Assembly: GCA_026393975.1 (NCBI GenBank)
Contig: JAPKZD010000003.1
Coordinates: 161,814 to 225,813 of the forward strand
DNA from: Candidatus Aminicenantes bacterium
GTDB taxonomy: Bacteria > Acidobacteriota > Aminicenantia > Aminicenantales > Saccharicenantaceae
Direction: 5' to 3'
DNA length: 64,000 nucleotides
The notes under the pieces: model-generated
Seen by the model: only the letters and a program-made list of their open reading frames with translations
What the model was told of the DNA's origin: nothing
Databases searched by the model: none
Translations under genes and position numbers: made by a program
Shown here: one piece after another, positions 1 to 64,000 of the stretch
Layout of the letters: the number at the start of each line of letters is the position of its first letter
Numbering within the stretch: the first letter of the stretch is position 1

Positions 1-801
1 GCTGCCCCTGACGTCGACCGTCAAAGTCAGCCGGCCGTCCCTATAGCGCTCGTCGAGAGTCGGCCGGGCGTCATAATCGCGGATGCGAACCTTGGGCGCG
101 GCATAGAGGTAAACGTCACGCTCGATCCCGGCCAGACGCCAGAAGTCTTGGCATTCGAGGTAGGAGCCGTCCGACCAGCGGTAGACCTCGGCGGCCAGGA
201 CGTTCTCCCCGGGCTTGAGGAAGCGGGTGATGTTCCACTCGGCGGGCGTTTTGGAATCCTTGCTGAAGCCGACCTTCTCGCCGTTGAGCCAGACGTAGAA
301 AGCCGATTTGACGGCGTCGAAATGTAGGAAGACGTCCATCCCGGTCCAATCGTCTGGGACCGTGAACGACCGGCGATAGGAACCGACCGGGTTGTGGTCA
401 TGCGGGACGAAGGGCGGTTTCGGGTTGCGGGCAAACTCGTAGGACATGTTGACGTAGATCGGTATGTCATAGCCTTGGAACGTCCAGTCCGAGGGGACGG
501 GGATGTCTTTCCAGCCGCCTACGTCGGTCGACGGCTTCCAGAAATCGAGGGGCCGGTCCGCCGGACAGGGCGACCAGTGGAATTTCCACGGCCCGTTGAG
601 GGAACGGTACCGGGGCGATTCCTTCGGGCCGATCCGGAGCGCCGTAGCGGCGTCGGGGAAGGGGACGAAGGTCGCTCGGGGAGCCTCAGTATTGACGCTG
701 AGGACGCGCGGGTTCTCCCAATCCTCCCGCCCCGTCTGCGATGGGGCCGTGGAAACGGCCAGCAGGCTGAGGCAAGCGATCATGACCGCCGTTCTTTTCA
801 T
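1..801 (-). CDS. Glycoside hydrolase family 2 (beta-galactosidase-like), N-terminal part; gene continues past the window start
   Basis: Reverse-complement translation from ATG at 801 gives MKRTAVMIACLSLLAVSTAPSQTGREDWENPRVLSVNTEAPRATFVPF..., a signal peptide followed by the GH2 N-terminal DWENP...L..N motif. The frame runs to position 1 with no stop. It is absent from the ORF track because it is truncated. Confidence 0.6.
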   Translation of the reverse strand, partial: MKRTAVMIACLSLLAVSTAPSQTGREDWENPRVLSVNTEAPRATFVPFPDAATALRIGPKESPRYRSLNGPWKFHWSPCPADRPLDFWKPSTDVGGWKDIPVPSDWTFQGYDIPIYVNMSYEFARNPKPPFVPHDHNPVGSYRRSFTVPDDWTGMDVFLHFDAVKSAFYVWLNGEKVGFSKDSKTPAEWNITRFLKPGENVLAAEVYRWSDGSYLECQDFWRLAGIERDVYLYAAPKVRIRDYDARPTLDERYRDGRLTLTVDVRGS

Positions 802-821
802 GGCTTTTCCTTTCGCGCCGA

Positions 822-1745
822 TCACGCCCCGGACCAGAGGTCCCGGGGATAGACGCCCGCGTCGACGAGCCCGAGGATGGCAGTCCGGAAGGCGGGCCGG
901 TCCTCGGGGTAGGTCACTCCGAACCAGCGTTCCCGCGTGGGCAGGATCCGGACCCTGGCCCGGCCCTCGCGAAGCAAGGCGCCAACCACCTCGGGGATAA
1001 GGAACTCCGCCTTCAGGACGGACGCGGCCCTCGTTCGGAGGAACTCGGGGAAGAGGGCCTCGAGCTCGGCGAAGAGGCCGGGAGTGAAGCCCCAGAAATT
1101 CATAGACGTCCAGCTCTCCGGGTCGAGGCGGGCCCAATCGGCGTCGTTCTCCGTGTGCTCGACGGCGTCCCCGAACTTGCGGATCTTCAGGAGCTCGCGG
1201 ATGCCGACGAGATAGCCCTCGGCCGTGGCCGCGCAGACGCCCCGGGCGACCGTGCCGTGCACGGAGAGCGTGTTGGCCAGCCGGTAGCCGACCATGGCGA
1301 ATTCGTGGACGCCCTTCGTGCCGGCGTCCCGGCCGAGATACCCGGCCATGGCCTCGAAGGCCGTCCGGCCGTAGTAGTCGTCGGCGTTGATGGCCAGAAA
1401 AGGGGTCCGAACGGAATCCTTGCACGTCAGAATGGCCTGGGCCGTGCCCCAGGGCTTTTTCCGCCCCTCGGGAACGACGAACCCCGGCGGGACCTGGTCC
1501 AGGGACTGGAAGACGTAGGCCGTGTCCGCGGCCCGCTCGATGCGCCGGCCGATCTTCTCCCGGAAGGCCTCTTCGATGTCCTTGCGGATGATGAAGACGA
1601 CCCGGCCGAACCCCGCACGGAGGGCGTCGAACACCGAATAATCGAGCACAACCTCGCCGCTCGGGCCGACGGGGTCGATCTGCTTTAATCCGCCGTAGCG
1701 GCTGCCGATGCCGGCCGCCATGACTACCAGGGTCAAAGACGACAT
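822..1745 (-). CDS. Sugar-phosphate nucleotidyltransferase family protein
   Basis: 307-aa ORF. N-terminus VVMAAGIGSRYGGLKQ matches the G-x-G-x-R nucleotidyltransferase motif of NDP-sugar pyrophosphorylases. Confidence 0.6.
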   Translation of the reverse strand: MSSLTLVVMAAGIGSRYGGLKQIDPVGPSGEVVLDYSVFDALRAGFGRVVFIIRKDIEEAFREKIGRRIERAADTAYVFQSLDQVPPGFVVPEGRKKPWGTAQAILTCKDSVRTPFLAINADDYYGRTAFEAMAGYLGRDAGTKGVHEFAMVGYRLANTLSVHGTVARGVCAATAEGYLVGIRELLKIRKFGDAVEHTENDADWARLDPESWTSMNFWGFTPGLFAELEALFPEFLRTRAASVLKAEFLIPEVVGALLREGRARVRILPTRERWFGVTYPEDRPAFRTAILGLVDAGVYPRDLWSGA

Positions 1746-1887
1746 GGAGCCTCCTTATCGAGGGTCGTTTTTCCGTATCTTAATGAATCGTCCGTCCTAG
1801 GTCAAACGTCCCTGCGAACAGGGGGCGGCCGGCTTTACTTGTCCCCGCCTATCCTATATTATTATTGAATATAAAGAAGGTGCGTAC

Positions 1888-2415
1888 ATGATCCGTTCGA
1901 CGACCGTTATCTGCGTCCGGCACAAAGGAAAAACGGCCATGGCCGCCGACGGCCAGGTGACCATGGGCCAGACCATCCTCAAGCAGACGGCCCAGAAGAT
2001 CCGCCGCCTGGCCAAGGGGGACGTCCTGGCCGGGTTCGCCGGGGCGACGTCGGACGCGTTCGCCCTGTTCACCCGGTTTGAGATAAAGCTCGAGGAATAC
2101 CGCGGCAACCTCTCCCGGTCGGCCATCGAGCTGGCCAAGGATTGGCGCATGGAAAAATCGCTCCGCCAACTCGACGCGCTCCTCGTCGTGGCCAACGCGG
2201 AGAACTCGCTCCTCATCTCCGGCACCGGGGACGTCGTCGAGCCCGACGACGGCATCATCGCCATCGGCTCCGGCGGGCCGTACGCCCTGGCCGCGGCCCG
2301 GGCCGTCATCCGGCACACCGACCTCGGCGCGCGGGAGATCGCCGCCGAAGCCCTGGGGATAAGCGCCGGGATCTGCGTCTACACGAACAACGAGATCATG
2401 GTCGAGGAGCTCTGA
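1888..2415 (+). CDS. hslV: ATP-dependent protease subunit HslV (CodW-like, short N-terminal extension before the TT nucleophile)
   Basis: 175 aa. [27 protein letters not shown] resembles B. subtilis CodW (MSSFHATTIFAVQHKG...). RBS AAGAAGG lies upstream. The stop abuts the hslU ATG. Confidence 0.9.
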
Positions 2416-3807
2416 ATGCCCATCGTCCTCCCCGAGACGTTCGAAAGGCCCGCGGCCGATATCCCCGACGCGGAGCTCACCCCTCGGGAGATCGTGGCCG
2501 AGCTCGACAAGCACATCATCGGCCAAAAGGCGGCCAAGAAGGCCGTGGCCATCGCCCTGCGGAACCGTTTCCGCAGGCGCAAGCTGCCCCCCGCCCTGGC
2601 CGACGAGATCGCGCCCAAGAACATCCTCATGATCGGCCCCACCGGAGTCGGGAAAACGGAGATCAGCAGGCGGCTGGCTAAGTTGACCTCCTCGCCTTTC
2701 CTCAAGATCGAGGCCAGCAAGTTCACCGAGGTCGGCTATGTCGGCCGGGACGTCGAATCCATGATCCGGGACCTCGTCCGCATGTCCGTCGACATGGTCA
2801 AGCAGGAGAAGGTCGCCGAGATCGTGGAGAAAGCCAGGGCCAACGCCGAGGAAAAGCTCCTGGACATCCTCCTGTCTCCGCCCAAGAAGCGCGACGACGC
2901 GAACGGCGAGGAGGACGACTCGAAATTCCACGACACTCGGGAGAAATTGCGGGCCCAGCTCCGCGACGGGCTCCTCGAGGATCGGCCGGTCGACGTCGAG
3001 GTCAAGGAAAAGACAACGCCGCCCCTCGAGGTCGTTTCGAACTCCGGGGTCGAGGAGATCGGATTCCAGATCCAGGAGTTCCTCCCGGGCTTCCTGGGCG
3101 GCCGGATGAAGAGGCGGCGGATGAAGATCAAGGAAGCGCGGGAGGTCATCCTCGAGGAAGAGGAAAAGCGCCTCGTCGACATGGACCAGGTCTCCCGCCT
3201 GGCCATCGAGCGCGTCGAGCAGTCGGGCATCATCTTCCTCGACGAGGTCGACAAGATCGCCGGCCGGGAGTCCGGACACGGGCCCGACGTCAGCCGCGAG
3301 GGCGTCCAGCGCGACCTCCTGCCGATCATCGAGGGCACGACGGTCAACACGCGCTTCGGGCTCGTCCGGACCGACCACATCCTGTTCATCGGCGCCGGCG
3401 CCTTCCACGTCTCCAAGCCCTCCGACCTCATCCCCGAGCTCCAGGGCCGGTTCCCGATCCGCGTCGAGCTCACGCCGCTCGGCAAGGACGACTTCGTGCG
3501 CATCCTGACCGAGCCGCAGAACGCTTTGATCCGCCAGTACGAGGCCCTCATGGCCACGGAGGGTGTGACCGTCTCCTACACCCCGGATGCCGTCGACGAG
3601 ATCGCCGACGTTGCCGAAAAGGTCAACGCCGACGCCGAGAACATCGGGGCCCGCCGCCTCCACACCGTCGTCGAAAAAGTCATGGAGGACATCTCTTTCG
3701 CCGCCCCGGACATCGCCGAGAAGACCCTCCGGATCGACCGGGAGTACGTCCGGGAACACCTTAAAGACATCCTCGAAAACCAGGACCTGCGGCGTTTCAT
3801 CCTGTGA
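2416..3807 (+). CDS. hslU: ATP-dependent protease ATPase subunit HslU
   Basis: 463 aa. [20 protein letters not shown] and the Walker [11 protein letters not shown] are present. Confidence 0.95.
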
Positions 3808-4904
3808 TGGCCAGACCGTTCGCGACGCTCATCCTCGGTTTGTTGATCGTCGCCGGCTTGGCCTGCGGCCGGAAGGGGCCGCTCGAGGTCCCCGCGGGAC
3901 GTGAGCCCATGGCTGTCGAAGGATTGACGGCTCTCCAGCGCGGCCAGGTCGTATACTTGGAATGGACGAACCCGGTCAAGGCCGTCTCCGGCCGCCCCCT
4001 GACGGTCCTCGAAACCGTCGAGATCTGGGTCTTCGACCGGGGCCTTCCGCCCGGCGGCGGTGCTCTCCCCTCGGCCGAGGTCGAAAAAAAAGCCCGCCTG
4101 GCCCGGCGGATCCCCAAAGAGGAGTTCGGGAGTTTCCGAAGCCGTTCCGGCGCGCGCGAGTCCGGGATGAACTTTCCCTTCGTCTTCGACCCGGGCCCCG
4201 CAGGCCCGAAGAGCCTGGCCTTCGCCGTCCGGGTCATCGACTCCAAAAAGCGCGCCTCGGATTTCGCCGTGCCGGCCGCCGTGAACATCCGGGCCTGTCC
4301 GAAACCCCCGCGATCCGTAGACGTCCGCGTCTTTCCGGACTTCATCGAGGTCGGCTGGCTTGCCCCCGACTCGAACACCGACGGGACGCGGCCGGAGAAC
4401 GTGGGCGGCTACGCCGTCTACCGCTACGAAGGGGACGGTCCGAAACGCAAGCTGGCGCTCCTGCCCGCCGACGAGATCAGATTCGAAGACCGGGATTTCG
4501 AGTTCGGCAAAGCCTATGGCTATTTCGTCCGGGCCGTTGCCGCCGGGACGGAGGGCGCGGTCGAAAGCGGCGATTCGCATGCCGCGGAAATCGTTTCGCG
4601 CGACGTTTTTCCGCCCGCCGCGCCTACCGGCCTGGTCGCCCTCGCCGGCGAGGGCCTCGTCTCCCTGATCTGGTGTCCGGCGAAGGAGCGCGACCTCGAC
4701 GGCTACAGAGTCTGGAGAAAAGAGGCCGGCGGCCCGGCCTTCGGTGCCCTCGGCGGCGGACTCGTCCGGGAGAACACGTTCACCGACCGGTTGGCCGCGA
4801 AAGGCGTGTCCTATATCTACGCGGTCAGCGCCGTCGATCGGACTGGGAACGAGAGCCCGAAGTCGGAAGGATCGGCCGTCGTCGTGAAAGGAGCGAGGCC
4901 TTGA
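3807..4904 (+). CDS. Lipoprotein with Fn3-like repeats, unknown function
   Basis: ATG at 3807 overlaps the hslU TGA (TGATG). Lipobox LIVAGLAC. Two segments resemble fibronectin-III-like folds (..YLEWTNP.., ..YAVYRYEG.., ..LIWCP..YRVWRK..). Confidence 0.5.
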   Translation: MARPFATLILGLLIVAGLACGRKGPLEVPAGREPMAVEGLTALQRGQVVYLEWTNPVKAVSGRPLTVLETVEIWVFDRGLPPGGGALPSAEVEKKARLARRIPKEEFGSFRSRSGARESGMNFPFVFDPGPAGPKSLAFAVRVIDSKKRASDFAVPAAVNIRACPKPPRSVDVRVFPDFIEVGWLAPDSNTDGTRPENVGGYAVYRYEGDGPKRKLALLPADEIRFEDRDFEFGKAYGYFVRAVAAGTEGAVESGDSHAAEIVSRDVFPPAAPTGLVALAGEGLVSLIWCPAKERDLDGYRVWRKEAGGPAFGALGGGLVRENTFTDRLAAKGVSYIYAVSAVDRTGNESPKSEGSAVVVKGARP

Positions 4905-5680
4905 AGATCTACCGGTTCATGTACCGCAAGCGCATCCTCACCGGTATTTTGAAGGAGGAGTTCCTCTTCCCGATCGTCGGGTCGGTCTTCGGCGACTTCA
5001 AGATCGGGACGAGCCCCGTCCCCATCAGCGAAGTCCGGGTCTTGCCGCCGGTCCTGCCGACGAAGGTCATCGGCATCGGCCGCAACTATCGGGATCATGC
5101 CCAGGAATTGGGGAATCCCGTGCCCGAGGAGCCGCTGATTTTCCTCAAGCCGTCGACGGCCGTCATCGGCCATCTGGACAGGATCGTCCATCCGGCCATG
5201 GCCGGCCGCGTCGACTACGAAGGGGAGGTCGCCGTCGTCATCAAGAAAAAAGCCCGCGGGCTCGGCGACGACGCTCCCGTTTCCGACTTCATCCTGGGCT
5301 ACGCGTGTTTCAACGACGTCACGGCACGGGACCTACAGAAGAAGGATGTCCAGTTCACCCGGGCCAAGTCCTTCGACACGTTCGCCGCCCTCGGGCCCTG
5401 CGTGGCTACGGGCCTCGACCCGGCGGCGCTCCACCTGAAGACGTTCCTCAACGGCAAGCTGGTCCAAACGGGGAACACGGCCAACTTCATCTTTTCCGTC
5501 CCGTCCCTCGTCCGGTTCCTCTCCCGGGTCATGACCCTGAACCCCGGCGACATCATCGCCACGGGCACGCCCGCCGGGGTCGGCCCCATGACGCCCGGCG
5601 ACCGGGTGGACGTGCAGGTCGAGGGGATCGGCGTGCTCTCGAACACCTACGCCCGTTCAAGCGATAAGGAGGACACATGA
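4901..5680 (+). CDS. Fumarylacetoacetate hydrolase (FAH) family protein
   Basis: TTG at 4901 follows a GGAG RBS and overlaps the upstream stop (TTGA). An alternative ATG lies at 4919. FAH motifs [24 protein letters not shown] and [10 protein letters not shown] are present. Confidence 0.75.
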
Positions 5681-6321
5681 AGCTGTTCCTGGATTCAGCC
5701 AACCTGGAGGAGATCCGCGAAGTCGCGAGCTGGGGGGTCCTCGACGGGGTGACGACCAACCCGTCGCTCTGCTCCAAGGAGAATGCGACCTTCGAAGACA
5801 ACATCCGCGCCATCTGCGCCGTCTGCGCCGGACCCGTCAGCGCCGAGTGCGTCTCGCTCCGCGCCGACGAGATCGTCGTTGAGGGCCGCGGCCTGGCCCG
5901 GATCGCGCCCAACGTCGCGGTCAAGATCCCGATCTGCCTGGAGGGCCTCAAGGCGACGAAAACGCTACACGCCGAGGGCGTCCCGGTCAACATGACCCTC
6001 ATCTTCTCCGCGAGCCAGGCCCTCCTCGCCGCCAAGGCGGGGGCCCGCTTCGTCAGTCCCTTCATCGGGCGCCTTGATGACGCCTCCGAGGACGGCATGG
6101 CCCTCATCGAGGAGATCGTCCAGATCTTCGAGAACTACCGCTTCGAAACCGAGGTCATCGTGGCCAGCGTCCGCCACCCGCGGCACGTCGTCGAGGCGGC
6201 CCTCGTCGGGGCCGACATCGCTACGGTCCCTTACGGAGTCATGGAAAAGCTGGTCAAGCATCCGCTGACGGACATCGGTATCGAACGGTTCCTCGCCGAC
6301 TGGAGGAAGGTTAGGAAGTGA
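5677..6321 (+). CDS. tal: Transaldolase / fructose-6-phosphate aldolase (TalC/Fsa type)
   Basis: 214 aa. [13 protein letters not shown]...GVTTNPSL...VKIP matches the short transaldolase family. The ATG overlaps the upstream TGA. Confidence 0.85.
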
Positions 6322-9300
6322 GACTCCACTCCATCTTCCGGATCCGCGAACACGTCCGGGTCCTCGTCCAGAAAGTCTGGAGGGTCACGGTGTTCCTCCT
6401 CGTCCTGGGCGTCCTCTTCTCGAGTCTGGTTGTCGGCAAGAACGTCTTCCTGGGCGAAGTCCGCAAGGAGATCCGCAAGTCGTTCGCCTACGACAGCATG
6501 AAGCTGTCCTATTTTCCGCCCGCCCTTGTCCTCGAGAACGTCCGCTCCCTCGCCGGCCCGCCGACCTTCCGGGCCCGCCGGGTCAGGGTCGAGGTCCCGT
6601 ACCTCTCCCTCCTGCGGAACCGCAAGGTCCTGTCCGTCACTCTCGATTCTCCCGTGCTCCGTCTCGCTCCGGCGGCCCCTGGCGCGCCGCGTCCGAAAGC
6701 AGGAAGCCTGCGGTCCGCTTTCTCGCTTCCTTTCATTATTGAAAGGGGGCTCGTCGAGAACGGTTCGGTGTCCTTCGAAACCGGCGCGGCGACGGTCGAG
6801 GTCCGGGGGCTCCGGGCGCTCGTCACCCAGAGCGGCGAGGAGTTCACCGTCCGGGCGACGGCCGCGCGGAGCGGCTACTCGTCCCCCGCCCAAAACCTTG
6901 ACTTAGGCGGGGCCCTCACGGTCCTTCTCTCCGGCCGGGGCGAAACGGTGAAGATCGACCGGCTGACGGTCGAAGGGCCCGACGTCGCCCTCCAGGTGGA
7001 AGGCAGCATCCGGAATTTCCTTGACCCTGAGGTCGAGCTGGACGCCCGTTTCGATATCGAGAGCGCTTTTCTCGACGCGGCCCTCCGCATGCCCTTTGAA
7101 TGGAAAGGAAAGATCGGCGGGGAGGGGAAGCTTCGGCGCAGGAGCGGTGAGCTCACCTTCGAGACGAGCCTCGTCTCGGACGCCCTGGTGCTTTGCGGCT
7201 TGCCCATGGGTAAAATCCGGGGCCGCTTCGACTTCGCGCCCGGCACAGGCGGCCGGGTCGAGATCGCCATCCAGAAGCCCGGACTTCCCGCCGAGGGCTT
7301 GAGCCTGACCTTCCTTCATGGCCGGGTCGAGGGCCGGGCCGCCCCGATTTTCGTCGACCCGGTTTTCCGCGAGATCAAGATCCCCTGGCCTGTCAAATCT
7401 CCCGTCTGGGGGACCTTTACCCTCGAGAACCGCAAGCTCGCTGTCGACGCCGAATTCCGCGACACGTCGCTCGTGAGGCGGGGGGACCGGTTTTCCTTCC
7501 GGGGAGGCGCCAAGGTCGGCGTCGACTTCGCCACCCACAACGTTTCCGTCCAGACTCCCGGCCTCGAATCGAACTTCGGCCGTCTCGAAGCGTCTGCCGC
7601 AATCGACCTCGCCGGCGACATCGACGCGAGGATCCGGGGACAGGTCTTCGACGTCAAGGAGACGCGGGAATTCGTCTCCCTCGCCCTCAACCAGACGTTC
7701 GGCTTCGGCGAGATCCGGGGCGCGGGATACGCCGACGTCCGGCTCAGCGGAAGGTCCAATTCCCCGACCGTTTCTCTCAAGGGCACGCTGTCCCCCGGCG
7801 GCTTCGATCTCTTCGACGCCGCCTTCGTCGAGACGGACGCCGTCCTCTCGGGAGGCGGATTCGATGGGACGTTCGATATCGACGACCCCGAGCTCAAGGG
7901 CCGGGTCCGGGTCAGGACCGGAGGGGGGACGCTCGAGGTGGACGTCAAGGACGGGGAGGGGGAGCTGGCCAAGATCCTGCCCGCCCTGGAGGTTCCCGTT
8001 TCCCTCTCCGGCCGGGCTTCGGGCGATTTCCGGATGGTCCAAAATGCCGCCGGCCAGGAATTTTCGGGGAGCTTCACCAGCCCCGAGATCACGGGCTACA
8101 ACGAGAAGGCCGGCCGTGTATCAGGCCGCCTCGAGTGGAAGGACGGCATTCTGTCGTTCCCCGAGTTGGCCATGGATTTCTACGGTGGACGCTTTAACGG
8201 CCGGTTGCTCGTCGGGGTCGTCAACGGCGAGTTCGACTTCGACCTCCGCGGCGAGGAGCTCGATTTCCACCAGGTCGTCTCGGCGGCGAGCGGCCGGCTG
8301 TCCCTGTCCCTCGCCGGCCGCGGCGTCTTCGGCCGGGACAAGCTCGGCGGCCTATTCAACATCAAGGATATGCTCCTCTCTCCCCTTGAGAAGACGGAGG
8401 CCCGGGGCGATCTCCAGCTGGATGTCGCCGGCGGGCATGTCCTCCTCGGCCTCAAGGGCGGCCTCGTCCCGGGCGAAAACCCGTTCGAAGCCTCCTTTGA
8501 TTTCCCTCTTTCTGGCGGGCTTTACTCGGGGGTCGTCAAGGGCCGGATCGGCACTCTCGACCTCGTCTGGCCCTGGTACGGCGCCCAGGGGCGTTTGGAT
8601 TACACGGCCGACGTCAAGGAGACCGAAACAAAAGCGAAGGTCACCGTCACTCTCGACGTCGAGGCCCCGGTCATGCTTCTCCCGAAATTCGCCTATGCCA
8701 TAACCGATTTCACCGCCTCCGGGAACTACCGCGACGACGTCCTGACCATCACGTCGATCGGCGGCAAGCTTGGCGGGGGCGACGTCCGCGGCTCCGGCGA
8801 GGTCGGGATCGGCGACAACGGCATCGCCACGATGGACCTGCGCTTCGAGGGCAAGGACATGGTCCTCTCGCCCATGGAACGGATGCGGGCCCAGGTCGAC
8901 GCGACGCTCCGCCTGTTCAAGGACAAGAAGCGCTTTGTCACCGAAGGGGAGTTCCTGTTCAAGCGGCTGACCTGGCGTCGCGAGATCTACGAGGAGTTCG
9001 GATTCTACTCGACAGTCGAGCCGGTGGCGGACACGGGGCCCTCGTTTTTCGACGGCATGTCCCTGAACATCCGCCTCCGGGCCGACGAGAACATGGTCAT
9101 CGAGAACTCTCTGGGTAAGTTCAACGGCCGGTTCAACCTGACCGCGACCGGCGCTTTCGACTCGCCCGTCCTCCTCGGCGACATCGACCTCGTGAGCGGC
9201 GACTTTTATTTTCAGGACCGGAGCTTCCGGGTGATCAACGGACGCCTGAGCTTCGTCGACCCGATCAAGACGGAGCCCTACCTCGACTTCCGCGGCGAGA

Positions 9301-9812
9301 CCTACGTCAAGGACTACCGCGTGACCCTGAATATGAGCGGCCTGATCAGCCGTCTCAAGCCGGAGTTCTCCTCCTCGCCGCCCCTGCCGCCCGAGGAGAT
9401 AATGTCCCTGCTCGCCCTGGGCGAAGCCTTCAAGCGGACGTACTATTCCTATTCCGGCGACCGCAGCACGGCTATGAACACGGCCTCCCTCCTGACCTTT
9501 CAGATCGCCGACCAGGCCAGGAGAAGGACGTCCGGCGGCCTCTTCTCCTTGGACCGTTTCCGGATCGACCCCTACGTCCCGGAAAGCGCACCGGGCGGCA
9601 TCGCCGCCCGGATCACCGTGGGTAAGAAGATATCCCGGAACCTCATCTTCATCTATTCGACGATCCTGGCCAACTCCACCGTCATGGCCGAGATCGACGA
9701 AGTCCCGATCTTCCGCATGGAATGGGACATCAGCAGGAAGTTCTCGCTCGTCGGCGGGCGGGACGACCGGGGAAGGCTGAGTTTCGATGTCAAGTACCGT
9801 AAGCGCTTCTAG
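6318..9812 (+). CDS. tamB: TamB/AsmA-like translocation and assembly module protein
   Basis: 1164 aa. It has an N-terminal TM anchor, a long beta-rich body, and a DUF490-like C-terminus ending ..KYRKRF. The GTG start overlaps the tal stop (GTGA). Confidence 0.7.
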
Positions 9813-12576
9813 AGAACTCTGCCGGGGACGCGGTCCCGCCGCCGGGGCCGCCCTGGTGCTCGCGGCGGTCCTCGCTTTCGCCGGCGTCCGGACGGTCCGG
9901 GCCCAGGACGTCGGAGCCGCGGTCGTTGCCAAGGTCGCGGTCGAGGCCGACGGAAAGCCCGCCGAAAGGGGGCTCCTCGACCTCATCCCCATCAAGCCGG
10001 GTGATCCCTATTCGCCGCGGCTCGTGGACCAGGCCGTCAAACAGATCTTCCGCACGGGCCTCTTCGCCGACGTCAGGGTTCTGAAGAGCGGAGAGGACCG
10101 CGTCGAGCTCGTCTTCGCCCTCGTCAGGAACCTGTTCATCAACAACGTCTTTTTCCGCGGCTCGAAGGCTTCATCGGCGCGTCTGAGAGATAGTCTCGTC
10201 TCCCTTAGGCCGGGAGGCATCTTCCAGGAGGACCGATTGGCCGAAGCGGTCAAGGAGGTTCGGGAGGGGTTGAGGAAGGAGGGGTATTTCGGTGCCTCGG
10301 TCGACTGCGACGTCCAGCGGAAGGCCGGCGATACCACGGTCAACCTCGTCTTCCGGGCGTCCTCCTGGAAGACCTACCGCATCGGGGCGCTCGATATCGA
10401 GTGGAAGGCCGATATCCCCCAGCGGACACTTCTCGGGAAGATGAAAAGCCGGGTCGGCAAGGTTTACGTGCCCAGCCTCATCGAGGCCGACCTCGCGGCC
10501 TTGACCGCCGCCCTGGGCAAGCGGGGCTACCGGCGGGCCGAGGTCCGCCTGGCCGGCGAGGCTTTCGACGAGGAGAAGTCCCGAGTGGACCTCCGCGTCG
10601 AGATCTTGCCGCAGGAGAAGATCACTATCGTCGTCAACGGGGCGAAGGTCCCCTTGCGGCTCCTCGAACCGATTTGGGAGGAGCGGGTGTTCGAGCAGTG
10701 GGGGCTGGCCGAGGGCGAGGCCAGGGTCCTCAACCACGTCCGTAGGAAGGGCTACCTGTTTGCCTCCGTCAAGAGCCGGGTCGAAAGGGGGCCGGACGAG
10801 ATCCGTATCGTCCACGACGTCACCCCGGGCGGGAAATTCAACATCGAGGGCGTCGATTTCCGGGGCCTGACCGCGTTCACCGACCTGGACATGAAGAACC
10901 GGCTGGCCGTCAGTGCGGGAGTGCCTTTCTTCGGCCTCCTCGGTTACGACCGGCTGTTCTCCATCCCGCGGGAGGTCGAGGCCTTCTATAAGGAAAACGG
11001 CTTCGCCGACGTCCAGGTCCGGTTGGAACTGGTCAAGCAGAAGACGGGTGTCCGGGCCGTCTTCGACGTCCGGGAGGGGCCAAAGACGACCGTCGAAGCC
11101 ATCCGGCTCGAAGGGACGTCCCTTTTCCCCGCCGACGCCTTCATTCGCGAACTGGTCAGCCGGCAGGGCGGCCCGTACTATCCGCCCAATATCCAGAGCG
11201 ACGTCGGCCAGATCGAGAGCTTCTATCTCAACCGCGGTGTCCGCGGGACCGAGGTCGTCGCCCGCGTCGAGCCTGCGGCGGAGAACCGGGTTTCGCTCGT
11301 CTACGAGATCCAGGAAGGCGAAAAGGTCACCGTCCGGGACGTCTTCGTCACCGGGAACCGGACCACGAAAAACCGGGTCATCGGGAAGGAGTTGCGGATC
11401 GGGAAGGGCGACGAGGCCGACTATTCGAAGATTCAGGAGACGAAACGCCGGCTCGAACGCCTCGGCATCTTCTCCGAGGTCCGGGTGGATGAGGTCCGGA
11501 CCGGGCTCCGGGACGAGGTCGTGGTCGTCACCCTCCGGGAGGGGGAAAAGAACTACGCCGGCGCCGGCCTCGGGTTCGAATCCCTGACCCCGCTTAGCGG
11601 CTCTCTCGCCGCCTGGCCCAACGATTTCCGCCCCCGGGGCACGGCGGAGTACATCCGCAGCAACGTCTTCGGCCTCGGGGCGCAGGCCGGCCTCCTGGGC
11701 CAGCTCAGCACGGTCGAGAGACGGGCGATCGCCTCCTGGAACCAGCCCTACCTTTTCGGACTGGCCATGCCGACGACGCTGCTCGCCTGGGCCGAGAGGG
11801 AGGAGCGGGAGAGCTTCACCTACGACCGCCGCGGCGTCAGTCTGAGCACCGTCAAGTCTCTGAGCAAGGCCCGGCTCCTTCTGGTCTCATTGAGCTTGAC
11901 TCGGACGGCTCTGCCCAAGGTCGACCTTGAAAATCCCCCGCCCGATATTGACAGGCGCTTTCTCCCCTATTCGGCGGCGCTTGTTTCGTTCAGCCTGAGC
12001 TGGGAGAGACGGGACGACACGCTGAACCCCGAGAAGGGCTTCTTTTTCAGCGTTGCCGGCGAGTGGGGCGTTCCGGTCCTCGGGATGGAATCGGACTACC
12101 AGAAGCTCTTCTTCAAGTCCCAGATCTTTCGGCCTCTGCCCGGAGGTCTGAACCTCGGGCTGACGGCCAGGCTGGGGCTCGGGAACGGTCTGAGGCACCT
12201 GCCGGAGAGGTTCTTCGCCGGGGGGAGCAATACGTTCCGGGGGGAGGAGTTCGACATGCTCGGTCCCCTAGACACGACGACGCTCAAGCCTCTCGGGGGC
12301 GAGGCCGTCTTTCTGATCAACTCGGAGCTCGTCTTCGCCGTCGTTCCCTCGTGGAAGGAGCTCCGGCTGGCCGCCTTTCTCGACCTCGCCAACGTTTACA
12401 GCAGCCTGAGGCAATTCCGGCCTCTCGAACTCCAGGGGGCCGCTGGCGCGGGTATCCGCTACCGGACGCCGCTCGGACCTGTGCGCGTGGAGATCGCCTG
12501 GAAACTCTGGGGCATCGACGTTCAGGACAAGAAGGGGAAACCCCTCGTCTTCCTGACGATCGGAAATATCTTCTAG
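9787..12576 (+). CDS. bamA: Outer membrane protein assembly factor BamA (POTRA repeats plus Omp85 barrel)
   Basis: 929 aa. Signal peptide, repeated POTRA-like segments, and a C-terminal barrel ending ..TIGNIF with terminal Phe. The ATG at 9787 overlaps the tamB 3' end. A later start is possible. Confidence 0.85.
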   Translation: MSSTVSASRELCRGRGPAAGAALVLAAVLAFAGVRTVRAQDVGAAVVAKVAVEADGKPAERGLLDLIPIKPGDPYSPRLVDQAVKQIFRTGLFADVRVLKSGEDRVELVFALVRNLFINNVFFRGSKASSARLRDSLVSLRPGGIFQEDRLAEAVKEVREGLRKEGYFGASVDCDVQRKAGDTTVNLVFRASSWKTYRIGALDIEWKADIPQRTLLGKMKSRVGKVYVPSLIEADLAALTAALGKRGYRRAEVRLAGEAFDEEKSRVDLRVEILPQEKITIVVNGAKVPLRLLEPIWEERVFEQWGLAEGEARVLNHVRRKGYLFASVKSRVERGPDEIRIVHDVTPGGKFNIEGVDFRGLTAFTDLDMKNRLAVSAGVPFFGLLGYDRLFSIPREVEAFYKENGFADVQVRLELVKQKTGVRAVFDVREGPKTTVEAIRLEGTSLFPADAFIRELVSRQGGPYYPPNIQSDVGQIESFYLNRGVRGTEVVARVEPAAENRVSLVYEIQEGEKVTVRDVFVTGNRTTKNRVIGKELRIGKGDEADYSKIQETKRRLERLGIFSEVRVDEVRTGLRDEVVVVTLREGEKNYAGAGLGFESLTPLSGSLAAWPNDFRPRGTAEYIRSNVFGLGAQAGLLGQLSTVERRAIASWNQPYLFGLAMPTTLLAWAEREERESFTYDRRGVSLSTVKSLSKARLLLVSLSLTRTALPKVDLENPPPDIDRRFLPYSAALVSFSLSWERRDDTLNPEKGFFFSVAGEWGVPVLGMESDYQKLFFKSQIFRPLPGGLNLGLTARLGLGNGLRHLPERFFAGGSNTFRGEEFDMLGPLDTTTLKPLGGEAVFLINSELVFAVVPSWKELRLAAFLDLANVYSSLRQFRPLELQGAAGAGIRYRTPLGPVRVEIAWKLWGIDVQDKKGKPLVFLTIGNIF

Positions 12577-12589
12577 GGCGGGGACAACG

Positions 12590-13219
12590 ATGACGAAAAG
12601 GATCATGCTCCTGACATTTCTGGCGGCGGCCGCCGGCCTGGCCCAGACCGTCAACTGCCTGGTCGCGGTCGTCAACGGCGAGATCATCACTCTCCTCGAC
12701 GTCGAGGTCGCGGCCGAGTTCGGCCTGGGTCGCGAAGCCTCCGTCGAGACGGGGCGGGACCCGCGTCTCGCGGCCCTCGACGCGCTCATAGACAGGAAGG
12801 TCGTCCTGGACCTGGCCCAGGAGGCCCGGGGGATCGACCCGGAGGAGCTCGCCGCCGCGCTCGCCGACTTGCGCCGCGGGTTCGGCGAAAGCGCCTTCGC
12901 CTCGAAACTCGTCAAGTTCGGTCTCGCCGAGAAGGACCTCGAGCCCTATCTCCGGGACGGGCTCCTCTACGACAGGGCCCTGGCCCTGAGGTTCAGCGCC
13001 ACGATCCCCGTGTCGCTCACGGAGATCGAGAGGCATTACCGGGATAGCTACGTCCCGGAGCAGACCCGTCTCGGCAAGGCGGTCGAACCGCTCGAACGGG
13101 TCGCCGAGCGGATCGAATCGCTGCTGCGGGAGGAGAGGCGGACGAAGCAGACGGCCGACTGGGTCAGAGACCTGAGAAAGCGGGCTAATATCCAGCTCAA
13201 GAAAGACTGCCTGAAATGA
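12590..13219 (+). CDS. SurA N-terminal-domain-like periplasmic chaperone (no PPIase domain)
   Basis: 209 aa. Signal peptide, then LVAVVNGEIITLLDV.., typical of the SurA N-terminal chaperone domain. Sits directly after bamA. Confidence 0.55.
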   Translation: MTKRIMLLTFLAAAAGLAQTVNCLVAVVNGEIITLLDVEVAAEFGLGREASVETGRDPRLAALDALIDRKVVLDLAQEARGIDPEELAAALADLRRGFGESAFASKLVKFGLAEKDLEPYLRDGLLYDRALALRFSATIPVSLTEIERHYRDSYVPEQTRLGKAVEPLERVAERIESLLREERRTKQTADWVRDLRKRANIQLKKDCLK

Positions 13220-14145
13220 ACATCGCCTATCTTTTTCCGGGGCAGGGGTCCCAGGCCGTGGGCATGGGCAAGGACCTCTACGACAAGTCGCCCGAGGCCC
13301 GCGAGCTTTTTGAAACGGCCGACGAGGTCCTCGGCTTTCCCATTTCCAAGATATGTTTCGAGGGGCCCGAGGAGGAGCTCCGGCTGACCCGGAACACCCA
13401 GCCGGCCCTGCTCGTCGTCAGCACGGCCGCCTGCCGCCTGCTCGGCCGCGACCCCGCCGTGACCGCCGGCCACAGCCTGGGGGAATATTCGGCCCTCGTC
13501 GCCGCCGGCTGCCTTCGCTTCGAGGACGCCGTCCTTCTCGTCCACAAGAGAGGCCGCTACATGCAGGAAGCCGTTCCCGTCGGGATCGGGGGGATGGCCG
13601 CGATCCTCGGCGTTCCCGGCGACGTGGTCGAGGGACATCTCGCCGCCGTGCGCTCGGGCGTCGTCGAGATCGCCAACTGGAACAGCGACGACCAGATCGT
13701 CATCTCCGGCGAGAAGGCCGCTGTCGAGGAGGCCCTGGCCGCGATCAAGGCGCCGCGGTCGGTCATGCTGCCGGTCAGCGCGCCTTTCCATTCCCGGCTG
13801 ATGAAGCCGGCCGAAGAGAGGCTCGCCGCCGACCTCGACGCGGTCCCGTTCGCGGAGCCGCGCTTCCCGGTCATCACCAACGTCGACGCCCGGCTCATCC
13901 GGACGGCGGAGGAGGCTCGGGACGCCCTCAAACGGCAGGTCAGCCGCTCCGTCCTCTGGACAAAGTCCATGGGTCTTTTAAAAGAGATGGACATCGAAGT
14001 GTGCGTCGAGTGCGGGCCGGGGAAGGTCCTGGCCGGCCTGCTGAAGCGGGCGAGCCGGGGATGGTCCACGCCGCCGGCGGTCCACAACGTGGAGAACTGG
14101 GAAGGGCTGGAGAAGGCGAGGGCGGCCCTATTCGGCTTGCTGTGA
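13216..14145 (+). CDS. fabD: Malonyl CoA-ACP transacylase
   Basis: MNIAYLFPGQGSQAVGMG and the GHSLGEYSAL active-site motif. The ATG overlaps the upstream TGA. Confidence 0.9.
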   Translation: MNIAYLFPGQGSQAVGMGKDLYDKSPEARELFETADEVLGFPISKICFEGPEEELRLTRNTQPALLVVSTAACRLLGRDPAVTAGHSLGEYSALVAAGCLRFEDAVLLVHKRGRYMQEAVPVGIGGMAAILGVPGDVVEGHLAAVRSGVVEIANWNSDDQIVISGEKAAVEEALAAIKAPRSVMLPVSAPFHSRLMKPAEERLAADLDAVPFAEPRFPVITNVDARLIRTAEEARDALKRQVSRSVLWTKSMGLLKEMDIEVCVECGPGKVLAGLLKRASRGWSTPPAVHNVENWEGLEKARAALFGLL

Positions 14146-14673
14146 GATAACCCGGGGGCCGTAGCGCACGAAATATTCGACGGCCGAGGCGACGGCCAGG
14201 ACGAACACGAGCCAAAGCCCGACCTTGGCCGCGATGTAGAATTTCCCCAAATAGATCGGGCCCAGGACGAGGGCGCCGATGACCCAGGATTCACTGCCCA
14301 TCTTGGCCTTTCCGAAGGCCGAGGCGGGGATGTTGACCCCCTTGGACGAGGCCATGGCCCGGAAGCCGCTGACGGCGATCTCCCGCCCGATGATGACGAT
14401 GGCCGCCCAGGCCGGGACCCGGCCGAGCCCGACGAGGCAGATAAGGGCCGAGGCGATGAGGAGTTTGTCGGCCGTCGGGTCGAGGAGCTGGCCGAGGACG
14501 GTGACGAGCTCCTTCCGGCGGGCCAGCCAGCCGTCGAGCCAGTCCGTCAGGGATGCGAAGGTGAAGATGATCACGGCGACGAGGTCGTGGCCCTTGAAAT
14601 TCGTCAGCATCACGGCCACGAGGGCCGGGATGGCGAGAATCCTGGCCAGGCTGAGGTAATTGGGGACGTTCAC
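14128..14673 (-). CDS. pgsA: CDP-diacylglycerol--glycerol-3-phosphate 3-phosphatidyltransferase (CDP-alcohol phosphatidyltransferase)
   Basis: 181 aa. PNYLSLARI...D.LDG.LAR...G..LDP.AD motif. Convergent with fabD, overlapping by 18 bp. Confidence 0.8.
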   Translation of the reverse strand: MNVPNYLSLARILAIPALVAVMLTNFKGHDLVAVIIFTFASLTDWLDGWLARRKELVTVLGQLLDPTADKLLIASALICLVGLGRVPAWAAIVIIGREIAVSGFRAMASSKGVNIPASAFGKAKMGSESWVIGALVLGPIYLGKFYIAAKVGLWLVFVLAVASAVEYFVRYGPRVISQQAE

Positions 14674-14711
14674 GCCCCGAGATTACACTAGCTCCCCAGG
14701 ATGTGTCAATC

Positions 14712-14740
14712 TTGCAAAAACGGAGATCCCTCGCTATAGT
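14712..14740 (+). promoter_or_regulatory. Putative sigma70 promoter of mutS (TTGCAA-17-TATAGT)
   Basis: TTGCAA at 14712-14717, a 17-nt spacer, TATAGT at 14735-14740. The -10 ends 12 nt before the chosen mutS ATG, implying a very short leader. Confidence 0.4.
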
Positions 14741-14752
14741 GTGATTTCGCCC

Positions 14753-17392
14753 ATGGCCAACGACAGCTCCCTGACTCCGATGATGGAGCAGTATTTCCGG
14801 ATCAAGGAGCTCCACCGCGATGCCCTCCTCTTCTTCCGCCTCGGCGATTTCTACGAGATGTTCTACGACGACGCCAAGCTCGCCGCGCCCATCCTCGACA
14901 TCGCCCTGACTTCGCGGCAGAAGGTGCCGATGTGCGGCGTCCCGTACCACGCCGTCGGCTCTTATCTCCCGAAACTCCTGCGCCAGGGCCACAAGGTCGC
15001 TATCTGCGAGCAGGTCGAGGATCCCAAGGCGGCCAAGGGCGTCGTCAGGCGCGAGGTCATCAAGGTCTTAACGCCCGGAACCGCAGTCGAGTTCGAGACG
15101 GAGGACGCCAAGGAGAGCACGTTCATCGTCTCCCTGGCCCTCGAAGAGGATGGGTGGGGGATGGCTCTCGTCGACCTCGTCGCCGGCGAGGTCCGCGCCC
15201 TCCAGGGGGCCTGGCCCGAGGCCAAGCTCCTGGCCGACGAGATTTTCAAGTCGGCGCCCAAGGAGATCCTCTACCCGGAAGGGGCGGAGGACGCCCTGCA
15301 GCGCGTCCTTTCGCTCAGCGGGACGGCCGGCGTCGCTCTGAGCCCGGCTGAGGGTTGGCTCTTCGACCCGCCTCAGGCGGCCCGCGTCGTCCTCGAGCAC
15401 TTCGGCGCGCGCTCCCTCGCCGGGTTCGGCCTCGAGGATAAGCGTCTCGCGGTCGCCGCGGCCGGGGCCCTCATCGCCTACGTTAAGAAGGTCCGCCAGG
15501 ACTCCCTGTCCCTCGTCCACCGGATCTCCTACCTCCACAGCGGAAACCACCTCGTCCTCGACGCGACGACGGTCCGCAACTTGGAGCTCGTCCGCAATCT
15601 GCGCGAGGGCAAGGTCAAGGACACGCTCCTGGAAGTCATCGACTTCACCTTGACGGCTCCGGGCGGTCGACTCCTCCGCTCTTGGCTCCTGCGGCCCCTC
15701 TTCGACACGAAGGAGATCGCGGCGAGGCAGGACGGCGTCGCCGAGGCCCTCGGAGCGACCATCGGCCGCCGCGAGCTGCGCGAGGTCCTGAAAGGAGTTC
15801 ACGACCTGGAGCGACTGGCCGGGAAGATCGCCCTCGCCGCGGCCCATCCGCGGGACCTCGTCGCGCTCAAAAAATCCTTGGTTCCCTTGCCCCGGGTCCA
15901 GCGCGAGCTCGGCGCTTTTTCAGCCGAGATCTTCGGGACGATGTCCGGACGCTGGGACAATGCCGAGGACGTCGCCGGCCTCATCGAGAAGGCCATCCTC
16001 GACGAGCCGGCCTTCCTCCTGACCGAGGGCGGCATCGTCAAGGACGGCTGGAACGCCGAGCTCGACGACCTGCGCTCGGTCAGCCGGTCCGGGAAGTCCT
16101 TCATCGCCCAGCTCGAGAAACGCGAGCGGGAGCGGACGGGCATCGGCTCCCTCAAGGTCCGCTACAACAAGGTCTTCGGCTACTACATCGACGTGACGAA
16201 ACCCAACCTGCCCCAGGTCCCGGCCGACTACATGCGGAAGCAGACGCTCGTCAATTCCGAGCGTTTTCTGACGCCCGAGCTCAAGGAATACGAAGAGAAG
16301 GTCCTCCATGCCGAAGAGCGGATCGGGATCCTCGAGCACCGCCTCTTCCTCGAGGTCCGCGTGGACGTGGCCCGGGAAACCCGCCGCCTGCAAAAGATCG
16401 CGGCCGACATCGCCGCGATCGACGTCCTCCTGGCCCTGGCCGAGTGTGCGGCCCGGCGGAACTACGTCCGTCCCGCGGTCGACGAGGGGGACGCGCTCCG
16501 CATCGAGGCCGGACGCCACCCCGTCATCGAGACGGCCCAGGCGGAGCCCTTCATCCCCAACGATCTCGATCTCGACGCGGCCTCGAATCAGATCCTGATC
16601 ATCACCGGTCCGAACATGGGTGGGAAGTCGACCTTTCTGAGGCAGGCGGCGCTCATCTCCATCCTCGGCCAGATGGGCTCGTTCGTCCCGGCAAAATCCG
16701 CGGTGCTCGGACTCGTCGACCGCATCTTCACCCGGATCGGGGCCATGGATTTCCTCAGCGTCGGGCAGTCGACGTTCATGGTCGAGATGCTCGAAACGGC
16801 AAGCATCCTCCACAATGCCACGTCGCGCAGTCTCATCCTCCTCGACGAGGTCGGCCGGGGCACGAGCACGTTCGACGGCCTGAGCATCGCCTGGGCCGTG
16901 GCCGAGCGCCTCCACGAGCGCGAGGGTCTCCGGCCGAAGACGCTCTTCGCTACCCACTACCACGAGCTGACCGAGCTCGCTCTGACCCTGCCGAGGATCA
17001 AGAACTACCACGTTTCCGTCAGGGAATGGAAGGACGAGGTCGTCTTCCTGCGCAAGATCGTCCCCGGGCCTTCCGACCAGAGCTACGGCATCCACGTCGC
17101 CAAGCTGGCCGGCATCCCGAAGGACGTCATCGAGCGGGCCCGGGAGATCCTCTTCAACCTGGAGAAGCAGGAGCTCGACGAAGCCGGCCTGCCCCGGCTG
17201 GCCTACCGCGGCCGGGCGGCGAAGGACCGCAGCCAGCTCTTCCTTTTCGCCGAGGACCGGGAGTTCGCCCTTCTCCGCGAACTCAAGGAAGAAATCGAAG
17301 GCCTCGACCTCTCTTCGCTAACCCCCCTCGACGCCCTGAACCGTCTCGCCAAACTCAAGGGCCGGCTTGAGCCCGGCCCGTCCGGTCAATAA
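14753..17392 (+). CDS. mutS: DNA mismatch repair protein MutS
   Basis: TPMMEQYFRIKELH..LGDFYEMFYDDA aligns with the E. coli MutS N-terminus. Walker A TGPNMGGKST is present. ATG 14753 is chosen over 14660 because the promoter lies inside the longer ORF. Confidence 0.9.
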   Translation: MANDSSLTPMMEQYFRIKELHRDALLFFRLGDFYEMFYDDAKLAAPILDIALTSRQKVPMCGVPYHAVGSYLPKLLRQGHKVAICEQVEDPKAAKGVVRREVIKVLTPGTAVEFETEDAKESTFIVSLALEEDGWGMALVDLVAGEVRALQGAWPEAKLLADEIFKSAPKEILYPEGAEDALQRVLSLSGTAGVALSPAEGWLFDPPQAARVVLEHFGARSLAGFGLEDKRLAVAAAGALIAYVKKVRQDSLSLVHRISYLHSGNHLVLDATTVRNLELVRNLREGKVKDTLLEVIDFTLTAPGGRLLRSWLLRPLFDTKEIAARQDGVAEALGATIGRRELREVLKGVHDLERLAGKIALAAAHPRDLVALKKSLVPLPRVQRELGAFSAEIFGTMSGRWDNAEDVAGLIEKAILDEPAFLLTEGGIVKDGWNAELDDLRSVSRSGKSFIAQLEKRERERTGIGSLKVRYNKVFGYYIDVTKPNLPQVPADYMRKQTLVNSERFLTPELKEYEEKVLHAEERIGILEHRLFLEVRVDVARETRRLQKIAADIAAIDVLLALAECAARRNYVRPAVDEGDALRIEAGRHPVIETAQAEPFIPNDLDLDAASNQILIITGPNMGGKSTFLRQAALISILGQMGSFVPAKSAVLGLVDRIFTRIGAMDFLSVGQSTFMVEMLETASILHNATSRSLILLDEVGRGTSTFDGLSIAWAVAERLHEREGLRPKTLFATHYHELTELALTLPRIKNYHVSVREWKDEVVFLRKIVPGPSDQSYGIHVAKLAGIPKDVIERAREILFNLEKQELDEAGLPRLAYRGRAAKDRSQLFLFAEDREFALLRELKEEIEGLDLSSLTPLDALNRLAKLKGRLEPGPSGQ

Positions 17393-17739
17393 GTCTCGGA
17401 CTCGTCCTCGACCGAGAACCCTTCCTCGATATCCTCTTCCTCTTCCTCGTCTTCGTCCTCGTCGTAGGCCTTGCCCCCGTTGTCTTTGTGGGAAGCTTCC
17501 CCGTCGTCCTCTTTCCGTTCTTCCAGGGCCCTGTCGAACTCGTCACGGTCCTCGTAACGCCGGATGGTGTTCACGGCCGAGTCGCTGTAACAGAGCTCGA
17601 GAAAGTCCTCTTCGATGATACAAAATACGGACATGCTGTGGCCCGTTTGGAGGTTGCCGACGGTTTCGACGCTCTCGACGCTCTTCGACTTCTTGATCGC
17701 GTCGAGCGTCAGCCAGCTTGTCACTTCCATTTCTTCCAT
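17386..17739 (-). CDS. Hypothetical small acidic protein (117 aa, C-terminal poly-Asp/Glu tail)
   Basis: ORF with an AGGAG RBS 5 nt upstream and a near-consensus promoter upstream. The C-terminus is DEDEDEEEEEDIEEGFSVEDESETY. Convergent with mutS, overlapping by 7 nt. Confidence 0.5.
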   Translation of the reverse strand: MEEMEVTSWLTLDAIKKSKSVESVETVGNLQTGHSMSVFCIIEEDFLELCYSDSAVNTIRRYEDRDEFDRALEERKEDDGEASHKDNGGKAYDEDEDEEEEEDIEEGFSVEDESETY

Positions 17740-17759
17740 GACGCGCTCCTACCGACAAT

Positions 17760-17788
17760 AAATATTCATTTATTTTTGAATTGTCAAG
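17760..17788 (-). promoter_or_regulatory. Putative sigma70 promoter for the acidic-protein gene (TTGACA-17/18-ATATTT/TATTTA) overlapping an AATAAAT-ATTC-ATTTATT inverted repeat
   Basis: Reverse complement of 17783-17788 is TTGACA. The -10 is AT-rich. The palindrome at 17757-17774 sits in an AT-rich island unusual for this GC-rich genome. Confidence 0.4.
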
Positions 17789-17826
17789 GGGGGCGTCGAG
17801 TCCCGGCGGCATCGCCCCGCTGCGCC

Positions 17827-17855
17827 TTGACAGCCCCGGGTTCGGGGTCTTTAAT
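17827..17855 (+). promoter_or_regulatory. Putative sigma70 promoter of clpB (TTGACA-17-TTTAAT) with a hairpin-forming spacer
   Basis: TTGACA at 17827-17832, spacer gccccgggttcggggtc (self-complementary), TTTAAT at 17850-17855. Followed by GGGAGG, then ATG 17888. Confidence 0.45.
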
Positions 17856-17887
17856 AGTAAGGATATTCCTTCAGGGAGGTGCGTCCG

Positions 17888-20470
17888 ATGCGCTGGGATC
17901 AGTTCACCGTCATGTCCCAGGAAGCCGTCCAAAAGGCCCAGGGCCGGGCCGAGGAGATGGGCCATCAGGAGATCCGGCCCGAGCATCTGCTCTGGAGCTT
18001 TCTCGCCCAGGACGAGAATATCGTCAATTCCATTCTGGCCAAGATCGGCGCGCCGGCGGCGAAGATCCGGTCCGACATCGACGCAGCCCTCGACCGCCTG
18101 CCCAAGGTCAGTGGGGGAGGGGAAACCGCTCTCTCGCCGGCCCTGCGTCAGGTCCTGGACGCGGCCCGGAAGGAGGCCGAACAGCTCAAGGATGAGTACG
18201 TCTCGACCGAACATCTCTTCCTGGCCATGCTCAAGGAGGGGACAAGCGAGGCCGCCCGGATCCTCCGCGCCAACGGCGTCACCGAAGAGGTCGTCCTCAA
18301 AGCCTTGGCCTCGATCCGCGGCTCTCAGCGGGTGACGGACCCCGAACCCGAGGGCAAGTACCGGGTCCTCGAGAAATACGCCCGCGATCTCACAGCCATG
18401 GCCCGCCAGGGCAAGCTCGACCCGGTCATCGGCCGGGAGGACGAGATCCGCCGGGTCATCCAGGTCCTGTCGCGCCGGACGAAGAACAATCCCGTTCTCA
18501 TCGGCGAGGCTGGCGTCGGCAAGACGGCCGTCGTCGAAGGGCTGGCCCAGCGCATCGCCAACGGTGACGTTCCCCAGTCGCTGAAGAACAAGCGCCTCAT
18601 GGCCCTCGACATCGGGGCCCTCGTTGCCGGGACGAAGTTCCGGGGCGAGTTCGAGGACCGTCTCAAGGCCGTCCTCAAGGAGGTCGGCGAGGCCGGGGGC
18701 GACGTCGTCCTCTTCATCGATGAACTCCATACGATCATTGGCGCCGGCGCGGCCGAGGGCGCGGTCGACGCCTCGAACATGCTCAAGCCGGCCCTGGCCC
18801 GGGGCGAGCTCCGCTGCGTCGGGGCGACGACCCTCAACGAATATAAAAAGCACATCGAAAAGGATGCCGCGCTGGAGCGCCGTTTCCAGCAGGTCTACAT
18901 CGACGAGCCGACGGTCGAGGAGACGATCTCCATCCTCCGCGGCCTCAAGGAGAAATACGAGGTACACCATGGCGTCAGGATCAAGGACTCGGCCCTTGTC
19001 GCCGCGGCGACGCTGTCGTCGCGCTACATCACCAGCCGCTTCCTCCCGGACAAGGCCATCGACCTCGTCGACGAGGCCGCCGCGCGCATCCGCATCCAGA
19101 TCGACAGCCTGCCCGAGGAGCTCGACGAGCTCGACCGCCGCACCCTCCAGCTCGAGATCGAGCGCCAGGCCTTGAGGAAAGAGAAGGACCCGGCCTCGCG
19201 GGACAGGCTGGAGAAGATCGAGGAGGAGCTGGCCAACCTCAAGGAGCGGGCCGGTGCCCTGCGCGGCCGCTGGCAGAAGGAAAAGGAGACGATCGAGACC
19301 GGCGGACGTCTCAAGGAAAAACGCGACGCCCTCAAGGTCGAGGAGCAAAGCGCCGAGAGGCGCGGCGACCTGGAGAAGGCGGCCGAGATCCGCTACGGCA
19401 AGCTTATCGAGCTTCAGAAGGAGATGGACAAGGCCGCGGCCGCCCTGGCCGCCATCCAGGCCAAGGGCCGGATGCTCAAAGAGGAGGTCGACGAGGAGGA
19501 CGTGGCCCAGGTCGTCTCCAAGTGGACCGGGATCCCCGTCGTCAAGATGCTCGAGGGCGAAGTCGACCGGCTCATCCGCATGGAGGAGATCCTGGGGAAG
19601 CGGGTCATCGGCCAGGAGACGGCCATCCGGGCCGTCGCCGCGACCGTCAGGCGCTCCCGGGCCGGTATCCAGGAAGCTGGCCGGCCCATCGGCTCGTTCA
19701 TCTTCCTCGGGCCGACGGGTGTCGGCAAGACGGAGCTGGCCCGGGCCCTGGCCGAGTTCCTGTTCGACGACGAGAAGGCCATGGTCCGGCTGGACATGTC
19801 CGAATACATGGAGAAGCACACGGTCAGCCGTCTCGTCGGCGCGCCGCCGGGCTACGTCGGATACGAGGAAGGCGGCCAGCTGACCGAGGCCGTCAAGCGC
19901 CGGCCCTACGCGCTCGTCCTCCTCGACGAGATCGAGAAGGCCCACCCCGACGTCTTCAACGTCTTGCTCCAGATCCTCGAGGACGGCCGGCTGACGGACG
20001 GCAAGGGCCGGACGGTCGACTTCAAGAACACGCTGATCATCATGACCTCGAACCTCGGCGGCCCGGTCATCAAGGAGCTCAGTGGCGATTACGGAGCCAT
20101 GGAGAAAGAGGTCCTGAAAATTCTCGAAGCCCAGTTCAAGCCCGAGTTCCTCAACCGCATCGACGAGGTCATCATCTTCAGGCCGCTGGGGAAGGACGCC
20201 ATCCTCGAGATCGTTGGGCTCCAGCTAGAGCTCCTGGGCAAAAGGCTGGCCGACCGCAAGATCGGCCTGGAAGTCTCAAAGGCGGCCAAGGAGCTCCTGG
20301 CGGAGAGGGGCTTCGACCCCGTCTATGGCGCACGCCCCCTCAAACGGACGATCCAGAGAGAGGTCCAGAACCCCCTGGCAATGAAGATCCTGGCCGGGGA
20401 GTTCGGGGAGGGCGACACGGTCGCGATCGGCGTCGACAAGAAGGGGGAGCTCATCTTCAAGAAAAACTAG
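17888..20470 (+). CDS. clpB: Chaperone ClpB (Hsp100 disaggregase)
   Basis: Two AAA+ modules ([15 protein letters not shown] and [11 protein letters not shown]), a coiled-coil middle domain, and a Clp N-domain. An ATG after GGGAGG is chosen over the GTG at 17879. Confidence 0.95.
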
Positions 20471-20520
20471 CCGGCCGAGCGGCCGGCCCGCATGCCCTCG
20501 TATATAGGGGAATAAAAAAA

Positions 20521-20593
20521 TGGCTAGGGGCGGAATCGAACCGTCGACGCAAGGATTTTCAGTCCTTCGCTCTACCGACTGAGCTACCTAGCC
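20521..20593 (-). tRNA. tRNA-Phe (anticodon GAA), CCA not encoded
   Basis: The reverse complement folds as a cloverleaf. Acceptor GGCTAGG/CCTAGCC, D-arm GCTC/GAGC, anticodon stem AAGGA/TCCTT with loop CTGAAAA (GAA), T-loop TTCGATT. There is one A.C mismatch in the T-stem. A consensus promoter sits upstream on the minus strand. Confidence 0.85.
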
Positions 20594-20626
20594 ATTGACG
20601 TCCGGCCGGGCCGAACAGCCCAACCA

Positions 20627-20654
20627 GTATATAAACCCGGTCTCTCAAAGTCAA
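20627..20654 (-). promoter_or_regulatory. Putative promoter of tRNA-Phe (TTGACT-16-TATACT on the minus strand)
   Basis: Reverse complement of 20649-20654 is TTGACT and of 20627-20632 is TATACT. About 30 nt lie between it and the tRNA 5' end. Confidence 0.45.
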
Positions 20655-20766
20655 CATTCCCCGCCCATGAAGAACGGGGATACGGACAGGAGGTCTCTGT
20701 CCCTCCAATGGCCAGAGCCGAAGTGTCGAGCGAGCTCAAGGGCGAACGAGACAACCGCTGAACCCG

Positions 20767-20903
20767 GAGCCGAGGGGTGTCGCCGGAGGGAGCATAAAGC
20801 GGTGATTTAGACTTCCTGCGCCGGATACGCGGACTCCTCCCATCGGATCCGGCGCGGGAAGGCGTTAAAAATCAGCGCAGCGAACGAAGACGACCCCCGA
20901 GGC
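20767..20903 (+). repeat. Structured intergenic repeat, copy A (plus orientation)
   Basis: gAGCCGAGGGGTGTCGCCGGAGGGAGCATAAAGCGGTGATTTAG...GCGCCGGAT[ACGCGGACTCCTCCCATCGG]ATCCGGCGC...GTTAAAAATCAGCGCAGCGAACGAAGACGACCCCCGAGGC. Shares about 85% identity with copies C and D. It is immediately followed by TTGAAA-17-TATTCT. Confidence 0.8.
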
Positions 20904-20907
20904 GAAA

Positions 20908-20936
20908 TTGAAAAGGGGCGGTCGATATGTTATTCT
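20908..20936 (+). promoter_or_regulatory. Putative promoter of the DUF465 gene (TTGAAA-17-TATTCT) abutting repeat copy A
   Basis: TTGAAA at 20908-20913 and TATTCT at 20931-20936. GGAGGA RBS, then ATG 20959. Confidence 0.4.
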
Positions 20937-20958
20937 GGCCACTGGAGGAACCGGCCGG

Positions 20959-21180
20959 ATGGAAGAAAAGGAACTCAAGGAGCTTCTCCTCAGGGAAAAC
21001 GCCGAATTCCGAAGGGCCCACGGTGACCACCAGGAGTGCGAAAAGGCCCTCGACGCGATCCGCGGCAAGACCCATCTCTCGGCCGCCGAGGTTGACGAGG
21101 AGCGGGAACTCAAGAAAAAGAAGCTCGCCCTCAAGGACCGGATGTACCGGCTCATGTCGGACTACCTCAGGACGCCCTAG
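20959..21180 (+). CDS. DUF465 (YdcH-like) small protein
   Basis: ..LLRENAEFRRAHGDHQECEKALDAIRGK...LSAAEVDEERELKKKKLALKDRMYRLMSDY matches the DUF465 pattern (H-x-x-L-D..I..L... E.LKK.KL.LKDEI). The internal ATG with an RBS is chosen over the ORF-track start at 20908. Confidence 0.6.
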   Translation: MEEKELKELLLRENAEFRRAHGDHQECEKALDAIRGKTHLSAAEVDEERELKKKKLALKDRMYRLMSDYLRTP

Positions 21181-21188
21181 GGACCTCG

Positions 21189-22217
21189 ATGGCCCAAGCC
21201 AAGTCCCGGAAACCCCGCCTGGCCCTGGTCGGCCCGGAATCGCTCAAAGGCAAGGAGATCCTCGGTGTCCTCAACGCCAAGAAGTTCCCGCTCGCCTCGT
21301 TCGAGTTCTACGACCCCGACGTCGAGCAGGAGTATAGCAAGCTCGGCCAGTTCCGGGACGAAGCGAAGGTCATCCATGCCCTGACTCCGGCATCGCTCGA
21401 AGGTCTGGACCTCGTTTTTCTGGCCGCGGATGCCAAGACCAACCTTCAATACGGGCGCCTGGCCGCCGATAAGGACTACCGGGCGGTCGACTTGGGCGAG
21501 ACCTTCAATGCCGACGCCGAGGTCCCGCTCATCGTCGCCGGCGTCAACGACGCCGCGATCCGGAAAACGAAACCGGCGCTCATCGCCAACCCGAACCCGG
21601 CGACGATCATGCTGTCGCATCTCCTTCATTCTTTACGGGCCGACTTCGGCGTCGCCAAAGCCATCGCCTTCGTTCTCGAACCGGTCTCGGCCTACGCGGA
21701 GGAGGGGATCCAGGAGCTGGCCGAGCAGAGCTACGCCCTCCTCGGCAGCACGGCTATGTGCAAAAAGGTCTTTCCCGACCAGGTCGCCTTCAACCTGCTG
21801 TCGGGGACGGCCAAGCCCGAAAAGAACGGCTTCTCGGCCCTGGAGAACCGGGTCCTCGCCGAGGTCCGGCGGGTCCTCGGCCCGGCGGATATTTCCCTCT
21901 CCCTGTCGATCGTCCTCGCCCCTGTCTTCCATACCTACGCGATCATGTCCTATGTCGAAATCGGGCGGGAGGCCTCGGCCCCCGACCTTGAAGCCTGTCT
22001 CAAGAAAAACGATATCTTCCGGTTCCCGGTCGCCGGCGACACCGGCGTCGTCTCCCCGGTGACGGCTGCCGGGAAAGACCGGATCTTCGTCGGTCCGATC
22101 AAGAAGGATACGGCCATCCCCCGGGGATTCTGGATATGGATCGTCGCCGACAACCTGACCGTGGGCTCGGCCCTCAACGCCTACGGCATCGCCCGGGCCC
22201 TGTTCGGGGAGCCTTGA
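21189..22217 (+). CDS. Aspartate-semialdehyde dehydrogenase (Asd) family paralog lacking the catalytic Cys; probable pseudoenzyme
   Basis: 342 aa. Collinear with Gram-positive-type Asd (LIANPNPATIMLS vs IIANPNCSTIQMV; GFWIWIVADNL vs GFHLWVVSDNL). The Cys nucleophile is Pro, the substrate Arg of the VRVP motif is Leu (IVLAPVFH), and the GxxGxxG is degenerate (GPESLKG). Confidence 0.75.
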   Translation: MAQAKSRKPRLALVGPESLKGKEILGVLNAKKFPLASFEFYDPDVEQEYSKLGQFRDEAKVIHALTPASLEGLDLVFLAADAKTNLQYGRLAADKDYRAVDLGETFNADAEVPLIVAGVNDAAIRKTKPALIANPNPATIMLSHLLHSLRADFGVAKAIAFVLEPVSAYAEEGIQELAEQSYALLGSTAMCKKVFPDQVAFNLLSGTAKPEKNGFSALENRVLAEVRRVLGPADISLSLSIVLAPVFHTYAIMSYVEIGREASAPDLEACLKKNDIFRFPVAGDTGVVSPVTAAGKDRIFVGPIKKDTAIPRGFWIWIVADNLTVGSALNAYGIARALFGEP

Positions 22218-22260
22218 CCGAGAACGCAAAACGCGTCGCGAATAACGAGGAGCTCATCTC

Positions 22261-23139
22261 ATGATACTAGGCATGACCGGCTTCGCCGAAAGGAATTTCG
22301 CCTCTCCCACCCTTCGGCTGAAGATCAGCATCAAGACCCTTAACCACCGCTTCTTCGACTGGTCGTACAAGGGCGTCCCCCTCGGCGAGGCCGAAAGCCG
22401 CCTCCGGGCCCTCTGCCAGAAACGGATCCGCCGGGGACGGGTGGAGGTCTTCCTGGAGCTCGTTTCGTTCAGCCCCGAAAGCTGGAATTTCACGTTGAAC
22501 GAAGGGCTCCTCGAGAAGATCCTGGCCGCCCTCGACCGCGTCTCCCGCCGGACGGGCCGCCGCCTTGAGATCTCCCTCGACGGCCTCTTCCGCGTACCCC
22601 AGCTCGTCGAGGTCGGCCGGAAGGCCTTCGGCCCCAAGGAAGCCGCCTTCCTCGGGCGGAGTTTTTCCAGGACCCTGGACGACGTTCTGGCGCTGCGACG
22701 CCGGGAAGGGAAGGAGACCGCCCGCCAGCTCCGGACCCACGTCGACGCCGTGCGGCGCTGTGTCGCCCGGATCGAAGGGCGGTTCAGGCGCCAGCCGGCC
22801 CTCCTCCAGGAGAAGCTCAAAAAGCGGCTGAGAGACCTCAACGGCGGCTCGCACGTCTCGGAAGGCAAGCTGGCCGAGGAAGCGTCTTTCCTGGCCCAGC
22901 GCTACGACCTGGCCGAAGAGATCGGCCGGCTCAAGACCCACCTTGACTCCTTCGAGGCGCTCATCTCGCCCAAGGTCGGCGACCCCGTCGGCAGACAGCT
23001 CGATTTTCTGGCCCAGGAGCTCAACCGCGAGGCCAACACCCTGGCCTCGAAATCCCAGGACATTCACATCACCCGGGAGAGCCTGGCCATCAAGAACGAG
23101 CTCGAGAGCATCCGTCAGCACGTCCAGAATATCGAATAG
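22261..23139 (+). CDS. yicC: YicC-family stress-induced protein
   Basis: 292 aa. MTGF..., YicC N-terminal and C-terminal DUF1732-like regions. Classic yicC-gmk neighbourhood. Confidence 0.8.
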   Translation: MILGMTGFAERNFASPTLRLKISIKTLNHRFFDWSYKGVPLGEAESRLRALCQKRIRRGRVEVFLELVSFSPESWNFTLNEGLLEKILAALDRVSRRTGRRLEISLDGLFRVPQLVEVGRKAFGPKEAAFLGRSFSRTLDDVLALRRREGKETARQLRTHVDAVRRCVARIEGRFRRQPALLQEKLKKRLRDLNGGSHVSEGKLAEEASFLAQRYDLAEEIGRLKTHLDSFEALISPKVGDPVGRQLDFLAQELNREANTLASKSQDIHITRESLAIKNELESIRQHVQNIE

Positions 23140-23152
23140 GGGAGCGAACGAC

Positions 23153-23761
23153 ATGCTCTTCGTCATCAGCGGGCCATCGGGTTGCGGCAAGTCGACCCTC
23201 ATCAGGAAAGTGCGGCGGAGCCTGGGCGATCTCGAATTCTCGGTCTCCCACACGACGCGGCCGCGCCGACCTTCGGAAAAGGACGGCGTCGATTACCATT
23301 TCGTCCCGGCCAAGACCTTCGAGCGAATGGTCCGGGAGAAGCGTTTCGTCGAATGGGCCCGCGTCCACGGCCATCTCTACGGCACATCCCGGGCCGAGAT
23401 CGAGCGAAAAGGCCGCCGCGGCGACGTCGTCCTCGACATCGACGTCCAGGGCGCCCGCCAGGTCCGTACGCGCTTCCCCGGGGCCGTCCACATCTTTATT
23501 ATGCCCCCGGTCGCCGGCGAGCTCCGGCGGAGGCTCGTGCGGCGGCGCGAGGACAGCCCGGAGGCCGTGGAACGGCGCCTGCGGAATGCCCGGGCCGAAA
23601 TCCGGGCTTACGACGAGTTCGACTACGTCGTCGTCAACGACGACCTCGCCAAGGCCGCGGCCGACCTCAAGGCCGTCATCGTCGCCTCTCGCCACAAGGC
23701 CTGTGTCATGGCCGAGAGGCTCAAACCCGTCCTGCGGAGCTTTCAGAAAGGCCGTCCATGA
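23153..23761 (+). CDS. gmk: Guanylate kinase
   Basis: ISGPSGCGKSTL P-loop. RBS AGGGGAG, then ATG 23153. Confidence 0.9.
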   Translation: MLFVISGPSGCGKSTLIRKVRRSLGDLEFSVSHTTRPRRPSEKDGVDYHFVPAKTFERMVREKRFVEWARVHGHLYGTSRAEIERKGRRGDVVLDIDVQGARQVRTRFPGAVHIFIMPPVAGELRRRLVRRREDSPEAVERRLRNARAEIRAYDEFDYVVVNDDLAKAAADLKAVIVASRHKACVMAERLKPVLRSFQKGRP

Positions 23762-24954
23762 AAAAAGTCGCCCTGGGGGTTTCTTCGTCCATCGGGATCT
23801 ACAAGGCCTGCGAGGTCGTCCGGGGATTCCAGAAAAACGGCGTCGAGGTCCAGGTCGTCATGACGCCCAACGCCGCCCGGCTCATCTCGCCGCTCCTCTT
23901 CAGCGGCCTGTCGGGGACGACGACCATCGTCGGCCTCTTCGAGGAGCCCATGGCCCGGGCCGTCGGCCATATTTCGCTGGCCAAGGAGATCGCTCTCCTC
24001 TGCGTCGCCCCGGCCACGGCCAACGTCATCGGCAAGTTCTCGGGCGGCGTCGCCGACGATTTTCTGTCGACGCTCTTCCTAGCGTCGCGCGCGCCGGTCC
24101 TCATCGCCCCGGCCATGAACGAGGCCATGTATCTCCACCCCCAGACCCAGGCCAACATTGCCCGCCTCCGGGCCCTGGGGGTCGAATTCGTCGAGCCGGA
24201 AAAGGGCTACCTCGCCTGCGGCGACGAAGGCTGGGGACGCCTGGCCGAGCCAGAAGCTATAGTCAAGGAAGGGTTGCGGCTCATCGGCCGGACGGCGAGC
24301 CTCAAGGGGAAAACAGTCCTGGTCACCGCGGGCCCGACCCGGGAGCCCCTCGACCCCGTCCGTTTCCTCTCCAACCCGTCGTCGGGAAAGATGGGTTATG
24401 CGCTGGCTCGGGAGGCGGTCGCCCGGGGGGCGGAGGTCGTCCTTGTCTCCGGCCCGACCTCGCTCGTCCCTCCGGCCGGGGCGCGGACAGAATTCGTCCA
24501 GACCGCGGCCGAGATGCAGGAGGCCTGCCTGCGGGCCTTCCCCAAGGCGGACATCGTGGTCATGGCCGCTGCCGTCTCCGACTTCCGCTTCAAAGAAGTC
24601 CGACCGCGCAAGGCCGCGAAGGCCGAGGTCGGTCCCGCCCTGGCCATCGAGAAGACGCCGGACGTCCTGGCCCTGCTCGGCGGGAAGAAGCGCCCGGGCC
24701 AGCTCCGCGTCGGTTTCGCCGCGGAGACGCATGACATCCTGGCCCACGCCCGGAAGAAGCTGGCGGCGAAGAACGCCGACCTCATGGTCGCCAATGCTGT
24801 CGGCGAGGGCAAGGGGTTCGGGACCGACGACAACGCCGTCCGGATCATCGCCGCCTCCGGGCCCGTCCAGGAGACGGGTCTCCTGAGCAAGCGGGAGACG
24901 AGCCGGGTCATTTTCGACCGCATCGAGGCCGCCCTTGAAAAAAAGCGCCGCTGA
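23758..24954 (+). CDS. coaBC: Bifunctional phosphopantothenoylcysteine decarboxylase / phosphopantothenate-cysteine ligase
   Basis: An N-terminal flavoprotein domain (GVSSSIGIYKA..) and a C-terminal CoaB domain (GKTVLVTAGPTREPLDPVRFLSNPSSGKMG). ATGA overlap with gmk. Confidence 0.9.
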   Translation: MKKVALGVSSSIGIYKACEVVRGFQKNGVEVQVVMTPNAARLISPLLFSGLSGTTTIVGLFEEPMARAVGHISLAKEIALLCVAPATANVIGKFSGGVADDFLSTLFLASRAPVLIAPAMNEAMYLHPQTQANIARLRALGVEFVEPEKGYLACGDEGWGRLAEPEAIVKEGLRLIGRTASLKGKTVLVTAGPTREPLDPVRFLSNPSSGKMGYALAREAVARGAEVVLVSGPTSLVPPAGARTEFVQTAAEMQEACLRAFPKADIVVMAAAVSDFRFKEVRPRKAAKAEVGPALAIEKTPDVLALLGGKKRPGQLRVGFAAETHDILAHARKKLAAKNADLMVANAVGEGKGFGTDDNAVRIIAASGPVQETGLLSKRETSRVIFDRIEAALEKKRR

Positions 24955-25765
24955 CATCTGGGATGACCTCAAGGGCCAGGTCGATTTCCTGACTGAGGCC
25001 GGGGTCGGGTTCGTCCTCAAGCCGGCCAAGGGGAGAAGCGCTGGGGATTCGTCACGGAGCGTCCCTCCGGCCCTCCGGCAGACGGCTTTCCGCCCCGCCG
25101 CCGCGGCTTCCGTCCGGGCCCAGGCCCGCGACATCAAGCCCCTGCCGCCCGCCGCTCCCCCTTTGCCGTCTCTCGCCGGCCTCCCCGCGCAGACGGCCGC
25201 CGAGAAGCGATCCCTCGAAGAGATCGACAAGCAAGTCCTCGTCTGCAGGCTCTGCCCCCTCCACAAGCTCAGGACGCACGCCGTGCCCGGCGAGGGCAGC
25301 CGGTCGGCCGAGCTGATGTTCATCGGCGAAGCCCCGGGCCGGGACGAAGACGCCCAGGGCCGGCCGTTCGTCGGCCGGGCCGGCCAGCTCCTCCGGAAGA
25401 TCATCGCGGCCATGAAGTTCCGCGAAGACGAGGTCTACATCACCAACATCGTCAAGTGCCGCCCGCCCGACAACCGCGTCCCCCACCGCGAGGAGGAGGA
25501 GGCTTGCTCGCCTTACCTCGTCCGCCAGATCGAGCTCATCCGGCCGCGCGTCATCGTCACCTTGGGGAAGACGCCGACGGATTATTTCGTCCCCGGCCGC
25601 GAAGGCATGACGGCCCGGCGCGGGAATTTCGGGGACTACCGAGGCATTCCGGTCATGCCGACCTTCCACCCCTCCTATCTCGTCCGCAACGAAGGCAACC
25701 GGGAGCTCAAGCGCATGGTCTGGGAGGACATGCAGAAGGTCATGGCCCTTCTCGGCGGAAAATGA
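24935..25765 (+). CDS. Uracil-DNA glycosylase family 4 (Fe-S) with ~95-aa Pro/Ala-rich N-terminal extension
   Basis: CRLCPL...MFIGEAPG...VYITNIVKCRPP...HPS motifs. The only in-frame start is TTG at 24935, 20 nt inside coaBC. Confidence 0.75.
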   Translation: MKKSAADIWDDLKGQVDFLTEAGVGFVLKPAKGRSAGDSSRSVPPALRQTAFRPAAAASVRAQARDIKPLPPAAPPLPSLAGLPAQTAAEKRSLEEIDKQVLVCRLCPLHKLRTHAVPGEGSRSAELMFIGEAPGRDEDAQGRPFVGRAGQLLRKIIAAMKFREDEVYITNIVKCRPPDNRVPHREEEEACSPYLVRQIELIRPRVIVTLGKTPTDYFVPGREGMTARRGNFGDYRGIPVMPTFHPSYLVRNEGNRELKRMVWEDMQKVMALLGGK

Positions 25766-27936
25766 CCGTCTTCGCCCGGGTCGTTTTCGCTCTTCCTTTC
25801 GACCAGTCCTTTCTTTACGCCGTCCCGGAGGAGTTCCTGGCCGCCGCCCAGCCGGGTTCGCGGGTGGTCGCTCCGCTCGGAACGAGACGGCAGAACGGTT
25901 TCATCGTCAGCCTGACGATCGAACCTCCGGCCGCCGGGATCAAGGTCAAGGAACTCGTCCAGGTCCTCGACGACAGGCCGTTCCGGGACGAGCGCTTCCT
26001 CGAATTCACGGGCCGGCTGAGCGCGGAATTCCTTTCGTCCTGGGGCGAGGTGCTCCAGGCGTCCCTGCCGCCTTCACTCGCTCTCAAGACGAAAACGATC
26101 GTCTGCCTAACCGAACCCGGCCGGGCTGGACTCGGGAAAAAGGGACTCGGTCCCAAGGAACGCGTCCTGGCGGCCGTCCTGGCCGAAGCCCCCAAGGGGC
26201 GGAGCCCTCTTTTCCTCCGGAGGAAGACGGGCGGGAAGGACGTTTCCGGGCTCATCGCCCGGATGGAGAAGAAAGGGCTCGTCGAGGTACGGAAATTAAC
26301 CGAAAGAACGCCGCGGCCGCCGAAGTCCGGAGGACCTGACGCGTCCGTACAGCTCGGCTTGGCCTTCCCCGAGAGCCTGGGCGACGCCAGCCTTCTTGCC
26401 CCGGTCGAGAAGGACATCGACGAAGGGCGTTTTGGCGCCTGGTACCTCTTCGGGTCTTTGGTATCCCGGAGAGCGGCCTTCCAGTCCCTGGTCCGACGGG
26501 TCGTCGGCTCGGGGGGCCGCGTTCTTTATCTTTTTCCCGAGGTCGCGCCGACCGAAGAGCTCGTCGCCGGATTCATCAAGGATTACGGCCGGACGGCCGT
26601 CGTCTTCCATAGCCGGATGACCGAGAGACAGAAAGAGGACGCCTGGCGGACCCTGAAGAGCGGCCGCGCCGCGCTCGTCGCCGGGACGCGTTCGGCCCTT
26701 TTCCTCGAAACGGGGCCTCTGCGCCTTATCGTCGTCGACGAAGAGCAGGAGGAGTCGTATGTCCAGGCCGAGAGCCCGTCCTACGACGCCCGGCGCGGCG
26801 CGTGGCTTCGGGCCCGGTCTGAAGGTGCGGTCGTCGCTTACGGGTCGTCGCGGCCGACCGTGGAAGGCTACTCCGAGGCTTGGCGGCAGGGGATGCTCAT
26901 CGAGCTCGGCACGGAGCCGCGGCGGACCCGGGTCACCTTGGTCGACCACTCCCGGGACATCCCTCTCATCTCCCGGGAACTCGAACAAAAGCTCCGGGCG
27001 AACCTGGCGAAAGGGGAGGCCGCCATCCTCTTCCTCAACCGGCGCGGTTATGCCTCCCAGCTCGCTTGCTCCGGGTGCGGCCGCGTTCCCCGCTGTCCTC
27101 GCTGCGACATCCCCCTCGTCTTCCATAAGACCGAGAGCCGCCTCGTCTGCCATTACTGCAACCATGCCGAGGACATCCGGAAGGCCTGCTCCGGCTGCGG
27201 CGGCGAAGTCGTCCTCAGGCGCGGTGCCGGGACGCAGGCCGTCGAGGAGGAACTCGGTCGGCTCTTCCCCCAGGTCCGGGTGGGGCGTTTCGACGCGGAC
27301 ACGGCCGGGGGACCGGAGGAGAGGGCCGATATCATCGCCGGCTTCGTCAAGGGAAAAGTCCCCCTCCTCGTCGGCACTCAGCTCCTCGTCCATCAGCCGG
27401 GCGTTCCGAGGGTCCGGCTCGTCGGCATCCTCCGGCCCGAGGCGCTCCTGGGCTTTTCCGATTATCGGGCCGGCCAAAAGACCTTCGAGGCGGTCTCGGC
27501 CATGCTGGACTTCTGCCGCGACGCGCCGGACGCGGAGGCGGTCATCCAGACGACAGCACCGGCCCACTTCAGCATCGAGGCGGCCGCGGCGGGCGACTAC
27601 CGGGCCTTCTACGACAAGGAGATCGAGTTCCGGCGCGTCCTGAACTACCCGCCGTTCACATCCCTGGCCGAAGTCCTCCTCCAGGGCCGTGACGTCAGAA
27701 TTCTCGGAGCCAAGTCGCGGGAGCTGCGCGCGCTCCTCCAAAAATACGCGCCCGGCCTCGAAGTCCTCGGCCCGGCCTTCGCCTCTGTCGCCCGCGTCCG
27801 GGACGTCTCCCGTGTCCAGTTCATCCTCAAAGCCGCCGAGCGGGAGACGATCGACCGGGCTCTCCGCGAATCCCTGCCCAAGATCCGCCTCAAGAGGTCA
27901 GTCGTCTTCTCTTATTCGCCTTTCCGCGGAGCATAA
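25762..27936 (+). CDS. priA: Primosomal protein N' (replication restart helicase PriA)
   Basis: 3'-DNA-binding N-domain, DExH helicase core, Cys-rich zinc region (CSGCGRVPRCPRCD..CHYCNH..CSGCGG). ATGA overlap with udg. Confidence 0.9.
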   Translation: MTVFARVVFALPFDQSFLYAVPEEFLAAAQPGSRVVAPLGTRRQNGFIVSLTIEPPAAGIKVKELVQVLDDRPFRDERFLEFTGRLSAEFLSSWGEVLQASLPPSLALKTKTIVCLTEPGRAGLGKKGLGPKERVLAAVLAEAPKGRSPLFLRRKTGGKDVSGLIARMEKKGLVEVRKLTERTPRPPKSGGPDASVQLGLAFPESLGDASLLAPVEKDIDEGRFGAWYLFGSLVSRRAAFQSLVRRVVGSGGRVLYLFPEVAPTEELVAGFIKDYGRTAVVFHSRMTERQKEDAWRTLKSGRAALVAGTRSALFLETGPLRLIVVDEEQEESYVQAESPSYDARRGAWLRARSEGAVVAYGSSRPTVEGYSEAWRQGMLIELGTEPRRTRVTLVDHSRDIPLISRELEQKLRANLAKGEAAILFLNRRGYASQLACSGCGRVPRCPRCDIPLVFHKTESRLVCHYCNHAEDIRKACSGCGGEVVLRRGAGTQAVEEELGRLFPQVRVGRFDADTAGGPEERADIIAGFVKGKVPLLVGTQLLVHQPGVPRVRLVGILRPEALLGFSDYRAGQKTFEAVSAMLDFCRDAPDAEAVIQTTAPAHFSIEAAAAGDYRAFYDKEIEFRRVLNYPPFTSLAEVLLQGRDVRILGAKSRELRALLQKYAPGLEVLGPAFASVARVRDVSRVQFILKAAERETIDRALRESLPKIRLKRSVVFSYSPFRGA

Positions 27937-27970
27937 AAAAAAGGGCTCTTCCCGGAGGAAGAGCCCCGTG
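27937..27970. terminator. Rho-independent terminator, mainly for the minus-strand pil operon; also the priA 3' end
   Basis: A8-GGGCTCTTCC-CGGA-GGAAGAGCCC: a perfect 10-bp stem. It is followed by a T8 tract on the minus strand, and preceded by the priA stop on the plus strand. Confidence 0.7.
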
Positions 27971-27988
27971 ATCAGCGTGCGTGCGGGC

Positions 27989-28603
27989 TTACCGCTTGGG
28001 AGCGGAGACTACCGCTTCCGGGTAGTCCGCGAAATAGATCGTCAGGTAGCCGGTTGCCGTGACGGGCTTGTCCATCAGGTCGTGGCCGAAGAGCTCGATC
28101 TTGGCCTTGGTTTCGATGACCGTGGTCGTCCCGACCAGCCCGACGAGCGGCGCGGCCAGCTTGGCCGCTTCGAGGACGACCACGAACGGCACGGCGGTCG
28201 ACATGTCGGCCTGGCAGAGGACCGTGGTGGAGGCGTCGAAGGGGAGCGGGACGTCGACGCCCGGCGTGCCGGGGCTGGTGGGCAGCTCGAAGGTCACCCG
28301 GTAGTTCGTCAGGACGACGTCGTTGAACTGCGACGGGCCGTTGAGGGGCGCGGGATTGATCAGCCGGACCATAATGTTGGCCGTGGCCACGTCCGCCGCG
28401 ACGTAGGTTCCCGAGGTGCCGTTCCTCTGGATATCGGACTGGAGGAAGGGCACGACATCGCCTTCCGTCGTCGTTCCCGTTATGCTTTCGATGATGAGCA
28501 TGCTGCTCGATTGGGCCTCGCGCGACACGTTGTTGCAACCGGACAAGGCCAGGAAGGCGGCCGCTACCGCCAGGACCTTAAGAGTCGGTTTGGTCTTTTT
28601 CAT
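27989..28603 (-). CDS. Lipoprotein (Thr/Val-rich, beta-strand type), last gene of the pilMNOPQ operon
   Basis: 204 aa. Lipobox LALSGC. 16 nt downstream of pilQ and immediately before the terminator. Confidence 0.55.
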   Translation of the reverse strand: MKKTKPTLKVLAVAAAFLALSGCNNVSREAQSSSMLIIESITGTTTEGDVVPFLQSDIQRNGTSGTYVAADVATANIMVRLINPAPLNGPSQFNDVVLTNYRVTFELPTSPGTPGVDVPLPFDASTTVLCQADMSTAVPFVVVLEAAKLAAPLVGLVGTTTVIETKAKIELFGHDLMDKPVTATGYLTIYFADYPEAVVSAPKR

Positions 28604-28619
28604 GGTTCGTGCTCTCCTG

Positions 28620-30917
28620 TTACTTGATGATCCTGGGCGTGATGAAGATCAGCAGCTCCCGGCTCTGCTTCGTTCGGGCGAAGTTCTTGAAGAGGGAGCC
28701 CAGTATCGGGATCTGGTGGAGGAAGGGCACCCGCTCGCGGGTGACCGAGTCCTCCGTCCGGTAGATGCCGCCAATGACCGTCGTGCCGCCGTCGGGGACC
28801 ATGACCGTCGTCTTGGCGCTCTGCATCGTGATCGGCGGGATGCCGTTGACGAGGTTGGCGAAGTCGGCTGCGTTGTTCTGGATCTCGATGGTCATGATGA
28901 TCGTCCCCTCGGCCGTGATCTGCGGCGTCGCTCTCAGCTCGAGGGCGGCGTTGACGTACCGGGTCGTAACGGTGAAGTTGGCCACCGTCTGGACAGGGAT
29001 CTGGCGGCCCTGGATGATCTCGGCCTGCTGGTTGTTCTGGGTGACCACGGACGGCCGGGAGATGATCTTCCCGTCGCCGCTCGTCTCTAGGGCGGACAGG
29101 GCGACGTCGACCCGGAACGTGTCGAGGACGTTAGCGAAGGAGAAGCCCAGGGCCGTGCTGAAGGCCGGGGCGGGCAGGTTGACGGCGTAGCCGCCGAGGG
29201 GCCCGCCGATGCCCTTGGTCACTTCACCCTGGGGAATCACGGCGCCGTTGACAAGGACGCTGTTGGGGAACTGGAGGGAGGTCGGGTTCCCGTGGAACGG
29301 GTCGGCGATGCCCTTGAAGCCCCACTGGATGCCCAGGTTGCGGACGAAGGTGGTCGTGGCCTCGACGACGCGGGCCTCGATGGAGACCTGGGGCGTCGGC
29401 GTGTCGACGACGGTGATGAGCTTTTCGAGGAGGTCGAGCTTGTCCCGGACCTCGGAGACGATCAGCGTGTTGGTCCGGTCGTCGACGATCATCTCGCCGC
29501 GCGTCGAGATCTTGGAACGGAGGAGGGCGGCGACGTCCTTGGCCTTCGAGTAGGACAGGGTGATCGTCTTGACCATGACCGGCCCGGCCAGCTCCTTGCT
29601 CTCCGTGAGCCGCCGCTGGTCCTCCTCCTCGCGGGTCAGGACGCTGACGGGTGCGATGCGCAGGATGTTGCCCTCGATCGTCTTGCCCATCTTGTTCTGC
29701 TTGAGGATGATATCCAGGACCTGGTCCCAGGGGACGAGCTGGAGGTTGACGGTGACGGTGCCCCGGACGTCCGGGTCGAAGACGACGTTCAGGCCGGCGA
29801 ACTCGGCTAGGTAGAGGATGACGTCCCTGAGGTCGGAGTCCTTAAGCTTGAGGCTGATGATGTCTCCGGAGTATTTTTCCTCTTCGCCGGAGATCGTTTT
29901 AGGCTTGAATTTTCCCTGCTGGTCCTGGGCCGCGGCGGCCTTGGGATCCTGCGTCGGAGCGGCGACTTTGCGCGGCGCGAAGAGGGGTTCGGGGGTTATG
30001 GTCTTGGCTTCGGCCTTCGGTTCGATCTTCGGGGCGGCCGTCGGCTCGGACTTGGTCGGGGTCGGCACGGGGGCGGGGGCCGGCGGCGGAGCCGGTTGGA
30101 CGACGCTCACCGCGACCGCGGCGGCCGGGTAGAACGAAACGACAAGTCCGTCCGTCCGGGAATCCATGGCGTAGAGCCCCGCTTCCTTAAGGTCGAAGAC
30201 CATGCGGGTGATCGGCCGCGGAGCGGCGCCCTGGAACTGGGCGACCCGAACCCTCTGGACCGTGGACCGCGGGTCGTTGATCGGCCAGGCATCGGACTTG
30301 GCGGTAAGGACGGTGTCGAAGAGGTCGACGACCAGCCGGGGCGGGTTCTCAAGGGCGAACACCTGGGTGACGGCCGGCCCGGTCAAGTTGGCCTTGACGG
30401 AAACGCTCTCCGCGCCGACGGTCGTATCCAGCTTGTTCAAGAGGATCTCACTCTTGGCCTTGCGGTCGAGCTCAGACTGGGTGGCGGCGTCGATGAGGTA
30501 GCTCCCCTGGGCCCTCTGGATCCGGTTGAGCTCGACGACCGTCCGGCCGGTCTCGGCGATGACGCGGGCCGGAACGCGCTCGCTCAGCCGGATGAGGAGG
30601 CGCAGGTCCTGAGTTCCGGATTTCTGGACTTGGATATCCCGGATGAACGCGGCTTCGGAGGAGGGGACGATCGGCGCCGAGGCCGTCTGGGCGTCGGCGA
30701 TGTCAAGGACGAGAGTCTGGGGGGATTCGGCCAGGTAATACGCCCTCTGGACGTAAAGTAAGCCGTCGGTTTCCATGACCAGTTTCGTCGCCAGCGTGCC
30801 CGGCTGGACCTGGATCTTGCTGATATTTACGGCGGGGCCCGGCCCCTGGGCGTGCACGACGGAGAAAAGGAGTACGCACAGGCCGGTGATTACGGCTGGC
30901 AGGATTCTCTTTTTCAT
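28620..30917 (-). CDS. pilQ: Type IV pilus secretin PilQ (N-terminal AMIN-like domains)
   Basis: 765 aa. Signal peptide, a Pro/Ala-rich linker, and a secretin C-domain ending ..LLIFITPRIIK. Confidence 0.9.
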   Translation of the reverse strand: MKKRILPAVITGLCVLLFSVVHAQGPGPAVNISKIQVQPGTLATKLVMETDGLLYVQRAYYLAESPQTLVLDIADAQTASAPIVPSSEAAFIRDIQVQKSGTQDLRLLIRLSERVPARVIAETGRTVVELNRIQRAQGSYLIDAATQSELDRKAKSEILLNKLDTTVGAESVSVKANLTGPAVTQVFALENPPRLVVDLFDTVLTAKSDAWPINDPRSTVQRVRVAQFQGAAPRPITRMVFDLKEAGLYAMDSRTDGLVVSFYPAAAVAVSVVQPAPPPAPAPVPTPTKSEPTAAPKIEPKAEAKTITPEPLFAPRKVAAPTQDPKAAAAQDQQGKFKPKTISGEEEKYSGDIISLKLKDSDLRDVILYLAEFAGLNVVFDPDVRGTVTVNLQLVPWDQVLDIILKQNKMGKTIEGNILRIAPVSVLTREEEDQRRLTESKELAGPVMVKTITLSYSKAKDVAALLRSKISTRGEMIVDDRTNTLIVSEVRDKLDLLEKLITVVDTPTPQVSIEARVVEATTTFVRNLGIQWGFKGIADPFHGNPTSLQFPNSVLVNGAVIPQGEVTKGIGGPLGGYAVNLPAPAFSTALGFSFANVLDTFRVDVALSALETSGDGKIISRPSVVTQNNQQAEIIQGRQIPVQTVANFTVTTRYVNAALELRATPQITAEGTIIMTIEIQNNAADFANLVNGIPPITMQSAKTTVMVPDGGTTVIGGIYRTEDSVTRERVPFLHQIPILGSLFKNFARTKQSRELLIFITPRIIK

Positions 30918-30918
30918 G

Positions 30919-31371
30919 TTACAGCTCCTCCGTGATTTCTTTGATGATGTCTCTCGGCCTTATGAGGGGGATTCCCCGCTCGTGGGTTTTCCGCAAGACC
31001 ACCTGCGATTCGGTGATGGATAGGACGTACCCGTCCGTGAACTTATCGCCGACGTTGACGAACATGGGGAAGCCTTGGGGCATGCCGATCATGGCGGTGT
31101 AGGTTTTTTTATTCTTGACGATCCCGAAGAGGATGAGGTCGTCGATGAACACCTGGGGTTCGCCGATGGCCGTCTTCTCCCGCATGTCGCGCCCGGTCAG
31201 GAGGTCCTTGAAGGGGTCACGGCGGCCTTCAGGATTGTAGGTGAACCCGGTCGGCGGTGCGACCGTTTGCGCGGCCTCGGGCGGCGGCGCGGCGGTCGTC
31301 TCCTGGGCGAGGAGAGGGATAAGTCCCGTCAAACTGACGACGAGGAGGAGGATGAAGGCTGATTTTTTCAT
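30919..31371 (-). CDS. pilP: Type IV pilus pilotin/assembly protein PilP
   Basis: MKKSAFILLLVVSLTG.. lipoprotein-type signal. LILFGIVKNKKTYTAMIGMPQGFPMFVNVGDKF..GYVLSITESQVVL is a PilP beta-domain. Confidence 0.75.
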   Translation of the reverse strand: MKKSAFILLLVVSLTGLIPLLAQETTAAPPPEAAQTVAPPTGFTYNPEGRRDPFKDLLTGRDMREKTAIGEPQVFIDDLILFGIVKNKKTYTAMIGMPQGFPMFVNVGDKFTDGYVLSITESQVVLRKTHERGIPLIRPRDIIKEITEEL

Positions 31372-31381
31372 CGTATTGGCC

Positions 31382-31948
31382 TCACTTTTTTTTGGCCGGG
31401 GTGGCGACCGGCGCCTCGGCAAAGAAGTAGGTCTTGGCCGTCCAGTCGGCGGAGACCGTGTTCAGCTCCGTCTGGGGGGTCAGGGACTTGATGGTGAAGT
31501 TTTCGATCGTGAACACCCGGGCGAACTTGCTCAGGTGGTCGAAGAACAGTCCCAGGTTGTGGTAGCTGCCCGAGACCTGGATGGGGATAGGCCACTCGGA
31601 GTAGAACTCTTTGTCGATCTCGGCCCCCGGCGCGAAGCTGAGGACGTCGAGGCGGGAATCATAGGCCAGGGTCTGGATCTGCCGCAGGATGTCCGCCGTT
31701 TCCTTCCTCTGGGGGATGTTGACCTCCAGGGTCTTGAGCTTGGTGGTCATGGTGGCGATGTCGGCTACGATCTTGTCCAGTTCCCGCTTCTTCTGCTTCA
31801 GGTTCTGGACCTCCTGCTCGATCCTGACCCGTTCGGCCTTCAGCGCCGTGAGCTTGGTATTCTGAGGTTTGAAGTAAAAAAGGAAGGCCAGGGCGAAGAG
31901 GAGGGCGGCGAAGAGGACGTATCCGTACCAAGGCCAGTTTTTCATCAC
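31382..31948 (-). CDS. pilO: Type IV pilus assembly protein PilO
   Basis: N-terminal TM helix, coiled coil, PilO C-domain. Confidence 0.8.
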   Translation of the reverse strand: MMKNWPWYGYVLFAALLFALAFLFYFKPQNTKLTALKAERVRIEQEVQNLKQKKRELDKIVADIATMTTKLKTLEVNIPQRKETADILRQIQTLAYDSRLDVLSFAPGAEIDKEFYSEWPIPIQVSGSYHNLGLFFDHLSKFARVFTIENFTIKSLTPQTELNTVSADWTAKTYFFAEAPVATPAKKK

Positions 31949-32586
31949 TTCTCCCCTTTCTTGTCAGCGGGTTTCGCGGCGGGTTCCGCTTTCGCGGGAG
32001 CGGGAACGGGCTCCGGCTTCTTCTCGATCACGGCCCGGAGGGCGAACTCCAGGAACTGGTCCCCTTGGCCGGTTCTCTGTGTCGAAGAGACGAGGTTGAC
32101 GTTCATGATTTGGGGGCTGGCCTCGAGGCTGGAGATATAGTCCGCGACGAGGTTGTTCGACAGGGCCCGTCCCTTGATCTGGATGCCCTTGTCGTCGTAG
32201 ATCACTTCGCTCAGCCAGACCCAATCCGGGAGGCGGCGGCTCAGCTCGTCCATGAGGCGGGGGGCCAGGTCGCGCTGGGCGTTGAGGCTCTCGATGAGGG
32301 TGATCTTCCTGTCCAGGGATTCCCGGGCTTGCCGCTGCTCCTCGAGCTTGGCCTCGACGTACTGGAGCTGGCTTTTCTCTTGGCGGGCGAGACCGAGGAG
32401 TGTGTTTTCCCTGTCGAACGCCTTTTGCTGGAAGAAATAGAACAGGCCGAGCCCGATGACGAGGAGGAGGAAGACCAGGTTCCCGAGGCTCGTGCCCTTC
32501 TTGCTTCCTTCCTCGGATATCCCGGGGACGGCGACCGTTTCCCTGATGTCCTTGGTTTCCGGCTTGAGGAGGTTGATCCGTATCAT
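31945..32586 (-). CDS. pilN: Type IV pilus assembly protein PilN
   Basis: MIRINLLKPE.. then a TM helix and coiled coil. Overlaps the pilO start by 4 nt. Confidence 0.8.
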   Translation of the reverse strand: MIRINLLKPETKDIRETVAVPGISEEGSKKGTSLGNLVFLLLVIGLGLFYFFQQKAFDRENTLLGLARQEKSQLQYVEAKLEEQRQARESLDRKITLIESLNAQRDLAPRLMDELSRRLPDWVWLSEVIYDDKGIQIKGRALSNNLVADYISSLEASPQIMNVNLVSSTQRTGQGDQFLEFALRAVIEKKPEPVPAPAKAEPAAKPADKKGEK

Positions 32587-32588
32587 GG

Positions 32589-33668
32589 TTACTTCTCCAC
32601 CTTTCGGGTTGCCAAACCGACGGCGACACCGAAGATCGGCGCCATGTCGCTGAAGTAGACCGCGTCGAACTTCTTGTCATCGACCCGGATATTGCGGAAG
32701 GGATTGAGGATCTCCGTCTTGATCCTGAACTTGGTCTCGAAGGCGCTGACCATGCTCATGACGTTGGCCAGTCCGCCGCTGAGGACGATCTGATCGATCT
32801 TCCTCTCCCGCTTCTCCGAAGCCTCGTAGAAGGAGAAGGTCTTCTCGATCTCGTCGAGGAGGTCGCGGACGTTCATCGACAGGAGCGTCGCGAATTGTTC
32901 CGGGGTCGTCGATTTCCCGGGGATGCCCTTGAGGAGCTTTTCCGCCTCTTCGAACGAGATGCTGAGCTCCTTGCGGATGTTCTCGGTGAAGAAAAAGCCG
33001 CCCAGGGACAGGTCACGGAAGAGCTGGGGCGTGCCCCGCTCGACGATAACGACGTTGGTGATGTTGGCCCCGACGTTGATGAGGGCGATCGTCTTTTCGG
33101 CAAAGATTTCGGGGTAGCTGACTTCGAGGGCGTTCTGGAGGGCGAAGACGTCGACCTCGATGCTCTGGAGGTTCTTTCGGGCCTGGTTGATGATATTGCT
33201 GTAGTTGGCGATCTTGTCTTTCTTGGCGGCTACGAGCAGGATGTCGAGGTTTTTCTCGTCGGTCGAGCGCGCCGGCTTGAGGATGGCGTAATCGACGTTC
33301 GTCTCCTCGTAAGGGTAGGGGATGTTGTGTTTCGCCTCCCAGATGATGGACTCGGCTAGTTCCTGCTTTTCCATGACCGGGAGGGAGATCTTTTTGATGA
33401 TGACGGAGTTGCCGGAGATGGAGATGGCCACGTCCTTGTTGGAGATCTTGTTCTCATCGAAGACCAGGCGGATGGTCTCGACGACGGCGGCCGAGTCGAT
33501 GATGGTCCCCTCCACGATGGCGTCGTGAGGCAACGGCTCGTAACCGATTTTCACCACCTCGTAGGCCTCTTCCGCGCCCTTCTTCCGGGGGCGGAGTTCG
33601 ACGGCCTTGATGGAATAGGAACCGATATCCAGCCCGACCACGCTTTTTTCTCGAGAGATACCGAACAT
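32589..33668 (-). CDS. pilM: Type IV pilus assembly ATPase-fold protein PilM
   Basis: VGLDIGSYSIKAVEL.. actin-like fold. It is 12 nt downstream of the coaD stop. Confidence 0.9.
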   Translation of the reverse strand: MFGISREKSVVGLDIGSYSIKAVELRPRKKGAEEAYEVVKIGYEPLPHDAIVEGTIIDSAAVVETIRLVFDENKISNKDVAISISGNSVIIKKISLPVMEKQELAESIIWEAKHNIPYPYEETNVDYAILKPARSTDEKNLDILLVAAKKDKIANYSNIINQARKNLQSIEVDVFALQNALEVSYPEIFAEKTIALINVGANITNVVIVERGTPQLFRDLSLGGFFFTENIRKELSISFEEAEKLLKGIPGKSTTPEQFATLLSMNVRDLLDEIEKTFSFYEASEKRERKIDQIVLSGGLANVMSMVSAFETKFRIKTEILNPFRNIRVDDKKFDAVYFSDMAPIFGVAVGLATRKVEK

Positions 33669-33680
33669 GTTTCCCTGCCT

Positions 33681-34187
33681 TTATGAAGATTGGACTTTTT
33701 TAGACTTTTTGATCTTGTCCCTGAGCTTGCGGGCTACCAACCCGGGCACGAGGCCCTCGACGGAGCCGCCCAGCGCGGCGACTTCGCGGACCAGGTTCGA
33801 GCTGAGGAACGAATAATTGACGTTGGGCATCATGAAAAACGTCTCGATGTCCGGGGCCAGGTTCCTGTTCATCAGGGCCATCTGGAATTCGTACTCGAAG
33901 TCCGAAATGGCCCTCAGACCGCGCATGACGACCCCCGTCCCCCGGGCCCGGGCGAAATCGACCAGGAGTCCGTCGAAGGCCCGGACTTCGACCTCCTTTT
34001 TCGAGGCAAAAATATCTTGAATCATTCTTACTCTCTCTTTAGTCGTGAAGAGAGGGGCTTTTTTGGGATTTTCGAGGACGGCGACGACGATTCGGTCGAA
34101 AACCCTAAGGCCGCGCTCGATGATGTCCACATGCCCGTTCGTGATGGGGTCAAAAGACCCGGGGTACAGGGCGCTCGTTTCCGGCAT
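33681..34187 (-). CDS. coaD: Phosphopantetheine adenylyltransferase
   Basis: LYPGSFDPITNGHVDII (the H/T-x-G-H motif). Confidence 0.9.
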   Translation of the reverse strand: MPETSALYPGSFDPITNGHVDIIERGLRVFDRIVVAVLENPKKAPLFTTKERVRMIQDIFASKKEVEVRAFDGLLVDFARARGTGVVMRGLRAISDFEYEFQMALMNRNLAPDIETFFMMPNVNYSFLSSNLVREVAALGGSVEGLVPGLVARKLRDKIKKSKKVQSS

Positions 34188-34337
34188 TTGGACTCCCAGT
34201 TAACTCCTCAATGTGATTTACTATCCAAATATCAAAAAAAAAGGGGCGTGTCAATGAAAATTCTCGGGGAAAGGGGGTCCGGGAGGACTTCGCGCCGGAC
34301 CCGGCTTGTGTCATAATATAGGGAGGAAGGAGGGCCG

Positions 34338-35123
34338 GTGAGAAAAACGGCGGGGGAGGGGAGCCGGGGAGGGGGCCTTTGGGCGTCGCGGCCGCCTAGC
34401 CTGTTGTTACCGCTAAGGGTGATCCTTCTTGCCCTGGGACTTGCCGCCGCAGCGGGATCCGTCGGTCTTCAGGACGACGCGACCTTCGCCCGAAGGCGGC
34501 AGGAGATGGTCTCATCCCAGGTCGCGGCCCGGGGTATCCACGACCCGCGGGTCCTAAAGGCCCTGGCCGGCGTCCCCCGACATCTTTTTGTCCTTCCAGC
34601 CGATAGTGACCAGGCCTACGAGGACCATCCCCTGCCGATCGCCGAGGGGCAGACGATCTCCCAGCCCTATATCGTGGCCCTCATGACCGAGTGCCTAGCC
34701 TTGAAAATAAGCGACAAGGTGCTCGAAATAGGGACCGGTTCCGGCTACCAGGCGGCTGTGCTCAGCCTGATCGTCGACCGCGTTTTCACGGTCGAGATTC
34801 ACGACACGCTAGCCCGCCGGGCGGCGGAGACGCTCGAGCGCCTGGGCTTCCGGAACGTCCGGATCCGCTCCGGCGACGGCTTCTTCGGCTGGCCCGAGGA
34901 GGCGCCCTTCGACGGCGTCATCGTCACCTGCGCCGTCCCCGAGGTCCCGCCGGCCCTCTTCGCCCAGCTCGCGGAAGGCGGACGCCTAGTCATCCCCCTC
35001 GGCGAAACCCTCACTTATCAACGCCTGACCGTTATCACCAAGAAGGCCGGAAAACCCAGCGTCCAGCAAGTCCTCGATGTCCGCTTCGTCCCCATGACCG
35101 GCGAAGCGTTAAAGAAAAAATAG
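34338..35123 (+). CDS. pcm: Protein-L-isoaspartate O-methyltransferase with N-terminal signal/TM segment
   Basis: GQTISQPYIVALMTE..LEIGTGSGYQAAVL SAM-MTase motifs. GTG start after AGGAGG. Hydrophobic N-terminal segment LLLPLRVILLALGLAAAAG. Confidence 0.8.
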   Translation: MRKTAGEGSRGGGLWASRPPSLLLPLRVILLALGLAAAAGSVGLQDDATFARRRQEMVSSQVAARGIHDPRVLKALAGVPRHLFVLPADSDQAYEDHPLPIAEGQTISQPYIVALMTECLALKISDKVLEIGTGSGYQAAVLSLIVDRVFTVEIHDTLARRAAETLERLGFRNVRIRSGDGFFGWPEEAPFDGVIVTCAVPEVPPALFAQLAEGGRLVIPLGETLTYQRLTVITKKAGKPSVQQVLDVRFVPMTGEALKKK

Positions 35124-35147
35124 TCCGAGTTTTTTTCTTCCTATTTG

Positions 35148-35262
35148 GGCCGAGGGGCATCGTTGACGGTAGCATAAAGCGGGGATTTAGCCGTCATGGG
35201 ATGGGGCAGGCCCATGACGACGTTAAAAATCCACGCGCGGACGGAGACGATACCCTGAGGCC
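35148..35262 (+). repeat. Structured intergenic repeat, copy B (plus orientation; variant central hairpin)
   Basis: GGCCGAGGGGCATCGTTGACGGTAGCATAAAGCGGGGATTTAGCC-[GTCATGGGatggggcaggCCCATGAC]-GACGTTAAAAATCCACGCGCGGACGGAGACGATACCCTGAGGCC. The ends are conserved with A, C and D; the middle is replaced by a different perfect 8-bp hairpin. Confidence 0.7.
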
Positions 35263-35304
35263 CATACGTTGCTTTTGACCGGCGACTGTGCTACTTTTTA
35301 GGCG

Positions 35305-36708
35305 ATGATGATCCGATTCGGCACCTCCGGCTGGCGGGGGGTCATGGGAGAGGAATTCACCTTCCACAACGTCCGGGTCGTCGTCCAGGCCATCGCCAAC
35401 CACCTCCGGAAAAGGTACGGGGACGGGCCGATCTCCGTGGTCGTCGGCTTCGATACGCGGTTTCTGTCGGAGCGTTACGCCTTCGAAGCGGCCAAACTCC
35501 TGGCCCGGAACCGGATCGAGGTCTTCCTGGCCGAACGGGACGCCCCGTCCCAGGCCCTGGCTTACCAGGTCATCAAGAGGAAATGCCAGGGCGGGATCAA
35601 CTTCACCGCCTCCTTCAACCCGCCGCGCTACAACGGCCTCAAGTTCAACGTCGAAACCGGCGCCCCGGCCCTCCCGGAAGTGACGGACGCCATCGAAGAG
35701 GAGATCCGGCAGCTGATGCCCGGCTTCTCCACCCTGGCCACCCACGCCCCGGGCGAATCCGTCTCCCGCATCGACTTCCAGGCGGACTATCTGGCTTTTC
35801 TCCAGGGCAAGATCGATTTCGGCGTCATGCGGACCGCGAAGCTGCGTGTCGCCGCGGACCTGCTTTATGGCACGAGCCGCGAATACCTCGACGAGATCCT
35901 CGAGGAGAACGGCGTCGAGGTCGAGAGCATCCACGGCTACGTCGACCCCTACTTCGGCGGTGTCAGCCCCTCCTGCACGGAGGAGAACCTGACCGAGCTC
36001 AAGGCCCATGTCCTCGAGACGAAGTGCCACCTCGGGGTGGCCACGGACGCGGATGGTGACCGGTTCGGCATCGTCGATGAAAAGGGGGCCTTCGTCCATC
36101 CGAACATCATCTTGGCCCTGCTTCTCAACTACCTCGCCAGGGTCAAGGGCTGGCGCGGTGGCGTCGCCCGGTCTGTCACCACGACCCATCTCATCGACCG
36201 CATCGCCCGCAAGCACGACCTGCCGCTGACCAAGACGAAGGTCGGCTTCAAATACATGGCCGACCTGTTCCTCAAGGGCCGGATCATGTTTGGCGGGGAG
36301 GAGAGCGCCTGCATCGCCGTCAAGGACCACCTCCCCGAAAAAGACGGGATCTTTGCCGGGCTCTTGGTCGCAGAGATGATCGCCGCCACCGGCCGTAGCC
36401 TGGGCGGGCTTCGCGAGGCCCTTTTCAAGGAATACGGAGAAATGGTTAGCGGTGAGCGCAACCTGCCCCTGACCCCGGAGCGGGCAAAGAGGCTGAAGGC
36501 GCTCATCCAGGATCCTCCGTCGAAGCTGGGCCGCCGGAAGGTCGTCTCCGTCGAGACGATCGACGGCCTCAAGCTCGATTTCGACGAGGACCGCTGGATC
36601 GTCCTCCGCCTGTCCGGGACCCAGCCGCTCATCCGCTGCTACGCCGAAGCCGAGACGCGCGAGGAGGTCGAGGCCCTCTTGAAAAAGGGGCTGGAGGCGG
36701 TCAGGTGA
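35305..36708 (+). CDS. Phosphoglucomutase/phosphomannomutase (alpha-D-phosphohexomutase) family protein
   Basis: 467 aa. FGTSGWRG N-terminus. The active-site loop reads TASFNPPRYNGLKF, where the canonical motif is [ST]ASHNPP.YNG.K. A metal-binding DADGDR loop is present. Confidence 0.85.
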   Translation: MMIRFGTSGWRGVMGEEFTFHNVRVVVQAIANHLRKRYGDGPISVVVGFDTRFLSERYAFEAAKLLARNRIEVFLAERDAPSQALAYQVIKRKCQGGINFTASFNPPRYNGLKFNVETGAPALPEVTDAIEEEIRQLMPGFSTLATHAPGESVSRIDFQADYLAFLQGKIDFGVMRTAKLRVAADLLYGTSREYLDEILEENGVEVESIHGYVDPYFGGVSPSCTEENLTELKAHVLETKCHLGVATDADGDRFGIVDEKGAFVHPNIILALLLNYLARVKGWRGGVARSVTTTHLIDRIARKHDLPLTKTKVGFKYMADLFLKGRIMFGGEESACIAVKDHLPEKDGIFAGLLVAEMIAATGRSLGGLREALFKEYGEMVSGERNLPLTPERAKRLKALIQDPPSKLGRRKVVSVETIDGLKLDFDEDRWIVLRLSGTQPLIRCYAEAETREEVEALLKKGLEAVR

Positions 36709-36995
36709 AGAAAAAAATTTTCATCCTCGGCATCGCCTGCTTCTTTCTGATCCTGATCGTCACTTCGCTCTTCGGGAAGAAGGGCGTCCTCGACCTTCGC
36801 CGGGCCCACCGGAACTTGGCGGCGTTCGAAACCCGGGTCCGGGTCCTCGAAGCGGAGAAGGTCCGACTAGAGGCGGAGATAGACCGGCTCGAAAAGGACC
36901 CCCGGGCCGTCGAAAAGCCGGCCCGGGAGAAGCTGGGACTCGTCAAACCCGGCGAGAAGGTCGTCGTCATCCCCGCCCCGCCGGTCAAGAAATAA
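36705..36995 (+). CDS. ftsB: Septum formation initiator FtsB/DivIC-like
   Basis: 96 aa. TM helix, coiled coil, then DP.AVEK.AREKLGLVKPGEKVV. GTGA overlap with the upstream gene. Confidence 0.7.
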   Translation: MKKKIFILGIACFFLILIVTSLFGKKGVLDLRRAHRNLAAFETRVRVLEAEKVRLEAEIDRLEKDPRAVEKPAREKLGLVKPGEKVVVIPAPPVKK

Positions 36996-39926
36996 ATGCC
37001 CCGGTCCCCCAAGCTCGAAGGGCCCTCGGAGGAGGTGGCCCTCGTCGAGAACCTCAACCCGGCGCAGCGCCGGGCGGTCCTCCATGGCGGCGGGCCGCTC
37101 CTCATCATCGCCGGCGCGGGGACGGGGAAGACCAAGGTCATCACCCATCGGATCGCCCGGCTGATCGCCTCGAAGGCGGCCCGGCCGGACGAGATCCTGG
37201 CCGTGACCTTCACTGAAAAGGCGGCCAACGAGATGGAGGCTCGGGTCGACGTCCTCGTCCCCTACACGTCGTCTTTCGCCGAGATCAGCACGTTCAATTC
37301 CTTCGGCGAAAGGGTCCTGCGCGACTACGCCCTCGACGTCGGCTATCCGCCGGACTTTCGCCTGCTCGACGACGTCGAGCAGGCCATCTTCTTCCGCGAA
37401 CACCTCTTCCGCCTGCCGCTCGATTATTACCGGCCGCTCGGCCAGCCGACGCGCCACATCCAGGAGCTCCTTGGGGCCATCCGCAGGCTGAAACAGGAGG
37501 ACGTCCGCCCCGAAGACTACGCCCGCTACGCGGAAGGGCTCGGGGAACGGGTGTCGAACGAGAGCGAGAAGGAGACGGCCCGGAAGCACCTCGAGATCGC
37601 CCGGGTCTTCGCGGAATACCAGACTCTCCTCCGGACGCAGGGCCTGATCGACTTCGAGGACCAGGTGACCCTCGTCGTCGACCTCTTCCGGCGGCGGCCC
37701 TCCGTCCTCGAGGAATTCCGGCGGCGATACCGGTACATCCTCGTCGACGAGTTCCAGGACACGAACTACATCCAGTTCGAGCTCCTCAAGATGCTCGCCG
37801 CCGGGCACAGGAACCTGACCGTGGTCGGGGATGACGACCAGAGCATCTTCCGCTTCCGAGGCGCCTCGCTCAGCAACATCCTCGGCTTCGAGGAGGTCTA
37901 CCCCGAGGCCAAAAGGATCGTCCTGACGCGGAACTACCGGTCGACCCAGCCCATCCTCGACGCTTCCTATCGGCTCATCCAGCACAACAACCCGAACCGG
38001 CTCGAGTTCAAGTACCGGGTCGACAAGCGCCTGAAGGCGGACGTCCGCGGCTCCGGGAAGAGCATCCACATGCTCCAGCTCGACACGCTCTTCCACGAGG
38101 CCGACGACGTGGCCGACCGTGTCCTCGACATCCACGGCCGCGGGGCGGCCTGGAAGGACATTGCCGTCCTCGTCCGCCGGAACGCCGACGCCGACCCCTA
38201 CCTGCGGTCCTTCAACGTGAAACAGATCCCCTTCCGGTTCTCGGGCAGCCGGGGGCTCTACCAGCAGGAGGAGGTCAAAGTCCTCGTCGCCTTCATCCGG
38301 ACCCTGACGGATTTCGACAACAGCCGCGATCTCTTCTACCTCGCCCTTTCGGACGTCTACAAGGCCAGCCCTTACGACATGACCCGGATCGCCGGGCACG
38401 CCGAGAAGAAGAACCTGTCCCTCCACAGCGTCTTCAAGACGATCGCCGAAGGCTCGAGCCCCGTGGAGATCGCCAAGGAGACGGAGGAGACGGTCAAGAG
38501 GATCTTCGCCGACATCCTCGCGTTCGTCGATCTCGCCGGGGCGAAGAATGTCGGGGCGGTCGTCTACGCCTTCCTCGAAAAAAGCGGCTACCTCAAGTCC
38601 CTGATCAGCCCGATGAACCTCGAGTCGGAGGTCCGGATCAAGAACATCCGCCTCTTTTTCGACAAGATCAAAGGGTTCTCCGATCTCGTCGACAACGACT
38701 CCATCCGCTCCTTCGCCCGTTACCTCGACCTGCTCCGCGAGGTCGGCGACAACCCGGCCACCTCGGAGGCGGAACTCGACGAGGACGCCGTCAATGTTCT
38801 AACGGTTCACAAGGCCAAGGGGCTCGAGTTCGGGACGGTCTTTCTCGTCGGCCTCATCGAGGACCGCTTTCCCGGCCGGGAGCGGCGGGAGAAGATCCCG
38901 GTCCCGGACGGGATCCTCAAGGAGCGCCTGCCGGGGCGGGAGAACTATCTCCAGGAGGAGAGGCGGCTCTTCTACGTGGCCATGACCCGCGCCCGCCGGG
39001 CCCTCTATCTGACCTGGGCCAGGGACTACGGACTCAAGCGCCTGAAGAAGGTCAGCCCCTTCGTCCTCGAGGCCCTGGACATCCCCAAGATGCCGGAAGA
39101 AGTCCTGCGGGCCTCCGTCCTCGAGGAGATCCGGCGCTACGCCCTGTCCGACAGCCGGCCGAAGGCCCCGGCCGTGGCCCGGCCGACGGGGACGCTGCGG
39201 CTGAGCCACGTCCAGGTCGAGGACTACCTCATCTGCCCGCTCAAGTACAGGTTCCGCCACGTCATGCGCGTGCCCGTCCTGCCCCACCACTCGCTCGTCT
39301 TCGGCCGCGTCCTTCACGCCGCGATCCACGCCTTTCTCAAGCAGAGGATGAAGGGCAAGCGCCCTGCCGAACAGGACGTCATCGATGAATACGGTAAGAA
39401 TTGGGTCAACGAAGGCTTCCTCAGCCGGGAGCACGAAGAGTTGCGCAAAGCGGCGGGCGAGCAGGCCCTTCGCCTCTTTTACCGGCGGGAGGAGGAGTCG
39501 GGGCGCCTGCCGGCTTTCCTCGAAAAGCCTTTCCGCTGGCAGGAGGGCGGCGTCCGCTTTTCGGGACGCTATGACCGCGTCGATTTCGAGGCGGACGGCC
39601 CGGTTATCATCGATTTCAAGACGACCGAGGCGTCCTCCCAGAAGGAAGCCGACCGCCGGACGGCCGACAGCCTGCAGATGGACGTCTACGCCCTATCCTT
39701 TTTAAAGACGGAGGGGATGCTTCCGGTCGAGACGCGCCTCCATTTCCTGGAGTCCGACATCGTTGGACATGCCACGAAGGGGGAGAAAGAGTTGCGCCGG
39801 GCGGCGGAGAAGATCCGTCAAGCAGCAGAAGGCGTCCGCGGCGGGGATTTCACGGCCCGGCCGGACTGGCATAACTGTTCGATCTGCGAATTCAAGACGA
39901 TCTGCCCCTCATCGTTTGCTTATTGA
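36996..39926 (+). CDS. UvrD/PcrA-family SF1 helicase fused to a C-terminal PD-(D/E)XK Cas4/AddB-like Fe-S nuclease domain
   Basis: 976 aa. LNPAQRRAV, GAGTGKTKVITHRIA, VDEFQDTN helicase motifs. C-terminal ~230 aa with Cys..(D)..IIDFKT..(Q..DVY)..C-x2-C-x5-C (LICPL ... CSICEFKTICP). ATG directly after the ftsB TAA. Confidence 0.8.
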   Translation: MPRSPKLEGPSEEVALVENLNPAQRRAVLHGGGPLLIIAGAGTGKTKVITHRIARLIASKAARPDEILAVTFTEKAANEMEARVDVLVPYTSSFAEISTFNSFGERVLRDYALDVGYPPDFRLLDDVEQAIFFREHLFRLPLDYYRPLGQPTRHIQELLGAIRRLKQEDVRPEDYARYAEGLGERVSNESEKETARKHLEIARVFAEYQTLLRTQGLIDFEDQVTLVVDLFRRRPSVLEEFRRRYRYILVDEFQDTNYIQFELLKMLAAGHRNLTVVGDDDQSIFRFRGASLSNILGFEEVYPEAKRIVLTRNYRSTQPILDASYRLIQHNNPNRLEFKYRVDKRLKADVRGSGKSIHMLQLDTLFHEADDVADRVLDIHGRGAAWKDIAVLVRRNADADPYLRSFNVKQIPFRFSGSRGLYQQEEVKVLVAFIRTLTDFDNSRDLFYLALSDVYKASPYDMTRIAGHAEKKNLSLHSVFKTIAEGSSPVEIAKETEETVKRIFADILAFVDLAGAKNVGAVVYAFLEKSGYLKSLISPMNLESEVRIKNIRLFFDKIKGFSDLVDNDSIRSFARYLDLLREVGDNPATSEAELDEDAVNVLTVHKAKGLEFGTVFLVGLIEDRFPGRERREKIPVPDGILKERLPGRENYLQEERRLFYVAMTRARRALYLTWARDYGLKRLKKVSPFVLEALDIPKMPEEVLRASVLEEIRRYALSDSRPKAPAVARPTGTLRLSHVQVEDYLICPLKYRFRHVMRVPVLPHHSLVFGRVLHAAIHAFLKQRMKGKRPAEQDVIDEYGKNWVNEGFLSREHEELRKAAGEQALRLFYRREEESGRLPAFLEKPFRWQEGGVRFSGRYDRVDFEADGPVIIDFKTTEASSQKEADRRTADSLQMDVYALSFLKTEGMLPVETRLHFLESDIVGHATKGEKELRRAAEKIRQAAEGVRGGDFTARPDWHNCSICEFKTICPSSFAY

Positions 39927-39944
39927 GGGACTGTCCCTCTTTTG

Positions 39945-41660
39945 CTATTGCGGCTTGACCCAGAAGGGCATGACCGCCCAGATCTTCGTCCGGTTCATCA
40001 TGCGGACCGTGTCCAGGATCTTTTCCCGGCCGGCCGCGCTCTTGATATCGAGCCCGATCCCGGAACGGCTGAAAACGGCCTGCCAGAACGAGCGCTTTTT
40101 GGGCCAGACGTCGAAACGGACTTCCTCGTCGGCGTCGATTCCGGCCTCCTTTTTAGCCAGGCCGACGGCCATGGTCAGGCCGCCGAGCTCGTCCACGAGC
40201 TTGCGGTCCTTGGCCTGGCGTCCCGTCCAAATGCGGCCCTTGCCGACGGCGTCGACCTCATCCCGGGTGAGGCCCCGCCCCTCCGCGGCCTTGGACAGGA
40301 ACTGCTCGTAGGTCCACAGGATCTCTTCCTTGAGGACTTTCCGCTCGTCGGGAGTGAACGGCCGGAAGGGCGAGAAGATGTCGGCCTTTTCGCCGAAGGC
40401 GAGCTTCTCCGAGGTAATGCCCAGTTTCCCGAGAAGGCCGTCGATGCTGAACTTTCCGGCCAGGACGCCGATTGACCCGGTCAGGGTCTGCGGCTGGGCG
40501 ACGATCTTCGTCGCGGCCATGGCGATCCAGTACCCGCCCGAGCCGGCCACGTCCGACATGGACACGACGACGGGCTTCACCTTTTTGGCCAAGGCGACCT
40601 CGCGCCAGATGACGTCTGACCCGACCGACGACCCTCCCGGGCTGTCGATGCGGAGGACGATAGCTTTGACCGATCCATCGTTGCGGGCGGTCCGTATCCA
40701 CCGGGCCACGGTCGACCCGCCCATGACCTGGGGCAGGCTTTCGCCGGTCATGATCGTCCCAACGGCGTAGAGGAGGGCGACCGTGCGGCCCGTTTCGAGG
40801 CCGACCGAGGACGGCTTGACCTTCGTGTAGTCGTCGAACCTGACTTGGGCCGGCGCCCGGCCGTCCTGCCGCAGGAGCGCCTGGATCTCGTCCTCGTAGA
40901 GGCAGTCGTCGACGAGCCCCGCCGCCTTGGCCCGCTCGCCCTGGAAGAAGCTGCGGTCGACGAGGGCCCGGAATTCGGCTTCGGTCTTACCGCGGGCCTT
41001 GGCCGCCGTAGCCACGTACTGGGCGAAGAGGTCGGAATAAAGGGATTCCATCTCTTCCCGGTGGGCCGGTGTGAAGCCCTTTTCCGTGAACATGTTAGCC
41101 GCGGTCTTGTATTCCTCGACGTGTTCGAACTCGGCCCGGACGCCGAGCTTGTCGAGCGCGCCCTTCAAGAACGGAACATAGCCGCCGATGCCGTTGATGC
41201 CCAGCCAGCCCAGGGGGTGGAGGATGATCCGGTCGCAGGCCGTGGCCACGAAATATTCCATGTCGAAATCAGGGGCCTCCTCGATCACGGCGTAGACCTT
41301 CTTGCCCGAGCGGCGGAAATCGAGGATGGCCTCGCGCATCTCGTTGGCCTTGGCCCAGTCGCACTGGAGGAGGCCGAGCCGCAGGAGGACGGCCTGGATG
41401 CGGCCGTCGACCTTGGCCTTGCGCAGGTTCATCCAGAAATCGTACATGGCCAGCGGCTTCGCCCCGAGGAGGAGCGAGCTGAGGGAGTCCGGCGCGGCGA
41501 CCTCGGAAACGGTGCCCGAGAGCGGGACCTCGAGATAGCCGCGGGCGGGCATGTCCACGGCCGTCCCGCCGATGTCCATGACGACCAGGAAGAACGTGCC
41601 GGCGGCGGCCAGCAGGAAAAAGAACAGGAAGATCATCCCGACATAGGCGGATTTTCTCAT
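39945..41660 (-). CDS. sppA: Signal peptide peptidase SppA (67K type)
   Basis: Two tandem ClpP/crotonase-like S49 domains (IVLRIDSPGGS...). N-terminal TM. Internal ATG at 41660 with GAGGAG RBS chosen. Confidence 0.85.
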   Translation of the reverse strand: MRKSAYVGMIFLFFFLLAAAGTFFLVVMDIGGTAVDMPARGYLEVPLSGTVSEVAAPDSLSSLLLGAKPLAMYDFWMNLRKAKVDGRIQAVLLRLGLLQCDWAKANEMREAILDFRRSGKKVYAVIEEAPDFDMEYFVATACDRIILHPLGWLGINGIGGYVPFLKGALDKLGVRAEFEHVEEYKTAANMFTEKGFTPAHREEMESLYSDLFAQYVATAAKARGKTEAEFRALVDRSFFQGERAKAAGLVDDCLYEDEIQALLRQDGRAPAQVRFDDYTKVKPSSVGLETGRTVALLYAVGTIMTGESLPQVMGGSTVARWIRTARNDGSVKAIVLRIDSPGGSSVGSDVIWREVALAKKVKPVVVSMSDVAGSGGYWIAMAATKIVAQPQTLTGSIGVLAGKFSIDGLLGKLGITSEKLAFGEKADIFSPFRPFTPDERKVLKEEILWTYEQFLSKAAEGRGLTRDEVDAVGKGRIWTGRQAKDRKLVDELGGLTMAVGLAKKEAGIDADEEVRFDVWPKKRSFWQAVFSRSGIGLDIKSAAGREKILDTVRMMNRTKIWAVMPFWVKPQ

Positions 41661-41827
41661 GGCGGCTCCTCGTTTTTGCCCGGTCACGCGGCCCGTGTCC
41701 GGGCCACCCAACTATAGCAGAAATGAGCTTGATTTCAATCTTCGAAATATGGACAATAAATCCTCATCCCGCCGCGTCCTTCCCGCAGCGGGGCCGGCGA
41801 TGGCGGGAGAGACAGGAGGTATTCTGA

Positions 41828-42136
41828 ATGTCTTTTCAAAAGCTTTATGTCGGTAACCTCAATTACAAGACCACGGAAGAGACGCTGAAGGAGCTGTTCG
41901 CGCAGTTCGGCGAGGTTACCTCGGTCAACATCCTGCAGGGCCGCGGCTTCGGCTTCGTCGAGATGGCCACGCCGGAAGCGGCGCAGGATGCCAAGGGCAA
42001 GCTGAACAGTACCGAGTTCGACGGCCGCAAGCTCATCGTCAACGATGCCCGCCCGCAGGCCGAAAGACCCCGGACCGATCGCGATCGGCGCCCGGGCGGA
42101 CCCGAGGGCGATAGACGAGGATTCTCCAAGTTCTGA
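41828..42136 (+). CDS. RRM-type RNA-binding protein (RNP-1/RNP-2) with Arg/Gly/Asp-rich tail
   Basis: KLYVGNLNY (RNP-2) and RGFGFVEM (RNP-1). 102 aa. Confidence 0.85.
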   Translation: MSFQKLYVGNLNYKTTEETLKELFAQFGEVTSVNILQGRGFGFVEMATPEAAQDAKGKLNSTEFDGRKLIVNDARPQAERPRTDRDRRPGGPEGDRRGFSKF

Positions 42137-42162
42137 CCCCTGAGGACCCGCCCCCGCAGCGG

Positions 42163-42299
42163 GGCCTCGGGGATCGTCTCCGTCCGCTGCGGTGATTCTT
42201 AACGCTATCCCGGGCCGGATTCGATGGGGGGAGTCCGCGTATCCGGCCCGAGCTAGCTAAATCACCGCTTTATGCTCCCTCCGACGATTCCCCTCGGCC
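42163..42299 (-). repeat. Structured intergenic repeat, copy C (minus orientation), in the 3' region of the RRM-protein gene
   Basis: The reverse complement aligns with copies A and D: GGCCGAGGGGAATCGTCGGAGGGAGCATAAAGCGGTGATTTAGC..GGGCCGGAT[ACGCGGACTCCCCCATCGA]ATCCGGCCC..GCGTTAAGAATCACCGCAGCGGACGGAGACGATCCCCGAGGCC. Confidence 0.8.
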
Positions 42300-42327
42300 C
42301 CGATTTCTGCGGTGTCGGGCTATTAGA

Positions 42328-42362
42328 GGGGACATGCCTTCCCAGTACGTGTCCCCCTTTTT
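42328..42362 (+). terminator. Rho-independent terminator downstream of the RRM-protein gene and repeat C
   Basis: GGGGACA-(15-nt loop)-TGTCCCC followed by TTTTT. Confidence 0.55.
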
Positions 42363-42681
42363 CATCTCCCCTCTGCGTCAAAAGGCACTCCATTCCATTG
42401 GCTGCAATGCTTTCTGTGTCGCAAGACGCCACCCGGGCTGAGACAGGGACCGTCCAGAGCCCCCGTAGCGGAGGGGGACCCATCGGCTTGCCGATGGGGG
42501 AACCGCCGGGACTGGTTCCCAGGGGGGCCGGGGGATATGGATGGTCCCTGTTTCAGCCTAAAAGGGTGGCGCCAGCGATTCTTGCCTGTTCCTGGGGTGA
42601 ACCTTTGGTCATCTCGCTTCGTTGTACCCAGTGAAGTCCCAGGAGAGGAGTTTAGAAGTGTCGGACCGGCTGAGTGTTCCC

Positions 42682-42710
42682 TTGACCGCCGGATGGCAAC
42701 GTCATACAGT
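42682..42710 (+). promoter_or_regulatory. Putative promoter of the ECF sigma gene (TTGACC-17-TACAGT)
   Basis: Hexamers spaced 17 nt apart, ~78 nt upstream of ATG 42788. The sequence contains GGCAAC/GTC elements but no clear ECF-type consensus. Confidence 0.35.
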
Positions 42711-42787
42711 TCCCTTGGGGCACAGCTAGGACCAGGCGGCGGATCGAGGAACGGACACACGTGGACGAACGAAGGGACCCCGGAACG

Positions 42788-43354
42788 ATGGCCGAGCCGA
42801 CCGAGATCGCCTCTCTCTTGGAGCGGATCCAGGACGGAGACCGGGAAGCTTTCATGACGATCATCCGGCTCTACCAGCAGAAAGTGTTCGTTATGGCCTA
42901 CTCCATTCTCCGCAACCGCGAAGACGCGCTCGACGCCGTCCAGGAAACGTTCCTCAGGCTCTATCAGAAGGCCGGCCTCTACAAGCCCGGCAATTCGTTC
43001 CAAGGCTGGCTCCTCCAGATGGCCAAGAACATCAGCATCGACAGCTACCGGAAACACCAACGGAAGCGGCGGGAATGGGAGACTTCGAAGCCGCTCGAGG
43101 AAATCCCCATCGCGGTCGAGGACAGGGCCTCGGACTCGGCCGCGTCGGACCTTCGGAGCACTTTTGCGCGGTCCGTCGACAAGCTGGCCAAGAGGCAGAA
43201 GATGGTCTTCGTCATGAGGCACTACAACGAGCTTCAATTCAACGAGATCTCCGAAGCCATGCGGATCTCGGTCGGGACGGCCAAGTCGCTCCATTTCAAG
43301 GCCGTCCAGAATCTCAGGAAGTGGCTGACACCGGATTTGGGGATGCAACGATGA
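42788..43354 (+). CDS. ECF-subfamily RNA polymerase sigma factor
   Basis: sigma70 region 2 (..RLYQQKVFVMAYSILRNREDALDAVQETFLRLY..) and region 4 (..LQFNEISEAMRISVGTAKS..). Confidence 0.85.
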   Translation: MAEPTEIASLLERIQDGDREAFMTIIRLYQQKVFVMAYSILRNREDALDAVQETFLRLYQKAGLYKPGNSFQGWLLQMAKNISIDSYRKHQRKRREWETSKPLEEIPIAVEDRASDSAASDLRSTFARSVDKLAKRQKMVFVMRHYNELQFNEISEAMRISVGTAKSLHFKAVQNLRKWLTPDLGMQR

Positions 43355-44148
43355 ACAAATGCGCGCTGAACAGGGACGATTGGGCGGCCTTCCTCTCGGG
43401 CGACCTGGAGGAAGGAAGGAGAACGACGATGGCCGAACATTTCGAAAAGTGCCCGAAATGCCGGGCCGAGGCCGATGAGATGCGAAGGGTCCTGGCGAAG
43501 ACCGACGCCGTCAAGGCCGAGATCCGCGAGGCGGTCGCGTCTGTCGACTGGGAGAAGTTTCCCGCCGTGATCGCCGACCGCGCCGTCGCCGCGTCCCGAA
43601 AGCCCGAGGGCGTTTTGCCGGCCGCGCGGCCGTGGGTCTGGCTATTCCCCCTCCGGATGAAACCGGCCCTGGCCGGGCTCGCCGCCGGCCTCGTCGTCGG
43701 CGCGGTGGCCATGTACTTCGCCCTGAAGGCCCCCGGGCCCCGTCCCGGGCTGGGCACGGGATATTATGCCTCCGGCGAGTTCCTAGACCGGGCCGAACTC
43801 GCCATGGCCCGCCGGAACACACTGGACTACCTCGAAAAGAGCCAGTACGTCCTCCTCGACGTCTTCGAATCGGCCGGGGAAGGGGCCGGGGTGCCGGCTG
43901 CATTCAGCTCGGAACAAGCTCGGGACCTCCTCTCGAAGAAAAAGTACCTCAACGCCCAGCTCGAGAAGTTCCAGATGGCCAAGGCCAAGGCCATCTGCGA
44001 CCAGATCGAGATGCTCTTCCTCGAGCTCGCCCAAATCAGCGACAAGCTGCCCGCTGCCGAGCTCGGCAGGATCCGGGGCTTCGTCGAGGAGCGCCAGCTC
44101 CTCCTGAAGATCAACCTGGTCAAAAAAGAACTGCAAAGTGAGATCTGA
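43351..44148 (+). CDS. Zinc-finger (zf-HC2) transmembrane anti-sigma factor
   Basis: ATGA overlap with the sigma gene. HFEKCPKCRAEADE (H-x3-C-x2-C). A single TM helix (ALAGLAAGLVVGAVAMYFAL). Periplasmic coiled-coil C-terminus. Confidence 0.75.
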   Translation: MNKCALNRDDWAAFLSGDLEEGRRTTMAEHFEKCPKCRAEADEMRRVLAKTDAVKAEIREAVASVDWEKFPAVIADRAVAASRKPEGVLPAARPWVWLFPLRMKPALAGLAAGLVVGAVAMYFALKAPGPRPGLGTGYYASGEFLDRAELAMARRNTLDYLEKSQYVLLDVFESAGEGAGVPAAFSSEQARDLLSKKKYLNAQLEKFQMAKAKAICDQIEMLFLELAQISDKLPAAELGRIRGFVEERQLLLKINLVKKELQSEI

Positions 44149-44149
44149 C

Positions 44150-44998
44150 ATGAAAAAATTCACCGCCATCGTCGGCCTGTTTTTCGTCCTTTTGGCTGGG
44201 CCGGGTCTTTACGCCCAGACGACCCCGGACGAAACGCTCTTCAGGGAGGCCAAGCTCCTCGTCTTCGACAAGAGCTGGGAGGCCGCCTTGATCAAGCTCG
44301 ACGACCTCCGCGAGAAATTCCCCAACGGCCCCTATGCCGGCCAGGCCCTCTTTTATAAGGGAGAGTGCCTGAGCGGTCTCGACGGCCGGGAGAGGGACGC
44401 CCTGCGGGCCTACAAGGACTATATCCAGCTTGCCGACGCCAAGCCCAGCCTCGTCGAGGAATCCGAAGGCTCGATCATCGATCTGGCTTTCGCGCTCTAT
44501 GAAAAGGGCGACGCGTCCGCGCTCCGGGACATCGAAGGCCGGCTCGAACACGGCAACAAGGTCGTCCGCTACTACGCGGCCTACAAGCTGAGTCTTGTCC
44601 AGGATAAGAAGTTGGCCGCCAAGGCCGCGCCCGTCCTCATGAAGATCGTCGAGTCCGAGAAGGACCCGGAGCTCCTCGACCGGGCCCGGATCGCCCTCCT
44701 CCGCGTTTCTCCCGAGAGCCTGAAATCCGTCGAGGACAGGAAGCCCGCGTCCAACTCCCCCCGGATGCTCAAGATCCGGATCTGGAATAAAGGCCAAAAA
44801 GAACCCGCATTCTCGCTCAACATCCCCTGGGCCCTGGCCGACCTGGCCCTGGGCGCCATGGACGAGGAAGACAAGGCGGCCATCCGGAAGAAAGGTTACG
44901 ACCTGACCAAGATCGTGAACGAGTTGGCTAAGTCCAAGGAGAGCATCCTCCGGATCGTGGGCGACGACGGCTCGGTCATCGAGATCTGGATCGAATGA
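44150..44998 (+). CDS. Secreted protein with TPR/HEAT-like N-region and a conserved C-terminal domain ending DDGSVIEIWIE
   Basis: Starts 1 nt after the anti-sigma TGA. Signal peptide (FFVLLAGPGLYAQ). HEAT-like VVRYYAAYKL...LLDRARIAL. The C-terminal ~80 aa are paralogous to the next gene. Confidence 0.6.
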   Translation: MKKFTAIVGLFFVLLAGPGLYAQTTPDETLFREAKLLVFDKSWEAALIKLDDLREKFPNGPYAGQALFYKGECLSGLDGRERDALRAYKDYIQLADAKPSLVEESEGSIIDLAFALYEKGDASALRDIEGRLEHGNKVVRYYAAYKLSLVQDKKLAAKAAPVLMKIVESEKDPELLDRARIALLRVSPESLKSVEDRKPASNSPRMLKIRIWNKGQKEPAFSLNIPWALADLALGAMDEEDKAAIRKKGYDLTKIVNELAKSKESILRIVGDDGSVIEIWIE

Positions 44999-45020
44999 TA
45001 AAGGAAAGAGGAGAAGAGAC

Positions 45021-45404
45021 ATGAAAAAAATAGCGCTCGTCATCTTAGGTGTCTTCTGTCTGGGAATTCTTGCCGCCCCGGCCGCCGCGGCCAACCACAA
45101 CGACTTCAAGGTCATTCAAAAAGCCGTCAAGCAGAACCCGGCCTACGAGGAGGGCAAGGAAGTCAAGTGGTTCAAGGTCCTCATCACGGACGGCAAGACG
45201 AATGACGCCAAGGTCAAGGTGACCCTGCCCATCGCGCTCGTGGAGGTCCTCATCAACTGCACCGACAGCCGGCACTTCAAAATCGACGACGGGGACTGCG
45301 ACATCGACCTCAAGGCCGTCTGGGCCGCGCTGAAGCAGGCCGGTCCCATGGCCCTCATCGAAATCCGCGACGACGGCGCCCTCATCAAGGTCTGGCTGGA
45401 ATAA
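45021..45404 (+). CDS. Small secreted protein; paralog of the C-terminal domain of the preceding gene (ends DDGALIKVWLE)
   Basis: 127 aa. Signal peptide (LGILAAPAAA). Shares ..K(I/V)-I..G...(I/L)P-AL..L....D(L/I).K(I/A)V..L...L..I.DDG..I..W.E with 44150..44998. GAGGAG RBS. Confidence 0.6.
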   Translation: MKKIALVILGVFCLGILAAPAAAANHNDFKVIQKAVKQNPAYEEGKEVKWFKVLITDGKTNDAKVKVTLPIALVEVLINCTDSRHFKIDDGDCDIDLKAVWAALKQAGPMALIEIRDDGALIKVWLE

Positions 45405-45436
45405 GAGAGAAAAACTCTTCTTTCCACTAATTATAG

Positions 45437-45574
45437 GGCCGAGGGGTGTCGTCGGCGGAAGCATAAAGCGGTGATTTAGCCTGCCCGGGACGGAGACGCG
45501 GACTCCTCCCATCGACTTCGGACCGGGAAGGCGTTAAGAATCACCGCAGCGGACGGGGACGATATCCCGAGGCC
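45437..45574 (+). repeat. Structured intergenic repeat, copy D (plus orientation), abutting the leuC promoter
   Basis: GGCCGAGGGGTGTCGTCGGCGGAAGCATAAAGCGGTGATTTAGCCTGCCCGGGACGGAGACGCGGACTCCTCCCATCGACTTCGGACCGGGAAGGCGTTAAGAATCACCGCAGCGGACGGGGACGATATCCCGAGGCC. Confidence 0.8.
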
Positions 45575-45577
45575 ACG

Positions 45578-45606
45578 TTGACAAGGCCTCCGGGCCCCCA
45601 TAAAAT
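45578..45606 (+). promoter_or_regulatory. Putative sigma70 promoter of leuCDB (TTGACA-17-TAAAAT)
   Basis: Consensus -35 at 45578-45583, a 17-nt spacer (aggcctccgggccccca, self-complementary), -10 at 45601-45606. AGGAGG RBS, then TTG start at 45627. Confidence 0.5.
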
Positions 45607-45626
45607 GGGGGAGCCAGGAGGTATAT

Positions 45627-46880
45627 TTGGGCAAAACGCTGACGGAGAAGGTCCTCGGCCGCAAGGCGGGGAAGGACGTCCAAGCCGGAGAAGTCATCAC
45701 GATTTCCCCGGACGTCATCCTCTCCCACGATAATTCGGCGGCCATCATCCAGGAGTTCCGCAAGCTCGGCGTCAAGAAGGTCAGGGCGCCCGAGAAGATC
45801 GTTATCGTCCTCGACCACATCGTCCCCGCCTCCGACGAAAAGTACGCCCAGAACCACAAGTCCATTCGTGAGTTCGTCGCCGAGCAGGGGATCCCCAATT
45901 TCTTCGACATCAACGCCGGCATCTGTCACCAGGTCCTGCCCGAACAGGGATTCGCCCTTCCCGGCAAGGTCATCGTTGGCAGCGACTCCCACACGCCGAG
46001 CTATGGCGCGCTCGGGGCCTTCGCCACCGGCATCGGCCGGACCGAGACCGCCTGCACGTGGGCCACGGACGAGATCTGGCTCCGGGTGCCGGAAACCATG
46101 CGCATCGACCTCTCGGGTCGTTTCCGGGCCGGAGTATTCGCCAAGGACCTCAGCCTGAAGCTCATCGGGGACCACGGCGCCGAGATGGCCAACTACAGGG
46201 CCGTCGAGTTCGCCGGGCCCGCGGCCGGCGATTTCAGCGTCGGGGCCCGGCTGACCCTGGCCAACATGTCCGCCGAGATGGGCGCCAAGAACGGCTATTT
46301 TGCCCCGGACGCGAAGACCCTGAAATGGCTCGAAGGCCGGGCCCGAGGGCCTTTCGTCGTCGCCTCGTCGGACCCGGACGCCCGCTTCGAATCCATCCTC
46401 GCCTACGACCTCGATGCGCTCGAGCCCCAGGTCGCCTGCCCGCACACGGTCGACAACGTCAAGCCCATCGGGGCCGTCGCCGGCAAGCCCGTCAACCAGG
46501 TCCTCATCGGTACGTGCACCAACGGGCGCCTCGAAGACCTCGAGGCCGCCGCGGCTATTTTCAAGGGCCGCAAGGTCCATTCGGGCGTGCGCTGCCTCGT
46601 CATTCCCGCCTCGTGGGAAGTCTACCGGGAGGCGCTCAAAAGCGGCGCCCTCGCCATTCTGGCCGATGCCGGATGCGTCATCCTCAACTCGGGCTGCGGG
46701 CCGTGCCTCGGCGCCCACGAGGGCATCATGGCCGCGGGCGAGATCTGCCTCAGCACGTCGAACCGCAACTTCCGGGGCCGCATGGGCCACCGCGATTCGG
46801 AGATCTACCTGGCCTCGCCGGCTACGGCCGCGGCCACCGCTGTCGCGGGCAAGATCGCCGACCCGAGGGAATTCGCATGA
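45627..46880 (+). CDS. leuC: 3-isopropylmalate dehydratase large subunit (short, LeuC type-2 / aconitase family)
   Basis: 417 aa. Aconitase-family Cys ligands ([17 protein letters not shown]). TTG start. Confidence 0.9.
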
Positions 46881-47368
46881 GCCAAGGAAAAGTCTGGAAA
46901 TACGGCGACAACGTCAACACGGACGTCATCTTCCCCGGCCGCTACACCTACCAGATCATGCCGCCCGAGGAGATGGCCAAGCACGCCCTCGAGGACCTCG
47001 ATCCGGAGTTCGCCGGGAGCGTCCGGCCGGGCGACATCATCGTGGCCGGTAAGAACTTCGGCTGCGGCTCGTCCCGGGAACAGGCGGCGGCCTGCCTCAA
47101 GGGCGCGGGCGTCCGGGCCGTCGTGGCCCGGTCCTTCGCCCGTATCTATTTCCGCAACGCCATCAACCTCGGCCTGGCCGTCCTCCAGTGCGACGAGGCC
47201 GTCGAGGCTCTGGAGAAGGGCGACGCCGTCGATCTCGATCTCGCCAAGGGCGAGATCCGCTCTGCCAAGGGCACCTTTCGCTTCCTGCCTCTCCCGGATT
47301 CCGTCATCGGCATCCTCGACGCCGGCGGCCTGCTCGAATACACCAAGAAGAAACTCGCAAAGGAGTGA
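46877..47368 (+). CDS. leuD: 3-isopropylmalate dehydratase small subunit
   Basis: [23 protein letters not shown].. aconitase swivel domain. ATGA overlap with leuC. Confidence 0.9.
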
Positions 47369-47370
47369 CC

Positions 47371-48486
47371 ATGTCCAAGTACAAGATCGCCATCCTCCCC
47401 GGGGACGGGGTAGGGAAGGACGTCGTCGAAGCGACGATGATCGTCCTCGCCAAGGTCGGCCTCGACGCCGAGTACATCTATGGGGACATCGGCTGGGAAT
47501 TCTGGTGCGCCGAAGGGAACCCCCTGCCCGACCGGACGCTCAGGCTCCTCCGTGAAACCGACGCCTGCCTTTTCGGGGCCATCACCTCAAAGCCCAGGGA
47601 GGACGCCGCGGCTGAGCTCGCGCCCGCCCTGAAGGGAAAGGGCCTGTCTTACTTCAGCCCGATCGTCCGTTTGCGCCAGGAATTCGACCTCTACCAGAAC
47701 CTCCGGCCCTGCAAGGCCTACTCGGGCAATCCTCTGAATTATAAGGAAGGGATCGACCTCGTCATCTTCCGGGAGAACACCGAGGGGATGTACGCGGGCG
47801 TCGAATTCCTGCCCCTGCCCCAGGTCGTCCGGGACGCCCTCCTCATCCATCCCAAGATGAAGCGCTTCAAGGACGTCCCGGCGAACGAGATCGCCGTGTC
47901 GACCCGCATCATGACCAAGTCCGCCTGCGCCCGGATCGTCCGGGCCGCCTTCGAGTTCGCCCGCAAGTACGGCCGCAAATCGGTCACCCTCATCGAGAAA
48001 CCGAACGTCCTCCGCGAGACGGGCGGCCTGATGCTCGACACGGCCCGGGCCGTGGCCAAGGATTACCCGGAGATCCGGTTCTGGGACGCCAACGTCGACG
48101 CCATATGCATGTGGCTCCTCAAGAACCCCCACGACTACGACGTCCTCGTCGCCGAGAACCTCTTTGGCGACATCGTCTCGGACCTCGCCGCCCAGCTTGT
48201 CGGCGGACTGGGTTTCGCCTGCAGCGGCAATATCGGCGACACGTACGCCGTCTTCGAGCCGACGCACGGCTCGGCGCCCAAGTACTCGGGCATGTACAAA
48301 GTCAACCCTATCGCCACCATCCTCGCGGCCAAGATGATGCTCGACTGGATCGGCGAGACGGACAAAGGGCGGGCGATCGAGGCCGCGATCGCTGAAGTCA
48401 TCCTGGAAGGGAAGGAGCGGACCTACGACATGGGCGGACACTCGACGAGCCTCGACATGGGCCGGGCCGTCGCCGCCAAGCTCTAG
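47371..48486 (+). CDS. leuB: 3-isopropylmalate dehydrogenase (isocitrate/isopropylmalate dehydrogenase family; homoisocitrate DH not excluded)
   Basis: IAILPGDGVGKDV.. and NLFGDIVSDLAAQLVGGLG motifs. AGGAG RBS. Confidence 0.8.
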   Translation: MSKYKIAILPGDGVGKDVVEATMIVLAKVGLDAEYIYGDIGWEFWCAEGNPLPDRTLRLLRETDACLFGAITSKPREDAAAELAPALKGKGLSYFSPIVRLRQEFDLYQNLRPCKAYSGNPLNYKEGIDLVIFRENTEGMYAGVEFLPLPQVVRDALLIHPKMKRFKDVPANEIAVSTRIMTKSACARIVRAAFEFARKYGRKSVTLIEKPNVLRETGGLMLDTARAVAKDYPEIRFWDANVDAICMWLLKNPHDYDVLVAENLFGDIVSDLAAQLVGGLGFACSGNIGDTYAVFEPTHGSAPKYSGMYKVNPIATILAAKMMLDWIGETDKGRAIEAAIAEVILEGKERTYDMGGHSTSLDMGRAVAAKL

Positions 48487-48509
48487 GCGCCGAACCGACG
48501 GGCGGATAC

Positions 48510-49196
48510 ATGCTCATCCTCGCGGTCGACACGACGACGCCCAGCGGCTCCGTGGCCCTTCTCGAGGACGACGTCCTCCTCGGCGAGGCCAACATCGAGT
48601 CGGCCGCGACCCATTCGGCGCGTCTCCTCCGGTCTGTCGATTTCCTGCTCGGGACGCACGGCCGGGACGTCAAGGACGTCGGCGCCTTCGCCGTGGCCGC
48701 GGGCCCGGGGTCTTTCACCGGCATCCGCATCGGCGTCGGCGCCGTCAAGTCCCTGGCCTTCGCCTCGGGGAAGCCCGTCGCGCCCGTGTCGACGCTCCTG
48801 GCCTTGGCCGTGAAGTTAGCCGCCGATGGGCCCCGCCTCGTCTGCCCTCTCCTCGACGCGAAAAAAGAAGAGATCTACGCCGGCCTGTTCGAAGCCCGGA
48901 AGGCCGGCCTGGCCGAGCTCATCCCCCAAGGCGCCTACGCCCCGGACGCTTTTTTCGCCCGGCTCCCCGCCCGGCGGGTCATCGCCTTCGCCGGGAGCGG
49001 TCTGGCTACTTACCGCGCGAGACTCCTGCCCTACGTCCGGGACAAGGCCCGCTTCCCGCGCCGGTCCTCGTTCCTCGCGGCCGAAGTCGGCCGTATCGGC
49101 TGCGGCATGATCCGCGAGGGGAAGGGGGTCGACGCCGCGTCGCTCGAGCCCTTCTATTTCCGGAGGTCGCAGGCCGAGGAAAAATGTCGACTTTGA
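48510..49196 (+). CDS. tsaB: tRNA threonylcarbamoyladenosine biosynthesis protein TsaB (YeaZ)
   Basis: MLILAVDTTTPSGSVALL.. ASKH-fold. Confidence 0.85.
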   Translation: MLILAVDTTTPSGSVALLEDDVLLGEANIESAATHSARLLRSVDFLLGTHGRDVKDVGAFAVAAGPGSFTGIRIGVGAVKSLAFASGKPVAPVSTLLALAVKLAADGPRLVCPLLDAKKEEIYAGLFEARKAGLAELIPQGAYAPDAFFARLPARRVIAFAGSGLATYRARLLPYVRDKARFPRRSSFLAAEVGRIGCGMIREGKGVDAASLEPFYFRRSQAEEKCRL

Positions 49197-49663
49197 TCGA
49201 GGGCGATAGCCGCCATTTCATCCGACGGATGCAGGAGGGCGACCTCCCCGCGGTCCGGGCCATCGAAGCCCTATCCTTTTCCAATCCCTGGAGCGACAAC
49301 ACATTCCGCGGCGAGATCCAGAACACGGCCATATCCTTCCCCTTCGTCGTCGTCCGGCGGCCGGGGAATGAGGTCGTCGCTTACATCGTCTTCTGGCAGA
49401 TCCGGGACGACGTCCAGGTCAACAACATCGCTGTCCACCCCGACTGCCGCGGCCTGGGCATCGGCGAAGCCTTGATGCGATTCGCCGTCGCCAAGGTCCG
49501 TAAAGAGGGCGCGGCCTTCATGACCCTCGAGGTCCGGCCGTCGAACACTGCGGCCGTCACCCTCTACCAGAAGCTCGGCTTCGAGGTCTTGGGCACGCGG
49601 GAAAACTATTATACGAAGCCCGACGAGGATGCCTTCGTCATGGGCCTCGTCCTGGATCAGTAA
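49184..49663 (+). CDS. rimI: Ribosomal-protein-alanine N-acetyltransferase RimI (GNAT)
   Basis: GNAT motifs (QVNNIAVHPDCRGLGIGEAL). Canonical tsaB-rimI pairing. Confidence 0.85.
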   Translation: MSTLIEGDSRHFIRRMQEGDLPAVRAIEALSFSNPWSDNTFRGEIQNTAISFPFVVVRRPGNEVVAYIVFWQIRDDVQVNNIAVHPDCRGLGIGEALMRFAVAKVRKEGAAFMTLEVRPSNTAAVTLYQKLGFEVLGTRENYYTKPDEDAFVMGLVLDQ

Positions 49664-50385
49664 TCGACGCGGACGAGCGTCAGGCCCTTGGCGGCGGCCG
49701 TCGGTCCGGCGAGCGTCCTGTCCTTGCGGCGGAAGATCTCCTCCACCTGGCCGGGCGGGATTCTGCCCCGGCCGACCTCGATGAGCGTCCCGACGATCGT
49801 CCGGACCATGTAGCGGAGGAAGCCCCCGGCTTCGATGGTATAGACGATCTCGGGTCCGGTCTTCCGGATCTCCGACCGGACCACGGTCCTCACCGGCGAG
49901 CGGTCGCGGTTGGATGAGAAAGCCGTGAAATCGTCGGTCCGAACGAACAAGCGGGCCGCCTGACGCATGGCCCTCAGGTCGAGGGGATAGGGCCAGTGGA
50001 GGACGTAGCGCCGGTCGAGGGGGCTCGGCTGGGGCGCGTGGACGATGCGATAGCGGTAGACTTTAGAGCGGGCCGATTTTCGGGCGTGGAAACCGGCTGG
50101 GACTTCGCCGAGGGAGAAGACACGGACGTCGGCGGGGAGGACGGCGTTGAGCGCCCGGAAAAGGTCGGAGTCGGCCAGCCGGAAGGCGCCGCGGAAACTG
50201 GCCACCTGGCCGAGTGCGTGGACGCCCGCGTCGGTCCGGCCCGCCCCGTGGACCACGGCTATTTTCTGGGTGACCTTGCGGACCGCCTCCTCGATGACGC
50301 CTTGGACCGTACGGCCGTCCGGCTGGCGCTGCCAGCCGCGGAAATCCGTGCCGTCGTAGGCGAGGACGATCCTGTAGTTCTTCAT
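49657..50385 (-). CDS. truA: tRNA pseudouridine(38-40) synthase TruA
   Basis: MKNYRIVLAYDGTDFRGWQRQ.. The internal ATG at 50385 is chosen over the longer ORF. Confidence 0.9.
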   Translation of the reverse strand: MKNYRIVLAYDGTDFRGWQRQPDGRTVQGVIEEAVRKVTQKIAVVHGAGRTDAGVHALGQVASFRGAFRLADSDLFRALNAVLPADVRVFSLGEVPAGFHARKSARSKVYRYRIVHAPQPSPLDRRYVLHWPYPLDLRAMRQAARLFVRTDDFTAFSSNRDRSPVRTVVRSEIRKTGPEIVYTIEAGGFLRYMVRTIVGTLIEVGRGRIPPGQVEEIFRRKDRTLAGPTAAAKGLTLVRVDY

Positions 50386-50386
50386 C

Positions 50387-50854
50387 TCAGGAAGAGAGGC
50401 CCTCGAGGGCCAGCCGGACAGCTTCCTCCGCGGTTTCCGCGACGGTGACGCCCCGGACATCCCAGGTCCGGAGGCCGACGACCTTCTTTCCGTGGATCAG
50501 GCCGTAGGCGATCTCCGAGAGCGTGCCGTACTCGCCGTCGACGGCGATGATCGCGTCGGCGTTCATGACGACCAGGGAATTGCGGGTGTAGCCGAGGCCC
50601 GTAGCGACGGGGATGTCGACCCAGGCGTTAGCGTCCGCCGGAGAATTTCCGGGCAGGATACCGACGACGAGGCCGCCCTCTTCGCGGGCCCCGCGCGCGG
50701 CCGCTTCCATGACCCCGCCGAGCCCGCCGCAGACGACGACCGCACCGGAGCGGGCGATGAGCCGGCCGACCTCGAGGGCCGTGTCCAGGGCCTGCCGGCC
50801 GGGCCGGCTGCCGCCGATGACGGCGATGCGGATTCTCTTCCGGATGTCTTTCAT
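50387..50854 (-). CDS. LOG/TIGR00725-family Rossmann-fold protein
   Basis: 155 aa. CGGLGGVMEAA and DGEYGTLSEIAYGL resemble the LOG PGGxGTxxE motif. Confidence 0.7.
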   Translation of the reverse strand: MKDIRKRIRIAVIGGSRPGRQALDTALEVGRLIARSGAVVVCGGLGGVMEAAARGAREEGGLVVGILPGNSPADANAWVDIPVATGLGYTRNSLVVMNADAIIAVDGEYGTLSEIAYGLIHGKKVVGLRTWDVRGVTVAETAEEAVRLALEGLSS

Positions 50855-50983
50855 GGGGCGTCCTTTCCTGCCGTTTCCGGCCTCATTCTATCACAGCCGC
50901 GGCGTTTCCGGGGCGTCCGCCCTTTATTGACTTCAAGCGGCGAGTATGCTAAAGAATGAGATAAATACCAGGATGTACGCGGT

Positions 50984-51757
50984 ATGTCATTCATAAACTA
51001 TGCGACAAAAACGATTGCTATCAAGATCGTCTACTACGGCCCCGGGCTGAGCGGGAAGACGACCAATCTCCGCTACATCTACTTGAAACTGGACAGCGCC
51101 TACCGGGGGGATCTCGTCTGCCTCGAGACCGACACCGACCGGACCTATTTCTTCGACCTCCTGCCCATCCGGGCCGGGATGATCGGCGAATTCAAGGTCC
51201 ACTTCCAACTCATGACGGTCCCGGGCCAGGTGTTCTACGAGGCCTCCCGCAAGAGCGTCCTCCGCGGTTCCGACGGCATCATCTTCGTCGCCGACTCCCA
51301 AATCCCGCTCCTCGACGCCAATCTGGAGAGCTTCGACGGCCTCCGTCGCAACTGCCTCCAGCACGACATCGACCTGATGAAGATTCCGCTCGTCTTTCAG
51401 TACAACAAGCGGGACCTCAGTTACCTCATCCCGGTCGAGACCTTCAATAACCTCCTCAACCCCCGCCACTCGCCCTGGGTCGAGGCCGTGGCCACAAACG
51501 GCGTCGGCGTCTTCGAATCGCTCCGCGAGATCTCGAAGCTCTCCGTCCCCATCGTCCGGGAGAAGCTCTTCGGGGAGAAACCGCACCGGGACTCCGACGC
51601 GAGCCAGTTCTCCGCCCGGGATCTCGAAGGCCTCCAGGAAAAGGGGCCGGAGGCGGGCGAGGCGAGGCCCGGGCAGTTGACCCAGGTCAAGGTCAAGTCC
51701 AGGCAGGAGGTCGAGGACGAACTCGACAAGCTGTCCAAGGAATACTTAAGGGAGTAA
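50984..51757 (+). CDS. mglA: MglA-family Ras-like small GTPase with ~65-aa charged C-terminal extension
   Basis: Near-collinear with Myxococcus MglA: KIVYYGPGLSGKTTNL (P-loop), ETDTDRTYFFDLLP (switch I Thr), TVPGQVFY (PGQ switch II), KIPLVFQYNKRDL (NKxD). Confidence 0.8.
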   Translation: MSFINYATKTIAIKIVYYGPGLSGKTTNLRYIYLKLDSAYRGDLVCLETDTDRTYFFDLLPIRAGMIGEFKVHFQLMTVPGQVFYEASRKSVLRGSDGIIFVADSQIPLLDANLESFDGLRRNCLQHDIDLMKIPLVFQYNKRDLSYLIPVETFNNLLNPRHSPWVEAVATNGVGVFESLREISKLSVPIVREKLFGEKPHRDSDASQFSARDLEGLQEKGPEAGEARPGQLTQVKVKSRQEVEDELDKLSKEYLRE

Positions 51758-51759
51758 AG

Positions 51760-51800
51760 GCCGGCCTCCCGGCCGGCGAGCAACTTTCTTTTTCCTCCTG
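51760..51800 (+). terminator. Possible terminator after the mglA-like gene
   Basis: GCCGGCC-TCCC-GGCCGGC hairpin 3 nt after the stop, then CTTTCTTTTTCC. Confidence 0.4.
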
Positions 51801-51842
51801 TGACACAAACACGGGGTGCGTTCGTCCTTATTATCGGGCCCC

Positions 51843-53363
51843 ATGCTGTTCAAGATCACGAGCGCCGCTCTCCAAGGGATCGAGGCTTTTCCCGTCGAGG
51901 TCGAGGTCGACATCTGCCCCGGCTTTCCGACGTTCGTCACGGTCGGCCTGCCCGACGCCGCCGTCCGGGAGAGCAAGGAACGTGTCCGGGCCGCTCTCAA
52001 GAACTGCGGCTACGACATGGAGTCGAAGAGGATCACCATCAACCTCGCCCCCGCCGACAGGCGGAAGGAGGGCTCGGCCTTCGACCTGCCCATCGCCCTC
52101 GGCTTTCTGGCCTACCTGGAGGTCGTCCCGGCGGCCCGCCTGCGTGACTATCTCTTCGCCGGCGAACTGGCTCTCGACGGGCGCCTCAAACCCGTGCGCG
52201 GCGTCCTGCCCGTCGCCCTGCTGGCCAAGAAAGCCGGGTTTCCGGGGATCGTCGTTCCGGTGGCGAACGCCCGGGAGGCGGCACTCGTCCGCGACCTCAA
52301 TGTTTACGGCCTCGAGGACCTCGTCCGGGTCGTCCGGCTTCTCCGCGATCCCGAAGAAGTCATGCCCTGCCGCTTCGATCCGCGGGAACTCGTTTCCGCG
52401 GCCAGCTACGCCGTGGATTTCGAGGACGTCAAAGGACAGCAGCACGTCAAGCGGGCGCTCGAAGTGGCCGCGGCCGGCTCCCACAACGTCCTCCTCGTCG
52501 GGCCGCCGGGCGCCGGCAAGACGATGCTGGCCCGGCGACTGCCGACCATTCTGCCCGAGATGACCTACGACGAGATGATCGAGGTCACCCGGGTCTACAG
52601 TGCGGCCGGGCTGCTCGCGGGTTCGGGACCGGTCAGCGCGCGGCCTTTCCGCTCCCCCCATCACACGGTGACCGACGCCGGGCTCGTCGGCGGGGGCAGC
52701 GTCCCCAAGCCGGGCGAAGTGAGCCTGGCCCATCACGGCCTCCTCTTCCTCGACGAGCTCCCCGAATTCCGACGCCGCGTCCTCGAGGACTTGCGTCAGC
52801 CCGTCGAGGACGGCCGGGTCACCGTATCGCGTTCGGGCTATTCCGTCACTTTCCCCGCGTCCTTTATGCTCGTCGCGGCCATGAACCCCTGTGCCGACGT
52901 TTTCCGGGGCGTCGTCTCGAAGGGGTCCGATTGCACGGACAGCGAAAAGGCCAGGTACTACTCCAAGATCTCCGGGCCGCTCCTCGACCGCATCGACATC
53001 CAGCTCGAGGTGCCCGAGGTCAAGTTCCGGGACATCGTTTCACGGACGCCGGCCGAGAGCTCGACGGCCATCCGGGCCAGGGTGACCCGGGCGAGGGAGC
53101 GGCAGATCGACCGGTTCGCCGGGCGTCGCGTCTTCGCCAACGCCCAGATGGGTCCCCGGGACGTCAAGCTCTTCTGCCCCATCCCGGCCGAGGCCGAGAA
53201 GCTCTTGGAGATGGCCGTGACCAAGCTCGGTTTCAGCGCCCGGGCGTTCGACCGCGTGCTCAAGGTCGCCCGGACGATCGCCGACCTCGACGGCAAGGAC
53301 GCGATCGAAACGCCCCACGTCTCCGAGGCCATCCAGTACCGGATGATGGACAGGTTCCGCTGA
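51843..53363 (+). CDS. comM: Mg-chelatase-like AAA+ ATPase ComM/YifB
   Basis: N-terminal Lon-like domain, AAA+ core (LLVGPPGAGKTMLARR), C-terminal ChlI domain. Confidence 0.85.
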   Translation: MLFKITSAALQGIEAFPVEVEVDICPGFPTFVTVGLPDAAVRESKERVRAALKNCGYDMESKRITINLAPADRRKEGSAFDLPIALGFLAYLEVVPAARLRDYLFAGELALDGRLKPVRGVLPVALLAKKAGFPGIVVPVANAREAALVRDLNVYGLEDLVRVVRLLRDPEEVMPCRFDPRELVSAASYAVDFEDVKGQQHVKRALEVAAAGSHNVLLVGPPGAGKTMLARRLPTILPEMTYDEMIEVTRVYSAAGLLAGSGPVSARPFRSPHHTVTDAGLVGGGSVPKPGEVSLAHHGLLFLDELPEFRRRVLEDLRQPVEDGRVTVSRSGYSVTFPASFMLVAAMNPCADVFRGVVSKGSDCTDSEKARYYSKISGPLLDRIDIQLEVPEVKFRDIVSRTPAESSTAIRARVTRARERQIDRFAGRRVFANAQMGPRDVKLFCPIPAEAEKLLEMAVTKLGFSARAFDRVLKVARTIADLDGKDAIETPHVSEAIQYRMMDRFR

Positions 53364-53443
53364 TTTTTATTTCCAGTTGCCGTTTTCGTCGGCGCTTGAT
53401 AGAATTCCCCGCAATGAATTCGATTCGCGAAAGGAGAGAGCCC

Positions 53444-54823
53444 ATGGAACAAGATGTGAAAACCTGTCCTGCCGTCGATAGAACGAAAATCGCCCTGCCC
53501 CGGGTCCTGAGCCTATGGGACGTCATCATGATCGTCGTCGGCGGCGTCGTCGGCTCGGGTATCTTCCTGTCCCCGTCCGAGATCGCCGCGGCCGTGCCCG
53601 CCCCGCTGCTGATGCTGGCCGTCTGGGTCATCGGGGGCATGTTCAGCTTCTTCGGTGCCGTGGCCTTCGCCGAGCTCGGCGCGGCCATGCCCGAAGCCGG
53701 CGGCATCTACATCTACCTCAGGGAAGCCTATGGCCCGCTCATCTCATTCCTCTTCGGCTGGACCCTCTTCCTGGTCATCGACTCGGGCTCGATCGCGACC
53801 CTGGCCGTCGCCTTCTCCCATAACATCCTGCCGCGCTTCGTCGAGATGACGCCGCTCGTGAAGAAGCTCATCGCGGCCGCCTTCGTCGCCTTCCTCGGGG
53901 CCGTCAACTACGTCGGCCTCAAGTGGGGCTCCCGGCTCCAGAACTGGACGACCTATCTCAAGACGGGCGCCATCGGCATCATCGTCATCGGCGTCTTCTT
54001 CTTCACCAAGGGCCATGGCGCTGTCCGGAACTTCGTCGAGCCGAGCCCCGGCCCGTTCAACCTGCCTCTTCTCGGAGCGTTCGGCATCGGCCTGGTCGCC
54101 TCGCTCTGGGCCTACAAGGGCTGGGAGGCCGCGACCTACAGCGCCGGCGAGGTCAAGAACCCGAAGAAAAACCTGCCCCTCGGCATCCTCATCGGCACGA
54201 TGACCGTCATCGTCCTCTACCTCCTGGCTAACCTGGCCTACCTCTACATCATGCCGGTCGGCAAGATCGCCGCTTCCGAAGGCCGGGTGGCCCTCGACGT
54301 CATGCAGGTCATCGGGGGTCCGTTCCTGGCCTCGCTCATTACCTTCCTCATCCTCTTCTCCATCCTCGGCGCGGCCAACCAGAACATGCTCACCTCGCCC
54401 CGCGTCTACTTCGCCATGGCCCGTGACGGCATGTTCTTCAAGAAGATCGCCGAATGCCACCCGAAATTCCTGACCCCCCACGTCTCCATCATCGCCATCA
54501 CGGTCTGGAGCATCATCCTGACCCTGACCGGGACGTTCAAGCAGCTTTTCACTTATGTCATTTTCGGCGAATGGATCTTCTTCGGCATGACCGTGGCCGC
54601 GGTCATCGTCCTGCGAAAGAAACGGCCGGACCTCGACAGGCCCTACAAGACCTGGGGCTATCCGATCACGCCGATCATTTTCGTGCTGGCCGCGCTTTAT
54701 GTCGCCGTGGCCGCGCTCCTCAGCGCCTTCTGGAACGCCCTTGCCGGGCTGGGTATCATCTGCCTCGGCATCCCCGCCTACCTCTACTGGAAGGGCAAGC
54801 TGAATAAGGGCGGGGCCGTCTGA
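53444..54823 (+). CDS. Amino acid permease (APC superfamily)
   Basis: 12 predicted TM segments. LSLWDVIMIVVGGVVGSGIF consensus. AAGGAGAG RBS before ATG 53444. Confidence 0.8.
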   Translation: MEQDVKTCPAVDRTKIALPRVLSLWDVIMIVVGGVVGSGIFLSPSEIAAAVPAPLLMLAVWVIGGMFSFFGAVAFAELGAAMPEAGGIYIYLREAYGPLISFLFGWTLFLVIDSGSIATLAVAFSHNILPRFVEMTPLVKKLIAAAFVAFLGAVNYVGLKWGSRLQNWTTYLKTGAIGIIVIGVFFFTKGHGAVRNFVEPSPGPFNLPLLGAFGIGLVASLWAYKGWEAATYSAGEVKNPKKNLPLGILIGTMTVIVLYLLANLAYLYIMPVGKIAASEGRVALDVMQVIGGPFLASLITFLILFSILGAANQNMLTSPRVYFAMARDGMFFKKIAECHPKFLTPHVSIIAITVWSIILTLTGTFKQLFTYVIFGEWIFFGMTVAAVIVLRKKRPDLDRPYKTWGYPITPIIFVLAALYVAVAALLSAFWNALAGLGIICLGIPAYLYWKGKLNKGGAV

Positions 54824-54885
54824 CCGCGTTTAGGGACGATATCGGAAGGACAAAGGACGGGACGAAGGACGCAATAGCGGGGACA

Positions 54886-56166
54886 TCAGCGGGCGGCTAC
54901 CCTCCGGCCGTCCGCGACGGCGACGCGGCCGTTCTTGATGACCGTGTGGACGGGGTTCCGACCGGCGTCGTAAGCCAGCGACACGTGATCCGGGATATCG
55001 CAAAGAAGAAGGTCCATCTTTTTTCCCGGCTCGAGGCTGCCGACCGTTCCGTGCCGGCCGACGGCGTAGGCGGCGTTTCCCGTGCAGGCGTTGACGGCCT
55101 CTTCGACCGTCATCCCCAGGGTGAAGACGCCGAGTTGGAGGACGAAAAGCATCGAGCTCAGGTGCGAGCTCCCCGGATTGAAATCCGTGGCCAGGGCGAC
55201 GGCCGCCCCGGCGTCGATGAGGCGCCGGGCCGGGGCGCGCTTGTCCATCATCAGGAAGAAGGACACGCCCGGCAGGAGAATGGCTGCCGTGTCGCTCGCC
55301 GCCAAGCGGGCGATGCCTTCTTCGGAGACGGCGATGAGGTGCTCAGCCGACGCGGCCCCGACCTCCGCGGCGAGCTCAGCCCCGCCCAGGGTGACGAACT
55401 CGTCGGCGTGGACCTTGATCTTGAAGCCGGCGGCCTTAGCCGCCTGAACGAGCGCCCGCGTCTCCTCGACCGAGAAAACACCGGGCTCGCAGAAGACGTC
55501 GAAGAACTCGGCCAGGCCCCGCCGGCTCACTTCCGGGATCAGCGTGTCGACGAGAAGCTGGATGTATTCTTCCCGCCGGTCGCGGTATTCCGGCGGGACG
55601 TCGTGGGCGCCCATGAACGTCGGGACGATGTCCACGGGGTGGAAGGCGCCGAGGTCGCGCAGGGCCTCGAGCTGTTTCACTTCGTCCTCGAGGTTGAGGC
55701 CGTAGCCGCTCTTGGCCTCGACGGTCGTCGTGCCCGTGAGGAGCATCCGGTCGAGCCGGCGGAGGCAAAGGGCGAGGAGGTCGTCCAGGCTGGCCGCGCG
55801 CGTCGCCTTGACCGTCGTTTGGATGCCCATGCCCCGTTCGGCCAGCTGTTGGTAGGTCCAACCCTGGATTCTCAGACCGAATTCCCGGGCCCGGTTTCCG
55901 GCGAAGGGGAGATGGGTGTGGGCGTCGACGAAACCGGGCAGAGCGACCATGCTCCGTCCGTCGATCGTGACCGTGCCCGGCTCGGGCGAGACCTGGGCCA
56001 GGAATTCGTCTTCGGTCCCGACGAAGACGATGATGCCTTTCGAAGAAGCGACCCAGCCGTTCTCGATGACGCCGAGGTCCCGCAGAGCCTCCTTGCGCTT
56101 GGGCAGGGGTCCGGCGCAAGTCAGGAGCTCCCGACAGCCGGCGACGACGCAATCAGCTGATGTCAT
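54886..56166 (-). CDS. hutI: Imidazolonepropionase (HutI-type amidohydrolase)
   Basis: [35 protein letters not shown] and [11 protein letters not shown] motifs. Start overlaps the ftsZ stop by 14 nt. No hutH, hutU or hutG in the window. Confidence 0.8.
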
Positions 56167-57364
56167 GAGGCGTTTTTTTCAAGGAGGAGTGTTTCGTCCT
56201 GCGGATGAACGAGGGCGTTTCGTAGGACTCCCATTGCCTGTCGGAGACCGAGGGCTCCCAGGCCGGCGCTCCGCCCTTGCTCTCGAAGATATAGGACGGC
56301 GTTTCCTGGAACACGGGGAAAGGCTGGGGCGTTTTCCGGGCGGCCGGCCGAGGGGCTTCCTCGGCCGGGGCCAGCGTCTGAGCCGGATTCTGGTCGAAGC
56401 CGGTGGCGATGACTGTCACCTTGACCGTGTCCTTCATGCTCTCGTCGATGACCGTTCCGAAAATGATGTTCGCGTCCGGGTCGGCCAGGCTGTGGATGAG
56501 CTGGGAGGCCTTGGAGACCTCGTGGAGGGTCATGGTCTTGCCGCCGGTGATGTTGATGAGGACGCCGTGCGCGCCTTCGATGGAGGTGTCGATGAGAAGC
56601 GGGCTGGAGATGGCCTTCTCGGCGGCCTCCAGGGCCCGGTTCTCGCCCGAGGCCAGGCCCGTCCCCATGAAGGCCATGCCCATGCCCTTCATGACCGATT
56701 TGACATCGGCGAAATCCAGGTTGATCAGCCCGGGCTTGGTGATAAGATCGGAGATGCCCTGGGCCGCCTGCCGCAGGATGTCGTCGGCGAGGCGGAAAGC
56801 GTCCTGGATGGACGTGTTCAGGTTGACCGTCTGGAGGAGCCTCTCGTTGGGGATGGCGATGACCGTGTCCACGGCCGACTTAAGCTCCTTGAGGCCTTCC
56901 TCGGCTTGCTTGGCCCGCACCCGGCCCTCGAACTCGAAGGGCAGGGTGACGATGGCGATGACCAGGATGTCGAGCTCGGCGGCGATGTTGGCGATGATCG
57001 GGGTTGCACCTGTGCCGGTCCCGCCGCCCAGGCCCGTGGTCAGGAAGATCATGTCGGCGCCCTCGAGGATCTCGAGGAGCCGCTCCGTGTCCTCCATGGC
57101 CGCCTGCTTGCCCACCTCCGGGCGGCCGCCGGAGCCCAGCCCTTTTGTCAGCTGGCTCCCGATCTGTATCTTCGTCCGGGCCCGGTTGCTGTTGAGGGCC
57201 TGGAGGTCGGTGTTGACGGCGATGAACTCGACGCCCTGGACGCCGTGCTCGATCATCCGGTTGACGGCGTTGCCGCCGCCGCCGCCGAGGCCGATGACCT
57301 TGATCTTGGCCCCGAGGTGCTCCTCGACGAGGTGGAATTTCAGCCGGTTCGATTCGTCGCTCAT
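56153..57364 (-). CDS. ftsZ: Cell division GTPase FtsZ
   Basis: [11 protein letters not shown] tubulin signature. The ATG at 57364 after AGGAGAG is chosen. Confidence 0.95.
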
Positions 57365-57375
57365 GTGTTCTCTCC

Positions 57376-58599
57376 TTATCCTTCCTTGAACCAATCTTTG
57401 AATTTGGACCAACCGTTCTTTTTTCTGTCCCTGGCGAGACCCCTGTTCTGCCAGATATGAAAACCGTAGAGGATGAGTCCCACCGATGTGGAGAAGTCCG
57501 GGGTCGAAACGCGGTCGACGAGGCCGCCGACGCCGCCCGGGTCGCCTCGCCGTACGGGGAGGTCAAAGATCTCCTCGGCGACCTCCTCCAGGCCCTCGAG
57601 AAGGGCCGTGCCGCCGGTGAGGACGATGCCCGAGTTCAGCGACTTGTCGTAGCCCATGCGCTTGATGTCGGAGTCGACCAGCCGGAAGATCTCCTCGGCC
57701 CGGGGCTGGATGATGTCGGCTAGGAGCTGGCGCGACAGGACCCGCGGCTTGCGGCCCTTGCCGACCGAGGGAACCTCGATCGTCTCCTGGTCCTCGACCG
57801 GGGGCCCGGCGATGCAGCCGAACTTCTTCTTGATCCGCTCGGCCTCGGGGATGGGCGTCCGCAGGCCGACGGCGATGTCGTTGGTGAAGTTGTCGCCGCC
57901 GATGGGGATGGTCGAGGTGTACCACAAGCTACCGCGCTCGTAGATGGCCACCTCGGTCGTGCCCGCGCCGATGTCGATCTGCCCGACGCCGAGCTCCCGC
58001 TCGTCCTGGGTCAGGACGGACTGGGCCGTGGCGATCTGGTTGAGGACGACCTCCTCGACGCCGATCCCGGCCCGCCCGACGCAGCTCTTCAGGTTCTGGA
58101 GCGAGGTCAGGGCGGCCGTGATGATGTGGACGTTGACCTCGAGCTTGATGCCGCTCATCCCGGCCGGGTCCTTGATCCCGTCCTGATCGTCGACGATGAA
58201 CTCCTGGGGGATGATGTGGATGATGTCCCGGTCCGGGGGGATGGGGATGGCCTTGGACTGGTCGATGACCCGTTTCACGTCCTCGCGGGTGATGATCCGG
58301 TTCTTGCCCGAGACGGCGACGACGCCGCGGCTGTTGAAGCTCTTGATATGGGAGCCGGAGATGCCGAAGAAAGCCGAATCGATCTCGACGCCGGCCATGA
58401 GCTCGGCTTCTTCCTGGGCCTTCTTGATGGCCGTTGTTGTCGCGTCGAGGTCGACGACGACGCCCTTGCGCAGGCCGCGCGAGTCGGCCGTGCCGATGCC
58501 GATGATCTCGACCTTGCGCTCCTCGGTGACTTCACCGATGACGGCGACGACCTTCCGCGTCCCGATGTCGAACCCGACGATGTAGTTGTTCTTGGGCAT
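57376..58599 (-). CDS. ftsA: Cell division protein FtsA
   Basis: Actin-like: [11 protein letters not shown] ... [10 protein letters not shown]. Confidence 0.9.
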
Positions 58600-59468
58600 T
58601 ACTCAGTCTCCTTTGTCAGGTTGGGGACGGCGTCCCCGGCCGGCTCGGCGGCCCTCAAGTAGACCCGGCTGTCATAGCACATGTTGACGGCGGCCAGGGG
58701 GCCGAAAAGGCGTTCCCACTCCGGCCGCCGGCGCCGGAAGAGGGCTAGGTTTTCGACCGGCGATTCGCGGTCCACGACGACCCGGACGGGGTCGTCCTTG
58801 AAGATAAGTTCGAGCGACCCGTAGTCGCCGCAGCGGACGCCGGCGAGGCGGTCCCGCTCGGCGCGCGGCAGGGTCTCGAGGCAGCGCCTGGCCGCCTCCC
58901 ATTTCTCGAGGAAGTTCGAGGCGAACCCGTTCTCGTCGGAGATGACAGGCAGGCGGTACTCCTCGAGTGAATAGACCCTTTCGAGGACCCGCCCTTCCTC
59001 GTCCGCAAGGAGGAGCCCGTCCCGTTCGAGGACAGCGAAGGGCGTCCTCTCGACGACCGTGATGCGCAGCTCGGAGGGGAAGACCTTCTGGATGCTGACG
59101 TCCTTGATCCAGGCCAGGCGCCGGATGTCGCCGCGCAGGGCCTGGATGTCGCAGAGGAGAATGTTGCCCAGATGCGGAACGGCGAAGTAGTTCTCCAGGG
59201 TCTGCCGCAGGTTGTCTTTGGCGCAGACGACCTCGACCTTGCGGATGGCCAGCTGGTCCCAGGTGATGAGGAAGAGATAGGCACCGCGGACGGCCAGGAA
59301 GAATCCGGCCTGGAGCCCGAGCAGGACGAGGACGTGCTTGAGGCGGAGCGCCCGGCGGCGCTTGTTCTTCTGGAGGGGGAGGTCCCGCTCTCCCGGCCGG
59401 AGGAACGGGCGGCGGGCGAAGAGGGGCCTGCTTTTTTCCCGCCCCAACTCGCCAATCACCGTCGCCAT
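58599..59468 (-). CDS. ftsQ: Cell division protein FtsQ/DivIB
   Basis: TM helix followed by a POTRA domain. The TAA overlaps the ftsA ATG by 1 nt. Confidence 0.75.
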   Translation of the reverse strand: MATVIGELGREKSRPLFARRPFLRPGERDLPLQKNKRRRALRLKHVLVLLGLQAGFFLAVRGAYLFLITWDQLAIRKVEVVCAKDNLRQTLENYFAVPHLGNILLCDIQALRGDIRRLAWIKDVSIQKVFPSELRITVVERTPFAVLERDGLLLADEEGRVLERVYSLEEYRLPVISDENGFASNFLEKWEAARRCLETLPRAERDRLAGVRCGDYGSLELIFKDDPVRVVVDRESPVENLALFRRRRPEWERLFGPLAAVNMCYDSRVYLRAAEPAGDAVPNLTKETE

Positions 59469-59469
59469 G

Positions 59470-60815
59470 TCAGCCTTTCGCCTCCAGCCCGGCGATGATG
59501 TCCGGGATCGTCCGGTTGATGTTCCCCGCCCCGAGGACGAGGACGATGTCGTCCGGGGCCAGGATCTTTTGAAGGACGGCCCCGATCTTCTTCAGGTCGG
59601 GCTCGAAGAAGACGTGCTTGTGGCCGAAATGGGGTCCTCTCCGGCCGGGTAGATCTCGGTCAGGACGAGGACGTCGGCCTGGTTGAAAGCGGTCGCGAAC
59701 GCCGTCATGAGCTTGGCGAGCCGGGTGTAGCGGTGGGGTTGGAAGACGACCACGACGCGGCGCGGCCAGCCTCTTTTCGCGGCCTCGAGCGTCGCCTTGA
59801 TCTCGGTCGGGTGATGGGCGTAGTCCTCGACGACCATGACCCCGCCGACGGTCTTGCGCAGCTCGAAGCGGCGGCCCGTCCCGGTGTAACTCTCCAGGGC
59901 CTCGAGGATCGTCCTGGCGGGCATGTCCAGGTCGAGGCCTACGGCCGCCGCGGCCATGGCGTTGAGGATGTTGTGCATGCCGGGGACCTGGAGCTTCAGC
60001 GTCCCGAGCTGCTTGCCCTTGGCGAAGAGGACCGACGCGCTGCGGAATCCGTCGAAGGCGAAGTCGCGGGCGAAAATGTCGGATTGAGCGGAAAAGCCGT
60101 AGGTGATGACCCGGCGCTCGATCTCGGGGAGGATGCTCTGGAGGTTGGGGTCGTCGAGGCAAAGGATGACCGGGCAGTAGAACGGCACCTTGTTGGCGAA
60201 GTTGACGAAGGTCTTCTTGAGCTCGTCGAGGCTCTGGTACTGGTCGAGGTGCTCCTCGTCGATGTTGGTCAGGACGGCGATGAAGGGGGAGAGGCAGAGA
60301 AAGGAACGGTCGCTCTCGTCGGCTTCGGCCACGATGAAGTCCCCGGCGCCGAGCTTGGCGTTGGCCCCGATCGTGTTCAGGCGGCCGCCGACGATGATCG
60401 TCGGGTCGAACCCGCCGGCCTCGAGGACGAGGGCGGTCATGGATGTCGTCGTCGTCTTGCCGTGCGAGCCGGCCACGGCGATGCCGTACTTCATTCGCAT
60501 CAGCTCGGCCAGCATCTCGGCCCGGGGGATGACCGGGATGAGGCGGGCCCGGGCCTTCTGGACTTCGATGTTGTCCTCGTGGACGGCCGAGGAGATGACG
60601 ACGACGTCGGCATCCTTGAGGTTCTCGGCCCGATGGCCGATGGCGACGTCGGCGCCGAGCTTGGCCAGCCGGCGGGTGGCGTCGTTCTCCTGAATGTCGG
60701 AGCCGGAGACCTTGTAACCCAGGTTGAGCAGGACCTCGGCGATGCCGTTCATGCCCGTCCCGCCGATGCCGACCATGTGGATGTGGTTGAGCTTGCGGTA
60801 GCCTTTCTTGGTCAC
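59470..60815 (-). CDS. murC: UDP-N-acetylmuramate--L-alanine ligase MurC; reading frame disrupted near 59,600-59,650 (frameshift plus ~20-25 missing codons); pseudogene or assembly error
   Basis: N-terminal frame 59592..60815 ([14 protein letters not shown] .. [11 protein letters not shown] ..) ends ..[20 protein letters not shown]. The authentic C-terminus ([50 protein letters not shown]) is in another frame (ORF 59470..60162). Confidence 0.75.
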
Positions 60816-61912
60816 GACGTGGCCTCCTTCGGAGCGGGCTTCATCAGGGACAGGCAGAGCTCGGCGATGCGGCCGGCCGGGCCGGGGAACTGGAGCCGGG
60901 CCAGGTTCTGCTCCATCGCCTCGAGCTCCCCGGCATGGTCGAGGTAGTGGAGGATGCGGGCGGCCAGGGTTTCGGGCGTGGCCTTGTCCTCGGGCAGGAC
61001 CTCGGCCGCGCCGGCGGCCTCGAGTTCGCGGGCGTTCGCGGATTGGTGGTCTTCCGAAGCCCCGGCGAAGGGGACGAGCAGGGCGGCCCGCCTCGCGGCG
61101 ATGATCTCGGCAAGGGTCGTCGCCCCGGCCCGGCTGACGATGAGGTCGGCCCGGCCGAAATAAGCGGCCATGCCGGGGAAGTAGGCGGCGACTTCGGCCC
61201 CGTCAAATCCGTTCGCCCGATAGGCGTCGCGGACGCGCTCCAGGTCGTTCGTTCCGGTCTGGTGCTTCATCCGGAGCCGGCCCTTGGCGGCGGCGAGAAG
61301 CGGCAGGGCGGCCGTGACTCGGTCGTTGAGGAAGCGCGATCCCTGACTGCCGCCGAAGACGAGGACGTCGAGCGTCCCCGTCCGCTTTTTCGCCGGGAGG
61401 GCGTAGAAATCCTCCCGGACGGGGTTGCCGAGGACGACGCCCTTGCCCTTGAAAGCCGGGAGCGTCGAGGGGAAGGCAACGACGGCCCGGCTGACCCAGC
61501 GGGCGAGCAGGCGGTTGGTGAAGCCGGGCCGGGCGTTCTGTTCGAGGATGACGGTCGGGACGCGGAACCACGAAGCCAGGAGGACGATCGGGCCCGAGCT
61601 GTAGCCGCCGACGCCGATAACCAGGCCGGGCCGGGTCCGGATCAAGATGGCCAGCGAATGGATGAAGGCGAGCGGAAGGATGATGAGGGCCCGCAGGCTT
61701 TTCAGGCCGCGGCCTTTGAGCCCTTCGATGCGCATGGGGATGAACTTGACGCCGTGCTCGGCCATGATCCTCTGTTCGACATCCCGGCGCGTCCCGACGT
61801 AGGTCAGGCCGAGGCCGGGCTCCATGGCCAAAAGCCTCCGGCCGACGACGAGGGCGGGGTAGAGATGGCCCCCCGTGCCTCCGCCGCTGATGACAACGCT
61901 GCGCTTCTTCAT
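60812..61912 (-). CDS. murG: UDP-N-acetylglucosamine--N-acetylmuramyl-(pentapeptide) pyrophosphoryl-undecaprenol GlcNAc transferase MurG
   Basis: [17 protein letters not shown].. GT28 family. Confidence 0.9.
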
Positions 61913-63027
61913 ATCCTCACCGCGGTCCCGCTGTCCCCTTTTTTCTGGCTGATATGGAGCAGCAGGCCGATCGCGGCCAGCGTGCAGATGAGAGAAGACC
62001 GGCCGTAGGAGAGCAGGGGGAGGGGGGTCCCCTTGGCCGGGCCGAGCCCGAGCACGATCGAGATGTTCATCAAGGCCTGGACGACGATGGCGAAGGTGAC
62101 ACCCGCGGCGATCATCTTGTACGTCGGGTTGGGCGCCGCCGTGGCGATCTTCAAGCCCCTCCAGAGGAAGAGGAGGTACAGGGCGAGGGTGACGATCGTC
62201 CCCAGGAGCCCTGTCTCCTCGCCCAGAATGGCGAAGATGAAATCGGTGTGAGCGAAGGGCAGGAAGTAGAGCTTTTGTGTGCTCTGGCCGAGGCCGACGC
62301 CGACGAGCCCGCCCGAACCCAAGGCCAGCTTGGATTGGTCGACCTGGTAGCCCGAGCCGAGGACGTTCTTTTGCGAGGAGAAGAAGCCCTGGAGCCGCTC
62401 GACCCGGTAGTCGGCCTGGAAGAGGTAGAAGGCGAACAGGGCGGCGAAGAGACTTCCGGCGATGATGAAATAGCGGACCTTGACCCCGCCGATGTAGAGC
62501 ATCATCGCCGCCAGCACCGCGATTAAGACCGCGGTGCCGAAATCGGGCTCGAGAAGGACGAGGACGACCGTGACGACGAGCACGGCCAAGGGTATGGCCA
62601 GGGTCTTCATCTCGTTGAGCTTGTCCTTTTTACTTTCGATGTACGTGGCTAGGAAGAGGATGAGGCTGATCTTGGCCAGCTCCGACGGCTGGAAACGAAA
62701 GCCCATGAGGACGATCCAGCGGTTGGTCCTGGCTACGGTCGGCATGGCCAGGCAGAGCATCAGCAGGAAGACCGTCAGGGCGAGGAGCCCGTAGACGAAA
62801 GCGGGCTGGAGGAAAAAGGGCTTTTTGACCGAGACGAGGAAGGCGACGATGACCAGCCCGGCCACGGCTCCCAGGATCTGCTGGGCCATGAAATGGAAGG
62901 ACTGGTTGTACTTGTCCCTGGCCATGAAGCTCGACGAACTGAAGACGAAGAAGATACCGATCGCCACGAGGAAGAGGGTGATCACGAACAGGGGCACGTC
63001 GAAGCCGAACCGTCTGCGGCCGATCAT
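61909..63027 (-). CDS. ftsW: Lipid II flippase / SEDS glycosyltransferase FtsW
   Basis: 10-TM SEDS protein. Sits in the dcw position between murD and murG. Confidence 0.9.
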   Translation of the reverse strand: MIGRRRFGFDVPLFVITLFLVAIGIFFVFSSSSFMARDKYNQSFHFMAQQILGAVAGLVIVAFLVSVKKPFFLQPAFVYGLLALTVFLLMLCLAMPTVARTNRWIVLMGFRFQPSELAKISLILFLATYIESKKDKLNEMKTLAIPLAVLVVTVVLVLLEPDFGTAVLIAVLAAMMLYIGGVKVRYFIIAGSLFAALFAFYLFQADYRVERLQGFFSSQKNVLGSGYQVDQSKLALGSGGLVGVGLGQSTQKLYFLPFAHTDFIFAILGEETGLLGTIVTLALYLLFLWRGLKIATAAPNPTYKMIAAGVTFAIVVQALMNISIVLGLGPAKGTPLPLLSYGRSSLICTLAAIGLLLHISQKKGDSGTAVRI

Positions 63028-64000
63028 GTCCGGGCCTCTTTCTTCCGCAGGCCCGCGGCGAGGAGGCGCACTTCGCGCTTGAAGGTCCGGCCGCGCTCCT
63101 CGAAGTCCTTGAACATGTCCCAGCTCGTGCAGGCCGGGGCCAGGAGGACGACGTCGCCGCGAACGGCCCGTTCGAAGGCCCTGCGGACGACGTCGCGATA
63201 ATTCGAAACCCGGTCGACGGGCACGACACCGCCGAGCGCCGTTTCGATCTTGTCGGCCGCCTCCCCGACGAGGACGACCGACCGCACTCTCTTGCTGACC
63301 CCGCCGCGGAGGGGCGAGAAGTCCCCGCCCTTGCCGCGCCCGCCCAGGATGAGGACCACCGGACGGTCGAAGCTGGATAGGGCCTTGAGGGTCGCATCCA
63401 CGGTCGTCGCTTTGGAATCGTTGACGAAGCGGACGCCCTTGACCCGGAGGACGTCCTCGAGCCGGTGCTCGAGCCCCCGGAAGGCGAGGATCGAGCGGCG
63501 GAGCGCCGGCGCCGGGACGCCCAGAAGGTGGCCGATGAGCGCGGCGGCCAGGACGTTCTCCTGGTTGTGGGTGCCCGGGAGCGTGATCCGTGAGGTCGGC
63601 AGGATCCTCTCGGGCTTCCCGTCGCGGACGACGACCCAGTCATCTTCGACGAACGCGCCCCGGCGGAGGCGCCTCTTGCGGCTGAAGCCGTAGACCTCGG
63701 ATGCCGCTTCCCCGGCCAGGCTCCAGACGAGCGGGTTGTCGCGGTTGAGGACGGCCTTGCCCTCCCGGCCCTGCCGGAGGACGAGCTTTTTTTTGGCCCC
63801 GAAATAGTTGTCGAAGGTCTTATGCCAATCGATGTGGTTCTCGGAGACGTTGAGGATGGCCGCGACCGCGGGGGTGAACCTCTCGGTGTATTCGAGCTGG
63901 AAGCTCGAGATCTCGGTCACGTAGATGTGATCGTCGCGGCTCTTGTCGACGAAGGAGACGAGAGGGGTGCCGATATTCCCGGCCAGGCGGGCCTTGAGCC
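63024..64000 (-). CDS. murD: UDP-N-acetylmuramoylalanine--D-glutamate ligase MurD (C-terminal part; continues beyond the window)
   Basis: Mur ligase middle and C domains (..LPGTHNQENVLAAAL.. ..VNDSKATTVDAT..). Frame is open to position 64000. Confidence 0.85.
   Translation of the reverse strand, partial: LKARLAGNIGTPLVSFVDKSRDDHIYVTEISSFQLEYTERFTPAVAAILNVSENHIDWHKTFDNYFGAKKKLVLRQGREGKAVLNRDNPLVWSLAGEAASEVYGFSRKRRLRRGAFVEDDWVVVRDGKPERILPTSRITLPGTHNQENVLAAALIGHLLGVPAPALRRSILAFRGLEHRLEDVLRVKGVRFVNDSKATTVDATLKALSSFDRPVVLILGGRGKGGDFSPLRGGVSKRVRSVVLVGEAADKIETALGGVVPVDRVSNYRDVVRRAFERAVRGDVVLLAPACTSWDMFKDFEERGRTFKREVRLLAAGLRKKEART

Follow-up and report, generated by a model that had tools for sequence, protein, structure and literature searches.

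The window, the whole 64,000-nucleotide stretch of Candidatus Aminicenantes DNA analysed here, carries four related elements in its intergenic regions. Copy 1 (20767-20904, + strand) occupies a divergent promoter region between a tRNA gene (20521-20593, - strand) and a gene on the + strand that starts at about 20927 or 20959. Copy 2 (35147-35263, +) sits between the co-directional genes 34419-35123 and 35305-36708, and copy 4 (45436-45575, +) between another co-directional pair, 45021-45404 and 45627-46880. The last of these genes encodes the large subunit of an aconitase-family dehydratase, and its protein is 94-97% identical to proteins of Acidobacteria and Aminicenantes MAGs, which marks the window as Aminicenantes-like. 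Copy 3 (42162-42300, -) lies on the strand opposite to both of its neighbouring genes and is, of the four, nearest to the family consensus. It is further enclosed by an extra outer stem (the 'P0' frame; copy and frame span 42154-42312, -) in which CCGCAG (42312-42307) pairs with CTGCGG (42159-42154). The four copies align over about 140 nt with a mean column identity of 79%.

An earlier note on this DNA had described four copies of a structured repeat. All four are borne out, with coordinates that were off by 1-2 nt, and a covariance model built from copies of the element retrieves them. This model (CM R1; 88 family members, 141 positions, 46 pairs), run with filters off on both strands of the window, returned the four copies only, at 93-164 bits: 20765-20905 (137 bits), 35145-35263 (93 bits), 42162-42302 (163.8 bits) and 45434-45575 (143.5 bits) for copies 1 to 4, respectively. 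The next best scores in the window belonged to the antisense strands of the same copies (17-37 bits), followed by noise. The core 19-mer GCATAAAGCGGNGATTTAG occurs exactly four times in the window, against 0.02 occurrences expected from shuffles. Each copy folds into one long irregular hairpin, with minimum free energies of -67, -58, -78.4 and -77.4 kcal/mol for copies 1 to 4 (z of -4.3, -6.3, -6.8 and -6.9 relative to shuffles), and the antisense strand folds more weakly in all four cases (z -2.1 to -5.2).

Details of the structure differ somewhat from those first proposed. The perfect pairing claimed between the arms GCGGTGATT and AATCACCGC holds for copies 3 and 4, but copies 1 and 2 have one mismatch each, in the arm AATCAGCGC of copy 1 and between the arms GCGGGGATT and AATCCACGC of copy 2. 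Closure of the hairpin by outer GGCC termini does exist; the termini are, however, not fully complementary, because a tandem G.A mismatch is conserved in the closing helix, GGCC-GA-GGGG / CCCC-GA-GGCC. The length of copy 2, 22 nt below that of the others, is due to another, shorter variant of the apical hairpin and not to decay. This short apex was found again at three loci in our sample from other assemblies (L078, L095 and L097; sampled loci are designated by L and a number), and copy 2 also shows an internal-loop variant, GACGGT / CGC-GCGG.

The element had not been recognised as a described family, and comparison with Rfam had been proposed. Rfam 15 contains no family that overlaps the copies: at the gathering score, the tRNA at 20521-20593 (-) was the only match in the whole window, and at E<=10 over copies 3 and 4 and L076 nothing overlapping a copy rose above chance. 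The full-text literature that we searched gave no account of the family, and no Aminicenantes paper among the full-text matches had a title or abstract on such a repeat. The four copies are genuine members of an undescribed, approximately 140-base, hairpin-forming repeat family of Candidatus Aminicenantes.

A further concern had been that the copies might reflect local similarity that does not recur elsewhere; more than 100 further copies are present in other genomes. An exact-pattern scan of one genome per species found at least 108 stretches. Five of those listed (L025, L048, L099, L103 and L108) share an 18-mer by chance and have nothing else of the element; the others carry it whole. The analysis covered a sample of 112 loci (0.86 Mb). 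Species-level assemblies with the family number at least 23; their labels read Candidatus Aminicenantes, Aminicenantia, Aminicenantales or 'Acidobacteria bacterium', plus four MAGs with the label 'uncultured Eubacteriales'. This last label is probably unreliable, since orthologous genes are about 95% identical at the amino acid level to those of Aminicenantes MAGs. Viral contigs scanned with the family pattern gave no match. The dominant subfamily differs by lineage, and identity among sampled copies within a genome averages 0.82, with best values of about 0.93-0.95, so that no recent burst is visible.

Anatomy of the element and the folded strand

The unit is composed of two conserved ends of about 45 nt with an apical spacer between them that differs among copies in both length and sequence. 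In the 88 copies (alignments A3, A4 and A6), some 45 nt at the base of either side hardly vary, the ends being conserved at >=90% of columns. Read from the base, the 5' strand comprises the outer stem GGCC-GA-GGGG, a 5-6 bp stem (A)TCGTC, the internal loop GGAGGGA, a GC pair step, the loop AUAAA, a 9-10 bp stem GCGGUGAUU and UAG. The 3' strand runs through GCGU, a 4-nt variable bulge, AAUCACCGC, A, GC, GGACGGA, GACGA(U) and CCCC-GA-GGCC. The end stems hold fixed asymmetric loops (AGCAUAAA facing A, and GGAGGGA facing GGACGGA) and several tandem G.A motifs. The termini GGCCGAGGGG and CCCCGAGGCC are complementary at 8 of 10 positions, and the 5' end agrees with the reverse complement of the 3' end at only about 60% (A4 consensus alignment), an asymmetry that is itself conserved.

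Variation is concentrated elsewhere. The internal loops are invariant, and insertions are confined to one bulge and to the apex. A stem of 12-18 pairs makes up the apical third; its sequence varies, it takes at least four forms, the short one of copy 2 among them, and the apical loops are not of the GNRA or UNCG types. Long apical forms of 200-380 nt contain other repeats nested within them (L079, L102, L004, L080, L015, L002 and L062; L111), and a 105-nt insert occupies the identical bulge (GAAGAAT^...^ATCACCGC) at three unrelated loci in three genomes (L032, L065 and L076). A pseudoknot between an apical CUCCUCC and GGAGG of the 5' flank was considered and rejected, as the flank accompanies every apical variant.

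Most copies reside inside the further outer stem seen around copy 3, the P0 frame, which is followed by GACGG and a small hairpin; copies 1, 2 and 4 are without it. The flanking 8-mers that form the frame covary between loci (GGCTGCGG/CCGCAGCC, GGCCGACG/CGTCGGCC, GGCCGTGG/CCACGGCC and GCGATGCC/GGCATCGC; alignment A3). We interpret the frame as probably a separate palindromic module into which the element inserted, because at L112 the same frame encloses a different cargo. A regular-expression search for empty frames returned only chance GC-rich matches in coding DNA.

We analysed the fold in the covariance-model alignment of the 88 copies. Standard pairs fill 90.4% of cells, compared with 33-45% when the partners are slid by 1-3 columns; both sides have changed in 29 of the 46 pairs (224 cells); and none of 500 shuffles matched the observed value on any of five measures, margins that are large even though the alignment was fitted to the model, which favours pairing, and the sequences are related. 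Double changes in pairs of the inner stem are also seen in situ, between copy 3 and the orthologous copy at L003. The non-standard pairs are strikingly uneven, with G.U/U.G in 173 cells against A.C/C.A in 26, and G.A/A.G in 252 cells against C.U/U.C in 15, and within the inner stem tandem G.A alternates with G-C/C-G. In the 88-copy alignment, sense scores range from 107 to 164 bits, whereas antisense scores reach at most 44 bits. Given that G.U far exceeds A.C and that G.A far exceeds C.U, it is the fold of one strand that is kept: the conserved feature is the fold of one defined strand.

One rival explanation is a multi-copy structured non-coding RNA, whether a small RNA or a cis-acting domain, in which the sense hairpin with its tandem G.A loops would be the active molecule and would bind a protein. 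The compensatory changes, the excess of G.U, the restriction of tandem purine-purine mismatches to one strand, the better folding of the sense strand in every window copy, and the invariant internal loops with insertions tolerated only at the apex and one bulge all favour an RNA. Nevertheless, G.T and tandem G.A pairs are also stable in DNA hairpins, so that the strand asymmetry alone does not mean RNA. Moreover, the apical loops are unlike the GNRA and UNCG loops common in structured RNAs, Rfam offers no match, and shortened and nested copies of the element occur. The genomic setting of the copies bears on the same question.

Promoters, turnover and conservation of retained copies

Genes in the sampled loci were predicted with a codon-bias caller trained on the loci themselves. 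None of the stretches listed, at least 108 in number, falls in a predicted open reading frame; all are intergenic, in either orientation. For the 80 copies that have a called gene on each side, the region is divergent in 34 cases, co-directional in 45 and convergent in one, whereas 14-17% of element-free intergenic regions in the same loci are convergent (depletion P ~1e-4). Within co-directional regions 22 copies are sense and 23 antisense, and orientation showed no bias relative to local GC skew (45:44) or the coding strand.

Outward-facing sigma-70-like promoters flank many copies. Of 80 copies, 26 have one on the 3' side (median distance 31 nt, with 18 of the 26 at 2-44 nt), and of 84 copies, 23 have one on the 5' side (median distance 73 nt). 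Typically the 3' end of the element lies 2-45 nt from an outward -35 box, or adjoins a stop codon. In the window, copy 4 is followed after 3 nt by the promoter TTGACA-17-TAAAAT (45578-45606) and copy 1 after 4 nt by the promoter-like TTGAAA-17-TATTCT (20908-20936), with a promoter-like site for the tRNA on its other side (20654->20626). The weaker TTGCTT-17-TACTTT (35269-35297), 6 nt past the end of copy 2, falls below the scan threshold and is kept at L082. Promoters reading into the element had no consistent position in 82 copies, as judged by a scan for sigma-70-type sites at a laxer threshold and by eye at several loci, and no T-tract terminator was seen after the window copies inspected along with the promoter scans.

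These observations weigh on the RNA explanation. About one-quarter of the copies are sense and just downstream of a gene, where they would be co-transcribed. The promoters at the flanks, however, face away from the element, no sigma-70-type promoter enters it at a fixed position, terminators of the T-tract type are missing and orientation to the flanking genes is random. In addition, 42% of copies lie between divergent promoters, where a transcript is unexpected, and yet such copies are conserved, as at L023 and L104. The absence of a sigma-70-type promoter reading in, together with the random orientation to neighbouring genes, weakens the small-RNA branch of the earlier proposal in particular, and we regard a structured RNA as an unlikely explanation of the family as a whole.

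A second rival explanation is that the copies are non-mobile DNA sites with a regulatory or architectural function, either cruciforms extruded in the negatively supercoiled DNA behind active promoters or sites for a nucleoid or regulatory protein, and that their number reflects selection and not transposition. The 3' ends that abut -35 boxes and the indifference to orientation are as expected of such sites, as is the distribution among intergenic regions: negative supercoiling accumulates at divergent promoters under the twin-domain model, and the enrichment of copies in divergent regions and near-absence from convergent ones would match the places where it accumulates. A double-stranded site or symmetric cruciform, on the other hand, predicts no excess of G.T over A.C, although the observed ratio is 173:26, and it does not provide for subfamilies that dominate in particular lineages. 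The behaviour of the copies at orthologous sites provides evidence on both sides.

Comparison of orthologous sites reveals that copies come and go. At gene 45627-46880, five genomes agree at every base of the promoter and gene start, but all of the DNA upstream of CGTTGACAAG is different. Copy 4 occupies this site in the window; L109, whose protein is 94% identical, has no copy and a GGGACTGTCCC hairpin in its place; L112 has the P0 frame with other cargo on the opposite strand; and L111 has a 380-nt variant, also on the opposite strand. Upstream of 35305-36708 the short subtype in the window (copy 2) is replaced at L082 by a full-length framed subtype that follows another repeat, repeat B, and homology between the two restarts at CGTTGCTTTT, directly past the element. 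Elsewhere, a partial and a full copy are joined in tandem (L004, L018 and L084), copies form head-to-head pairs (L002, L015, L062 and L080), and nested and shortened copies occur. The family thus shows gain, loss and replacement at orthologous sites. No target-site duplication was detected at copy boundaries, where the sole empty-site comparison is a weak one, its left flank being non-homologous.

Many sites are nevertheless common to several species, with orthologous copies in up to 4-5 of them. Where the same subtype is retained, the copies are 92-99% identical, compared with 64-73% identity at 4-fold degenerate sites of the flanking genes. At L058, L094 and L101 the values are 98-99% for the copies and 72-73% for the 4-fold sites, at L031 and L081 they are 97% and 72%, and the copy between divergent promoters at L023 and L104 is conserved too. 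Some sets of orthologues carry locus-specific variants absent from the sampled paralogues, such as the apex GGAGACGTTCACCGGCTCC; although the paralogues are incompletely sampled, these shared variants argue for conservation in place and not for conversion from a common pool. Taken together, the sequence comparisons argue that single retained copies are under purifying selection.

Purifying selection on individual copies would be expected both of a functional RNA and of a non-mobile DNA site, and the identity of orthologous copies counts in favour of each. Gain, loss and replacement, as well as nested, tandem and shortened copies, require in contrast a copying mechanism. This turnover makes a purely non-mobile DNA site less likely, and we consider that explanation improbable. 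The regulatory-DNA branch of the earlier proposal is still viable in so far as copies lie directly upstream of promoters and appear to be under purifying selection. More generally, the suggestion that this is either a non-autonomous MITE- or REP-like element or a small-RNA or regulatory-DNA family is supported, and its REP/MITE-like branch is favoured by dispersal, turnover and nesting.

Relation to known repeats and candidate enzymes

We compared the family with known bacterial repeats. REPINs have conserved ends, a variable spacer and compensatory changes (Bertels & Rainey 2011, PMC3116915). The Aminicenantes element resembles them in being extragenic, approximately 100-150 nt in length and built of two conserved ends around a less conserved spacer (PMC3116915; 10.1101/2021.07.10.451892). 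As in REPINs, the whole unit forms a long hairpin in single-stranded DNA or RNA in which compensatory changes are common, and tens to hundreds of diverged copies, not identical bursts, are inherited vertically over long periods and form clusters or higher-order arrangements. The differences are also clear. The ends of the Aminicenantes element are not mirror copies of one REP, being about 60% symmetric with asymmetric loops and tandem G.A, and they have neither a terminal GTAG nor an unpaired CGTC tag. REPINs are described as randomly spread in extragenic space, whereas the Aminicenantes copies are upstream of promoters and depleted from convergent regions.

REPs themselves are small units of 20-40 bp, each with a 5-13 bp stem and a GTAG or CGTC tag that is left unpaired (Di Nocera et al. 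2013, PMC3733652). Head-to-head REP dimers with spacers of 20-100 bp can form one large stem-loop, comparable to that described here, and such dimers are known to be inserted within other palindromes, as the Aminicenantes element is within the P0 frame; REPs of the CGTC type likewise have no dedicated transposase (PMC3733652). In the Aminicenantes family, by contrast, CGTC/GACG lies within the paired stem and no small unit can be delimited. Correia, NEMIS and other MITE-type elements are similar in size (about 100-150 bp), intergenic position, foldability, copy number and proximity to promoters. Presence/absence polymorphism of the kind seen in MITEs is also found here (copy 4 versus L109, with other contents at L111 and L112). 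The Aminicenantes copies differ from these elements in being old and diverged, without clear terminal inverted repeats and a target-site duplication, and without a related insertion sequence having been found.

ERIC or IRU sequences (approximately 127 bp) are long imperfect palindromes that are intergenic, occur in both orientations and are conserved across species. Their size variants arise from insertions at fixed internal sites, their function is unknown or context-dependent and, to our knowledge, no transposase is known for them. The Aminicenantes family matches this description, by description only, in being palindromic and intergenic, in its orientation in both directions, its conservation across species, its size variants at fixed sites and its lack of a transposase. 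It belongs to another phylum and has unrelated sequence, and strand-specific tandem G.A architecture is not among the described features of ERICs. Moreover, ERICs are described mostly from transcribed regions, where they act on mRNA stability, while the Aminicenantes copies are upstream of promoters. This position, with near-absence from convergent regions, and purifying selection on single copies go beyond the descriptions of REPIN- and ERIC-type repeats.

We searched the loci for an enzyme that could mobilise the element. With approximate sequences of Escherichia coli RayT and IS608 TnpA as queries, tblastn against all loci gave nothing better than E=0.45. A scan of the 112 loci for HUH...Y motifs identified two Y1 genes (L075:1323-2013, -, and L052:3-611, +), at distances of 1.3 and 3.9 kb from the closest copy. 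The protein encoded at L075 scores 36.6 bits with Pfam Y1_Tnp PF01797 (cut-off 23) and 47.8 bits with the NCBIfam REP-associated tyrosine transposase NF047646, below the cut-off of 80 for the latter. Perfect inverted repeats of 21 bp, GGGGACACAATACCAATTTCC, unrelated to the element studied here, border its gene; unlike REPINs with their RAYTs, the Aminicenantes family had no cognate RAYT in the 0.86 Mb. A Y1 gene with long terminal inverted repeats corresponds to the 'TIRtron' arrangement reported for Acidobacteria (PMC3733652). These genomes thus hold a single-strand-DNA transposase with a repeat family of its own, and nothing ties the Y1 gene to the element under study. Protein clustering and inspection of long open reading frames in gene-less stretches of the 0.86 Mb yielded no further enzyme candidate, and no related autonomous insertion sequence with the same ends was seen in the window or the 112 loci by the approximate Y1 queries, the motif scan, protein clustering or the long open reading frames outside gene calls. 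Repeat B and the element were also considered as the two ends of one insertion sequence; this was rejected, as the intervening 3.9 kb in L097 consists of ordinary genes.

Integrons, with their attC sites, and IS200/IS605 (TnpB/IscB) elements, with their ends or guide-RNA scaffolds, also have folded, strand-specific elements that measure about 60-150 nt and may be present in many copies; the Aminicenantes family shares this much by resemblance only. However, its copies lie scattered between housekeeping genes, in either orientation, instead of being collected in one-directional cassette arrays, and have no GTTRRRY core at their boundaries. HEARO and IS605-orfB gave no Rfam match even at E<=10, and no gene resembling tnpB, iscB or intI appeared among the protein clusters and long gene-less open reading frames of the 0.86 Mb of loci. 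Derivation from either system is therefore exceedingly improbable.

On balance, and with moderate confidence, we favour the view that the family is an old, vertically maintained, interspersed and intergenic palindromic repeat, confined to Aminicenantes and of a REPIN/ERIC-like kind, that acts as single-stranded or extruded DNA. Organisation of the REPIN/ERIC type, turnover and nesting place it as a new family of that kind. Because the fold is strand-specific and independent of the direction of transcription and replication, and no promoter reads inward, the folded species would be DNA and not RNA, either extruded as a hairpin or in the form of a single-stranded intermediate. Position upstream of promoters, near-absence from convergent regions and purifying selection suggest in turn that retained copies have some role, and that it is exerted at promoters. 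Several points sit less easily with this REPIN/ERIC-like reading: no enzyme has been linked to the family, the ends are asymmetric and untagged, neither a target-site duplication nor a recent burst is visible, and purifying selection on single copies is unexpected for a purely selfish element and equally fits a functional RNA or DNA site.

In the corresponding model, the family would have spread as a single-stranded or extruded DNA hairpin, with slow turnover still ongoing. The hairpin may be handled in trans by a structure-specific enzyme, for which HUH/Y1-type transposases are a candidate class, and new copies would insert preferentially within or next to other palindromes. Selection would have kept those copies whose hairpin, directly or through a protein that binds its loops, became useful upstream of promoters.

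We also entertain, tentatively and with considerable doubt, a stronger proposal in which the element is a host-functional module, structured as a single strand and placed upstream of promoters across Aminicenantes, that displays its tandem-G.A loops to a dedicated protein and regulates or insulates promoters in a supercoil-sensitive manner. In that case negatively supercoiled DNA would extrude the hairpin or, with lower probability, the hairpin would be an RNA product; the proposal would account at once for a fold specific to one strand, for the near-absence of copies from convergent regions and for the 92-99% identity of orthologues beside 4-fold sites near saturation. A host function at promoters would make this a rare REP/ERIC-like repeat with a testable role, while a replicator kept by an enzyme would extend the REPIN-type life style to a distant phylum and to a different architecture.

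Aminicenantes is an uncultured lineage in which repeat families and non-coding elements have seemingly not been described. Much of the promoter-proximal intergenic DNA is taken up by the present family and by at least four further repeat modules that lie beside or inside its copies. The family can be used as a sequence marker for Aminicenantes, and the covariance model allows these regions to be masked or annotated, which keeps them from being misread as riboswitches or small RNAs.

Several side observations concern the copies and the DNA around them. It is unexpected that single copies are almost unchanged across species whose synonymous sites are near saturation, and that the fold belongs to one strand independently of the direction of transcription. 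Non-coding DNA extends about 130 nt further on the 5' side of the element than on the 3' side. The 5'-side DNA is rich in other repeats, with 36 of 99 upstream flanks in one similarity cluster; the largest such cluster of downstream flanks comprises 8 of 91. Hairpins of the form GGGGACA...TGTCCCC, related to GGGGACACAATACCAATTTCC, are common in these genomes and lie within 200 nt on the 5' side of 21 of 85 copies, compared with 5 of 85 on the 3' side.

A second structured repeat and short hairpins beside family A

The hairpin-forming intergenic repeat, family A, does not stand alone. A second structured repeat of ~125–150 nt, family B, lies on the minus strand at 42430–42570 of the window and has the layout GACGCCRCCC...GGGAACCAGTCCCGGCGGTTCCCCCATCGGCAAGCCGATGGG...CCTCCGCTACGGGGG...GGGYGGCGTC. 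Among the loci from other genomes it is also present in L003, L082 (two copies), L004, L020, L024, L038, L047, L077 and others, and its stems covary, with CCATCGGC/GCCGATGG replaced by CCATCAGC/GCTGATGG or by CCGCCG/CGGCGG. A search of Rfam returned no match to family B. In at least nine loci family B is situated 27–180 nt 5' of a family A element and shares its orientation; in L024 it is nested in the apex (the variable inner part of the hairpin) of a long antisense family A copy.

Short hairpins of the GGGGACA type, with the form GGGGACA(Y)G...C(R)TGTCCCC or AAGAGGGACTGTCCCC...GGGGACTGTCCCTCTT, make up a further class of neighbour, found at 42310–42350 (minus strand) in the window and in L068, L069, L073, L107 and L109 (2410–2455). 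Within 200 nt of family A they are more common on the 5' side (21 of 85 copies) than on the 3' side (5 of 85). These hairpins resemble the inverted repeats that flank a Y1/HUH transposase gene in L075 (1323–2013, minus strand), where perfect 21-bp copies of GGGGACACAATACCAATTTCC lie on both sides, so that gene and repeats together are like a 'TIRtron' unit. A second such gene occupies L052 (3–611, plus strand); both match Pfam Y1_Tnp, are related to REP-associated tyrosine transposases and have a lower GC content (0.53).

Inserts and tandem arrangement

Family A also receives inserts. A 105-nt two-hairpin sequence, TAAACCCATTCGACTCCCCGGCC...GGTGGCAGCGAACGTA (L076, 2131–2237), is found in three genomes (L076, L032 and L065), each time at one and the same bulge of the hairpin, possibly accompanied by an AT duplication; Rfam gave no match to this insert (best E 0.5). 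Separately, another repeated module, designated 'E' and reading ...GCACTTCTGCCGGTCGCTTC(N)GAAGACTCCGCTCCCTGCCGGCG..., was observed beside or within family A copies, in the flanks of those in L032, L061, L078, L081, L107 and L111.

The 5' flank of copy 1 (20735–20766, GCGAACGAGACAACCGCTGAACCCGG) also precedes family A copies of other genomes (L001, L031, L081, L084, L100, L102 and L079), and is similar to the family A 3' loop region (GCGAACGGAGACGA) plus linker. In L004, L018 and L084 the equivalent sequence clearly terminates a partial copy that comes before the full one, so copy 1, too, may be the latter member of an ancient tandem pair.

Adjoining promoters and carrier genomes

Beside copy 4, the promoter and start region of an aconitase-family dehydratase gene (45578–45626; L109–L112) is conserved nearly base for base across five genomes, from TTGACA-17-TAAAAT through a ribosome-binding site (AGGAGG) to the gene start, while the DNA directly upstream is unrelated in each. 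Beside copy 2, a promoter-like TTGCTT-17-TACTTT (35269–35307 region), conserved in L082, scores under the promoter-scan threshold; since it lies just 7 nt upstream of the ATG of gene 35305–36708, its position suggests a leaderless mRNA.

Several carriers of this Aminicenantes-specific repeat are MAGs labelled 'uncultured Eubacteriales bacterium' (L002, L005, L007 and the other CAZGJS, CAZZCH, CAZFTV and CAZIQR loci). As their syntenic genes are also ~95% identical in amino-acid sequence to those of Aminicenantes MAGs, the label looks wrong.

Follow-up and report, generated by a model that had tools for sequence, protein, structure and literature searches.

A structured intergenic repeat of Aminicenantes with covarying stems and exchangeable apical hairpins

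The ERIC element is a long imperfect intergenic palindrome that is spread over a broad clade, lies in either orientation and has no known transposase; its size variants come from insertions and deletions at fixed points, and its pairing is kept by compensatory change. REP and REPIN elements are built on a short palindrome with a conserved 5' tetranucleotide, and IHF and gyrase act at BIME and Correia elements. Integron attC sites are marked by R''/R' boxes (RYYYAAC ... GTTRRRY), by cassette arrays and by a nearby intI, and mobilisation of the IS200/IS605 type predicts an orientation bias relative to the coding strand or the GC skew. Here we describe a repeat of Aminicenantes, abundant uncultured bacteria of sediments and the subsurface, which has all the ERIC traits just listed. 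Four copies (A to D) lie in the 64-kb stretch of DNA that we analysed (the window). We file the repeat as new within the general palindromic-repeat kind and in no named family, because it has no conserved termini, neither a target duplication nor a RAYT gene was found, and its size and placement are wrong for a MITE or a REP.

Copies in the window and beyond

The element is far larger than the central hairpin to which an earlier note on this DNA had drawn attention; that hairpin is the tip of a folded unit of 140-230 nt. Each of the four window copies folds into one long rod of 117-143 nt. The predicted energies lie between -55 and -78 kcal/mol, and comparison with dinucleotide shuffles gives z-scores from -4.0 to -6.1. 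The repeat core of copy A (20766..20905, plus strand) runs from GGAGCCGAGGGG to CCCCGAGGCG and is flanked by a tRNA on the minus strand (20521-20593) on one side and by a small ORF starting at 20960 on the other; the covariance model matched it at 20769-20903 with 152 bits, and its fold has an energy of -67 kcal/mol (z -4.0). Its central hairpin (20818..20855, plus strand), which the earlier note had placed correctly to within 2 nt, consists of the arms GCGCCGGAT (20818-20826) and ATCCGGCGC (20847-20855) around the C-rich loop ACGCGGACTCCTCCCATCGG (20827-20846). These arms correspond to columns 84-92 and 115-123 of the structure-guided alignment described below (A6), and the columns covary. 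Copy A also has a 5' extension (20737..20765, plus strand), which is probably a partial direct copy of the 3' arm of the element itself (GGGCGAACGAGACAAC) with the linker CGCTGAACCC after it. The same arrangement is present at five other loci (L001, L030, L004, L018 and L082).

Copy C (42154..42312, minus strand) is a full copy with an outer stem CCGCAG/CTGCGG; an RRM-protein gene (41828-42136, plus strand) has its stop codon ~20 nt from the 3' end of the copy. The model match spans 42135-42324 (189 bits), and the fold energy is -78.4 kcal/mol (z -6.1). The hairpin arms of copy C, read on the minus strand, are GGGCCGGAT (42249-42241) and ATCCGGCCC (42220-42212). The compensatory change that the earlier note had reported between copies A and C is real: at the second position of the stem, A has C-G where C has G-C, a double change. 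Copy D (45436..45575, plus strand) sits between a hypothetical gene ending at 45404 and a LeuC/HacA gene starting at 45627, which Pfam assigns to the aconitase family; its match spans 45410-45602 (157.6 bits), its fold energy is -77.4 kcal/mol (z -6.1), and its arms are CCCGG (45484-45488) and CCGGG (45523-45527).

Copy B (35147..35262, plus strand) is a short-apex variant without the outer stem, located between a PCMT gene ending at 35123 and a PGM/PMM gene starting at 35305 (both neighbours named by Pfam). The model matched it at 35125-35290 with 100.5 bits, and its fold energy is -54.7 kcal/mol (z -4.7). Its hairpin pairs GTCATGGG (35193-35200) with CCCATGAC (35211-35218) across ten nucleotides. 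The earlier note had called this hairpin unrelated to those of the other copies, which we found not to be so: the 5' arm GCCGTCATGGGCCGGA is identical to that of full-size copies such as those at L104 and L047, and copy B is therefore, to judge from this arm, a shortened derivative of full-size copies. The same short form recurs at L004, L076, L093, L095 and L107.

The 20-nt core motif AGCATAAAGCGGNGATTTAG occurs four times in the window against zero expected from shuffles. Across the species-representative genome collection it gave more than 108 matching stretches in at least 23 Aminicenantes assemblies; the one exception was a chance match in a Moellerella MAG. Some of the motif-bearing Aminicenantes assemblies are labelled Acidobacteria or 'uncultured Eubacteriales'. 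One MAG contributed at least 24 loci, and others at least 14 and at least 13. Extrapolation from the window density (four copies in 64 kb) and from the MAG with at least 24 loci makes it very likely that copies number a hundred or more per genome. The family appears to break MAG assemblies, several contigs having their ends within copies, and the element is a phylum marker that can be used to flag Aminicenantes contigs. At the gathering threshold, Rfam recognised only the tRNA in the window; a permissive Rfam search with copy A, both long variants and a neighbouring repeat returned only chance matches to microRNA models. A search of the literature on Aminicenantes repeats, RNA motifs or non-coding elements found nothing relevant. 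The copies would thus form a previously undescribed repeat family specific to Aminicenantes, as part of a repeat-family explanation that, taken as a whole, we judge somewhat probable.

The fold, its strand and its apex

The unit is a single imperfect hairpin with a 140-nt core comprising stems P1 to P7 (47 base pairs). The outer stem P0 and P1 are followed by a tandem G.A step, by P2-P3 and by a symmetric purine loop (GGAGGGA opposite GGACGGA); further inward lie a 2-bp P4, an AUAAA bulge, a 10-bp P5 and the apical arm P6-P7, which contains the flagged hairpin. The internal loops, rich in purines, are conserved. AGCGRACGGA, the internal loop on the 3' side, was not in the search pattern and is 92% conserved across the phylum; the 20-nt motif region is the search pattern itself and is invariant by construction. 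Many copies carry one or two extra covarying outer stems (e.g., GGGGTATTCCC ... GGGAATACCCC), which bring the unit to ~230 nt, and outer stems are altogether absent from some copies (A, B and D).

We wrote a 56-pair structure on a MAFFT alignment of 96 distinct copies (A2), an alignment that was not fitted to the structure. In this alignment 86.7% of the cells were paired, two-sided changes occurred at 38 of the 56 pairs, and none of 500 shuffles scored as high; with the partner column shifted as a control, the paired fraction was 36-45%. Re-alignment of 97 copies from at least 23 Aminicenantes assemblies with covariance model R1 (A6) raised the paired fraction to 90.6% (32-49% with the partner column shifted) and gave double changes at 40 of the 56 pairs, in 399 cells, a level that 0 of 500 shuffles reached under a null that is not phylogeny-aware. 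The earlier note had argued from the window copies for selection on secondary structure. This covariation over the whole fold bears the argument out: the base pairing of the Aminicenantes repeat is clearly kept by selection, and the compensatory change first flagged is one of many among the 97 copies. A family with 40 covarying pairs would make a new covariance-model family.

Individual pairs in A6 illustrate the pattern. The stem pair flagged in the earlier note was G-C in 86 copies and C-G in 5, and the closing pair of the same stem was U-A in 60 and G-C in 31. A pair within what the note had taken for the loop was C-G in 87 copies and U-A in 4. The two middle positions of the flagged stem formed a G.A/A.G mismatch in ~65 copies and G-C/C-G pairs in ~26, copies A and C among them. 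The outer stem P0 was the most variable part of the fold, with up to six standard pair types at one position.

The fold belongs to one strand. Covariance model R1 scored the forward strand at 120-204 bits and the mirror strand at 20-40 bits, and the opposite strand of the window copies folds less stably than the forward strand. Among paired cells, G.U outnumbered A.C over the whole fold (296 vs 109) and in the inner helices (175 vs 18); at one pair, 66 of the 97 copies have U.G. Because G.U exceeds A.C and forward scores far exceed mirror-strand scores, a symmetric cruciform, or conversion between its arms, is unlikely. The earlier note had proposed selection at the RNA level or on a DNA cruciform; of these, the symmetric cruciform becomes unlikely. 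What has been conserved is how one strand folds, be it RNA or single-stranded DNA.

Copies that occupy the same site in genomes of 88-94% identity likewise differ by compensatory changes. Copy C differs from its positional orthologues at L003 and L062 by a C-G to U-A change in P3, a C-G to U-A change in the flagged stem and two double changes in P6a. Over 21 same-position comparisons, 68 pair positions had changed on both sides, compared with ~12 double changes expected from the ~10% per-site divergence; 48 of the 68 were still paired in both copies, and another 77 single changes left one copy unpaired. Stems at the same sites diverged as fast as loops (10.7% vs 9.4%). The structure is thus under a genuine, though moderate, constraint, and conversion between paralogues may contribute to the pattern. 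If copy-and-paste were the whole cause, matched arms would simply travel together whenever paralogous copies, or the two arms of one palindrome, underwent gene conversion. Such a process would account for the fast divergence of stems, for L062, where the whole apical module of copy C is replaced by the family consensus, and for the orthologue of copy B, which is an altogether different variant. Conversion between arms, however, predicts perfect Watson-Crick symmetry and not asymmetric conserved loops or a G.U excess. The pair changes are also scattered, some of them in arms 130 nt apart, such as the P3 change between same-site copies, and with up to six standard pair types at outer-stem positions each variant must first have arisen by compensation. 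As the origin of the covariation we therefore hold gene conversion to be very improbable. Under the repeat-family explanation, stem drift would be tolerated only where pairing is restored, and this tolerance would give rise to the compensatory changes.

The same evidence can be read in favour of a functional structured RNA family that the host maintains and expresses from the forward strand, in which the scaffold would bind a protein and the variable apical loop would give specificity. One form this could take is pairing in trans between the loop, often C-rich with a UCCCA-like motif, and G-rich or Shine-Dalgarno regions. Strand specificity with its G.U excess fits such a family, and the prevalent U.G pair, the tandem G.A steps and the purine-rich loops are typical of RNA. 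Loops that are conserved phylum-wide while stems covary, same-site compensation in related genomes and positions shared across MAGs point the same way. Placement, considered below, tells against it, and we regard an RNA family of this kind as possible and rather doubtful.

The apex is the modular part of the fold. The earlier note had suggested a scaffold with exchangeable hairpins in its middle, and the larger set of copies confirms this: one basal scaffold is combined with short apexes of at least six types and with large apexes of two. The C-rich apex ACGCGGACTCCTCCCATCG is found in ~45 of the 96 aligned copies. Other apexes on the same scaffold are GGAGTCTTTAACTC, GGCCCATTCCCAC and CGAATACATTCCCATGGATAAG, the shorter GTTCACC and CCCCA(T/C), and the short form of copy B as a further type. 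The two large apical domains span 70-110 nt and have predicted sub-hairpins of their own; one type is carried at L077, L078 and L099, and the other at L002, L015, L060, L018 and L004. The loop that the note described as nearly invariant is so within the main subfamily; elsewhere it is replaced by GGAGTCTTTAACTC, GGCCCATTCCCAC, GTTCACC and other loops.

The note had further likened the C-rich tract to an anti-Shine-Dalgarno sequence. This likeness found no support, since the tract is missing from several subfamilies and the exact CCUCC, present in the loops of copies A and D and confined to the main subfamily, is destroyed by a U/C polymorphism (CUCCUCCC vs CUCCCCCC). The form CUCCCCCC, found in five copies including copy C, would mispair with GGAGG. 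The best promoter for the gene downstream of copy A, and likewise of copy D, is located past the element, which leaves the C-rich loop off the mRNA of that gene. Binding of the loop to the ribosome or to a Shine-Dalgarno region is thus not supported; action in trans as an RNA is possible. Another candidate partner of the C-rich loop is the internal loop GGAGGGA, or else a GAGGAGG 5' flank; complementarity is present, but loop type and partner type showed no joint change beyond subfamily membership, and we did not adopt such pairing.

Placement, turnover and residence

With genes called by our own codon-usage gene caller, only two copies overlapped a called gene. Among the 80 copies with both neighbours called, 32 had divergent neighbours, 46 had tandem ones (the copy being sense in 21 and antisense in 25) and 2 had convergent ones. 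Orientation was unbiased relative to both the local coding strand (49:49) and the GC skew (47:51). On these ratios we rejected an orientation tied to replication or transcription, and the lack of bias speaks against IS200/IS605-like mobilisation. Within 150 nt, sigma-70-like sites pointed away from the element in 49 cases and into it in 8. A promoter-like site within 150 nt upstream on the element strand was present at only 3 of 91 copies, which led us to reject a promoter in front of the element, and only three promoter-like sites lay inside copies. Most copies are in spacer upstream of promoters, outside recognisable transcription units. The placement counts (32 divergent, 2 convergent) contradict a 5' UTR leader, a 3' UTR terminator or stabiliser, and an integron attC site. 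As for attC, copies are dispersed among housekeeping genes (clpB region, PGM, leuC) and not in arrays, and no paired R boxes were found at their ends.

Three of the window copies are directly followed by promoter-like sequences. After copy A, and not part of the repeat, lies TTGAAA-17-TATTCT (20908..20936, plus strand) with TG before the second hexamer; after copy D lies TTGACA-17-TAAAAT (45578..45606, plus strand). In both cases the -35 hexamer begins 3-5 nt past the copy. The site directly after copy B, TTGCTT-17-TACTTT (35269..35297, plus strand), is weaker and falls below the threshold of the scanner. It ends only 7 nt before the ATG at 35305, which suggests that the PGM/PMM mRNA is leaderless, and it is also kept after the orthologous full-size copy at L080.

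We followed the leuC position through 80 orthologous loci from metagenomes, found with the gene after copy D as query (69-96% protein identity). The leuC promoter CGTTGACAAGGCC...CATAAAATGGGG was kept in all of the ~26 of 80 upstream regions that we read, with or without the element. The model search placed the element at ~9 of the 80 loci. Three carriers had it in the plus orientation, as in the window, and four in the minus orientation, the latter including loci whose LeuC is 94-96% identical to that of the window; of the remaining carriers, one has a copy split by another repeat and one is reduced to the 3'-arm palindrome. Short empty sites were found at L123, L128 and L131, and at L109 and L118 the element is inverted and lies ~100 nt from the leuC promoter. 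Two loci read GGGGCCGAGG joined directly to TCCCACG, a junction that looks like a deletion scar between the CCGAGG direct repeats of both arms. A promoter borne by the element itself is out, since empty leuC sites keep the promoter and only three sites fall inside copies.

Similar differences appeared at other sites. At the 3' end of eno the element is present at L001, L030 and L079, and the site is empty at L031. Comparison of filled with empty sites at eno (L031) and leuC (L123) gave no target-site duplication, a weak negative given the fuzzy boundaries, and the eno comparison gave no fixed terminal repeat. Two MAGs, at 88-94% nucleotide identity, share synteny with the window. In the 94%-identical genome, the site of copy B is occupied by a C-rich variant of full size, together with 220 nt of other repeats, and the same promoter follows; in the closest genome synteny breaks beyond copy D, and no empty site was found there. 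The repeat behaves as a dispensable, come-and-go intergenic element and unlike an RNA that mimics the ribosome, and because of it intergenic regions vary greatly among genomes of 90-94% identity. Some positions are nevertheless shared across MAGs: the jag-mnmE spacer in seven, the region 5' of ileS in four, the region 5' of an amidase-like gene in four and the eno 3' end in three. Where the MAGs are distantly related (jag-mnmE, ileS), the shared positions argue for long residence and not for recent movement.

Copies have also received other mobile DNA. A 107-nt insert occupies the identical point of the P5 3' arm in four MAGs, and an IS110-family transposase gene (PF01548 + PF02371) lies inside the L094 copy, directly after GATTTAG. 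A second, unrelated long-hairpin repeat (42395-42570, -92.5 kcal/mol, z -5.9) is located beside copy C and adjoins the element at seven other loci. At no fewer than seven loci a standard copy stands head-to-head with a long variant. Clustering of 627 flanking proteins for a shared neighbour gene yielded only housekeeping orthologues (mnmE, ileS, eno, an ECF sigma factor and others). No recurrent transposase or RAYT-like gene lay beside the copies in the 8-kb pieces per genome taken from 188 loci, and none of these 188 fetched loci held an autonomous parent element with the same ends.

For an RNA family kept by the host, this placement is hard to accommodate. Promoters lie upstream of 3 of 91 copies and point away at 49 sites, orientation relative to the neighbours is random (21 sense, 25 antisense), and most leuC orthologues lack the element and have an unchanged promoter without it. 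The hundred-plus copies per genome extrapolated above would be unusual for an RNA gene, and the C-rich tract is missing in several subfamilies. The placement could instead be that of a DNA architectural or regulatory site upstream of promoters, one that a regulatory or nucleoid-associated protein would occupy so as to insulate or tune the promoters beside it, in the manner of IHF and gyrase at BIME and Correia elements. Enrichment at gene starts, with 32 divergent against 2 convergent spacers, is in keeping with such a site, as are the -35 hexamers just past copies A and D, the different variants before the same promoter in the window and L080, and promoters that face outward on both sides of the element. 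The leuC promoter, however, is conserved and in most orthologues has no element beside it; where present, the element takes either orientation and lies at variable distances from the promoter (~100 nt and inverted at L109 and L118), and the neighbouring genes have no common function. A duplex or cruciform would also not produce the G.T over A.C asymmetry. We consider a DNA site of this kind improbable. Both the RNA family and the DNA site are compatible with selfish spread.

Relation to described elements

On balance we lean towards the repeat being a new family of long palindromic intergenic repeats, similar in kind to ERIC, Correia, REP and MITE elements. Copies would be gained, lost, inverted, swapped for variants and invaded by small elements, and would survive almost only in untranscribed spacer upstream of promoters. 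As to the mode of spread and the reader of the fold, we infer that a trans-acting factor recognises the fold of the top strand by way of its conserved loops; candidates are a transposase or recombinase that works on single-stranded DNA, and a host protein. Several observations sit uneasily with this repeat-family explanation. No recurrent transposase or RAYT-like neighbour, target-site duplication or fixed terminal repeat was found in the material described above. The outer stems covary and are not conserved, which makes them unlike ends bound by a transposase, and same-site compensation (68 changes vs ~12 expected) together with the 92% conserved AGCGRACGGA loop fits a host function better than selfish DNA. 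A bolder and still more tentative proposal is that the repeat is a structured scaffold maintained by the host throughout the phylum and not selfish DNA, most likely acting as an RNA, with an Aminicenantes-specific protein reading the purine loops and the swappable apex giving each copy its specificity. If this were true, it would be a natural 'scaffold plus cartridge' system, extrapolated to a hundred-plus copies per genome, next to promoters. Identifying the reader of the top strand could reveal a new mechanism of mobilisation or a new class of RNA-protein system.

Set against MITEs, the repeat shows the expected presence/absence polymorphism, with the element at ~9 of 80 leuC loci, in both orientations and beside empty sites. 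It lacks the conserved terminal inverted repeats of a MITE; the outermost stems covary and are absent from A, B and D. The clade motifs in Rfam (such as Acido-1, Chloroflexi-1 and Poribacteria-1) are likewise restricted to a clade, present in multiple copies, supported by covariation and without an assigned function, but no model among them matches the Aminicenantes repeat, and we know of no report of a modular apex, nested outer stems or gain and loss for these motifs.

The Correia element of Neisseria (CREE) resembles the repeat in copy number, very likely a hundred-plus here by extrapolation, in lying near gene starts, in its interaction with promoters, in coming in a long and a short form, set apart by an internal module, and in forming a long hairpin when single-stranded. 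It differs in its conserved 26-bp terminal inverted repeats, TA target duplication, promoters and IHF site, whereas the Aminicenantes repeat has covarying outer stems, gave no sign of a duplication and adjoins a promoter that is part of the host site, being kept in empty sites. REP, BIME and REPIN elements share with it the palindromic extragenic nature, a strand-specific hairpin, inverted doublets (at least seven loci here) and use as an IS110 target (L094 here). REP elements, however, are 20-40 nt long, lie mostly at gene 3' ends and come with a flanked RAYT gene. The Aminicenantes repeat is 5-8 times longer, its core alone measuring 140 nt, and is adjacent to promoters, with 2 of 80 copies between convergent genes and 32 between divergent ones; no RAYT was found in 188 loci.

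ERIC is 127 bp long, is found in Enterobacteria and Vibrio and has been reported in transcribed regions, whereas the Aminicenantes repeat measures 140-230 nt, lies mostly upstream of promoters and is nearly absent between convergent genes; the ERIC core bears no visible sequence similarity to it. The repeat also combines a strictly strand-specific fold with a random orientation, in copies that adjoin promoters and are not transcribed from them, a mismatch that REP, ERIC and riboswitch-like elements do not show.

Repeats alongside the main element

Copy C of the main element, the intergenic palindromic repeat of Aminicenantes, shares a single 650-nt non-coding stretch with repeat X (42395-42570, minus strand; GCCACCC...GGGTGGC, fold -92.5 kcal/mol, z -5.9), a second long-hairpin repeat that lies directly 5' of copy C and bears no relation to the main element. 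Repeat X had no match in Rfam; its motif CCTCCGCTACGGGG was found again in seven other loci, and the main element adjoins it in most of them. The stretch is bounded by genes for an RRM-domain RNA-binding protein (41828-42136, plus strand) and an ECF sigma factor (42788-43354, plus strand), the latter not called by our own gene caller. In several other MAGs, too, ECF sigma genes have a main-element copy on their 5' side.

At 42336-42365 (minus strand) lies a short hairpin repeat with a GC clamp, GGGGACACGTAC-loop-GTACRTGTCCCC, which is also present in the fetched loci L012, L045, L055, L071, L097, L111, L113 and L116; it is intergenic in many Aminicenantes loci, often with the main element alongside. 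Intergenic hot spots are also shared by a further repeat family, AAGATATTTMCCAGAAGTGCGGCTCCGAG..CTCCGCCGCACTTCTG.TGGTCGCTTC..AGA.TCCGCTCCCTGCCGC, which was found upstream of leuC and elsewhere (L111, L114, L120, L127, L133, L139, L059, L076, L079) and which, at L120 and L059, has split a main-element copy.

Insertions and contig ends

Two other kinds of insertion interrupt the main element. At L094, an IS110-family transposase gene (L094:1-885, minus strand; Pfam PF01548 and PF02371) is inserted directly 3' of GATTTAG. The same copy is uninterrupted at two other contig ends of this MAG, so the insertion looks like a population polymorphism. The second is a hairpin-rich insert of 107 nt, (T)AAACCCATTCGACTCCCCGGCCTTAAGCCCGGGG...GCAGCGAACGT, found in four different MAGs (L074:2002-2296, L063:5723-6011, L031:2587-2886, L033:1-200) at the identical point of the main element, AAGAAT|ATCACCGC, where an AT dinucleotide may have been duplicated at the insertion point. 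This insert is apparently a small element in its own right, with the main element as its target.

Contigs of several MAGs end within main-element copies (L062, L080, L094, L006, L073, L053, L088, L103), which suggests that the main element breaks short-read assemblies of the genomes concerned.

5' regions of neighbouring genes

The PGM/PMM gene 3' of copy B seems to be leaderless: a -10-like hexamer, TACTTT, precedes its ATG (35305) by 7 nt, and no Shine-Dalgarno sequence is present before this ATG (35269-35307). L080 keeps this arrangement. For the leuC-like gene 3' of copy D, the promoter and 5' UTR (CGTTGACAAGGCCTCCGGGCCCCCATAAAATGGGGRGGCCAGGAGGT; 45565-45630 and L109-L188) are conserved nearly base for base among loci whose protein identity is only 85-96%. 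Within this region, the -10 hexamer is spanned by an inverted repeat, GGCCTCC...GGGGAGGCC, so a role as operator or attenuator is possible.

Head-to-head doublets

In at least seven loci (L002, L006, L015, L019, L024, L060, L078), a long-apex variant stands head to head with a standard copy, their 5' ends facing each other across 36-190 nt. These doublets resemble REPINs in arrangement but differ from them in joining two different variants.

Follow-up and report, generated by a model that had tools for sequence, protein, structure and literature searches.

Is the 342-aa protein encoded by this locus an aspartate-semialdehyde dehydrogenase (Asd), as the name given to its family by JGI pipelines implies, and if it is not, which pathway does it serve? 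The window, that is, the whole 64,000-nt stretch of DNA analysed here, comes from Candidatus Aminicenantes (Acidobacteriota). The gene has an intact frame with an ATG start and a TGA stop, and we coined the name AsdL for its Asd-fold product. Features of the locus are listed in Table 1.

Table 1. Position, strand and supporting evidence of asdL, its altered motifs and the neighbouring features in the window
Feature	Position	Strand	Evidence
Sigma-70-like promoter match ahead of the DUF465 gene, TTGAAA-17-TATTCT with TG (consensus match only)	20908..20936	+	
DUF465 small protein, 73 aa; stop 8 nt before the asdL start	20959..21180	+	PF04325, 26.6 bits vs cut-off 25
asdL, 342-aa Asd-fold protein of the Cys-less PHP clade with all Asd catalytic residues gone	21189..22217	+	ORF, Pfam, NCBIfam, AF2, NJ tree
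Degenerate dinucleotide loop GPESLKG in place of Asd GxxGxxG; clade pattern G-x-x-[ST]-L-x-G-K-E	21231..21251	+	Alignments, column counts
NPNPAT in place of Asd NPNCST; Pro137 (CCG, 21597-21599) for the Cys nucleophile	21588..21605	+	Sequence, alignments, 120 closest homologues
LAPVFHTY: Leu243 for the substrate Arg, His248 as clade-signature His, Tyr250 in the general-base His column	21915..21938	+	Alignments, column counts
yicC (YicC-like endoribonuclease), next gene after asdL	22261..23139	+	Pfam PF03755 + PF08340
gmk (guanylate kinase), same cluster as asdL	23153..23761	+	Pfam PF00625
coaBC, same cluster as asdL	23758..24954	+	Pfam PF02441 + PF04127

The fold of AsdL is that of Asd. Both Asd domains were detected above their Pfam cut-offs (PF01118, residues 11–126; PF02774, residues 149–324), corresponding to the two-domain Semialdhyde_dh + Semialdhyde_dhC architecture, which Foldseek also supported. 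HMMER aligned residues 10–338 along their whole length with Asd of known structure (2qz9, E 4e-28; 2yv3; 3tz6; 2gyy), and the AF2 model (pLDDT 92.5, pTM 0.92) matched such structures with TM scores of 0.86–0.89. AsdL shares its fold and length, with alignment over the full protein, with type B/II Asd (TIGR01296, PRK14874; 2qz9/2r00, 2gyy, 2yv3, 8juo), as well as the structural motifs G(I/M)(D/E)EL..Q, AFN and DNL...A.NA. However, its identity to these enzymes is about 25–30%, their Cys, His, Gln, both Arg and the GxxGxxG loop are replaced, and the genomic context is different. All NCBIfam asd models scored AsdL below their cut-offs (PRK14874, 172 vs 223 bits; TIGR01296, 162.6 vs 324.2; TIGR00978, 19.5 vs 301).

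We mapped the active site residue by residue using HMMER pairwise alignments and two MAFFT alignments. Most of what the preliminary description had read from the sequence was recovered: the end-to-end alignment with Asd, a Pro in place of the Cys nucleophile, a Leu (codon at nt 21915–21917) in place of the substrate-binding Arg of VRVP, and a Rossmann loop that departs from the canonical glycine pattern. Its statement that the general-base His is retained did not hold. The column of this His (GH of VRVPVxxGH) is occupied by Tyr250 (TAC, nt 21936–21938), and the residue mistaken for it, His248 (CAT, nt 21930–21932), lies two residues upstream in a segment aligned without gaps. The site is thus more degenerate than first thought, because the general base is lost as well. 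Other changes, absent from the earlier list of losses, are Asn107 for the phosphate-binding Arg of F-R-x-D, Glu164 for the Gln of YQSVSGAG, and AGVN where Asd has PEVN. AsdL therefore lacks the features expected of an EC 1.2.1.11 enzyme, namely the Cys nucleophile, the general-base His, the Arg pair, the Gln, the GxxGxxG loop and a passing NCBIfam score. Judged by its residues, AsdL cannot form the thioacyl intermediate and cannot carry out aspartate-semialdehyde dehydrogenase chemistry, since everything needed for it is missing and the scores lie far below the asd cut-offs; this is in line with the earlier suggestion of a non-catalytic or re-purposed Asd homolog.

It is hardly credible that AsdL is nevertheless a real Asd working by an unusual mechanism, or that the gene is a pseudogene or a sequencing artefact. 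The family name and the lack of any other asd in the 64-kb window (tblastn) speak for a real enzyme, but replacements affect five independent residues of catalysis or binding as well as the cofactor loop. As for an artefact, the loss of the Cys is family-wide: more than 200 homologues lack it, and all 120 of the closest ones (66–100% identity) carry ANP[HN]P or a closely similar motif without Cys, which answers the question, left by the preliminary description, of whether relatives share the change. At least two substitutions would be required to turn CCG into TGY. The possibility that an indel had shifted a Cys into the catalytic position was likewise excluded, as AsdL has just two Cys residues (191 and 270), neither of them conserved, and no column of the clade alignment has Cys in >30% of sequences. 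The gene is under purifying selection (dN/dS 0.19–0.44) and its ORF is intact, which argues against a pseudogene, in agreement with the preliminary description. None of 89 family genes translated from the retrieved loci contained an internal stop; in three further loci, from long-read MAGs, split ORFs were seen. Amino-acid identity between paired genomes was 64–75% for AsdL vs 74–84% for yicC, gmk and coaBC, so that its conservation is only slightly below that of its housekeeping neighbours. Because JGI pipelines name the family as Asd, pathways reconstructed from Aminicenantes and Acidobacteria MAGs may include an Asd step of lysine, DAP, threonine and methionine synthesis that AsdL cannot perform.

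Phylogenetic analysis placed AsdL in a Cys-less group. In a neighbor-joining (NJ) tree of 157 sequences, 60 members including AsdL were monophyletic in 58/58 bootstraps; none of the 60 has the full Cys/Gln/Arg/His set, and both E. coli Usg and true Asd fall outside. We designated this group the PHP clade, defined by P-[HN]-P in place of the N-C segment, Pro165, Phe247-His248 and W-x-W...DNL. AsdL of the window carries the complete signature (PNP, P165, F247, H248, W315, W317 and DNL). Several columns of the former active site are near-invariant in the clade alignment (Pro165 and Phe247, 94/94 each; Ser167, 93/94; His248, 91/94). Residue counts from the loci of the genome scan described below are no independent evidence for P-H, F-H, W-x-W or D-N, which the scan pattern forced. 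Position 250 is Tyr in 55 and His in 29 of the 94 sequences, and position 243 can be Q, L, R or H. Conservation of the dinucleotide loop is weaker (G15, 74/94; [ST]18, 83/94; L19, 77/94; G21, 85/94): several subclades have N, D, Q, E or H in place of its first Gly, and S, T or N stands for the middle Gly throughout. An acidic residue was gained at the end of beta-2 (Asp42; Asp in 75 and Glu in 7 of 94), where true Asd has A/S, and the DN(L) and NA motifs persist towards the C-terminal end. The near-invariance of Pro165, Ser167, Phe247 and His248 indicates that the former active site is still constrained in the clade. AsdL is a clear example of a scaffold from which five catalytic determinants have disappeared, although strong constraint on the former active site persists.

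Cys-less paralogues of Asd are already a recognised phenomenon, represented by USG-1 (Usg). Like AsdL, the proteins of E. coli (b2319) and Pseudomonas aeruginosa (2hjs) lack the Cys, the Gln and both Arg, their function is unknown, and 2hjs is among the best PDB matches of AsdL. It is nonetheless very unlikely that AsdL is a plain USG-1 family member with the function of that family. E. coli Usg keeps a GATGAVG loop and, within ...FYGHA, a His in the catalytic column, whereas AsdL has GPESLKG and ...FHTYA; 2hjs keeps the loop (GATGSVG) but not the His (...FFGDS), and AsdL has neither. Usg shares 40% identity with true Asd and no more than 28% with AsdL, it fell outside the clade in 58/58 NJ bootstraps, and its context (pdxB-usg-truA, without DUF465 or pssA alongside) is unrelated to that of asdL. 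Scores with PRK08040 and PRK05671, which we take to be USG-1-type NCBIfam models, were also below cut-off (112.4 vs 273 and 138.5 vs 284 bits). Thus, AsdL has the Cys loss in common with USG-1, but not the retained loop and His, the model score or the grouping in the NJ tree, and membership was rejected on model scores, residues and identity of Usg, and tree placement. The PHP clade, as far as these comparisons reach, is a distinct and ancient lineage separate from USG-1, and AsdL appears to have arisen independently of that long-known paralogue. According to a 2025 review of aldehyde dehydrogenases, none of the catalytic residues is left in the USG branch, which is recognised as 'non-functional' as an aldehyde dehydrogenase; the review mentions inactive USG and Asd2-branch sequences and states that no further information is available (PMC12041015). 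Our literature search for Asd together with USG-1 returned nothing else of relevance.

We then considered genomic context. In the window, asdL directly follows the DUF465 gene, and yicC begins 44 nt further on, as previously noted, counting from the last base of the asdL stop. In the scan that gave the promoter match, nothing resembling a terminator turned up on the + strand between the DUF465 gene, asdL and yicC. No riboswitch or other ncRNA was detected in the 366-nt upstream region, the only Rfam match being tRNA-Phe, and the window contains no psd-pssA. A genome scan, whose pattern demanded P-H, P-x-F-H, W-x-W and GAC-AAC and was biased to GC-rich genomes, revealed asdL directly behind pssA in 45 loci; in all, 46 loci with this arrangement were counted, from Acidobacteriota outside the window's lineage and from a few further phyla. 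The two genes overlap in 26 of the 45 scanned loci and lie within 32 nt of each other in 40. The order in these lineages is DUF465-psd-pssA-asdL with asdL last, sometimes followed by a gene for an MsbA-like ABC exporter and by yicC-gmk-coaBC. Among distant members (28–39% identity to the window's protein), psd-pssA-asdL was present in 7/7 that were looked up. The linked PssA scored above the TIGR00473 cut-off and Psd above that of NF003685, and the best match of the ABC protein was MsbA. Besides the window's own locus, DUF465 lies immediately upstream of asdL (−8 to +25 nt) in about 34 further loci; it precedes either asdL or psd-pssA-asdL in most loci and is thus a constant companion across the clade. 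The arrangement in Aminicenantes is DUF465-asdL-(ABC)-yicC without psd-pssA at the locus, with asdL-yicC-gmk-coaBC as a conserved order. The near-constant association of the clade with DUF465 and psd-pssA in other lineages, which is the decisive context, was invisible to the preliminary description, which had the sequence of one locus. We rejected a connection through gmk and coaBC to CoA or nucleotide metabolism, as these genes are absent beside most members of the psd-pssA-asdL (Type-A) arrangement.

AsdL probably serves lipid rather than amino-acid synthesis, a role proposed because asdL sits directly behind two phosphatidylethanolamine-making genes in relatives of the window's organism. 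Our tentative reading, which we hold at not far short of an even chance, is that AsdL is an intact, selected accessory protein of aminophospholipid synthesis with no Asd activity that partners PssA, Psd and DUF465; both the partnership and the non-catalytic mode are what we infer. AsdL would be a soluble, probably dimeric, non-catalytic or ligand-binding subunit working with the membrane enzymes of phosphatidylserine and phosphatidylethanolamine synthesis, PssA and Psd, and with the DUF465 protein. For example, AsdL could couple the activity or assembly of PssA/Psd to a small-molecule signal that binds where the active site used to be and has since been remodelled. Some Rossmann-fold proteins that are no longer catalytic are known to act as dinucleotide or metabolite sensors (NmrA and Rex types). 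These resemble AsdL in keeping a dehydrogenase scaffold without its catalytic residues, but they retain the canonical glycine-rich loop that AsdL lacks and have no sequence relationship to it; by analogy, they illustrate how a dead dehydrogenase could plausibly regulate a partner. A more specific proposal, possible but doubtful, is that Acidobacteriota and related phyla have in AsdL a hitherto unrecognised third component for making phosphatidylserine/phosphatidylethanolamine, in which a predicted remodelled pocket of His248, Pro165, Ser167 and Asp42 binds a nucleotide or a head-group-like ligand and AsdL, together with DUF465, controls or completes the PssA-Psd step, possibly with hand-off to an MsbA-like flippase. 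Synthesis of the main membrane lipid of bacteria is described in terms of two enzymes, PssA and Psd. An additional gene that is translationally coupled and conserved across a whole abundant soil phylum points to a new regulatory or assembly step, and the psd-pssA-asdL linkage gives DUF465 a testable context. Literature searches for psd/pssA with semialdehyde dehydrogenase, for DUF465 and for phosphatidylethanolamine in Aminicenantes returned no relevant reports.

The constrained pocket might instead belong to a re-purposed oxidoreductase or other catalyst, with a new site around His248 (plus His136 and His250 in most members), use of NAD(H) rather than NADP(H), and a substrate taken from aminophospholipid synthesis, for instance serine or a head-group intermediate. 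We consider this rather unlikely. The most conserved clade-specific residues do lie in the former active site, the C-terminal DN(L) and NA motifs are preserved, and Asp42 closes beta-2, a place where an acidic residue is the hallmark of NAD-type adenosine-ribose binding in Rossmann folds. There are also precedents, as the wider GAPDH-like fold includes Cys-independent dehydrogenases with a His base (DapB, Gfo/Idh/MocA). However, the glycine-rich loop is degenerate, with a middle Gly that is never Gly and a first Gly that is replaced in several subclades; the window's protein has Asn136 and Tyr250; position 243 is variable; no specific substrate presents itself; and no redox step is required in the psd-pssA pathway. 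Conservation of His248 and Asp42 would be expected of any working nucleotide or ligand site and would fit a re-purposed enzyme and a sensor equally.

Gene order can stay conserved without a functional link, which speaks against an accessory role in lipid synthesis. AsdL could be a non-catalytic protein unrelated to lipids, for example with DUF465 as its only partner or with the YicC RNase/gmk/coaBC cluster as partner, and its place behind pssA could be a chance arrangement preserved from an ancestral super-operon. Hitch-hiking of this kind, which seems unlikely to us, has precedent in yicC-gmk-coaBC-priA, a widely conserved cluster of functionally unrelated genes. It also agrees with the Aminicenantes loci, where asdL stays by DUF465 and yicC without psd-pssA, and with two loci (L007 and L010) in which the psd-pssA-asdL and yicC-gmk-coaBC clusters are contiguous. 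On the other hand, overlap or abutment of pssA and asdL is kept at only about 28–35% AsdL identity, and the downstream genes differ in nearly every psd-pssA-asdL locus, a pattern typical of co-translated partners. Under the accessory-protein reading, psd-pssA, and in the window the ABC gene as well, would have left the locus in this Aminicenantes lineage, with DUF465-asdL-yicC-gmk-coaBC remaining. AsdL is still under selection there even though psd-pssA is not adjacent, which excludes a strict dependence of its function on linkage in cis.

The protein encoded by asdL has a secure aspartate-semialdehyde dehydrogenase (Asd) fold. As claimed in the preliminary description, it aligned with Asd from end to end: both Asd Pfam domains scored over their cut-offs (PF01118, residues 11–126; PF02774, residues 149–324), the NCBIfam asd equivalogs PRK14874 (172 vs a curated cut-off of 223) and TIGR01296 (162.6 vs 324.2) matched over the full length, although with scores well short of their cut-offs, and the top PDB sequence matches all spanned residues 10–338. 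The best of these was V. cholerae Asd2 (2qz9/2r00, E 4e-28), followed by P. aeruginosa "USG-1 homolog" 2hjs, T. thermophilus 2yv3, M. tuberculosis 3tz6 and S. pneumoniae 2gyy. PRK05671 (138.5 vs a cut-off of 284) and PRK08040 (112.4 vs 273), which we take to be models of the USG type (after Usg, the classical Cys-less Asd paralog of E. coli), likewise stayed well short of theirs. An AlphaFold2 model built from a 94-sequence alignment (pLDDT 92.5, pTM 0.92) superposed on these Asd-type structures with TM 0.84–0.89. The NCBI entry with an identical protein is named [quoted passage not shown].

Active-site residues were mapped by three HMMER pairwise alignments and two independent MAFFT alignments with many true Asd, all of which agreed. 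NPNC of Asd was replaced with NPNP (Pro137), F-R-x-D with F-N-A-D (Asn107), PEVN with AGVN, Y-Q-S-V-S-G-A-G with L-E-P-V-S-A-Y-A (Glu164), V-R-V-P-V-x-x-G-H with V-L-A-P-V-F-H-T-Y (Leu243, His248, Tyr250) and GATGAVG with GPESLKG. The loss of the nucleophilic Cys and substrate Arg noticed earlier was borne out by Pro137 and Leu243 in the respective columns, and the glycine loop is indeed degenerate. However, the general-base His thought to be retained is not: its column holds Tyr250, and the AsdL His is located two residues upstream in a gap-free segment. The changes to Asn107 and Glu164 had been overlooked. AsdL contains only two Cys residues, Cys191 and Cys270, and no column of the clade alignment exceeded 30% Cys, which rules out an alternative Cys nucleophile hidden by an indel. 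From these residues, AsdL is predicted to be excluded from Asd chemistry.

The Cys loss is common to relatives, being found in all 120 closest cluster representatives (66–100% identity; nearly all 340–348 aa), whose motif was ANP[HN]P[AS][TA]I or a near variant. Compared with 12 orthologs from other Aminicenantes genomes, AsdL had dN/dS (NG86) of 0.19–0.44, with dS probably saturated; identity in the same genome pairs was 64–75% for AsdL vs 74–84% for YicC, Gmk and CoaBC. Family-wide Cys loss, dN/dS and ortholog identity rule out a sequencing error or pseudogene, and AsdL is maintained by selection. Together with the intact ORF, they support the earlier view of a non-catalytic or re-purposed Asd homolog that is not decaying. 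No second Asd homolog was detected within the 64-kb window. In three long-read MFD Aminicenantes MAGs (loci L019, L041 and L089), asdL or the adjoining ABC gene was broken into several ORF pieces, which look like assembly indel errors and not real pseudogenes.

Searching 1.84 billion cluster representatives exhaustively with phmmer yielded 4292 matches, 94 of them below 1e-30. Column tabulation revealed that the nearest relatives of AsdL (28–56% identity) were all Cys-less and had a common active-site pattern: G-x-x-[ST]-L-x-G instead of GxxGxxG, an acidic residue after β2, no Arg at position 107, P-H-P instead of N-C, x-P-[AV]-S-E-x-G instead of Q-S-V-S-G-A-G, and the motifs Q/L-A-P-V-F-H and W-x-W-x-x-x-D-N-L. 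In the 94-sequence alignment, Pro165 and Phe247 were present in 94/94 sequences, Ser167 and Asp321 in 93, Trp317 in 92, His248 and Asp101 in 91, Pro135 in 84, Pro137 in 82, Asp42 in 75 (Glu in 7 more) and His136 in 72 (Asn in 10, including the window AsdL). The top clade-specific conserved residues (Pro135/137, Pro165, Ser167, Phe247 and His248) occupy former Asd active-site positions. Signature residues were taken from HMMER-derived alignments only; loci found with the scan pattern described below were not counted.

In an unrooted neighbor-joining tree of 157 sequences (AsdL, E. coli Usg, 54 proteins in which Cys, Gln, Arg and His are all in place, and further degenerate Asd-like proteins), a 60-member clade, designated the PHP clade, was recovered in 58/58 bootstraps. 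It had no catalytically complete member; placed outside it were E. coli Usg and a further 41 degenerate Asd-like sequences. E. coli MG1655 Usg also keeps GATGAVG and the catalytic-column His, neither of which AsdL keeps, shows 40% identity to true Asd but only 28% to AsdL, and is encoded in a pdxB-usg-truA setting. Because Usg lies outside the clade, keeps these motifs and is nearer to true Asd, AsdL is judged not to belong to the USG-1 family but to represent another line of Asd inactivation, separate from that one. Inactivated Asd paralogs are already known as a phenomenon; no description of the PHP clade or its gene context was found in the literature searched.

The gene order in the window is mutS, clpB, tRNA-Phe, DUF465, asdL, yicC, gmk, coaBC, udg and priA, followed by pilMNOPQ on the opposite strand. 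A sigma-70-like match was located just upstream of the DUF465 gene, and the window scan found no terminator-like site between DUF465, asdL and yicC. A 69%-identical asdL ortholog on a 1-Mb contig kept DUF465-asdL-yicC-gmk-coaBC-udg-priA, and its clpB-DUF465 interval contained different genes. This interval varies among Aminicenantes genomes; in the orthologous locus L003, in which the position of pilM-pilQ is conserved, the insertion consists of Toluene_X, HicAB and DUF5128. The region 6318–14673, upstream of asdL, is an envelope and lipid biogenesis neighborhood, and no psd (phosphatidylserine decarboxylase gene) was detected in the window. The HslV/HslU-like pair and AddA-like helicase are ordinary housekeeping genes.

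Features of the window around asdL
Feature	Position	Strand	Remarks
HslV/HslU-like pair	1888-3807	+	
TamB-like	6318-9812		
BamA/Omp85	9787-12576		POTRA repeats
209-aa ORF	12590-13219		no family assigned
FabD-like acyltransferase	13216-14145		
pgsA	14131-14673	-	TIGR00560 142.9 vs 109.1; the window's only CDP-alcohol phosphatidyltransferase
tRNA-Phe (GAA)	20520-20594	-	between clpB and DUF465-asdL cluster
DUF465 gene	20959-21180	+	ends 8 nt before asdL
asdL	21189-22217	+	342 aa; ATG to TGA
pilM-pilN-pilO-pilP-like-pilQ	28620-33668	-	type IV pilus assembly; pilQ, secretin with AMIN and STN domains
AddA-like	36996-39926	+	976 aa; UvrD-type helicase-PD-(D/E)XK nuclease fusion

In all seven distant clade members on long contigs (28–39% identity), pre-computed gene calls placed asdL behind psd (PF02666) and a CDP-alcohol phosphatidyltransferase gene (PF01066), and the asdL start abutted or overlapped the preceding stop. 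DUF465 was called upstream in 4/7, and an ABC_membrane + ABC_tran gene, yicC, remA, gmk and coaBC were downstream in 2/7. NCBIfam models identified the phosphatidyltransferase gene as pssA (phosphatidylserine synthase; TIGR00473, 116–146 bits vs a cut-off of 107) and the decarboxylase as psd (NF003685, 194–206 vs 183); the ABC protein matched MsbA best, under the cut-off (514–563 vs 602).

One genome per GTDB species was scanned with a degenerate pattern that is biased toward GC-rich DNA and fixes several of the signature residues; this gave 90 loci, 85 with asdL, of three types. In Type A (45 loci with DNA and one further locus), pssA is immediately upstream of asdL, the stop-to-start distance being negative in 26 and ≤32 nt in 40 of the 45, with start codons estimated. 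Its hosts are Terriglobia (Acidobacteriaceae, Bryobacterales, Sulfotelmatobacter, Acidiferrales and the cultured strain AB60), Thermoanaerobaculia, Polarisedimenticolia and a Cryosericum MAG. Terriglobus albidus DSM 26559 has asdL in a locus (L080) that ends short on the upstream side. Type B (DUF465-asdL-MsbA-like ABC-yicC-gmk-coaBC) and Type C (DUF465-asdL-yicC-gmk-coaBC, including the window) occur in Aminicenantes or Saccharicenans and in MAGs labeled Eubacteriales or Desulfaltia. Across lineages with <35% identity, asdL is coupled to pssA-psd and/or DUF465, and among loci with enough upstream sequence only three had no detectable DUF465. Most simply, these arrangements derive from an ancestral array DUF465-psd-pssA-asdL-(msbA-like)-yicC-gmk-coaBC, still present in L007 and L010, from which psd-pssA was lost in Aminicenantes and the ABC gene also in the window's lineage. 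The PHP clade is phylum-wide, and its linkage to phosphatidylserine synthase and decarboxylase genes is striking; in the literature searched, the clade is undescribed and the linkage previously unreported.

DUF465 (YdcH-like, small coiled-coil) accompanied asdL almost everywhere (the window, L003–L010 and most of L012–L101); its gene precedes either asdL itself, at a gap of −8 to +25 nt, or the set psd-pssA-asdL. Aminicenantes-type DUF465-asdL-(ABC)-yicC was seen in "uncultured Eubacteriales" MAGs (L037, L039, L047, L057, L067, L078, L082, L083, L091 and L101), and Acidobacteria-type psd-pssA-asdL in a contig of a MAG labeled "Bordetella parapertussis" (L064); these labels are probably taxonomic mislabels or reflect mis-binned contigs. 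In one Type A locus (L004), asdL is followed by a gene (9087–10043) of the D-2-hydroxyacid dehydrogenase family, which includes pdxB, the gene preceding usg in E. coli (L011). This parallel, limited to one AsdL locus, may be a coincidence.

We propose that AsdL is a putative accessory protein of aminophospholipid synthesis (phosphatidylserine to phosphatidylethanolamine) or export, most likely acting in a non-catalytic or ligand-sensing mode with DUF465 as a partner. An accessory or regulatory part in a lipid module is our tentative assignment, with a chance just short of even. In the clade, several subclades carry N, D, Q, E or H in place of the first Gly of the dinucleotide loop, and no Gly occurs at the middle position; this degeneration disfavors canonical NAD(P) binding and therefore favors a non-enzymatic role. 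The main rival, kept in play by Asp42, gained and conserved at the end of β2, and by the near-invariant His248, is a re-purposed NAD-type enzyme or sensor; a new catalytic activity is considered rather unlikely. Slightly less probable still is a gene linkage that reflects no role in lipid metabolism, and a small remainder is shared by membership of USG-1, a genuine Asd of unusual type and an artifact.

The association with asdL gives DUF465, a domain of unknown function, a concrete partner and context that can be tested. Because JGI/IMG labels this Cys-less family "aspartate-semialdehyde dehydrogenase", a false Asd may be counted when pathways are reconstructed from Aminicenantes and Acidobacteria MAGs. 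NCBI names for the same family are "Asd/ArgC dimerization domain-containing protein" or "hypothetical protein".

Follow-up and report, generated by a model that had tools for sequence, protein, structure and literature searches.

The 64-kb window (the whole stretch of DNA analysed here), which comes from a Candidatus Aminicenantes MAG, contains four consecutive genes coding for an ECF sigma factor, an anti-sigma factor and two secreted paralogs, P3 and P4. These genes are strongly conserved across loci and form a genuine functional unit, as had been proposed in the initial annotation. It is quite possible, although we hold this tentatively, that the module is an autoregulated envelope-signalling operon of Aminicenantes. 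With the same reserve, we propose that P3 and P4 may assemble in the periplasm and, as a complex, act upon the outer domain of the anti-sigma factor, whose conservation is unusually high.

Organization and conservation of the module

The layout of the module, as read from the sequence and its list of ORFs, corresponded to that described initially, with the TGA of the ECF sigma gene overlapping the ATG of the anti-sigma gene at 43351 (an ATGA overlap), followed by P3, whose start at 44150 lies one nt past the anti-sigma stop, and by P4. The features of the module and its upstream region are the following:

42597..42623, + strand: predicted ECF-type promoter (-35 GTGAAC, T-tract CTTT, -10 CGTT), conserved upstream of the operon
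42682..42710, + strand: putative sigma-70-like promoter, TTGACC-17-TACAGT (consensus scan, 9/12 positions)
42788..43354, + strand: ECF (group 4) sigma factor, 188 aa (Pfam and NCBIfam profiles)
43351..44148, + strand: class I zinc-motif single-pass anti-sigma factor, 265 aa (HxxxCxxC, zf-HC2 in orthologs, PDB profile matches); cytoplasmic HxxxCxxC domain 1–95, transmembrane segment 103–128, conserved helical periplasmic domain 129–265
44150..44998, + strand: P3, secreted protein, 282 aa (AlphaFold, Foldseek, homolog search); signal peptide 1–22, TPR/HEAT-like helical solenoid 25–197 (nt 44222–44740), shared C-terminal domain 203–282 (nt 44756–44995)
45021..45404, + strand: P4, secreted protein, 127 aa (homologs, hhalign versus the P3 family, AlphaFold); signal peptide about 1–24, a short helix, shared domain 47–127 (nt 45159–45401)

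The description of P3 as a secreted TPR/HEAT protein was sustained, but not its initial length of 283 aa, which counted the stop codon.

Some 50 species-level genomes preserved the gene order and spacing, as did 52 of the 53 metagenome loci long enough to judge. Among the 50 species-level loci, the sigma/anti-sigma overlap was of -4 in 46, and the gap between the anti-sigma gene and P3 was of +1 in 39. Order and spacing also persisted in loci where flanking genes (SppA, the RRM protein gene, LeuCD) had been replaced, as well as in two distant lineages, L071 (71% GC) and L072, with identities of 28–41%. A reciprocal search from the anti-sigma factor on 80 metagenome loci revealed, counting those long enough, no locus without P3 and a single one without P4. 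P4 was cleanly absent from L145, and locus L027 presented P4 and a 5'-truncated P3 in the absence of both sigma and anti-sigma genes. The initial annotation would have been undermined if P3 and P4 were never found beside sigma/anti-sigma pairs, and they co-occurred with them in essentially every locus examined.

The sigma factor matched the Pfam families Sigma70_r2 (8.5e-16, residues 26–92), Sigma70_r4 (5e-11, residues 131–178) and Sigma70_ECF, with no Pfam match to r3 or r1; having only regions sigma-2 and sigma-4 in 188 aa, it falls within the group 4 ECF factors, proteins of about 170–200 aa with these two regions alone. The TIGR02937 profile (sigma70-ECF) gave 97.2 bits against a cut-off of 42.9. 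No named ECF subgroup (SigW/ECF30-like, PG0214 family) was reached, as its best NCBIfam subfamily matches, SigW (105 bits) and sigma_PG0214 (94 bits, among the top five), scored below the cut-offs of 209 and 130 bits, respectively.

The anti-sigma factor showed a single hydrophobic segment (residues 103–128) and the motif H30-x3-C34-x2-C37, whose three residues were at least 90% conserved in 22 orthologs. The zf-HC2 domain was found in 21 of the 22 (best 4.7e-11), the window copy being sub-threshold (17 bits versus a cut-off of 22.2), and the family profile matched RslA, RsiW, and ChrR in the PDB with its N-terminal part only. The protein was thus rightly described at first as a single-pass zf-HC2 anti-sigma factor, and its N-terminal HxxxCxxC domain makes it a predicted class I ZAS (zf-HC2). 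In the L001 ortholog, both cysteines were missing (KEHPEDR). The periplasmic part of the anti-sigma factor, with the conserved helices LDYLEKSQY and MAKAKAICDQIE, gave no match in Pfam or the PDB. Mean pairwise identity reached 53.5% in this periplasmic domain, compared with 36.5% in the sigma-binding domain and 55.4% in the sigma factor. Such a distribution is more in keeping with a conserved protein partner than with a variable ligand.

Promoters and repeats upstream of the operon

The gap before the sigma gene measured 651 bp, not the 490 bp of the initial annotation, and it was not bare, as it holds the predicted ECF-type promoter (42597–42623), the sigma-70-like promoter (42682–42710), and a copy of a dispersed hairpin repeat (42164–42313).

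The ECF-type promoter of the window is GTGAACCTTT-N13-CGTT, of the same class as the sigW-type promoters of B. subtilis, tGAAACnTTTt / CGTA (PMC5758882). All loci covering the region carry the pattern G?T[AG]AAC[CT]TT-N12-16-CGT[ACT] ahead of the operon on the + strand, L024 in two copies, and a single stray match was located on the minus strand of L030, within the sigma gene. Within the 64-kb window, exact matches were limited to that of the operon itself, against 0.1 expected by chance, and a pattern scan allowing up to one mismatch revealed no other candidate target promoter. A one-mismatch match at 38785–38809 (minus strand) was rejected because it lies antisense inside the ORF of a 976-aa helicase. 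In a deep clade, a third paralog, the lipoprotein P0, is encoded between the ECF-type promoter and the sigma gene, and the promoter precedes P0 wherever this gene exists.

The co-encoded anti-sigma factor and a predicted promoter with AAC in its -35 and CGT in its -10 point to ECF autoregulation, and the genes of the operon are probably co-transcribed from this conserved promoter. The sigma-70-like element, located between the ECF-type promoter and the sigma gene, is possibly a basal promoter; its TTGACC and CATACAGT blocks were kept in the close relatives L002–L008 and L048.

P3, P4 and their shared domain

Both proteins presented one N-terminal hydrophobic segment of the signal-peptide type, in agreement with the secretion proposed initially. 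The signal peptide of P3 ends at GLYA, followed by QTT, without a cysteine, and no lipobox cysteine was found in P3 or P4. The common ending DDG(S/A)xIxxWxE noticed in the initial annotation was also confirmed, with VGDDGSVIEIWIE in P3 and IRDDGALIKVWLE in P4 immediately before the stop codon. The homology between the two proteins was sustained too, although it does not extend over the whole mature chain of P4, as first thought, but over its residues 47–127 (~81 of ~103 mature residues), homologous to residues 203–282 of P3. A direct BLASTP comparison gave E=0.005 with 22% identity along 79 residues, and the family profiles aligned end to end with E=2e-5 (hhalign). Two homologs act as intermediates: that of P3 in L071 matched the window P4 (1e-9), and that of P4 in L072 matched the C-terminus of the window P3 (7e-7). 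In addition, the AlphaFold models of P4 and of the P3 C-terminal domain presented one topology: beta-hairpin, helices, beta-hairpin. Sequences and models thus support the paralogy of P3 and P4, better than chance. The pLDDT values were above 90 at residues 30–170 of P3, about 62 in its C-terminal domain, and 56 in P4, and no binding surface can be argued from domain models of such low confidence (56–62).

The N-terminal solenoid of P3 is predicted to be nearest to BamD in fold, within a general likeness to BamD and YbgF (CpoB). The best Foldseek matches were BamD and other TPR proteins (E=3e-4 to 1e-3), with weak matches to TIGR03302, TIGR02795, and PDB entries of BamD; TPR_18, HEAT_2, and YfiO were all sub-threshold in Pfam. 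Unlike BamD, P3 carries the C-terminal domain and an additional HEAT-like half, and its gene is located in a sigma operon. An assignment of P3 as BamD was rejected on the basis of its scores for TIGR03302 (23.4 bits versus 81.4) and YfiO (PF13525, E=0.02, 15 bits versus 25) and of the lack of a lipobox; judging from the models, the resemblance is in fold only.

The search for homologs retrieved 976 sequences for P3, and among the best 120 every one with a named source belonged to Aminicenantes or Acidobacteriota. For P4, 210 homologs were found, all of about 127 aa and none with a Pfam domain. The shared domain, declared unfamiliar in the initial annotation, proved to be so: no supra-threshold Pfam or NCBIfam family was recovered for P3, P4, 30 two-domain relatives, domain-only sequences, or consensus sequences, with a sub-threshold hint of DUF4252 as the only trace. 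Profiles of P4, P3, the shared domain, and the two-domain family gave only TPR, BamD, or spurious matches against the PDB. A well-characterised family of unrelated function, which would have spoken against the initial proposal, was therefore not encountered. Our literature search found no paper joining Aminicenantes with ECF and anti-sigma factors and nothing on the shared domain.

About 690 cluster representatives of this domain were found at 50% identity. They include two-domain relatives in other Acidobacteriota, with no adjoining sigma genes; there, the gene of the secreted two-domain protein precedes that of a single-domain paralog anchored in the membrane. These small downstream genes had been considered as anti-sigma relatives, a candidacy rejected because they bear no relation to the anti-sigma periplasmic domain and were recognised as membrane-anchored paralogs of the shared domain. 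The vicinity of paralogs in these bacteria suggests hetero-association within the family, and the location of two-domain relatives away from sigma/anti-sigma genes indicates an independent function of the domain.

Possible roles of the secreted paralogs

RseB of E. coli binds to the periplasmic part of its anti-sigma factor, the proteolysis of which it gates. We infer a similar partnership for P3 and P4, in which the paralogs would come together in the periplasm via the domain they share, the helical solenoid of P3 serving as scaffold, and the resulting complex would contact the anti-sigma factor at its conserved helical periplasmic domain. There, the complex would control the inactivation of the anti-sigma factor and the release of sigma, acting as a co-sensor or else protecting the anti-sigma factor from proteolysis, and the freed sigma factor would transcribe again the whole operon from its GTGAACCTTT...CGTT promoter. 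Such a role would be like that of RseB, CnrX, or CseA, to which P3 and P4 are unrelated in sequence. The 1-nt stop/start junction that links P3 to the anti-sigma gene in 39 of 50 loci argues for this modulator role, as do the higher conservation of the periplasmic domain with respect to the sigma-binding one (53.5% versus 36.5%) and the predicted TPR solenoid of P3, a typical protein-binding scaffold. It is disfavoured by the distant relatives of the domain that live without sigma/anti-sigma neighbours and by L145 and L027, which lack P4 and the regulators, respectively. In a mirror-tree analysis controlled for sigma, the partial r values spanned 0.08–0.38 and no pair stood out; those between the anti-sigma periplasmic domain and P3 or P4 (0.08–0.24) revealed no extra co-variation, and the analysis is little informative.

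The comparison with known systems gives this proposal some context. The rpoE-rseA-rseB-rseC operon (PMC7826278) and algU-mucA-mucB of Pseudomonas likewise combine an ECF sigma factor, a single-pass anti-sigma factor, and a tightly coupled gene for a periplasmic protein in an autoregulated operon. Unlike our case, RseA is not a zinc-motif anti-sigma factor, and the rpoE system has neither a TPR scaffold nor a paralog pair. As anticipated in the initial annotation, the secreted proteins are unrelated to RseB in sequence, since neither P3 nor P4 matched MucB_RseB in Pfam or NCBIfam at E≤1, and their predicted folds, a TPR solenoid and a small bb-helices-bb domain, differ from the LolA-like fold of that family. 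The sigW-rsiW pair of B. subtilis shares with the window the zinc-motif (HxxxCxxC) single-pass anti-sigma factor and the promoter type, TGAAAC-T-tract ... CGTA (PMC5758882) versus GTGAACCTTT-N13-CGTT; SigW was the best subfamily match of the sigma factor, and RsiW was among the PDB matches of the anti-sigma profile. In contrast, the window sigma factor does not come near the 209 bits required of a SigW equivalog, no accessory secreted proteins are encoded in the sigW operon, and the extracellular domain of RsiW is unrelated.

The main alternative, possible if rather doubtful, is that P3, P4, and P0 are the regulated output, envelope proteins with a scaffold, chaperone, or structural function and no feedback on the anti-sigma factor, following the logic of mpt83-sigK-rskA. 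In this system, known from Mycobacterium and Yersinia, the lipoprotein MPT83 and its secreted paralog MPT70, encoded next to the sigma/anti-sigma pair, are the principal targets of that pair (PMC7509140). The deep-clade order (promoter, P0 lipoprotein, sigma, anti-sigma, P3, P4) recalls it, with the genes read from a predicted ECF-type promoter and P0 first after it, as in the sigma-dependent SigK site upstream of mpt83 (PMC7509140). Further support comes from the independence of the domain family from sigma/anti-sigma genes in other Acidobacteriota, the operon's own promoter as the sole exact match in the window, a mirror-tree without specific coupling to the anti-sigma factor, and the retention of P4 without regulators in L027. 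However, MPT83 and MPT70 are outputs of another family, no known family being recovered for P3/P4, the sigma group is different, and the window paralogs lie downstream of the anti-sigma gene, with putative translational coupling. The 1-nt junction (39/50 loci) suggests a fixed stoichiometry with the regulator instead of a free-standing effector, P3 was never absent beside the anti-sigma gene in loci long enough to judge, and the conserved periplasmic domain requires a conserved partner or ligand, with no other candidate nearby. Both roles are not mutually exclusive, as P3 and P4, encoded within an autoregulated operon, would be outputs by definition.

It is improbable, in our view, that the module is a distant homolog of the sigma/anti-sigma/DUF4252 operons of Bacteroidota and the shared domain a divergent DUF4252. 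The domain would then belong to a known family, itself uncharacterised in function, instead of representing a new one. Three of the 30 two-domain relatives and their consensus matched positions 58–91 of PF14060, in all cases through one and the same portion of the domain (E=0.003–0.03, 15–18 bits), and the top five NCBIfam matches of the window sigma factor include sigma_PG0214 (94 bits). In P. gingivalis (PG0214-0216, PG0985-0987), genes for an ECF sigma factor, a hypothetical (anti-sigma-like) protein, and small secreted proteins including a DUF4252 protein lie side by side, in a layout much like the one described here, and are induced together (PMC10101095, PMC10434189). Nevertheless, all the similarity is sub-threshold: the domain matches fall under the Pfam gathering score (23.9 bits), cover about 33 of 125 profile positions, and are confined to the distant two-domain relatives, with no match at E≤1 for P3, P4, P0, or their consensus sequences, and the sigma score is under the sigma_PG0214 cut-off (130 bits). 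A mobile or invertible cassette, suggested by an inverted pair of 128-nt repeats (42173–42300 and 45436–45563, 88% complementary, 3135 nt between arms) that brackets the four genes, is scarcely credible. Each copy of the repeat is a long hairpin itself (-66.7 kcal/mol, z=-4.2) and others appear at two unrelated places of the window (20754–20903, 35147–35204), it was present in 3 of 152 related loci at varying positions, and a transposase or recombinase gene is absent. The cassette was rejected because the repeat is dispersed and rare in relatives, while the module is syntenic class-wide without it.

Returning to P3 and P4 as modulators, a broader version seems unlikely but deserves mention, in which the shared domain (bb-helices-bb, ...DG..I.[IV]W[IL][ED]) would define a new family of periplasmic partners of ECF anti-sigma factors. 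P3 as the TPR-borne copy, P4 as the free one, and P0 as the lipid-anchored one would form a hetero-oligomer extending from the outer-membrane side to the conserved periplasmic domain of the anti-sigma factor, its assembly state would gate sigma release, and a remote link to DUF4252 would extend this architecture to the many uncharacterised sigma/anti-sigma/DUF4252 operons of Bacteroidota. If that weak link were true, the sigma/DUF4252 operons of gut and oral Bacteroidota could for the first time be approached in mechanistic terms; were P3 and P4 plain outputs, the module would be a well-documented yet ordinary lineage-specific ECF operon.

Few bacterial signalling devices are as abundant as the ECF sigma/anti-sigma pairs, whose input is nonetheless unknown in most groups, especially in uncultured phyla (PMC7826278). 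The unannotated family of the shared domain, with its about 690 representatives, would merit a new Pfam entry, and the promoter motif is sufficiently well defined for the regulon of any complete Aminicenantes genome to be delimited with it. With four genes and one promoter, the system is small, and its reconstitution in E. coli should be feasible. In conclusion, the module constitutes a tightly conserved, class-wide example from Aminicenantes in which the operon itself codes for the proteins that are its likely input or output.

Gene organization, regulators and promoters

All four genes of the module are co-directional, and their limits were taken from the sequence and the ORF table.

Genes of the module
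42788-43354, +, ECF sigma factor gene
43351-44148, +, anti-sigma factor gene
44150-44998, +, gene of P3, a secreted TPR/HEAT-like protein
45021-45404, +, gene of P4, a secreted protein of 127 aa

The four-gene arrangement proposed in the initial annotation was borne out, with the sigma TGA overlapping the anti-sigma ATG (ATGA) and a single base between the anti-sigma stop and the P3 start; P4 follows the P3 stop after 22 nt, with a purine-rich stretch ahead of it. The sigma factor contains regions 2 and 4 only and scores above the general ECF model TIGR02937 (97 bits vs a cut-off of 43). The anti-sigma factor has its H-x3-C-x2-C motif ahead of a single hydrophobic segment (residues 103-128), after which come about 140 C-terminal residues. 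Its own zf-HC2 score is sub-threshold, and 21 of 22 orthologs match this family (best 4.7e-11). The family profile also retrieved the solved anti-sigma factors RslA, RsiW and ChrR, with the match confined to the N-terminal domain. In one ortholog (L001:4318-5115, a contig also sampled as L013), both HxxxCxxC cysteines are missing (YLKEHPEDRTE) and the remainder of the protein and operon is intact, so zinc or redox sensing appears dispensable for the system in some lineages.

The initial annotation described 490 non-coding bp upstream of the sigma gene. Promoters found there show that this gap is instead a 651-bp regulatory region, with a conserved ECF-type and a sigma-70-like promoter.

Promoters in the window
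42597-42623, +, ECF-type promoter (conserved motif), 191 nt before the sigma ATG
42682-42710, sigma-70-like promoter (TTGACC-17-TACAGT), between the ECF-type promoter and the sigma gene
45578-45606, second sigma-70-like promoter, ahead of the leuC-like gene that bounds the operon downstream

All loci that cover the upstream region have the ECF-type motif, GT(G/A)AAC(C)TTT, 12-16 nt, CGT(A/T), before the operon on the plus strand, L024 having two copies; one stray match on the minus strand falls within the sigma gene of L030. In the 64-kb window, the motif has a single exact match (0.1 expected), and its AAC / T-tract / CGT form also characterises ECF promoters, among them the sigW class (PMC5758882).

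Two further genes lie just upstream of the module and keep this place in nearer relatives: one for an SppA-type signal peptide peptidase of family S49 (39945-41711, minus strand) and one for a 102-aa RRM-type RNA-binding protein (41828-42136, plus strand). In B. subtilis, sppA is a member of the sigW regulon; no ECF promoter motif was found ahead of the SppA gene of the window.

The module is also bracketed by two inverted copies of a dispersed repeat of about 130-150 nt, whose copies are 74-88% identical.

Copies of the repeat, all intergenic
20754-20903, +, repeat copy
35147-35204, +, partial copy
42164-42313, -, repeat copy
45436-45563, +, repeat copy

The copies all fold as long hairpins with imperfect pairing (-66.7 kcal/mol, z=-4.2) and have no Rfam match at the gathering threshold; the repeat core was detected in only 3 of 152 related loci, at variable position. 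By these features it could be an element of the REP or MITE type, or an unknown structured RNA.

The domain common to P3 and P4

P3 and P4 each carry one N-terminal hydrophobic segment and no lipobox. BLASTP aligns the two only weakly, with 22% identity across 79 residues (E=0.005), and their family profiles align co-linearly through the last residue (E=2e-5). In addition, P3 of L071 matches the window P4 at 1e-9 and P4 of L072 matches the C-terminus of the window P3 at 7e-7, both loci being distant metagenome contigs; judged from these sequence comparisons, such divergent orthologs bridge the gap and the paralogy is real. The homology that had been claimed for the whole mature P4 is limited to residues 47-127, preceded by a short helix (residues 25-46). 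AlphaFold models of the P3 domain and P4 agree in topology, a pair of strands, then helices, then a second pair of strands, although their confidence is low (about 62 in the P3 domain, 56 over all of P4). The N-terminal two thirds of P3 were modelled as a helical solenoid with pLDDT >90, the nearest solved folds being BamD and other TPR proteins (E=3e-4). P3 as BamD itself was rejected (23 bits vs a cut-off of 81, no lipobox).

Several extracytoplasmic cysteines are conserved: C216 of the anti-sigma factor (ICDQ) and C93 of P4 at 90% or more, C80 of P4 less strictly, and C73 of P3 (KGEC) invariantly among close homologs. They could serve a periplasmic disulfide or redox chemistry; the pattern is not kept in L071 and L072.

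The shared domain, which the initial annotation did not recognize, has no matching family in Pfam, NCBIfam or PDB. A search of its profile against 1.84 billion cluster representatives recovered 692 proteins at E<=1e-3 and 133 at E<=1e-10, comprising P4-like and P3-like members as well as secreted proteins of about 185 aa with two tandem copies, whose relatives are labelled Thermoanaerobaculia or Acidobacteriota. No sigma/anti-sigma neighbours were found at four loci of two-copy proteins on long contigs.

Three of these four loci (other Acidobacteriota), where the next gene encodes a small protein anchored by a hydrophobic N-terminus
L065:5001-6074
L066:5001-5984
L064:399-1231

The full-length small proteins (L065, L066) belong, as distant paralogs, to the family of the shared domain, and the truncated one of L064 bears only a weak resemblance to the small protein of L065. 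Two loci have a PMT_2 glycosyltransferase gene nearby.

The only recurring hint was DUF4252, matched by 3 of 30 two-domain proteins and their consensus over profile positions 58-91 (last helix and hairpin), at 15-18 bits, under the 23.9-bit threshold. It gains interest from two co-induced runs of sigma, hypothetical and DUF4252 genes in P. gingivalis (PMC10101095, PMC10434189), and from an NCBIfam PG0214-type sigma model among the top five matches of the window sigma factor, below cut-off. We regard this possible link as a lead, not a result.

Conservation of the module and a third paralog

Identical proteins are on record as NT006_01585 and NT006_01590, from a 322-kb contig of a Candidatus Aminicenantes MAG. 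A scan with one genome per species returned 58 loci; records naming a lineage gave Aminicenantes, Saccharicenans or Acidobacteriota, and several labels were generic or evidently wrong (e.g., uncultured Eubacteriales, Terriglobales). The four genes could be delimited in 50 of the 58, always in the same order, with a sigma/anti-sigma overlap of -4 in 46, an anti-sigma/P3 gap of +1 in 39 and a P3/P4 gap mostly of 15-29 nt. The flanking genes (SppA, RRM protein, LeuCD) are retained in nearer relatives only, and the module is still present at 36-50% identity. Much further away, L071 (71% GC, proteins 28-35% identical to those of the window) and L072 (31-41%) encode sigma, zinc-motif anti-sigma, P3 and P4 in unchanged order, with an anti-sigma C-terminal domain homologous to that of the window.

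The reciprocal search, starting from the anti-sigma factor, collected 80 metagenome loci, 52 of them complete; no case of P3 absence was found among those with enough sequence. P4 is cleanly absent from a single one (L145:5600-5760), where P3 is directly followed by the leuC promoter region. On a 2.4-Mb scaffold (L027:2445-5978), P4 and a P3 5'-truncated by about 70 codons are kept with no sigma/anti-sigma genes upstream. Co-occurrence of the secreted proteins with sigma/anti-sigma pairs holds in nearly all loci of both searches.

In a deep Aminicenantes clade (L018, L024, L026, L028, L030, L032, L035, L038, L039, L041-L045, L047), the ECF promoter precedes the sigma gene by about 520-590 nt, and a gene of about 140 codons, P0 (e.g., L026:3290-3715), occupies the space between them and extends the operon to five genes. 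The encoded protein carries a lipoprotein signal (...SGC or ...AGC) and terminates in ...SK(V/I)LIWL(D/E); hhalign shows its homology to the P4 family (probability 96%, E=4e-9). An apparent short 3' remnant (...EEEKVLIWRK*) lies downstream of the promoter in L049 and L051 (Saccharicenans). From this distribution, the ancestral operon may have had three copies of the domain.

Within the 165-nt leader of the window operon, positions 42640-42729 include a 23-codon ORF that begins with GTG at 42658, has a strong ribosome-binding site (AGGAGAGGAG) ahead of it and ends at 42729. It starts exactly where P0 does in the deep clade, about 60 nt past the promoter motif, and its frame and stop position are kept in L004. 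This ORF could be a P0 vestige, a leader peptide, or conserved through the overlapping sigma-70-like promoter.

Possible role of the secreted paralogs

The sequences show an ECF sigma factor paired with a class I anti-sigma factor under an operon-wide ECF-type promoter, obligatorily co-inherited with secreted paralogs. Tentatively, and at somewhat under an even chance, we propose that the paralogs would assemble through the shared domain on the P3 scaffold, and that this assembly would govern sigma release through the conserved outer domain of the anti-sigma factor. The main alternative, which we hold to be somewhat less likely, is that P3 and P4 are simply sigma output, like MPT83/MPT70 for SigK/RskA. 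In that cassette a lipoprotein likewise has a secreted paralog, and a sigma-dependent promoter stands ahead of the lipoprotein gene (PMC7509140), as in the five-gene operon of the deep clade.

An output role is favoured by the existence of the shared domain without sigma in other Acidobacteriota, as well as by the null result of the mirror-tree analysis. The conserved 1-nt junction between the anti-sigma and P3 genes, the presence of P3 at every anti-sigma locus with enough sequence and the conservation of the anti-sigma outer domain favour control of sigma release by the paralogs. Across 48 species, the mean identity of the anti-sigma periplasmic domain is 53.5%, beside 55.4% for sigma, 56% for P3 and 55% for the P4 domain, and that of the sigma-binding domain is far lower, at 36.5%. 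Both explanations can be true.

In conclusion, ECF operons that include accessory envelope proteins are a well-known type of system in general. The present module is real, is ancient in Aminicenantes and centres on a domain family that lacks annotation.
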